Shown here in pieces: positions 1 through 23,487 of a stretch of DNA of 23,487 nucleotides (the stretch's first letter is position 1; every line of letters begins with the position of its first letter). The position numbers and the translations under genes were made by a program. Source of the stretch: an uncultured archaeon (GTDB lineage: Archaea > Asgardarchaeota > Heimdallarchaeia > Heimdallarchaeales > Heimdallarchaeaceae); the NCBI GenBank assembly GCA_964534625.1, contig CAZHRF010000045.1:1-23487 (forward strand), given 5' to 3'. Below the pieces are notes generated by a model. It made no database searches and was not told where the DNA came from. It worked only from the letters and a program-made list of their open reading frames with translations.

Positions 1-46
1 ATAGAATATAATTTAAAAAGGCATACCAAAACTTCTTTTTGGTAAG

Positions 47-1417
47 ATGAAAAAGTATTATCTTTTAGATGAAAAAAAAGCATCAACAGCTATTAAAAAT
101 CGTCAATTAACTGTTACTGTCATAGGGCAAGGAAAAATGGGTCTCCCTCTTTCTGTTGTCTTTCTTGATGCAGGCTATCAAGTAATTGGTGTTGATATTG
201 ATCCTTTGGTAGTTGATGCTATAAATAAAGGTGATCCGCCTATTTTAAGTGAACCAGGTGTTATTGAGGGGATTAAAAAGGGATTAGAAAAAGAGAATTA
301 TTATTGTACGCTCTCTCTTGAAGAATCTGTCAAACGAGCTGATATACTTGTTATTATCATTCCCGTTCTATTAGATTCGTACAAAAACCCTAATTTATCT
401 CCATTAGTAAAATTAATGCAGTCTATTGGAACATATTTACAAGGTGGAGAATTGGTTATTATTGAATGTACCCTTCCCCCTACTACCACAAATGATTTGA
501 TGAAAAATTGTCTAGAGTCAACTTCTGATTTGCAAGCTGGAGTTGATTTTGGTTTGGGTTTTGCCCCTGAACGTACATATAGTGGTCGAGCTATTCAAGA
601 TATCCGTTCTAATTACCCTAAGATTGTAGGAGGTATTAATTCTAAATCTACTAAATATATTTCTTTATTTTATGCTTCTCTCGTCGAAAAAGGAGTTATC
701 GAAATGAGTTCAGCCACAGCAGCTGAAGCGGTAAAAATTTTCAAGGGAGTATATAGAGACACTAATATTGCTTTAGCGAATGAATTGGCTAAAATAGCTG
801 AAAAATTAGATATAAATGTTTATGAAATAATAGACGCTGCTAATAGTGAACCATTCTGCCATATTCATTTACCTGGTGCAGGTGTTGGCGGTCATTGTAT
901 TCCTGTTTATCCTCAATTTTTAATAGACATAGCCGATAAGATCGGAGTTTCAAGTGATTTAATTAAGAGAGGGAGAGAGATCAACAGTAAAATGCCTATG
1001 CATGTCATCAATCGGATAATACAAGGTTTGAACCAAGAATCAAAGAGTGTAAAAGGAGCAAAAATAGCTTTATTGGGACTAACATATCGAGGAAATGTTA
1101 AGGAACACCGTTACACTCCAACATTAGACCTGATAAAATATCTAAAAGAGTATGAACCTGCAATAGTCTTGACTGATCCATTATATGAAAAAGAAGAAAT
1201 CAAACAACTAATTGATGTTCCCTTTGAAAAAGAGTTAGATAAGGCTTTGAAAGAAGCAGATTGTGTTATTATCCTTGCAGACCACGATGAATACAAAGAG
1301 GGGTTAGTAGAGAAAATCGAACAGAACGGTAAAAATCCCGTTATTGTAATCGATACCAAGAATCTGGTTAAAGCCTCCAAAATTAAAAATGGTAAGGTAA
1401 TTGGAATTGGAAAATAA
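47..1417 (+). CDS. UDP-N-acetyl-D-mannosamine/UDP-hexose dehydrogenase family (WecC-like nucleotide-sugar dehydrogenase)
   Basis: Rossmann GQGKMG, APER, K..YRDTNIALANE and catalytic GVGGHCIP motifs; C-terminal UDP-binding domain (LLGLTYRGNV). Confidence 0.9.
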   Translation: MKKYYLLDEKKASTAIKNRQLTVTVIGQGKMGLPLSVVFLDAGYQVIGVDIDPLVVDAINKGDPPILSEPGVIEGIKKGLEKENYYCTLSLEESVKRADILVIIIPVLLDSYKNPNLSPLVKLMQSIGTYLQGGELVIIECTLPPTTTNDLMKNCLESTSDLQAGVDFGLGFAPERTYSGRAIQDIRSNYPKIVGGINSKSTKYISLFYASLVEKGVIEMSSATAAEAVKIFKGVYRDTNIALANELAKIAEKLDINVYEIIDAANSEPFCHIHLPGAGVGGHCIPVYPQFLIDIADKIGVSSDLIKRGREINSKMPMHVINRIIQGLNQESKSVKGAKIALLGLTYRGNVKEHRYTPTLDLIKYLKEYEPAIVLTDPLYEKEEIKQLIDVPFEKELDKALKEADCVIILADHDEYKEGLVEKIEQNGKNPVIVIDTKNLVKASKIKNGKVIGIGK

Positions 1418-1568
1418 ATTATATCAATCAAATCCTAGCATTAGATAATCCATATTACAATTGATGCTGGAAACACAAGTACCACTAGATTATTTGCAGT
1501 AGAAGTATCTAAAAACTCTTTGAGTAGAATTTAATCTGAAAAAGTTGTAGACTTTGGTCTATAAACGA

Positions 1569-2756
1569 TCATTCCTTTTTTGTATTAACGTTACTAGTCT
1601 GATATTGAAGTATATCAATCACATATTGCAGTGGAAATATAATAAGGAGCAAATAGAACAAAAAGACTGTTATCCACATAATGATAGCAAAGACAAGATG
1701 GCTAGTATCTGAAATAAGATATTTGGCTGCTGTCCCTGCTGTGATACTAAAAAAATAGAACAAGAAATAATAGCATTTCTTAATAATTCCTTGCTGTAAG
1801 AAGAATGCACTAAATAGAAAAGGATAGAGCAAAATGATATACGAGAGTTGGTATTTCGGGTAAAGGAGAAGGTAGACAGAAAAAATCATACCGGTATATT
1901 CAAGTTTCCATTTAGATCTATTTTGAAAAAGATAAAAACCTGCTAGTCCAACTCCTATAACGGTCAAGATGTAAAATAAGAATGTATCAGGAACATTAAC
2001 TATTGTTTTTTGATCTATCAATGTTAATAAGCCTTGATTACCTTGTTCTTCAATAGGATATTTTTTGAAATAGAGGTATTCTTGAGGGGCTATAATGTAA
2101 AAAGGCAATTCAATTGTAAATAAGACTATGAAATATTGTAGTGTGTGAAGAATTATTTCTCTTTTATTGGTTGGATAGATCCAAATTAATGGTCCCATAA
2201 ATATTGTCCAAAACTTAATTGAAGTAAATAAGACCATGAAAAAGACAGCCCATCCATTGTGATTTTTTTCAAATAAATAGAGTACAACTAAAATGAAAAA
2301 AACAATCATGCACTCATCTGAGCCCCAAAAAGTAACCAACCAGAGGGAAAAAGGATTAATAGCATAGAATAAAGAAATAAGATAGGCTTTTCGCTTATGA
2401 TGGGCTTTTTTAATTCTATATAGAAGGAGAGCAGAAAGTATTAAGCAGAAAGAAAAAAAGACTCTAGTCGTATAACTAAAAACAAACGAAAAATTGAATA
2501 AACCAAATAACTCTCCTAGAACAAGTAAAAATGCCCAAACCAACCCACTTAAAGTGGCAGCATGGTTATTGAAAGAAAGATAGGGTAATTTAAAGTTAAG
2601 CCATCCTTGGCCTCTGATGATAAATTTACTCTGATCAGCGATAGAATAACTATAATCAAGGTATCCATAGGTAATTACGAGAAAATGGACTAACAAAGCA
2701 ATACTGTATATTAAACTTGATATCAACGCAATTTTATGTTCGTCTTTAAAACGCAT
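1569..2756 (-). CDS. Polytopic membrane protein, GT-C-fold glycosyltransferase-like (GT87/DUF2029-like)
   Basis: About 10 hydrophobic segments; Asp in first loop followed by LPY; NPF...WGSDE; conserved-looking K (SIKFW) and late P-x-Y; lies next to a nucleotide-sugar dehydrogenase. Confidence 0.55.
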   Translation of the reverse strand: MRFKDEHKIALISSLIYSIALLVHFLVITYGYLDYSYSIADQSKFIIRGQGWLNFKLPYLSFNNHAATLSGLVWAFLLVLGELFGLFNFSFVFSYTTRVFFSFCLILSALLLYRIKKAHHKRKAYLISLFYAINPFSLWLVTFWGSDECMIVFFILVVLYLFEKNHNGWAVFFMVLFTSIKFWTIFMGPLIWIYPTNKREIILHTLQYFIVLFTIELPFYIIAPQEYLYFKKYPIEEQGNQGLLTLIDQKTIVNVPDTFLFYILTVIGVGLAGFYLFQNRSKWKLEYTGMIFSVYLLLYPKYQLSYIILLYPFLFSAFFLQQGIIKKCYYFLFYFFSITAGTAAKYLISDTSHLVFAIIMWITVFLFYLLLIIFPLQYVIDILQYQTSNVNTKKE

Positions 2757-2771
2757 GGTTTGTCACTCAAC

Positions 2772-3593
2772 TTAAACTATCGTTCTTTCTTCTTTCTGTA
2801 TCACTAATCCAAAGCGCTTTCTTGTTCCAGCTTTGATTACAAAATATTCTATGGATAGATTGGGGAACTCATTAATCATTTTATCTATTTGTTTTTTGTT
2901 CATAAGCAAAATGGTAATGACATCGAAGTGTATACCTTTTGTATTAAGGGCTTCACGTATCAATCTTCGAGTAAAATCAAGTCCGTCTTTCCCTCCACCT
3001 ATTAATTCACTCTTTTTTCCTTTCCACCCTTTGATTTTCCATAGTTTGGTTGGATCATCGGGATATATGGGTGGATAACATACTAATCCTGCATATTTTC
3101 CTGAAGGTATAATACTTTCGATTACCTGTCCTTCTGACTTTTTAAGGATGATATATTTGTCTAAATTGTTTTTAGAAATATTATTCTTAGCTTGTTTAAA
3201 AGAGGAAGAATTGATTTCTGTTGCTATAATCTCTCTCTGGTATTTTTTTGCTAAGATCATTGCTAAGGCAGATGTTGCACCTGTACCTATTTCAACAAGT
3301 TTGTTATCACTATTAATTAATTTCATTAATAATTCAGCATAAACAATTCTTATACTGGCTGAGGGGATAAGATAATCAGATGATATAGTTATATCCAATC
3401 CCACTAGATCTTTGAATAAGTATCTATTAATTTCAGATAAAGTTCGAGGATCACCTAAATCGAATTTGAAGGGATCTTTAGAAATCAAATATTGCTCTAA
3501 GGTGAGATGGTCTTTGTACAGATCAGAAAATTTTTTCCCATAAAGTTTAGAATCTATCTCGAACAAAGGAGGTGTCTTTTGTTTTCTTTTCAC
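2772..3593 (-). CDS. RlmF/METTL16-related SAM-dependent methyltransferase
   Basis: N-terminal D(L)xDP...INRYL...YLIP segment, motif I EIGTGA, ATEIN, motif IV-like CYPPIY, ELIGGG; GTG start. Confidence 0.75.
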   Translation of the reverse strand: MKRKQKTPPLFEIDSKLYGKKFSDLYKDHLTLEQYLISKDPFKFDLGDPRTLSEINRYLFKDLVGLDITISSDYLIPSASIRIVYAELLMKLINSDNKLVEIGTGATSALAMILAKKYQREIIATEINSSSFKQAKNNISKNNLDKYIILKKSEGQVIESIIPSGKYAGLVCYPPIYPDDPTKLWKIKGWKGKKSELIGGGKDGLDFTRRLIREALNTKGIHFDVITILLMNKKQIDKMINEFPNLSIEYFVIKAGTRKRFGLVIQKEERTIV

Positions 3594-3774
3594 AATTCTT
3601 CTTCTTTTTGATTTTTATTAAATTTGGTGTTTGCTTAAAGATTGTACATAAATAATTGAATATTGTTTTCTTAACCTAAACCTAACCTATTAAAGTAATA
3701 TCGTGAAACGTTGACATCAACAACAAATAAAGTAGAACAAAAAGATAAAATAGAACGGATATTATAGTTTCTTG

Positions 3775-4275
3775 ATGGTTTCTAACTTTAGCTGGGTGAT
3801 TAAAAACCAATTAGCTGGTTGTGATCTCCCACAAACTAATGAAGATTTTCAAATGTTGTATGATAAAGGGGTCAGGGCAATTGTCTCATTAACTGGAAGC
3901 GCTCCCTCTTCACCTTTAGTTGAAAAATTGTTCATTGATCATATTCATATTCCAATTATTGATTGGGGTATACCTACTAATGAAGGATCTATTTTCCGTT
4001 TCATTCACTTTATTGAGAAACACCTCCCTTCTAATCCTGTTGTAGTTCATTGTTTCGCAGGTATTGGTCGTACCGGTCTGATGCTTGCAGTTTATTTTAT
4101 CTGGTTTGAAGATATGTCTGGCGAAGAAGCTATTGATCATGTTCGTAATATGCGGTATCCTTCGATAGAATCTGCAGAACAAGAATCTTTCTTAATAGAC
4201 TTAGCCGATGCTATTGATAAATGGAAAGAAAGTTATGCTCATTATTTGAAAGAATTAGCAAATAGCAAACAATGA
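3775..4275 (+). CDS. Dual-specificity protein phosphatase (DUSP23-like)
   Basis: NFSWV..LAG, acid loop IIDWGIP, P-loop HCFAGIGRTG, R.PSIESAEQE; ATG at 3775 preferred to TTG at 3772. Confidence 0.9.
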   Translation: MVSNFSWVIKNQLAGCDLPQTNEDFQMLYDKGVRAIVSLTGSAPSSPLVEKLFIDHIHIPIIDWGIPTNEGSIFRFIHFIEKHLPSNPVVVHCFAGIGRTGLMLAVYFIWFEDMSGEEAIDHVRNMRYPSIESAEQESFLIDLADAIDKWKESYAHYLKELANSKQ

Positions 4276-4507
4276 ATGAAATCTTTTTGATAGGTAGCTT
4301 TTCTTATAATACTCTAACAAGTGATGTTTCAGTTTCCCATATTTTTTTATCAGCTTAGAACTTTTTGAAGGTAATTGAAGCCTATTATAGTTAAATTATT
4401 CTGAAAATTCATGCCTACTGACATTTGAATACCCCCCTAAATAAAATATACTTTTTTGTTATAAAACTCCAGACGAACATTATCACATAATTAATACAAA
4501 TGATTGC

Positions 4508-5383
4508 TCAGCCATTTAATATCCATACTTGTATAAGAGTAAATACTCCTAAAAACACTGTAAACAGACCGACGAGAGGACGTAATTTACATACATTTAG
4601 TTTTTTGACTGTTAATACTGAAAAGGGAACAGAAAATATCGCCCCAAGAAACAATGTCAATATTAACCACCAATCGCCTATTCTCATCCCTCCAATGATA
4701 TAAGTTATTAATGCTGTTAGACTGACCACTCCTTCTGAAAAAGCTGTTACTGCAATTGCCCCTCGAGGATTGCGATCAGTAATTAATTGACCAGATGTAA
4801 CTAATGGTCCATACCCCCCACCTGATACGCCTTTATTGAATGCGGCTAAGCCTCCTACAAACCATACTTTCCACCATTTGAATTTCCAAGTGATCTTAAA
4901 AAGGACAAACAGTCCCACGCAAGAAACAATTACACCAATATATGTTTTAACAATTTTTTCATTGAAACTTAATGCAACAACTACAGAGATAATTGCACCA
5001 ATAAAACCACAGAAGGATAAAACTAGAACACTTTTCATGTCTGCTGTTAATGGTAAAAAGGTAAATTTCTTTGACTTATTATCTGTACTCGAATTAACAT
5101 TTCTTTCGGAAGGAGTATGGTGATTTTTTTCATAAAATTTGGCATTCCCTACAACATTATGTAATCCAGCAGCAAAAAAACCAGTTACTGTTTCTGTAAT
5201 AAGAACATAAAAAACAATAATAGCTGGGTCAAGTTTAATGGGGGTTAAGTTATATGTAGCAATAATAAGCAGTAAAGGAACAATAATAGTACCATACCCT
5301 CCTCCCATTGAGGAGTTGATGTACTCACATATCATTGCCAATATACCTATTATTATATATGCCCACACAACATTTTGTATCAT
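4508..5383 (-). CDS. TauE/SafE (TSUP) family sulfite/sulfur-oxyanion transporter, paralogue 1
   Basis: Repeated GGGYG motifs (SSMGGGYGT, GVSGGGYGP), about 8 TM helices. The GTG at 5392 lies inside an AGGTGA RBS, so ATG 5383 is the more likely start. Confidence 0.85.
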   Translation of the reverse strand: MIQNVVWAYIIIGILAMICEYINSSMGGGYGTIIVPLLLIIATYNLTPIKLDPAIIVFYVLITETVTGFFAAGLHNVVGNAKFYEKNHHTPSERNVNSSTDNKSKKFTFLPLTADMKSVLVLSFCGFIGAIISVVVALSFNEKIVKTYIGVIVSCVGLFVLFKITWKFKWWKVWFVGGLAAFNKGVSGGGYGPLVTSGQLITDRNPRGAIAVTAFSEGVVSLTALITYIIGGMRIGDWWLILTLFLGAIFSVPFSVLTVKKLNVCKLRPLVGLFTVFLGVFTLIQVWILNG

Positions 5384-5613
5384 CGTCTTCACCTAAGAGA
5401 TTAAAATACGTTCTATTTGATTTGACATTTAAACTTATTCATAAATATATTTGTTCTACTCCAAAGTATACCCACTTATGATATAAGTTAAGGTAGCAAA
5501 CATTGCGCCCTAGCAAATACCAATAGTAAAGCCTAGCATGTAAAATAATTGACAAGAGAAAAAGAAAAAATAAACTTTTAAAAACAAATGGAAAGAGATA
5601 TAGATAGATAGCA

Positions 5614-6540
5614 TTAGATTACGAAAAGTTGTAAGATCGTAAATAGACCAAGAAGTAACGTTACTGCGCCAACTGCTGGTTGCAACAGTTTTATATCAAT
5701 TGTTCGGACTGAAATAACAGCAAAGGGTATAGAAGCTATTGTTCCAATGAACAATGCAAGGAATAACCACCAATCAATAACAATTATACCACTTCCAATG
5801 TATACAATAACTGCAGCTATAGACACTATGCCTTCAGATAGTGAAGTATTAGCAACTGCTTCGCGTGGATTACGATCTGCTATTATCTGTCCTGAAGTAA
5901 TTAATGGTCCATATCCTCCTCCACTCATCCCTTTGTTAAAAGCAGATATAAATCCTAATATCCAAATCTTCCACCATTGAAATGTCCACTTAAACTTGAG
6001 CAATACAATAATACCACAAAGTGTTACCAACGAGCCTATATATGTTTTGACATATATTTCGGGTATATTCAGAGCAAGAAGTGCAGCAAATATTGAGCCT
6101 ATTATTCCACACACTGACAGTATAAGAGCTGTTTTCATATCCTGTGTGATAATAATTGATTTATCTTTTACAGTTACCATTGTTCCCCCATTCTCTGTTT
6201 TTTTAAAACGGTTTTGAATGGTATTTTGATTAAGATTTTCTTTGTCTTCGACTTGAGTTGTATTTACTTTTTTCGCGTCATTTTTCTCAAAGAAACTGAC
6301 ATTTCCGCCCATGTGATGCCCTGCTGCTGCCAAAAAACCTGTCACAGTTTCAGTGATTAAAACATAAAAGACAACTGCAGAAGCTGGAGACTGTATGGGC
6401 AATAAATCATAACTTAATATTATCATTAAAACAGGAACGAGGATCGTTCCATAACCTGCGCCTAAAGTTGAATCTATAAACTCACACATCAAAGCTATAA
6501 TACCTATTCCTGCATAGATCAATATTAAACTTGTTTCCAT
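5614..6540 (-). CDS. TauE/SafE (TSUP) family transporter, paralogue 2
   Basis: STLGAGYGT and GMSGGGYGP motifs; clear similarity to neighbour (VFYVLITETVTGF, AFNKG.SGGGYGP, DRNPR). Start moved to ATG 6540, which has GGTGTG upstream. Confidence 0.85.
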   Translation of the reverse strand: METSLILIYAGIGIIALMCEFIDSTLGAGYGTILVPVLMIILSYDLLPIQSPASAVVFYVLITETVTGFLAAAGHHMGGNVSFFEKNDAKKVNTTQVEDKENLNQNTIQNRFKKTENGGTMVTVKDKSIIITQDMKTALILSVCGIIGSIFAALLALNIPEIYVKTYIGSLVTLCGIIVLLKFKWTFQWWKIWILGFISAFNKGMSGGGYGPLITSGQIIADRNPREAVANTSLSEGIVSIAAVIVYIGSGIIVIDWWLFLALFIGTIASIPFAVISVRTIDIKLLQPAVGAVTLLLGLFTILQLFVI

Positions 6541-6699
6541 TAATACACACCAATATCTTTTGGTTTTAATTTTATATAGTTCATATAAATATTGTGTTAA
6601 ACCAAACATATTTGGCGTCAATATATGGTAGTCTTACATTGTTCTTTTTTTGTATATGTGGTGTTGGTGTCCAATACTGAGCTTCCTTACAAACCAAAG

Positions 6700-6720
6700 A
6701 CAATATATATTGTTTTTATA
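6700..6720 (+). promoter_or_regulatory. Perfect 14-bp palindrome ACAATATATATTGT abutting a TTTTATA box upstream of the AbrB-like gene
   Basis: Palindrome at 6700-6713, TTTTATA at 6714-6720, about 35 nt before ATG 6756, within a divergent promoter region. Confidence 0.4.
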
Positions 6721-6755
6721 CCAATACTTATTAACTTCACATACAATTTCCATCT

Positions 6756-6953
6756 ATGACTACTATTGATATTGATGAAGTCGAGTTTATTAGTGAAACA
6801 ACTCTAACAATTAGAGACAGTCGTCGCAGGACTACTGTGCCTAAAGAAATTGTTGAAAGTCTTGACTTTAAAGATGGAGATCGTCTTCGTTGGATTCTTT
6901 TTCATGACAAATCGATTATGGTAACAAAAGTTCAAAAAAAGATCAATAAATAA
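6756..6953 (+). CDS. AbrB/MazE/SpoVT-family DNA-binding protein
   Basis: 65 aa with RRTTVPKEIVESLDFKDGDRLRW swapped-hairpin signature. Confidence 0.75.
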   Translation: MTTIDIDEVEFISETTLTIRDSRRRTTVPKEIVESLDFKDGDRLRWILFHDKSIMVTKVQKKINK

Positions 6954-6995
6954 TTACAAACTTACTTCACTATTCAAAATTAATGGAAGATTATT

Positions 6996-7799
6996 ATGAA
7001 TTACAAATACTATTCAATTTTAAAGCCCCTCGTTGTTACTGGTGGTCTACTTCTCAAGTCTCATCAAGGTAAAGTTAGAAATATACCTAAAAAAAGTGAC
7101 CTCCCTGATTCAAAAGTAATGGAAAGTTCTACTGCCCATACTATTGTCGATGATATAGTACAAGATGTTGTATTAGAAAATTTATACAGTCACTTTCCTG
7201 ATATTTCGCTAAATGCAGAAGAAGAGACAGAAAGAGTGACATGGTTTAATACGGATAAAACAAAACGCTGTTTTCATTTAGATCCTCTTGATGGTACATT
7301 GGCTTATATCAAAAATCGTCAAGATTATGCTATTGGCGCTGCCATTTCCGATAATTTAACCTTTATTGCTAGTGCCATTTATTTTCCTGCCCAAGATAGA
7401 CTATTTTATGCAGAGAAAGATCGAGGATATGCCGTTTTTAACGCACTAGGAAAAGAATTACCTTTTACTCGTCCAGCAGAGCCTGATAGTACTTATGTAC
7501 AAAAAAGATGTGACGAGTATATCTACATCTTGGAAAAATTAGGTCTCTCTAAATTTGATAGCATGAGTGCATATTACACTATGATTTCTATTATGGAAGG
7601 CAAAGCAACTATGCAAATGTATCACATGGCTTCTTCTCACGATTTTGGTATACCCAGTGTTATTCTTGAAGAAGCAGGAGGAGTTTGTTGTGATTTGAAA
7701 GGAGATGATATTGAGTATGATAAAGAGTTTAATCGCGTTCCTTATTTCTTGGCTTTCTTTGATGAACATGCGAAAGATGAGTTTTTTAAATCTGTTTAG
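6996..7799 (+). CDS. Inositol monophosphatase family phosphatase, probable CysQ-like PAP/PAPS 3'-phosphatase
   Basis: TIVD, AEEE, DPLDGT, HD...ILEEAGG motifs; substrate inferred from adjacency to sat-cysC. Confidence 0.8.
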   Translation: MNYKYYSILKPLVVTGGLLLKSHQGKVRNIPKKSDLPDSKVMESSTAHTIVDDIVQDVVLENLYSHFPDISLNAEEETERVTWFNTDKTKRCFHLDPLDGTLAYIKNRQDYAIGAAISDNLTFIASAIYFPAQDRLFYAEKDRGYAVFNALGKELPFTRPAEPDSTYVQKRCDEYIYILEKLGLSKFDSMSAYYTMISIMEGKATMQMYHMASSHDFGIPSVILEEAGGVCCDLKGDDIEYDKEFNRVPYFLAFFDEHAKDEFFKSV

Positions 7800-7849
7800 A
7801 TTATTATAAAGATAAACTTTAAGCAACAGAAAAATTAACAAAGAAATAG

Positions 7850-7872
7850 AAAAAAGGAAGATTTTTCTTCCT
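7850..7872 (-). terminator. Hairpin plus T-run terminator downstream of sat-cysC
   Basis: AGGAAGA-tttt-TCTTCCT (7855-7872), followed on the minus strand by a T-run; lies between convergent genes. Confidence 0.5.
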
Positions 7873-7899
7873 AATTATATTTTATACTATATGAACACG

Positions 7900-9654
7900 T
7901 TATTTATCATGTGTATGTGTTTTTTGAATGTAGCCATAGTCTGCCAATACATCTAATACTTTCTGAACGCTTTCTTCTACTGTTTCTTTATTGGTTTCGC
8001 ATACTAGTTCTGGGTTAACTGGTTCTTCGTAGGGGTCACTTATACCTGTAAAATTCTTAATTATTCCCGCTTTTGCTTTATCATATAGTCCTTTTACATC
8101 TCTTTGTTCACATACTTCTATTGGTGCTTTAACATATACTTCAATGAAATTCCCAATTAATTGCCTTATCTCTTCTCTTATTGCCATATAAGGGGCGATA
8201 TTTGCCATTGTGACAATTACATTATTTCTTGTGAGCATATGAGCCAAGAACCCTACTCTACGGATATTCTTATCTCTATCTTCTTTTGTGAACCCTAAAT
8301 CTTTGGTTAAATGCTGTCTTACTACATCACCATCTAATCTTTCATTCGTATATCCACGTTTTGTTAACTCTTGATGCAAACGTTTTGCAATTGTAGTTTT
8401 TCCTGATCCACTTAAACCTGTTAAGAGAATTGTTACACCTTTTTGTTGGGGACCAATACCTCTTCCATTGTATGAATCATTAAGTATTAAAGCAACTTCT
8501 GGTCTTGAAAATTCTCTAGGTAACATTTTTCCTTCTGTGAGCATTTCTCTCACTTTTGTTCCAGAAAGATATACGTGGGCCTGATTCCCATGTGGGCATG
8601 TTTTTCTTGTTGACATCTGCTCACATATTTTACAGTAAAATGCGTGTTCAAATTTGAATGGTTTAATCCTTAATTCTTCTTCAGTAAAATTATCAAAAAT
8701 ATCTTGTGCATCGTATGTGCCATAGTAATTACCTACACCAGCATGATCTCTACCAACGATGAAATGCGTACAGCCATAATTTTGTCTGGCTATAGCATGC
8801 ATAATAGCTTCTCTAGGTCCAGCATATCTCATAGCTGCAGGAAAAACACCTAAGAAATATCTTCCCTCAGGATAATATGAATTAAGTATCACTCTATATG
8901 TTTCCATTCGCACATTAGAGGGAACATCATCAGCTTTTGTTGCCCCTACTAGTGGATTAACAAACAAACCATCTACTGACTCTAAGGCTACTTTTTGTAA
9001 ATACTCGTGTGCTCTATGAATTGGATTACGTGTTTGAAATGCAACAATAGATCTCCATTCTTTTTGTGCAAACTTTTGTCTTGTTTCAGCGGGAGTGAAC
9101 CTATGTTCTTCAAACTCTCTCTCTGGTAGGTCGTCAATTAGAACTATATCTCCTCCCAGATAAACATTTCCTTGTGCATAAAGGGCTTTTACTCCTGGAT
9201 GCGCACTATCGTCTGTGTTGAATACCTTTACTGCTTCATTCTTTTTATCAGGCCTATAGATGTCCTCTATTTTCATGATTCCAGCATAGGTTCCTTTCCA
9301 CATTAAGGCTATTTCATCATCTTCTTTTACTTTAGAAGCAAAATCATCTCCAGTTTGTAGGGTGACAGGTATTGGCCATACAGTTCCGTTGGTTAGGCGC
9401 ATAGTATCTACAACAGAATTATATTCCGCTTCATTCATAAAACCAGTTAGGGGAGAATAAATCCCTGTTGCTATACATTCGAGATCAGCAAAACCTCTTT
9501 CATCTAAATTAAATTTTATAAGAGATTTGGCTTTCTCTACGAGTTCAAATTTCTTTTCTTCATTTCTTTCAACAAGATCAATAAGTTTACCACCATGAGG
9601 TGGGATCAAATTAGTTTTCGTACTATTCGTTTTAATTTCGTCTTTTGCATTCAT
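7900..9654 (-). CDS. sat: Bifunctional sulfate adenylyltransferase / adenylylsulfate kinase (Sat-CysC fusion)
   Basis: PPHGG, FQTRNPIHRAHEY, GPREA, GRDHAG, Zn motif CKIC...CPH; C-terminal APS kinase with GLSGSGKTT, LDGDVVR, RDVKGLY, FTGISDPYE. Confidence 0.96.
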   Translation of the reverse strand: MNAKDEIKTNSTKTNLIPPHGGKLIDLVERNEEKKFELVEKAKSLIKFNLDERGFADLECIATGIYSPLTGFMNEAEYNSVVDTMRLTNGTVWPIPVTLQTGDDFASKVKEDDEIALMWKGTYAGIMKIEDIYRPDKKNEAVKVFNTDDSAHPGVKALYAQGNVYLGGDIVLIDDLPEREFEEHRFTPAETRQKFAQKEWRSIVAFQTRNPIHRAHEYLQKVALESVDGLFVNPLVGATKADDVPSNVRMETYRVILNSYYPEGRYFLGVFPAAMRYAGPREAIMHAIARQNYGCTHFIVGRDHAGVGNYYGTYDAQDIFDNFTEEELRIKPFKFEHAFYCKICEQMSTRKTCPHGNQAHVYLSGTKVREMLTEGKMLPREFSRPEVALILNDSYNGRGIGPQQKGVTILLTGLSGSGKTTIAKRLHQELTKRGYTNERLDGDVVRQHLTKDLGFTKEDRDKNIRRVGFLAHMLTRNNVIVTMANIAPYMAIREEIRQLIGNFIEVYVKAPIEVCEQRDVKGLYDKAKAGIIKNFTGISDPYEEPVNPELVCETNKETVEESVQKVLDVLADYGYIQKTHTHDK

Positions 9655-10044
9655 TAGATATCACGTTATTTATTTTCAATCAATATTATTTGTGATGTGG
9701 TATAGATACTTCAGTTTCATTTGTTAAACGCTTATTTATCAATTTTATGATACAGATTTAAAACTCTAATCTGTCTTAGAAGGATAATTTTTGAACTTAG
9801 ATACATCATCACAACGAGTATTATTGTCACTTGTTCATTTATCTTATAGTATTTTTCATTTTTTAAAAGATATATTTTTAATTAGCTCACAGACTTTCTT
9901 CGTTTTATTTATATATTAACTCTACGAGAAACAATTCTCCACAATATATTAAGCATTTTATTCTTTTCTCGCACTTTCATACTATCGTAATACTTTAATA
10001 AGATTCTTGCTTCTTTTTTATTAGAATTCAAATTGTGATGAACC

Positions 10045-10185
10045 ATGAGTGAAGAAGAAAAAAAGATGGATGAGAATTTAAAGAAAGAATTACTGGAAAG
10101 AACAGGTGAAGCTAGCTCTGATGTTGATGATGTAGCTAAAAAACTGGAAGGAAAAATTCCTACTAAGAAGAAAGAAGAAGAGTAA
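10045..10185 (+). CDS. Small charged hypothetical protein, 46 aa (MSEEEKKMDENLKKELLERTGEASSDVDDVAKKLEGKIPTKKKEEE); not in ORF track
   Basis: ATG preceded by GTGATG RBS-like sequence; purine-rich coding-like island within pyrimidine-rich intergenic DNA; followed by T/C-rich terminator tract. Confidence 0.7.
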   Translation: MSEEEKKMDENLKKELLERTGEASSDVDDVAKKLEGKIPTKKKEEE

Positions 10186-10460
10186 TCTCTCCCCTTAACT
10201 CTTATTCTCCCTTACCTTATTCTTTTTATCATCTTTATATTGTTTTAGGAAATCTTTTGCATACTATATTTGAAACCTCACTTTTAATTATCTTTTCTAG
10301 TGATTGATTTGCTAGTTTAATCCATTTTACTATTTTAGCTTTTGAATTCTTCTTCACGTCTTTTTGCTTTCTTTTATCCTTTTTCTCTTTTATGTAGCAT
10401 TCGACATCTTTTATAATTGATACTAAACTATTTTATAAGACGTTACATGAGGTATAATAT

Positions 10461-11024
10461 ATGAACGTAAGTGAATTATTTCCCGAAATAAAAGAGATAG
10501 AGAATGTAGAGTTACGCGAGAAAGTGGTTAAAAGCGTCGAAAAAGCTTTAGCTGTTGGCGGTTGGAACCAAGAAGATCTTGAGTACATCCCTTCAACACT
10601 CCTGATACCTGAACTGATAGGTCAAGACAATAAAGCTGTAGTAACCCTTATTGACCACACACGTATGGTTACCCAGTTATCTATGGCTGTATATGATAGA
10701 TACGCTGAAGTTGGTTTCGCTGATAAAATTGATAGAGATATATTAATTGCTGGTGGCATATTACATGACATTGGAAAATTTGTCGAGTATGAGAAAGATG
10801 ATACTGGTAAAATTAAACAAAAATTGGCTGGTAAATATTTACGTCATCCCGCTCAAGGCTTAGAATTAGTCTATGAATTTGACCTCCCTCTTAAAGTTAA
10901 ACAAGCTATTATGTTTCACAGTAAAGAAGGTGATAAGATAAACAGATTTATTGAAGTTGATATTATCCACCGTTGCGATTTTCTCTGTTTTGATCCCATT
11001 AAAAAAATCTATGAAAAAAATTAA
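10461..11024 (+). CDS. HD (HDIG) domain metal-dependent phosphohydrolase
   Basis: H...ILHDIGK...RHP...FH...D metal ligands; GAGGT RBS; TTTTATAA boxes upstream; first gene of operon. Confidence 0.85.
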   Translation: MNVSELFPEIKEIENVELREKVVKSVEKALAVGGWNQEDLEYIPSTLLIPELIGQDNKAVVTLIDHTRMVTQLSMAVYDRYAEVGFADKIDRDILIAGGILHDIGKFVEYEKDDTGKIKQKLAGKYLRHPAQGLELVYEFDLPLKVKQAIMFHSKEGDKINRFIEVDIIHRCDFLCFDPIKKIYEKN

Positions 11025-11052
11025 ATAAAACCTATAGAGGAATCAACTTGAA

Positions 11053-12189
11053 ATGAAAAAATACAATGTAGCCGTTTTACCCGGTGATGGAATAGGTAAA
11101 GAAGTTACAGATGCAGCAATGAAAGTTCTTGATGCTGTAGGATTTAGTGAAAAAGCCGACTATACTTGGGGTGATATAGGTTGGGAATTCTGGCGAACAG
11201 AAGGCAACCCTCTTCCTGATCGTACCATTGAATTACTCAAACAAGCTGATTGTTGTTTGTTTTCAGCTATCACCTCTAAACCTAAAGAGGAAGCAGAACA
11301 AGAATTAATCCCTGATTTACAAGGAAAAGGGTTGGTTTATTCTAGTCCTATAGTTAAATTAAGACAGTTATTTGATTTATATATCAATCTCCGTCCATGT
11401 AAAGCCTATGCTGGTAATCCATTGAATTTTAGAGACGATTTGGATCTTGTTGTGTTTAGAGAAAACACAGAAGGGCTTTATGTAGGCATAGAATTTCATC
11501 CAGTACCTGAATCCGTAATGAACAATTTAGTTGAGAATCATCCTAAAGCGAAACGTTTTGCTGAAGAAAAATTAGATGATTTAGCTATGTCAGTTAGATT
11601 GTTTACCCGTAAAGGCGTAAGAAGAATTCTTAAAGCCAGCATGGATTATGCTAAAGAATATGAGTATCCCACTGTTACCGTAGTCGAAAAGCCTAATGTT
11701 ATTAGAGAAACAAGCGGTTTAATGATACGTGAAGCTAGGAAGCTTATCAAAGAGTATGAAGGCAAAGAACTTTGGGAAACAAATATTGATGCTATGTGCA
11801 TGTGGCTAGTTAAAAACCCTCAAAATTATGGTGTTCTTGTTGCTTCTAATATGTTTGGTGACATCATTTCTGATCTTTGTGCCCAATTAGTTGGTGGGTT
11901 AGGTTTTGCTTGTTCAGGTAATATTGGTGATGACTTTGCTGTTTTTGAACCCAGCCATGGGAGTGCACCCAAATATGTTGGTATGAACAAAGTCAATCCT
12001 ATTGCTCAAATTTTATCTGCTAAGATGATGGTAGCATGGCTTGGAGAAAAAGAGATGGCAGAAAAAATGGATAAAGCTGTTGCAGCTGTTATCGCTGAAG
12101 GAAAAGTCAGAACCTATGATATGGGTGGGAAGGCAACAACAACAGAAATGGCTGACGCCATCTGCGAGAAAATCAAGGAATTGAACTAA
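11053..12189 (+). CDS. Isocitrate/isopropylmalate dehydrogenase family, homoisocitrate-dehydrogenase-like, NADP-type cofactor motif
   Basis: PGDGIGKEV, YSSPIVKLRQ, NLRP, RENTEGLY, KPNV, NMFGDIISD, FEPSHGSAPKY, RTYDMGG. Confidence 0.9.
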   Translation: MKKYNVAVLPGDGIGKEVTDAAMKVLDAVGFSEKADYTWGDIGWEFWRTEGNPLPDRTIELLKQADCCLFSAITSKPKEEAEQELIPDLQGKGLVYSSPIVKLRQLFDLYINLRPCKAYAGNPLNFRDDLDLVVFRENTEGLYVGIEFHPVPESVMNNLVENHPKAKRFAEEKLDDLAMSVRLFTRKGVRRILKASMDYAKEYEYPTVTVVEKPNVIRETSGLMIREARKLIKEYEGKELWETNIDAMCMWLVKNPQNYGVLVASNMFGDIISDLCAQLVGGLGFACSGNIGDDFAVFEPSHGSAPKYVGMNKVNPIAQILSAKMMVAWLGEKEMAEKMDKAVAAVIAEGKVRTYDMGGKATTTEMADAICEKIKELN

Positions 12190-12249
12190 AACTTGTTCCT
12201 TGATATCTTTTTTTACTTTTCTAACAATTCTTTGAGATGAGAGCAACAA

Positions 12250-13512
12250 ATGACAGGATTAACATTAATAGAAAAAATCATTAAAAATCATTCTTCTTCT
12301 GATGATATTGATATCTACCCCGGAACAATTGTTTGGGTAGATTTAGACCTCGTGACTGCCCGTGATTATGCGGGACCACAAGTAATTGACCTTTTTGAAA
12401 CAAATTATTCTGATGCTGAACCTTTTGATACCAGTAAAATCATTTTCACTCCTGATTGTTACCCTTATGGTAATGATCCTAAACACGCTAAAGATCAAGA
12501 AAAAATACGTGTATTTGCTGATAAATATAATATACAAGTAACTGATTTAGGTTCAGGTATAGGTTCACATTTGATTTTTAGACGTGGCTTTGGTAAACCT
12601 GGAGATATAATCATTGGTGCTGATAGTCATTATAACATTCTTGGTGCTTTAGGTATATTAGGGCAAGGAGCAGGTGATGTTATGCTTGCCTTTGCTTTTA
12701 AGACGGGAAAATATTGGATTAAAGTACCTGAAACCGTTAAAGTAGTTCTAAAGGGCGAATATAAGTGGCCTACGACAGCTAAAGATTTAGCTTTATACGT
12801 TTTAAAACACTTACATGAGCATGGTGTAACAGGTAAATCTATAGAATTTTATGGTGATATTATTTCCAAGTTATCTATTGAAGATAGAGTAACTCTCTGT
12901 TCCTTAATAACAGAAGCAAGTGGAATGATTGGTTTTGTTCCAGCTGACCATATTACAGCTGAGTATTATGATAAATTGGGTATACCTATTGAGCAAACTC
13001 AAGCTGATGAAGATGCTACCTATTCTGATGAGATAATAATTGATATTCAAGATTTAGGTTTGCAAGTAGCTTGTCCTCCTCACCCTCACAATGTTAAACC
13101 CATTGAAGAGGTACTAGGTACTGAAATTAAATCTATTATCATAGGTAGTTGTACTAATGGTACCTATATGGATATTGAACACGCAGCAAAAATTTTGGAA
13201 AACAAAAAAGTTAATCCTAATGTGCGTTTAGCTGTTATTCCTGCTACACGTGGAGATTTTATTTCTTCCCATAAATCTAATCCTATGACTAGAATTCTTG
13301 AGGCTGGTGGAAACTTTTTTGGTGCAGGGTGTTCAACCTGTGCTAAAGGTCAGTATGGTTTAACTGGCGGTGAAACAGCTGTTACTTTAACTACTGGCAA
13401 TCGAAATACTCAAGGCAAAATTGGTCCAGCTGACGTTTATCTGGCCAGTCCTGTTGTTGCAGCTGCTACAGCTATTGCTGGTAAAATAGCCAAACCTGAG
13501 GTGAAAGATTAA
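12250..13512 (+). CDS. LeuC/HacA-type aconitase-family large subunit (divergent)
   Basis: GADSH, AKD, GSCTNG and GCSTC [4Fe-4S] cysteines, NRN, YLASP. Confidence 0.88.
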   Translation: MTGLTLIEKIIKNHSSSDDIDIYPGTIVWVDLDLVTARDYAGPQVIDLFETNYSDAEPFDTSKIIFTPDCYPYGNDPKHAKDQEKIRVFADKYNIQVTDLGSGIGSHLIFRRGFGKPGDIIIGADSHYNILGALGILGQGAGDVMLAFAFKTGKYWIKVPETVKVVLKGEYKWPTTAKDLALYVLKHLHEHGVTGKSIEFYGDIISKLSIEDRVTLCSLITEASGMIGFVPADHITAEYYDKLGIPIEQTQADEDATYSDEIIIDIQDLGLQVACPPHPHNVKPIEEVLGTEIKSIIIGSCTNGTYMDIEHAAKILENKKVNPNVRLAVIPATRGDFISSHKSNPMTRILEAGGNFFGAGCSTCAKGQYGLTGGETAVTLTTGNRNTQGKIGPADVYLASPVVAAATAIAGKIAKPEVKD

Positions 13513-14036
13513 TGAAAGACACACAAACAAAACTTGAAGGAAAAGCAAAAGTAGTAAAAGTTGATGATATAGATACGGATCAGATTTTTCATGCTTCGTT
13601 ATTAACAATCCATGAACCGGAGAAAATTAAGCCACATATTTTTGGCAATCTTGAAGGATTTGAAAGTTTTGGAGCTGATAATCACGAAGAAGAGATTCTT
13701 ATAGTAGGTAAGAACTTTGGTAAAGGATCTACCCGTCAACAAGCAGTGACTGGTTTTCTTGCTCATGGTATAAAAGCTATTATTGGCGAATCTTTTGGAC
13801 CTATTTATTATAGCAATGCGGTAAATGCTGGACTTCTTTTAGTTGAAGCCCCAGGTATTACTGATTTTACCATTGAAGATGGTGATCTTTTAGAAGTAGA
13901 TTTTGAGCACTCTAAAATAATAAATCAAACCAAAGACAAAAGTTTAGAGTGTAAGTCTATTCCTCAACCAGTTATCGATATTATGGAAGCTGGGGGTTTA
14001 CTTGAATTAGGTAAAAAAATGGAAAAAGGTGATTAA
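13512..14036 (+). CDS. LeuD/HacB-type aconitase-family small subunit (divergent)
   Basis: DIDTDQI, GKNFGKGSTRQQA, SFGPIY, AGGLL; TAATG stop/start overlap with the large subunit. Confidence 0.88.
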   Translation: MKDTQTKLEGKAKVVKVDDIDTDQIFHASLLTIHEPEKIKPHIFGNLEGFESFGADNHEEEILIVGKNFGKGSTRQQAVTGFLAHGIKAIIGESFGPIYYSNAVNAGLLLVEAPGITDFTIEDGDLLEVDFEHSKIINQTKDKSLECKSIPQPVIDIMEAGGLLELGKKMEKGD

Positions 14037-14037
14037 T

Positions 14038-15894
14038 ATGAGTAAAACATTTGCAGAAAAATTATTTTCTTTAAAATCTGGTGAAGACGCCTATGCTGGT
14101 GATATAGTCTTTGCTGAACCAGATTTGGTATTATCACATGATAATTCAGCATCGATTATGAAAACTTGGCAAAAGATGGGCGGAAAAGAAATCAAATATC
14201 CTGATAGACTCGTTATTGTCTTAGATCATGATTCTCCTCCTACCAGTGCGAAATTAGCCAATGACCATCAAATAATTAGAGATTTGGTTAAAGACCAAGG
14301 TATAACTAATTTTTATGATGAAGGAACAGGTATTTGTCATCAACTTATGTCTAATCATGCTCTCCCTGATATGCTTATTGTAGGTTCAGATTCACACACT
14401 TGTACAAGTGGAACCTTTGATGCTTTTGCAGCGGGTATTGACCGTACTGAAACCGCAGGGCTCTGGTTAACTGGAGAGACATGGTTTAGAGTGCCAGAAA
14501 CTATTAAAATTACATTAAAAGGTAAACTTCAACATGGTGTCTATGCTAAAGATATAGCTTTGTATTTGATGAACCAAATAGGTGCTTCTGGATCTACTTA
14601 CAATTCAATTGAATTTCATGGAGAAGGGGTTAAAACTTTAGGTATATCAGAAAGAATGACTCTGGCTAACTTAGCTTCTGAGATGGGAGCTAAAAACGCT
14701 GTTTTCCCTCCTGATGAGGTGTTAATTGAGTGGTTGAAGGACAAGCATGGTGACGCTTTAGACATACCTAAAGAGGATATGCTTTGGGCAGATGAAGGAG
14801 CCACATATATCAAAGAACTAACTGTCGAGTTAGATAAACTTGAACCTCTTATTGCTGTTCCTCATCAAGTTGATAATATAGACTTTGCCCGTAAATTAGG
14901 CGATGTAAATATCCATCAAGCGTTTTTAGGTACATGTACTAATGCCCGATTAGATGATTTGGCTATTGCTGCTGAATTACTTGAAGGAAAGACAATTCAT
15001 TCTGGTATGATCTTTCTTGTTGCTCCCGCTTCCCGTGCAATTTATCTGGAATCTCAAGAGAAAGGATATATTCAGACTCTTACTCGAGCTGGTGCTACTA
15101 TCTTGACTTGCAGTTGTGGTCCTTGTTTAGGTAAAGGGCAAGGCATACCTTATGATGGTGCTAATGTAATTTCTACTGCCAACAGAAATTTCTTGGGTAG
15201 AATGGGTAACAAAAATGCTTTTGTTTATCTTGCTTCTCCAGCTACTGTTGCTATATCGGCTTTAACAGGGAAAATTACTGATCCTCGACAATATATTTCA
15301 AGTGCTGAAGTAAAAGAAACAGGTATAGAACTTAGACAAAAAGAAGAATTTGTAACAGTTGAGATTGAAGCTTCTGATGACCGATATAAAAATAATGTAT
15401 GGAATTATAGCGATGTAAATGATTTTAATACTGATCAAATGTTTGCTGGCACACTTACTTATGATATCAAATCTTCTGATGGTGAAAAAATCGTTGAGCA
15501 CTTGTTTAAAGGGTTAGATGAAACCTTTGCTGCTAGAGTGTCAAAAGGTGATATCATAGTTGCTGGCGAAAACTTTGGCTGTGGATCATCCAGAGAACAT
15601 CCTTCTGTGGGATTGGCTTTTGCAGAAGTTAAAGCTGTTATTGTTAAATCTGTTTCAAGGATTTTTTATCGCTCTGCAATCAATCAAGGTTTGCCTATTA
15701 TTGTCCACCCAGATTTTGTCGAAAACTTAAATCATGACGCACCTATTGAAATTTATCTAAAAGAAGGAACCATAGTAAATGGTGAAAATAATTATTCTTT
15801 CTCCAAACTCCCTAAAGACCTGTTAAAGATTTTTGAAGCGGGAGGATTAATAAATTACTATCAAGAACAATATTTAACTCCGGAGGAAAATTAA
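14038..15894 (+). CDS. Fused LeuC-LeuD (homoaconitase-like) dehydratase
   Basis: HDNS, DH, GICHQ, GSDSHTCT, GTCTN, SCGPCLG, NRNFLGRMG, then NTDQ, NFGCGSSREH, RIFYR in one ORF; ATG 14038 follows an AGGTGA RBS. Confidence 0.92.
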   Translation: MSKTFAEKLFSLKSGEDAYAGDIVFAEPDLVLSHDNSASIMKTWQKMGGKEIKYPDRLVIVLDHDSPPTSAKLANDHQIIRDLVKDQGITNFYDEGTGICHQLMSNHALPDMLIVGSDSHTCTSGTFDAFAAGIDRTETAGLWLTGETWFRVPETIKITLKGKLQHGVYAKDIALYLMNQIGASGSTYNSIEFHGEGVKTLGISERMTLANLASEMGAKNAVFPPDEVLIEWLKDKHGDALDIPKEDMLWADEGATYIKELTVELDKLEPLIAVPHQVDNIDFARKLGDVNIHQAFLGTCTNARLDDLAIAAELLEGKTIHSGMIFLVAPASRAIYLESQEKGYIQTLTRAGATILTCSCGPCLGKGQGIPYDGANVISTANRNFLGRMGNKNAFVYLASPATVAISALTGKITDPRQYISSAEVKETGIELRQKEEFVTVEIEASDDRYKNNVWNYSDVNDFNTDQMFAGTLTYDIKSSDGEKIVEHLFKGLDETFAARVSKGDIIVAGENFGCGSSREHPSVGLAFAEVKAVIVKSVSRIFYRSAINQGLPIIVHPDFVENLNHDAPIEIYLKEGTIVNGENNYSFSKLPKDLLKIFEAGGLINYYQEQYLTPEEN

Positions 15895-15897
15895 CAC

Positions 15898-17202
15898 ATG
15901 AGACTATACGAATACGAATCTAAACAGATATTTGAGAAATATGGTTTAACTATACCCTCTCAAATTGCTGTTATCGAACATACAGATGATATTGATAAAT
16001 TGGATCTATCTATCCCTTTCCCTGTCATGGTTAAAGCCATGGTACTTATAGGGGGAAGAGGTAAAGCTGGTGGAATTAAAAAAGCGAATGATATCCAATC
16101 TCTCAAAGAAAAATCTTCAACTATTTTTGATCTTTCTATTCATGGTTATTCGATTGAACAATTATTGATAGAAGAAGCTGTAGATATTGCTCAAGAAATT
16201 TATCTTTCTGTTACTACTGATCCCGAAACCTTTGATTTGGTTTTAGTTACCAGCGCTAGTGGTGGTGTTGATATTGAACAGATAGCTAAAACTAAACCTG
16301 ATGAAATCTGGAAAAAGAAGTTATTAGATAATCGTAAAGAATTATCTGATACTATAGCAGATGAAGCTGTTCAGTTTTTACTTGAAAAAAATTCTTCACT
16401 CAAAGCTGCAACAAAGGAACTCAAAGCTGCCATTAAATCGTTATTTTTTGCTTTTCAAGATATTGATGCCAAGATATGCGAAATTAATCCTTTAATTGTT
16501 ACTCCTGCTAATGAAGTCATTGCAGCTGACGCTAAAGTCGTTTTAGATGATAATAGTTTGTATAGAGAAGCTGCTTTACTAAAATCAATAGGTATAGATC
16601 CTCGAAGTAAGCGTCATGATGTAGCGGAACAGACAGTTTTTGAAGAAAGAGCATATAAAATTGGTTTTCCCTATGTTGATCTTTTAGATACTCCTTCTGA
16701 ATATGTAAAGGATGAAGATAAATTATATGTGGGTATTGTTCCTGGTGGGGCTGGTTACGGTATTTTTTCTATTGACGAAGTAGTCAATGTTGGTAACAGA
16801 TATTTTGATGGTAAAGTTCTTCCTATCAATTTTATGGATAGTGGGGGCGGTCCCTCTTTAGATAAAGTTGCGGAAATGTTTCATCTCTTAATGGATCATC
16901 CAGCAACAGATATCGTTATTACTAGCCGTTTTGGTGGTATCTCTAGTTGTGATGTATTTATTCGTGGTTTAATTCTTGCTCTTCGAGATAGGCATATGAA
17001 TGATAAACGTATGTTGCCTGTTTATGGTCGTATGGTTGGTACAGATTTAGCTGCCGCACGAGCTTATCTTGAAAAAGCAAAAAGCGAAACACCCGAACCT
17101 TTAGCTGACCTTCATATTACAGTAGGTAATAAGAAAATTATGGCAGAGATTATCAAAGATGGTATCGCTTATGGATTTAAAGTTAAAGGAGAAAAGGAGT
17201 GA
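15898..17202 (+). CDS. Succinyl-/citryl-CoA synthetase beta-like subunit (ATP-grasp acyl-CoA ligase), divergent substrate domain
   Basis: MRLYEYESK, KAMVLIGGRGKAGG, SGGVDIE, EINPL, ADAK..LDDNS; C-terminal GAG, NFMDSGGG, FGGI..CD. Confidence 0.88.
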   Translation: MRLYEYESKQIFEKYGLTIPSQIAVIEHTDDIDKLDLSIPFPVMVKAMVLIGGRGKAGGIKKANDIQSLKEKSSTIFDLSIHGYSIEQLLIEEAVDIAQEIYLSVTTDPETFDLVLVTSASGGVDIEQIAKTKPDEIWKKKLLDNRKELSDTIADEAVQFLLEKNSSLKAATKELKAAIKSLFFAFQDIDAKICEINPLIVTPANEVIAADAKVVLDDNSLYREAALLKSIGIDPRSKRHDVAEQTVFEERAYKIGFPYVDLLDTPSEYVKDEDKLYVGIVPGGAGYGIFSIDEVVNVGNRYFDGKVLPINFMDSGGGPSLDKVAEMFHLLMDHPATDIVITSRFGGISSCDVFIRGLILALRDRHMNDKRMLPVYGRMVGTDLAAARAYLEKAKSETPEPLADLHITVGNKKIMAEIIKDGIAYGFKVKGEKE

Positions 17203-17207
17203 TAATT

Positions 17208-19349
17208 ATGGCTAAAAATAAATTACAAGCAGATCAAGGTTTACTTTCTTACTTTATTAAGCAAGTCAGACCAGAACTAGCTAAGAAAATAACTCAAATG
17301 AAAACTATTGAGACAATGATTGTAGGATTAGGTCGCCAAGGAACTAGGCATGCCCAATTGATGATGGAATATGGTACTAATGTTACTTGTGGTGTCGCCC
17401 CTGGAAAAGGTGGAACTAAAGTTCATGAAACCATTCCCGTTTATGAAACAGCTGAGGAAGCAGTTAAATATCATCCTAATATTGCTGTTGCGAGTATTTG
17501 GAGACATTATTCTACAGCTAAGGATGCAACAATTGAAGTTATACGTTCTGGTATACCCATAGTTGTATTAATTTCCGAATTTATTCCTCTAAAAGATGTA
17601 CGAGATATATTGGTTGAAGCCCGAAAACATAATACTATTTTGTTTGGTGGCAATACTCCTGGTATTATCTTTCCTCCTGAAGGAATTAAAGTAGGTATGC
17701 TTCCTGATATTTTTCAACCTGAACTAATTAATGATGATGTTGGTCCTAATGGTGTAAGCATTCTCTCTCGTAGTGGAGCTATCTTATACCATATGTCTGA
17801 TGCTTTATCTAGTGCTGGTATTGCCCAAAATGGTGTTTTTGGTGTTGGAGGTGACGCAGCTATTGGTTCTCGTTTTGTTGATTTAGTTCCCCGTATTATG
17901 GGGTATGAACATACTGATCTAGTTGTTATTGCTGGTGAAATTGGTGGCGCTCAAGAAGAGTTACTTGCACAAGATATGAAGGAGCATCCTGAGAACTATC
18001 CTAAACCATTAGTAGCTTTAATTTCTGGTGCTAATGCTCCCGAAGGTAAAACAATGGGTCATGCTGGTGCTGTTATTGCTCCTGGTAGGAGTTATGGTAC
18101 CTTTGAATCTAAAAAATCTGCCCTTGAAGAAGCTGGAGTAACTGTTGTTAACAGCCAAATTGATCTCATTGAGGTTGTAAAAAAGACACTTAACAAACAA
18201 TACTTTGAAATTGACACTTATTATGAAAAGATGCGCGAAAAATGGAATGCTAAACCTCCAGAACCAACGTGGGGAACGCTTATCACTAATGTTATTCCCA
18301 ATAATTTACTTGTTAGAGGCTATCCTCTCCAAGAAGTAATTGAGCATAAAGGTTTTCTTGAGACTGCTTGTTTGTTATACAGTGGTGAATTTCTAGGTGA
18401 TGAAATCAAAGAAATTGAACAAATAGCTATTGATGCCGCTATGGTGCCTTGTAAACATCAATTAGAGTTTACTGATGCTTCAGATTTCTCTAAAAAATTG
18501 GGTACATACTTGCTATTAGATAATGACTTGGCTGAATATGCAAAGAATGACCAATCCTCTAAGGTAGTGGCGTATATTCTAGGTCGGGCTTTGAGATTTA
18601 TTTCAACTATCCTTGGTACTACCTCTGTTTTAGATTCTGTTAAAGATCAAGCTGTTTTCTTCAATGATTTGATTTATTTAGGCTTTGTTGGTGAAAAAGA
18701 AACCGATACCGCCAAAATCAGATTATTGGAAGCTATGATTACTGCGTGTGTTGACCATGGTATAACTCCTCCTTCTGCTCAGACTACCCGCGTTCTAGCT
18801 TCAACAAGGACCAACTTTGAAGTAGCTGTAGCAGGCGGAATCGAAGCCATAACTGATGTCCATGGTGGAGCCGGGAAAAAAGCTGCTGATTTCTTCCTCT
18901 CTGTTGTCAATAAGTCCAATGAAGAGAACAAAGAAATAGATGATGCTACATTTGACTTAATGGATCAAACAATTAAAGCTGGGAAAAGAATTGAAGGGTT
19001 AGGACATAGAATACACACCCGTGACCCCCGACGTGATGTACTCTGGACCTTAGCTGAAAAATCTGGTTATGCAGGTGAATGTGTTTCTGTATCCAAAATC
19101 ATTAGCAATGTGTTTTATAGAGTAAGAGGAATGAACTTACCCATTAATGTTGATGGGGTTATAGGTGCTATAACAGCTGATATGGGATTAGATCCTAATT
19201 TAGCTAAAGCCATTTTCGTCTTTGGGAGAATAGCCGGATTATCTGCTCATTATAATGAAGAAGTTAACACTCAACCTAAAATGAGAAGAATAGCATTTGA
19301 GAGAGCAGTATATAAAGGAGAATCTAAAAGAACTTTAGAAAGTGAGTGA
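17208..19349 (+). CDS. SucD-like CoA-ligase alpha subunit fused to a citrate-synthase-fold (citryl-CoA lyase-like) domain; AclA-like architecture
   Basis: GVAPGKGG, SRSG, GEIGG, phospho-His MGHAGA; then RGY, DHG, HGGA, GLGHRIH, DPR, NVDG, GR.AG..AH. ATG 17208 follows GGAGTGA. Confidence 0.9.
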   Translation: MAKNKLQADQGLLSYFIKQVRPELAKKITQMKTIETMIVGLGRQGTRHAQLMMEYGTNVTCGVAPGKGGTKVHETIPVYETAEEAVKYHPNIAVASIWRHYSTAKDATIEVIRSGIPIVVLISEFIPLKDVRDILVEARKHNTILFGGNTPGIIFPPEGIKVGMLPDIFQPELINDDVGPNGVSILSRSGAILYHMSDALSSAGIAQNGVFGVGGDAAIGSRFVDLVPRIMGYEHTDLVVIAGEIGGAQEELLAQDMKEHPENYPKPLVALISGANAPEGKTMGHAGAVIAPGRSYGTFESKKSALEEAGVTVVNSQIDLIEVVKKTLNKQYFEIDTYYEKMREKWNAKPPEPTWGTLITNVIPNNLLVRGYPLQEVIEHKGFLETACLLYSGEFLGDEIKEIEQIAIDAAMVPCKHQLEFTDASDFSKKLGTYLLLDNDLAEYAKNDQSSKVVAYILGRALRFISTILGTTSVLDSVKDQAVFFNDLIYLGFVGEKETDTAKIRLLEAMITACVDHGITPPSAQTTRVLASTRTNFEVAVAGGIEAITDVHGGAGKKAADFFLSVVNKSNEENKEIDDATFDLMDQTIKAGKRIEGLGHRIHTRDPRRDVLWTLAEKSGYAGECVSVSKIISNVFYRVRGMNLPINVDGVIGAITADMGLDPNLAKAIFVFGRIAGLSAHYNEEVNTQPKMRRIAFERAVYKGESKRTLESE

Positions 19350-19369
19350 AATAAGATACACAACTACAC

Positions 19370-19420
19370 TTTTGCCACTATTTTTTTCTTTTCTTTACTT
19401 TCCATTTCTGTTTTTCTCCG
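19370..19420 (+). terminator. Oligo-T archaeal terminator after the tricarboxylate operon
   Basis: TTTTTTTTCTTTTCTTT and further T tracts beginning about 30 nt after the stop at 19349. Confidence 0.5.
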
Positions 19421-19835
19421 AGAAATATTGTCTATATACCATAAGCTTTTTCCTACTTTGAATATGCTTTGATAATTCTTATTTTCCACTTGTACCAAGA
19501 CTTATGTAATGCATTTCTTTTTTGCCTTACACTTGTCAATTTTTCAATACTTCATCTATTTGTATAGTATTATTATAAAGATAAAAAAGCTTTTTTTTTA
19601 AATTGTCATTCTAAACGATTTATAATGCATTTAAACCGCTTTTATTTTTTTGGGTTATATCCTTTTTTTGTAACTCAAAAACGTTAAACCCGATTCTATG
19701 CCAGAATCACAAAAAAATAAGTTTTAAACGAAAGCTGTAATGCCCCCATCTTCATTTCTCGATTTTATCGATTAAACATTGATTTAATCGGGTTTGGAGA
19801 CATTTATAGAATTGTCTTAGAGGCTTTCATTCCTT

Positions 19836-19908
19836 AAAATTTATATAGAACCTTATATCTATATTATTCTGATAGTTACTCAAACAGCTATCAAACTTAC
19901 AAAGGTGA
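19836..19908 (+). promoter_or_regulatory. Putative TATA box and RBS of the histone gene
   Basis: AAAATTTATATA at 19836-19847; AGGTGA at 19903-19908 just before ATG 19913. Confidence 0.5.
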
Positions 19909-19912
19909 AAAT

Positions 19913-20092
19913 ATGGCTGACATATTATTAGTAAAATCTAAGGTAAGAGAATACGTCAAAGAACTCGGTGAATATAACATCTCCGGCGACTTTATTGAAG
20001 CTATGAGCAAAGAAGTTGAGACATTGATCAAGAAAGCTGCTGATAGAACAGCTGCTAACAAGAGAAAAACCATCTCTGCTCGCGACGTGTAA
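19913..20092 (+). CDS. Histone-fold protein, 59 aa, truncated-alpha3 type (face-to-face/Bd0055-like); not in ORF track
   Basis: MADILLVKSKVREYVKELGEYNISGDFIEAMSKEVETLIKKAADRTAANKRKTISARDV: VKSKV alpha1, N-I-S loop, long alpha2, RKTIxxxD clamp, ending immediately after it; strong RBS. Confidence 0.92.
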   Translation: MADILLVKSKVREYVKELGEYNISGDFIEAMSKEVETLIKKAADRTAANKRKTISARDV

Positions 20093-20112
20093 TCAATAGA
20101 TGCAAAAGGAAT

Positions 20113-20182
20113 GAAAGATAAAGCTGCCTAATGTGCTTGATTTACAAGAACTAGCCATTAGGACAAAAGTGCTTTATCCTTC
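20113..20182 (+). other. Long interrupted hairpin in the histone 3' UTR
   Basis: Nested pairs GATAAAGC(20117-24)/GCTTTATC(20171-78), CCTAATG(20127-33)/CATTAGG(20156-62), CTTG/CAAG; followed by T-tracts from 20207. Confidence 0.55.
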
Positions 20183-20442
20183 TTAAAATCTTTAAAGCTA
20201 TCGACATTTTTATTTTTTTCTTTTTACTTTCTTCTTTTTAGTTTATCATTTCTTTAACCAACTATTTTTGTCGGTATTTTGACCTCTTAAAGCCTTTTTA
20301 TTAACTATCTTAAAATGTTCTTTGTTTGCTTCAAAAGGTAACTGTCGCTTTATCAGTTAGATTAAGACTTTTCGTAAGAAAAATAGTTTGGTGAAAATTA
20401 ATTCACCTTTTCTGGTGTTTTTATATGCTTTCATTCTTTTTT

Positions 20443-21438
20443 TCACACTACTATCTCATCTATTCTTTTTTGTTCTATTGCCATTTTTATTTCTCTTGCT
20501 ATCCTTTTTCCCATACTCATTTGTTCATTGAATAATATTTGAGAGTATGGTGATCCTTGAATATATAATGATGTTCCTGCTACTATTCTACTTGTGAACT
20601 CGAAAGCCACCATTTCTGTTGGCGTTAATGCTAGTTCTATGCAGTAAGGTCCTATTAATCCTGGTGGGAACAATTCATTTGATTTTGCTTTTAATTGATC
20701 TCCATATTTAAGCATTTTAGGTACCCATGATTCTCTTGCTATTAGTGGCTGGTTGCCCACTACTGTATAGCTGGGTTTGACATAGGATTCTTTTTCTTGA
20801 GATAGTCTGCCTAATGCATCTACATTAGTTTCATATCGTCTATCGATTCCTAACATTTCTACTCTATCATATATTGGAGAGTAAAAGTAATGGGGATACA
20901 TTGTCACACCTACTATATACTCTTGTATTATAGCCTTCTTTGCTTCTTTTTCTGTTATTTCCTCTCCCTTGATTTTTTGTTCTATTTTCTTCTTGAAATC
21001 CGCTTCTGATGAACATAAGAAATATCCTTGCCCACCTTTGGCACCGGGGAATTTGACTATCACTAAGCCATCTATTTCTTCAGGTTTATAGAGTTTAGGC
21101 GTTCTTATTCCAGCTTCTTTAACTATCTTATCGTTCCATTCTCGTCGCATTTCCCATATCATGCCTTTCTTATTGCCTAACATGGGTATTTTCATATCTT
21201 GGACTCTTTCACCTAAGTTATCTATTATTGTTCCATGGGGGATTAGTATGGTATCATCATCATCTTTTTCCAACATTTCTTCATAACTTTCAAATGTTAC
21301 TATCTCATCTGCTACAGGATATCTTTCATACAAGAATTCTCTGCCTTTTATGACATATACCCTTGTTTTCATCTGTTCTTGTTTAGCTCCATATAAGATT
21401 TGTAAAGCCGAATGGCTTCCTACTGTTGATATTATCAT
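20443..21438 (-). CDS. purP: PurP-family formate--phosphoribosylaminoimidazolecarboxamide ligase (ATP-grasp)
   Basis: GSHSALQI..GAK, IPHGT, KFPGAKGG.GYF, LGIDRRYE, VVGN, GPYCIE, SRIVAGT; ATG at 21438. Confidence 0.9.
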   Translation of the reverse strand: MIISTVGSHSALQILYGAKQEQMKTRVYVIKGREFLYERYPVADEIVTFESYEEMLEKDDDDTILIPHGTIIDNLGERVQDMKIPMLGNKKGMIWEMRREWNDKIVKEAGIRTPKLYKPEEIDGLVIVKFPGAKGGQGYFLCSSEADFKKKIEQKIKGEEITEKEAKKAIIQEYIVGVTMYPHYFYSPIYDRVEMLGIDRRYETNVDALGRLSQEKESYVKPSYTVVGNQPLIARESWVPKMLKYGDQLKAKSNELFPPGLIGPYCIELALTPTEMVAFEFTSRIVAGTSLYIQGSPYSQILFNEQMSMGKRIAREIKMAIEQKRIDEIVV

Positions 21439-21599
21439 TTGCAATCTATGTTTTCTACTTTTTATCCTTTTAAAGATTTTATGCCTTAGAAGTTGCTTTT
21501 CCCTCCTTTCTTTTTGGAAGTAAAAGTTATATACACACCTTCTATTTTATTTTAGCGTTGTTTATTCAATACTTCTGATACTCTTGGAGTTCTGATATT

Positions 21600-22301
21600 T
21601 TGAAACTTGGCATCATCTCTGACATTCACTCGAATTACCCTGCGCTTAAAACCGTCATGGAATATTTCGACAAACAAGACATTTTTACGGTCATTTGTGC
21701 TGGAGATGTTGTTGGGTATTATACCAGCCCTAACATTTGTTGTGATATAGTTAAAATTCGTTGTCAATATACTGTTAAAGGCAATCATGATGCTGCTGTT
21801 ACTGGTAATACCCTAGAACTTTCTTTTTTTAATTCCGAAGCTTCTTTTAGCAATTTCTGGAATGAATTCAAACTTAAAGATATAAACAAATTATGGCTTA
21901 AGAATCTTCCAGAACGAGAACGATTCAAAATTAACAGTATATCCTTTCTTTTAGTTCATGGTACTCCTTCTGATCCCTATGACTATCTCGTTCCTGGGGA
22001 GACTTCGTCATGGGATAAAAAGCTATCATCTATTTTTGCCTCAGTTCCTGAAGATGTTTTGATTGTTGGCCATACCCATAAGCCTAAGGTTTGGTATGGC
22101 GATGATAAAATATTTATCAATCCTGGTGCAATAGGACAACCTCGTGACAGAGATTCTAGGGCTTCTTTTGCTGTTTTTGATACTATCACACGAAAGGCTG
22201 AAATTATTCGTCTAGAGTATCCTATCGAGAAAACTATTGAACACGCAAAAAGTTTTGGTATCTCAAAATTTCTTGCAGAAAGACTTAGAAAAGGCATGTA
22301 A
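21600..22301 (+). CDS. Calcineurin-like metallophosphoesterase (YfcE/MJ0936-related)
   Basis: SDIHSN, GDVVGY, GNHD, VHG, GHTH, NPGAIGQPRD; TTG start. Confidence 0.9.
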   Translation: MKLGIISDIHSNYPALKTVMEYFDKQDIFTVICAGDVVGYYTSPNICCDIVKIRCQYTVKGNHDAAVTGNTLELSFFNSEASFSNFWNEFKLKDINKLWLKNLPERERFKINSISFLLVHGTPSDPYDYLVPGETSSWDKKLSSIFASVPEDVLIVGHTHKPKVWYGDDKIFINPGAIGQPRDRDSRASFAVFDTITRKAEIIRLEYPIEKTIEHAKSFGISKFLAERLRKGM

Positions 22302-22382
22302 TCAAACTTCCCTTCTTTTCTTTACGCTTATCCTTAAAAGAAAAGTTCCTCCTGCTTTTAGTTTTATTTTTTGTTGTTTTTC

Positions 22383-23465
22383 TTATGTTGTTACTTTGTC
22401 TAGCATACCTTTTCGTATTGCCCTTTTAATTTCCATCGCCACTCTTCTTCCAGCTGAGACTGGTTCACCCCAGAATACCCATGAATATTGGCTTCCACGC
22501 CCCATAAAAGAATTCGTTCCTCCGCCCATTCGCATGGATACATCAAAAACAACAAAATCATAGTTTTTAGTGATCATTGTCTGCAGAGCAAAAGGACCTA
22601 TTATCCCTGGAGGGTAAAATTCTTTTGCTGCTTCTACGAATCCATCTCCCATTGGGAAAACATATCTTAACATGGATTCTCTTAATGTTACAGCAAAATT
22701 ACCTATCTCTTTGTATTCTTCCTCTAACGCTAATTTTTCTTGCTGCTTATAGGGTAATCGTACTATTCCATCAAGATCCGTTACCCATCGGCGATCAATA
22801 CCCAATAATTCAACTCGATCATATGTCGGTGAATAAAACAAATTAAAATTAAATGGTACTCCAGGCACAAACTCTTCTATTGACGCTTCTTTTAGGTCTT
22901 CCTTCTTTATTATCCCTTCCTTTACCCTCTTCTCAAATTCTTTCTCAAAATCTTCTTTATTCTTTGCTACAAAAAACCCTCTTTCTACTTTCTGCGTAGC
23001 ATGGGGCATTTTTACTATTATAGGGCTTTCTATATCTTCTGGTTTTTCATATACTCTTGGATATTTTATCTTTGCTTTTTTTAATATCTTATAATAGTTA
23101 TGCTCTCCTGTTCTCTCTTCAACTTTTAATAACCTTCTACTTCCAAATAGAGGTATTTTAAACTTTTTTTCTATTTCTTCTTTTCCACAGTAAACAAAAA
23201 ATGATCTATTTGGTACAAATATGGTGTTTTTTTCTTCTAACTGATTCTGTACTGCATATATATCCGCGAATTTGTCTAGTAGGATCATTTTATCTATTAT
23301 TCTCTCAAATCTTTCATATGGTCCTTCTCTTCCTTTTTCACAAATTACTACTGTCTCGAATCCTTCCCTTTTTGCTCCATCTAACACATCTAATGCAGAG
23401 TGTGATCCAAGTACTCCTATTGTTATCTTTTCTTTATCATATTGATGTATGTTCTTATTTGTCAT
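22383..23465 (-). CDS. purP: PurP-like protein, second paralogue
   Basis: GSHSALDVLDGAKREGF, VPNRSF, ERGFF, LGIDRR, GPFALQ, DVSMRMGGGTN; GAGGG RBS. Confidence 0.88.
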   Translation of the reverse strand: MTNKNIHQYDKEKITIGVLGSHSALDVLDGAKREGFETVVICEKGREGPYERFERIIDKMILLDKFADIYAVQNQLEEKNTIFVPNRSFFVYCGKEEIEKKFKIPLFGSRRLLKVEERTGEHNYYKILKKAKIKYPRVYEKPEDIESPIIVKMPHATQKVERGFFVAKNKEDFEKEFEKRVKEGIIKKEDLKEASIEEFVPGVPFNFNLFYSPTYDRVELLGIDRRWVTDLDGIVRLPYKQQEKLALEEEYKEIGNFAVTLRESMLRYVFPMGDGFVEAAKEFYPPGIIGPFALQTMITKNYDFVVFDVSMRMGGGTNSFMGRGSQYSWVFWGEPVSAGRRVAMEIKRAIRKGMLDKVTT

Positions 23466-23487
23466 TTAATGCCCTCATGACTTTAAA

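Follow-up and report, generated by a model that had tools for sequence, protein, structure and literature searches.

A seven-gene Heimdallarchaeaceae operon with a fused CoA ligase/lyase as a candidate module for C7-tricarboxylate cleavage

Layout and conservation of the operon

Which tricarboxylate is handled by a gene set that combines two LeuCD-type dehydratases, a β-decarboxylating dehydrogenase and a fused CoA ligase/lyase, and in which direction does it run? The question is raised by seven genes on the contig analysed here (the window, 23,487 nucleotides), which belongs to a heimdallarchaeal genome, G000, that is 89.8% complete. A sequence-only reading had described seven co-directional genes with overlapping or very short spacing, and this is borne out: all seven frames are intact on the + strand at the coordinates it gave, with gaps between −8 and +60 nucleotides (28, 60, −1, −8, 3 and −4 in gene order), and domain searches agree with its domain assignments. 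The likely ATG starts of the fused second dehydratase and of the ligase α subunit are at 14038 and 17208, the latter giving a protein of 713 residues. The proteins appear soluble, all their NCBIfam equivalog scores are under cut-off, and promoter and terminator scans returned signals at shuffle level only.

Gene order is identical in the nine family genomes fetched, at L133, L005 and L112 and on three metagenome contigs. Its conservation in the family, at L005 and L112 and in metagenomes indicates that the operon is not a chance assembly, and upholds the co-conservation implied by the earlier reading. In reshuffled order the module is scattered over further anaerobes, namely other Asgards, Thermoplasmata, Planctomycetota and Bipolaricaulota. 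The first gene encodes an HD-domain metallohydrolase of 187 residues (10461..11024; PF01966, 43 bits) of a module-specific subfamily, found at 23 of the 27 metagenome loci reaching at least 12 kb around the β gene. It accompanies the dehydrogenase gene in Hodarchaeales-like genomes, as well as the versions of the module with a stand-alone Ccl or with CitDEF. A structure search gave no solved close relative; speculatively, the protein might open a homocitrate lactone.

The ligase and lyase chains

The CoA-ligase β subunit (15898..17202) is an ATP-grasp protein whose loops PGGAG and SRFGGISSCD are near-invariant. The latter replaces the citrate-binding loop GGIANFT of ACL, and the VRRGG arginine position is occupied by M379 (all 13 family sequences in the tree, and 29 aligned homologues). 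Its nearest solved structures are, in order, SCS, CcsA and AclB. The α subunit (17199..19349) joins a SucD-like CoA-binding/phospho-His domain to a Ccl-related lyase domain; in the 713-residue numbering, the phospho-histidine H285 and the lyase residues H517, H552, H600, R608, D649, R674 and R693 are invariant in 22 homologues. The top match of the lyase domain is Ccl (6hxp, 117 bits, with AclA at 34 bits), and PRK06224 models score under cut-off. In unrooted trees with long branches and two Asgard ACLs as the sole ACL references, β forms its own SucC-related clade (support 100/100) on a long stem branch far from AclB, and the lyase domain a separate clade (support 96) that groups with stand-alone Ccl and not with AclA. 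The α-chain model (pLDDT 90.6) has the full citrate-synthase fold, with a Z of 33.6 over 325 residues to 3hwk; against Ccl the predicted lyase model gives 34% identity and an rmsd of 2.3.

An AclAB identity was rejected on the separate β and lyase clades and on the missing GGIANFT loop and VRRGG arginine; a CcsAB identity of the ligase was rejected as well, given that phmmer and Foldseek place SCS above CCS. By the trees and the structure ranking the ligase pair does not nest within AclAB, and the core of the earlier reading stands. Judged from these comparisons, the ligase/lyase seems to have been fused independently, and, whatever the substrate, the ACL architecture arose a second time; that a sequence resembling Ccl adopts the complete citrate-synthase fold bears on the origin of citrate synthase.

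Substrate sites of the dehydrogenase and dehydratases

The β-decarboxylating dehydrogenase (11053..12189) is homoisocitrate-dehydrogenase-like by its NCBIfam match and substrate helix. Its top NCBIfam model is the homoisocitrate dehydrogenase AksF2 (322 bits, under the 540 cut-off), and module dehydrogenases form a single clade (support 95/94) separate from Icd and LeuB. The substrate helix Y96-R104, YSSPIVKLR, has the same residues as S. pombe HICDH 3ty3, in a short alignment (E 0.015) that is not significant by itself. True IDHs carry SxNV at this helix (Ser113/Asn115 of E. coli), a signature absent here, where S98-P99-I100-V101 are found. The match to the fungal HICDH, without the IDH asparagine, points to homoisocitrate. 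After HGSAP come K307-Y308, HGSAPKY as against HGSAPDI of NAD-type enzymes; by this motif the cofactor loop is of NADP type and not that of NAD-type HICDH.

The two dehydratases differ in their active sites. The large subunit of the first, LeuC1 (12250..13512), belongs to the [4Fe-4S] aconitase family and keeps the three cluster cysteines C301, C361 and C364 and the serine base. At the equivalent of His101, which acts as acid in the aconitase family (PMC8184944), it has C70, a cysteine shared by 41 of 44 homologues; all 44 read GIG[ST]H at the His147 motif (GIGSH here) and have lysine, here K390, as the Arg452 equivalent. These replacements rule out a canonical aconitase-superfamily active site for LeuC1D1. 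Only a few 50%-identity clusters exceed 40% identity to LeuC1. The small subunit, LeuD1 (13512..14036), scores 116 bits with TIGR02087 (cut-off 109) and has a subfamily-specific loop and an RQQA motif; LeuD1-LeuC1 fusions exist in Thermoplasmata and several bacteria. The second dehydratase, a fused LeuC2-LeuD2 (14029..15894), has a canonical active site, its homologues retaining DH, GICHQ and the Arg452 equivalent in 31-32 of 32. It reaches 473 bits with TIGR01343 (hacA_fam, cut-off 386) and 337 with TIGR00139, under the cut-off of 530; split homologues contain the GKYTY loop, which we take to be a feature of fungal Lys4. By these motifs it is homoaconitate-hydratase-like, although its substrate is not fixed, since the hacA_fam subfamily also includes isopropylmalate isomerases.

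A lyase of pro-S specificity would require (S)-homocitrate, by CIP reasoning, and a remodelled LeuC1 site, together with the replacement of LeuC1D1 by PrpD at L182, L350 and G303, would then be expected. LeuC1D1 is hence a candidate (S)-homocitrate hydro-lyase. Isomerisation of homocitrate takes two enzymes in fungi and Thermus and that of citrate one, and an acyl-CoA-derived arm is handled by PrpD and not by aconitase (PMC3556520); the two dehydratases of the module favour homocitrate in the same way. Counting against it, L201, L230 and L235 have a single visible dehydratase, of a third type. The earlier reading was too pessimistic in regarding the substrate as unreadable from sequence, as the substrate-site motifs point to homocitrate and homoisocitrate.

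Proposed route, its alternatives and known systems

From these features we infer the substrate, the stereochemistry, the direction and the physiological role of the module. The best reading, to which we give an even chance of being right, is a dedicated C7-tricarboxylate module working in the cleaving direction: 2-oxoadipate + CO2 + NADPH + ATP + CoA → acetyl-CoA + 2-oxoglutarate. 2-Oxoadipate would come from lysine, or from glutaryl-CoA via the 2-oxoacid:ferredoxin oxidoreductase whose genes are linked to bacterial versions of the module. The NADP-type dehydrogenase would carboxylate it reductively to homoisocitrate, LeuC2D2 would dehydrate this to cis-homoaconitate, and LeuC1D1 (PrpD elsewhere) would rehydrate the latter to (S)-homocitrate, the enantiomer of the compound in the lysine pathway. 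With ATP and phospho-His285 the β/α ligase would form homocitryl-CoA, which the fused lyase domain would split into acetyl-CoA and 2-oxoglutarate. A peptide fermenter would in this way recover the carbon of lysine, obtain 2-oxoglutarate and get rid of NADPH. Of the options in the sequence-only reading, reductive cleavage of 2-oxoadipate is thus the best supported, and its interpretation as a whole is partly supported.

The cleaving direction is suggested by the NADP-type motif, by the lack of LysX in carriers (none in G000 or in the carriers searched among Heimdallarchaeia, Thermoplasmata and bacteria) and by CitF or full CitDEF, of cleavage type, which accompany or replace the ligase/lyase in some carriers. 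Characterised ACL and CCS/CCL work as cleavage enzymes. 2-Oxoadipate is suggested by Kor-type genes immediately upstream of the module (L176, L184, L185, L244), by an upstream CoA-transferase at L185 (top model succinate-glutarate CoA-transferase, 393 bits, under the 750 cut-off) and by a saccharopine/lysine-6-dehydrogenase family gene in G000 and most carriers. This lysine link is not specific, since genomes without the module also have PF16653, and searches of Borrarchaeum and of four Planctomycete carriers did not find it.

It is unlikely that the operon is instead a TCA-cycle arm for citrate (C6) with unusual components (acetyl-CoA + oxaloacetate ↔ citrate ↔ isocitrate ↔ 2-oxoglutarate), or that the module is promiscuous and serves citrate in this family. 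In its favour, no aconitase, IDH or citrate-synthase-fold genes other than those of the operon were found in G000 and the 15 family carriers checked; with Sdh, fumarase, Kor and, elsewhere in the genome, a normal SucCD also encoded in G000, the use of citrate would close the cycle. Every oxaloacetate-binding residue of the lyase is retained and no adaptation to the longer 2-oxoglutarate is apparent, which counts against homocitrate. L185 has Kor upstream and SucCD downstream, CitDEF/CitF are citrate enzymes in known members, and the module dehydrogenase is also the sole one in three Planctomycetes. However, a citrate arm would be redundant in the closed genome G256, where AclB-AclA-Icd-aconitase, AcnA and a PrpB/C/D cluster accompany a complete module set, and in six of seven Thermoplasmata carriers with aconitase-Icd-AclB beside the module. 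The Bipolaricaulota genome G303 has a separate SxNV-type Icd, a separate LeuB and a leucine operon, and the Planctomycetes G562, G637 and G652 separate SxNV-type IDHs, whose asparagine the module dehydrogenase lacks. This coexistence with ordinary citrate enzymes favours homocitrate and makes plain citrate metabolism improbable. Citrate, moreover, needs one dehydratase, neither two nor PrpD; the closed relatives G026 and G074 have neither aconitase nor IDH, and SdhB was not seen in carriers G003, G157 and G304. The earlier suggestion of an rTCA C6 arm is accordingly weakened by the relatives, yet keeps some probability for G000, where no separate aconitase, IDH or citrate-synthase-fold gene was found.

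Another asymmetric substrate for the same architecture (a longer homologue of the 2-oxopimelate series, an alkylmalate or 2-methylcitrate) seems to us quite unlikely. The two-dehydratase/PrpD logic would suit any Si-face product except citrate, each enzyme's equivalog score is under cut-off, and the lyase model's top structural match is a methylcitrate synthase, tied with citrate synthases; but S98 (the Ser113 equivalent) and three lyase arginines indicate a dicarboxylic 2-oxoacid. 2-Methylisocitrate is a tertiary alcohol that the dehydrogenase cannot oxidise; PrpB gave no match above cut-off in the incomplete genomes G000 and G003, and G256 has its own Prp cluster. One PF13714 protein, in a 435-residue frame, was seen in G130. 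Least probable of the alternatives is a homocitrate module run forward, with ATP-conserving condensation of acetyl-CoA and 2-oxoglutarate and oxidation to 2-oxoadipate, then glutaryl-CoA or lysine. The motif evidence is the same as for cleavage, the lyase has full citrate-synthase length, the linked Kor-type genes could oxidise 2-oxoadipate, and Borrarchaeum carriers have LysX without saccharopine/lysine dehydrogenase. It is also favoured by the failure to find a DRE-TIM synthase (PF00682) in G000 or the 18 family genomes searched, in keeping with the absence that the sequence-only reading had noted. None of the 18 has LysX or a DRE-TIM homocitrate synthase, and with no LysX in G000 either, LysW-type lysine synthesis there is not supported. 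Borrarchaeum has DRE-TIM enzymes of its own, no acyl-CoA dehydrogenase was found in G000 (90% complete), CitDEF replacing the ligase/lyase implies cleavage, and ATP formation by the condensation is estimated to be marginal at cellular ATP/ADP ratios.

Returning to 2-oxoadipate cleavage, a CO2-fixing chain-shortening pathway with three new enzyme types falls just short of an even chance: an independently evolved ATP-homocitrate lyase, which would consist of a branch of SucCD joined to a Ccl whose length has returned to that of citrate synthase; an aconitase-family hydro-lyase that acts on (S)-homocitrate without His101; and perhaps a homocitrate lactonase of HD type. We found neither a description nor an experimental test of a route from 2-oxoadipate + CO2 to acetyl-CoA + 2-oxoglutarate in the literature. 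If true, lysine and glutarate carbon would follow a so far unrecognised route, involving one carboxylation or two, in sediment bacteria and archaea, among them the class of archaea nearest to eukaryotes. Coupled to the linked Kor-type enzyme, the pathway would start from glutaryl-CoA and parallel the carboxylating half of the reverse Krebs cycle with compounds one carbon longer. It would then be possible that Asgard and Thermoplasmata MAGs contain mis-annotated 'ATP-citrate lyase / rTCA / complete TCA' calls, since databases label the α chain 'citrate synthase' or 'succinyl-CoA synthetase'.

With AclBA (Chlorobium limicola 6hxj, Methanothrix 6hxi, human ACLY) the module shares the two-chain layout, an ATP-grasp β and an α fusing CoA-binding/phospho-His and citrate-synthase-fold lyase domains, and the catalytic His, Asp and Arg set. 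It differs in the β loops and tree positions described and in a lyase about 90 residues longer, and true AclBA coexists with it in the same genomes. In the CcsAB + Ccl system (Hydrogenobacter thermophilus; 6hxq, 6hxp), Ccl is the nearest sequence relative of the lyase domain, which has Ccl-type catalytic residues but is fused and of citrate-synthase length; the ligase chains score higher with SucC/SucD than with CcsA/B (172 vs 90 and 190 vs 105 bits), and the partners are two LeuCD-type dehydratases, an HICDH-like dehydrogenase and the HD protein. The first half of the α-aminoadipate lysine pathway (Lys20/21 or LysS, Aco2 + Lys4 or LysTU, Lys12 or HICDH) likewise has two dehydratases (PMC3556520) and a dehydrogenase with a Lys12-type helix linking homocitrate and 2-oxoadipate, whereas the module has a CoA ligase/lyase, an NADP-type dehydrogenase and neither DRE-TIM synthase nor LysX, and is predicted to use (S)- and not (R)-homocitrate, probably in reverse. 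The 2-methylcitrate cycle (PrpC, PrpD or AcnD+PrpF, AcnB, PrpB) shares a citrate-synthase-fold C-C step, two separate dehydratases and, in some module versions, PrpD; the module ends in a decarboxylating dehydrogenase instead of PrpB and has an ATP-dependent ligase. Nearest to that ligase are SucCD and malate thiokinase MtkAB, from which its altered substrate loops and long stem branch set it apart, and Mtk + Mcl (malyl-CoA lyase) already provide a case in which an enzyme derived from SucCD supplies a C-C lyase with its substrate, although the lyase of the module has the citrate-synthase fold and is not of CitE type.

Operon and host genome

Positions 10461-19349 are filled by seven intact genes on the + strand, separated by gaps of -8 to +60 nt. 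According to domain searches they encode, in order, an HD hydrolase, an Iso_dh-family dehydrogenase, LeuC1, LeuD1 (together dehydratase 1), a LeuC2-LeuD2 fusion (dehydratase 2), a SucC-like β subunit and a fusion of a SucD-like α subunit with a citrate-synthase-fold lyase domain, in agreement with the co-directional, closely spaced genes and the enzyme types described in the sequence-only reading. Pairing of α and β chains is usual in CoA ligases. Promoter and terminator scans of the operon gave chance-level signal. The closest named homologues belong to Ca. Heimdallarchaeaceae and other Asgards.

The host MAG (3.37 Mb), in which the window is contig C45, has a completeness of 89.8%, and within it no aconitase, IDH or citrate-synthase-fold gene was found outside the operon. 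Genome searches of the host likewise retrieved no LysX, CitF or PrpB, and no DRE-TIM synthase, the condensing enzyme that the sequence-only reading had noted as absent. From the separate sucCD, gltA, acnA, icd, leuA and lysS that it had considered, only a normal SucCD, on contig C6, was found. The genome also encodes Kor/Por-type oxidoreductases, Sdh, fumarases, glutamate dehydrogenases and a lysine-6-dehydrogenase-like gene.

Around the operon, a strongly charged 46-aa ORF (10045-10185, +), possibly a gene, lies about 275 nt 5′ of the HD gene, and a basic 59-aa ORF (19913-20092, +), with no Pfam match at E 0.001, resembles a short histone-fold protein. In a sulfate-activation cluster (4508-9654), which has no reductase close by, a TauE-family transporter (5614-6621) and an adjacent gene similar to it (4508-5392) accompany a fusion of ATP sulfurylase with APS kinase and a member of the CysQ/inositol-monophosphatase family. 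At 20443-23465 (-) a probable metallophosphoesterase is placed between two PurP-like paralogues (DUF1246/DUF1297).

Distribution of the module

The fusion is present in 23 of 28 family genomes, and the seven genes keep an identical order in all nine family genomes fetched; two closed family genomes without the fusion also lack aconitase and IDH. Beyond the family the set is kept, with the gene order reshuffled and the identity of the fused dehydratase varying, so that the co-conservation whose absence would have counted against the sequence-only reading was indeed encountered. Among metagenomic bacteria and Planctomycetota there are complete operons, frequently placed immediately behind Kor-type oxidoreductase genes. 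Thermoplasmata have HD-β-α, often followed by LeuC1D1, and the remaining genes elsewhere; in Hodarchaeales-like genomes the ligase pair adjoins CitF, and HD-dehydrogenase lies near both dehydratases. In three Planctomycetes a stand-alone citryl-CoA lyase (Ccl) accompanies HD, the dehydrogenase and the two dehydratases, and one contig carries CitDE-CitF-HD-LeuC2-LeuD2-dehydrogenase-PrpD. The slots (activator/lyase, two dehydratases, dehydrogenase and HD) are constant across versions while the parts filling them are exchanged, the pattern expected of a real pathway. The module is real, conserved and horizontally spread, the ligase/fusion being patchy (7/61 genomes of the Thermoplasmata order, 5/351 Planctomycetota).

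A GTDB scan with the α alignment was flooded by SucD and recovered seven true members; ESM Atlas matches were generic HD and CoA-ligase clusters only, plasmid searches yielded no full-length fusion, and matches in Legionella, Pusillibacter, Collinsella and Pseudoroseomonas were uninformative. In Thermoplasmata, HD-β-α is often located immediately 3′ of genes for the archaeal mevalonate route (GHMP kinase, UbiD and the large and small AcnX subunits; loci L111:1835-6248 and L006:1-4165), possibly as mere lineage synteny. At locus L199 (13416-16164) the fused α is directly followed by CitF and a separate lyase copy of 355 aa, likewise of citrate-synthase length.

No description of homocitryl-CoA, a homocitrate lyase, reductive 2-oxoadipate carboxylation or the module itself was found in the open-access literature. 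Asgard and Thermoplasmatota surveys report 'ACL homologues' in passages that do not treat this clade (10.1101/2022.10.25.513756; PMC9802188; PMC11237513). It is likely that the module constitutes an undescribed pathway.

Substrate, direction and physiological role

The strongest argument on the substrate is redundancy with ordinary citrate enzymes. The closed Hodarchaeales-like genome G256 carries the whole second set in addition to AcnA, a PrpB/C/D cluster and a canonical AclB-AclA-Icd-aconitase operon; aconitase-Icd-AclB is found in six of seven Thermoplasmata carriers, and in the Bipolaricaulota genome G303 Icd, LeuB and a leucine operon are encoded separately. Kin not being independent, the argument from coexistence amounts to about four lineages. 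The dehydrogenases of the module fall into a clade of their own, with a helix that matches S. pombe homoisocitrate dehydrogenase and lacks the Asn of true IDHs. Isomerisation of homocitrate takes two enzymes in fungi and Thermus and that of citrate one (PMC3556520). LeuC2D2, whose site is canonical, scores above the homoaconitate-hydratase-family cut-off. Judging from these sequences, the substrate is most likely homocitrate. That the module instead serves citrate, or both substrates, in Heimdallarchaeaceae seems unlikely, although it is there the sole candidate for citrate chemistry and the rest of the TCA cycle is largely present; the canonical citrate operons that coexist with the module in G256 and in six of seven Thermoplasmata carriers argue against it. 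Two further points against the homocitrate reading are that the lyase pocket is not evidently altered to fit a longer oxoacid and that loci L201, L230 and L235 have a single dehydratase, of a third type. A methylcitrate cycle was ruled out, no PrpB being found in the host MAG and the chemistry being wrong.

In LeuC1D1 the His101 acid, whose role in aconitase is described in PMC8184944, is lost and two further site residues are altered in nearly all 44 homologues. PrpD substitutes for LeuC1D1 in several bacteria. The arm removed by ATP-citrate lyase (ACL), Ccl and CitE is in each case the pro-S one, therefore a homocitrate-cleaving version would need (S)-homocitrate; because aconitase-type geometry leads to the (R) enantiomer, a special hydro-lyase would be required. 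PrpD is the known enzyme acting on the acyl-CoA-derived arm. We predict that the requirement for (S)-homocitrate explains why LeuC1 is unusual and why PrpD can take its place. The third dehydratase type, also seen at L241, contains an Arg in its small-subunit loop like methanogen HacB; LeuC1 is missing from the three loci where it is the sole dehydratase.

For homocitrate, the net reaction proposed is 2-oxoadipate + CO2 + NADPH + ATP + CoA → acetyl-CoA + 2-oxoglutarate + ADP + Pi + NADP+. Taking into account (i) the CitF/CitDEF substitutions, (ii) the NADP-type cofactor loop of the dehydrogenase and (iii) that ACL and citryl-CoA synthetase (CCS) are known to run as cleavage enzymes, cleavage is the favoured direction. 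The products would proceed through Kor, SucCD and a postulated ADP-forming acetate-CoA ligase, yielding ATP and reduced ferredoxin equal to direct oxidation to glutarate; the extra gain would be one NADPH re-oxidised and 2-oxoglutarate supplied to a lineage without another way of making it from citrate. Since homocitrate, unlike citrate, readily forms a γ-lactone (lactone chemistry in PMC3556520), the constant HD partner might, speculatively, be the lactone opener.

A role in lysine synthesis is unlikely because the carriers searched, except Borrarchaeum, lack LysX and Borrarchaeum has its own synthases; hole-filling in lysine biosynthesis is ruled out in the present lineage, where LysX is missing. 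Lysine-degrading genes are frequent in carriers, yet not specific to them, and searches with PF03435 and PF16653 were compatible with a link to lysine catabolism without being discriminating; in two genomes only (G304 and G360) is a lysine-6-dehydrogenase-like gene close to the dehydrogenase. No glutaryl-CoA dehydrogenase was found in the host genome; relatives have one acyl-CoA dehydrogenase, under every cut-off and also in the non-carrier G026. At locus L184 (15074-19815), 3′ of the operon, genes resembling by eye a benzoyl-CoA reductase/2-hydroxyacyl-CoA dehydratase cluster are a possible glutaryl-CoA source. In G256 (locus L135, 12653-17795) and relatives, the genes next after HD-dehydrogenase encode a MoaD-like protein and an aldehyde:ferredoxin oxidoreductase of 727 aa; the latter, which has an orthologue on host contig C11, may be the enzyme that oxidises aminoadipate semialdehyde. 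In G256, too, a gene cluster resembling those of bacterial microcompartments begins with a citrate-synthase fusion of 614 aa (L154:2-9279).

Comparison with ACL and CCS

In unrooted trees built without Ccs sequences, all β chains fall into one clade (100/100), whose long stem sits beside SucC and well away from AclB. The citrate loop and arginine of ACL are absent from these chains, which display near-invariant loops of their own. The lyase domain is nearest to the Ccl of Hydrogenobacter and is placed with stand-alone Ccl proteins, retaining every catalytic and oxoacid-binding residue. Its confident model extends over the complete citrate-synthase fold (Z 33.6 over 325 residues) because about 90 additional residues, which appear to repeat the N-terminal Ccl motif, fill the space. 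For the β chain, PDB sequence and structure searches ranked succinyl-CoA synthetase over CcsA and CcsA over AclB. The trees and these rankings rule out membership of AclBA or CcsAB, and the placement of the pair outside AclAB, on which the sequence-only reading depended, is upheld. We read this as the ACL layout having apparently arisen independently. The module would work like the citrate-cleaving arm of the rTCA cycle, while being a member of neither AclBA nor CcsAB.
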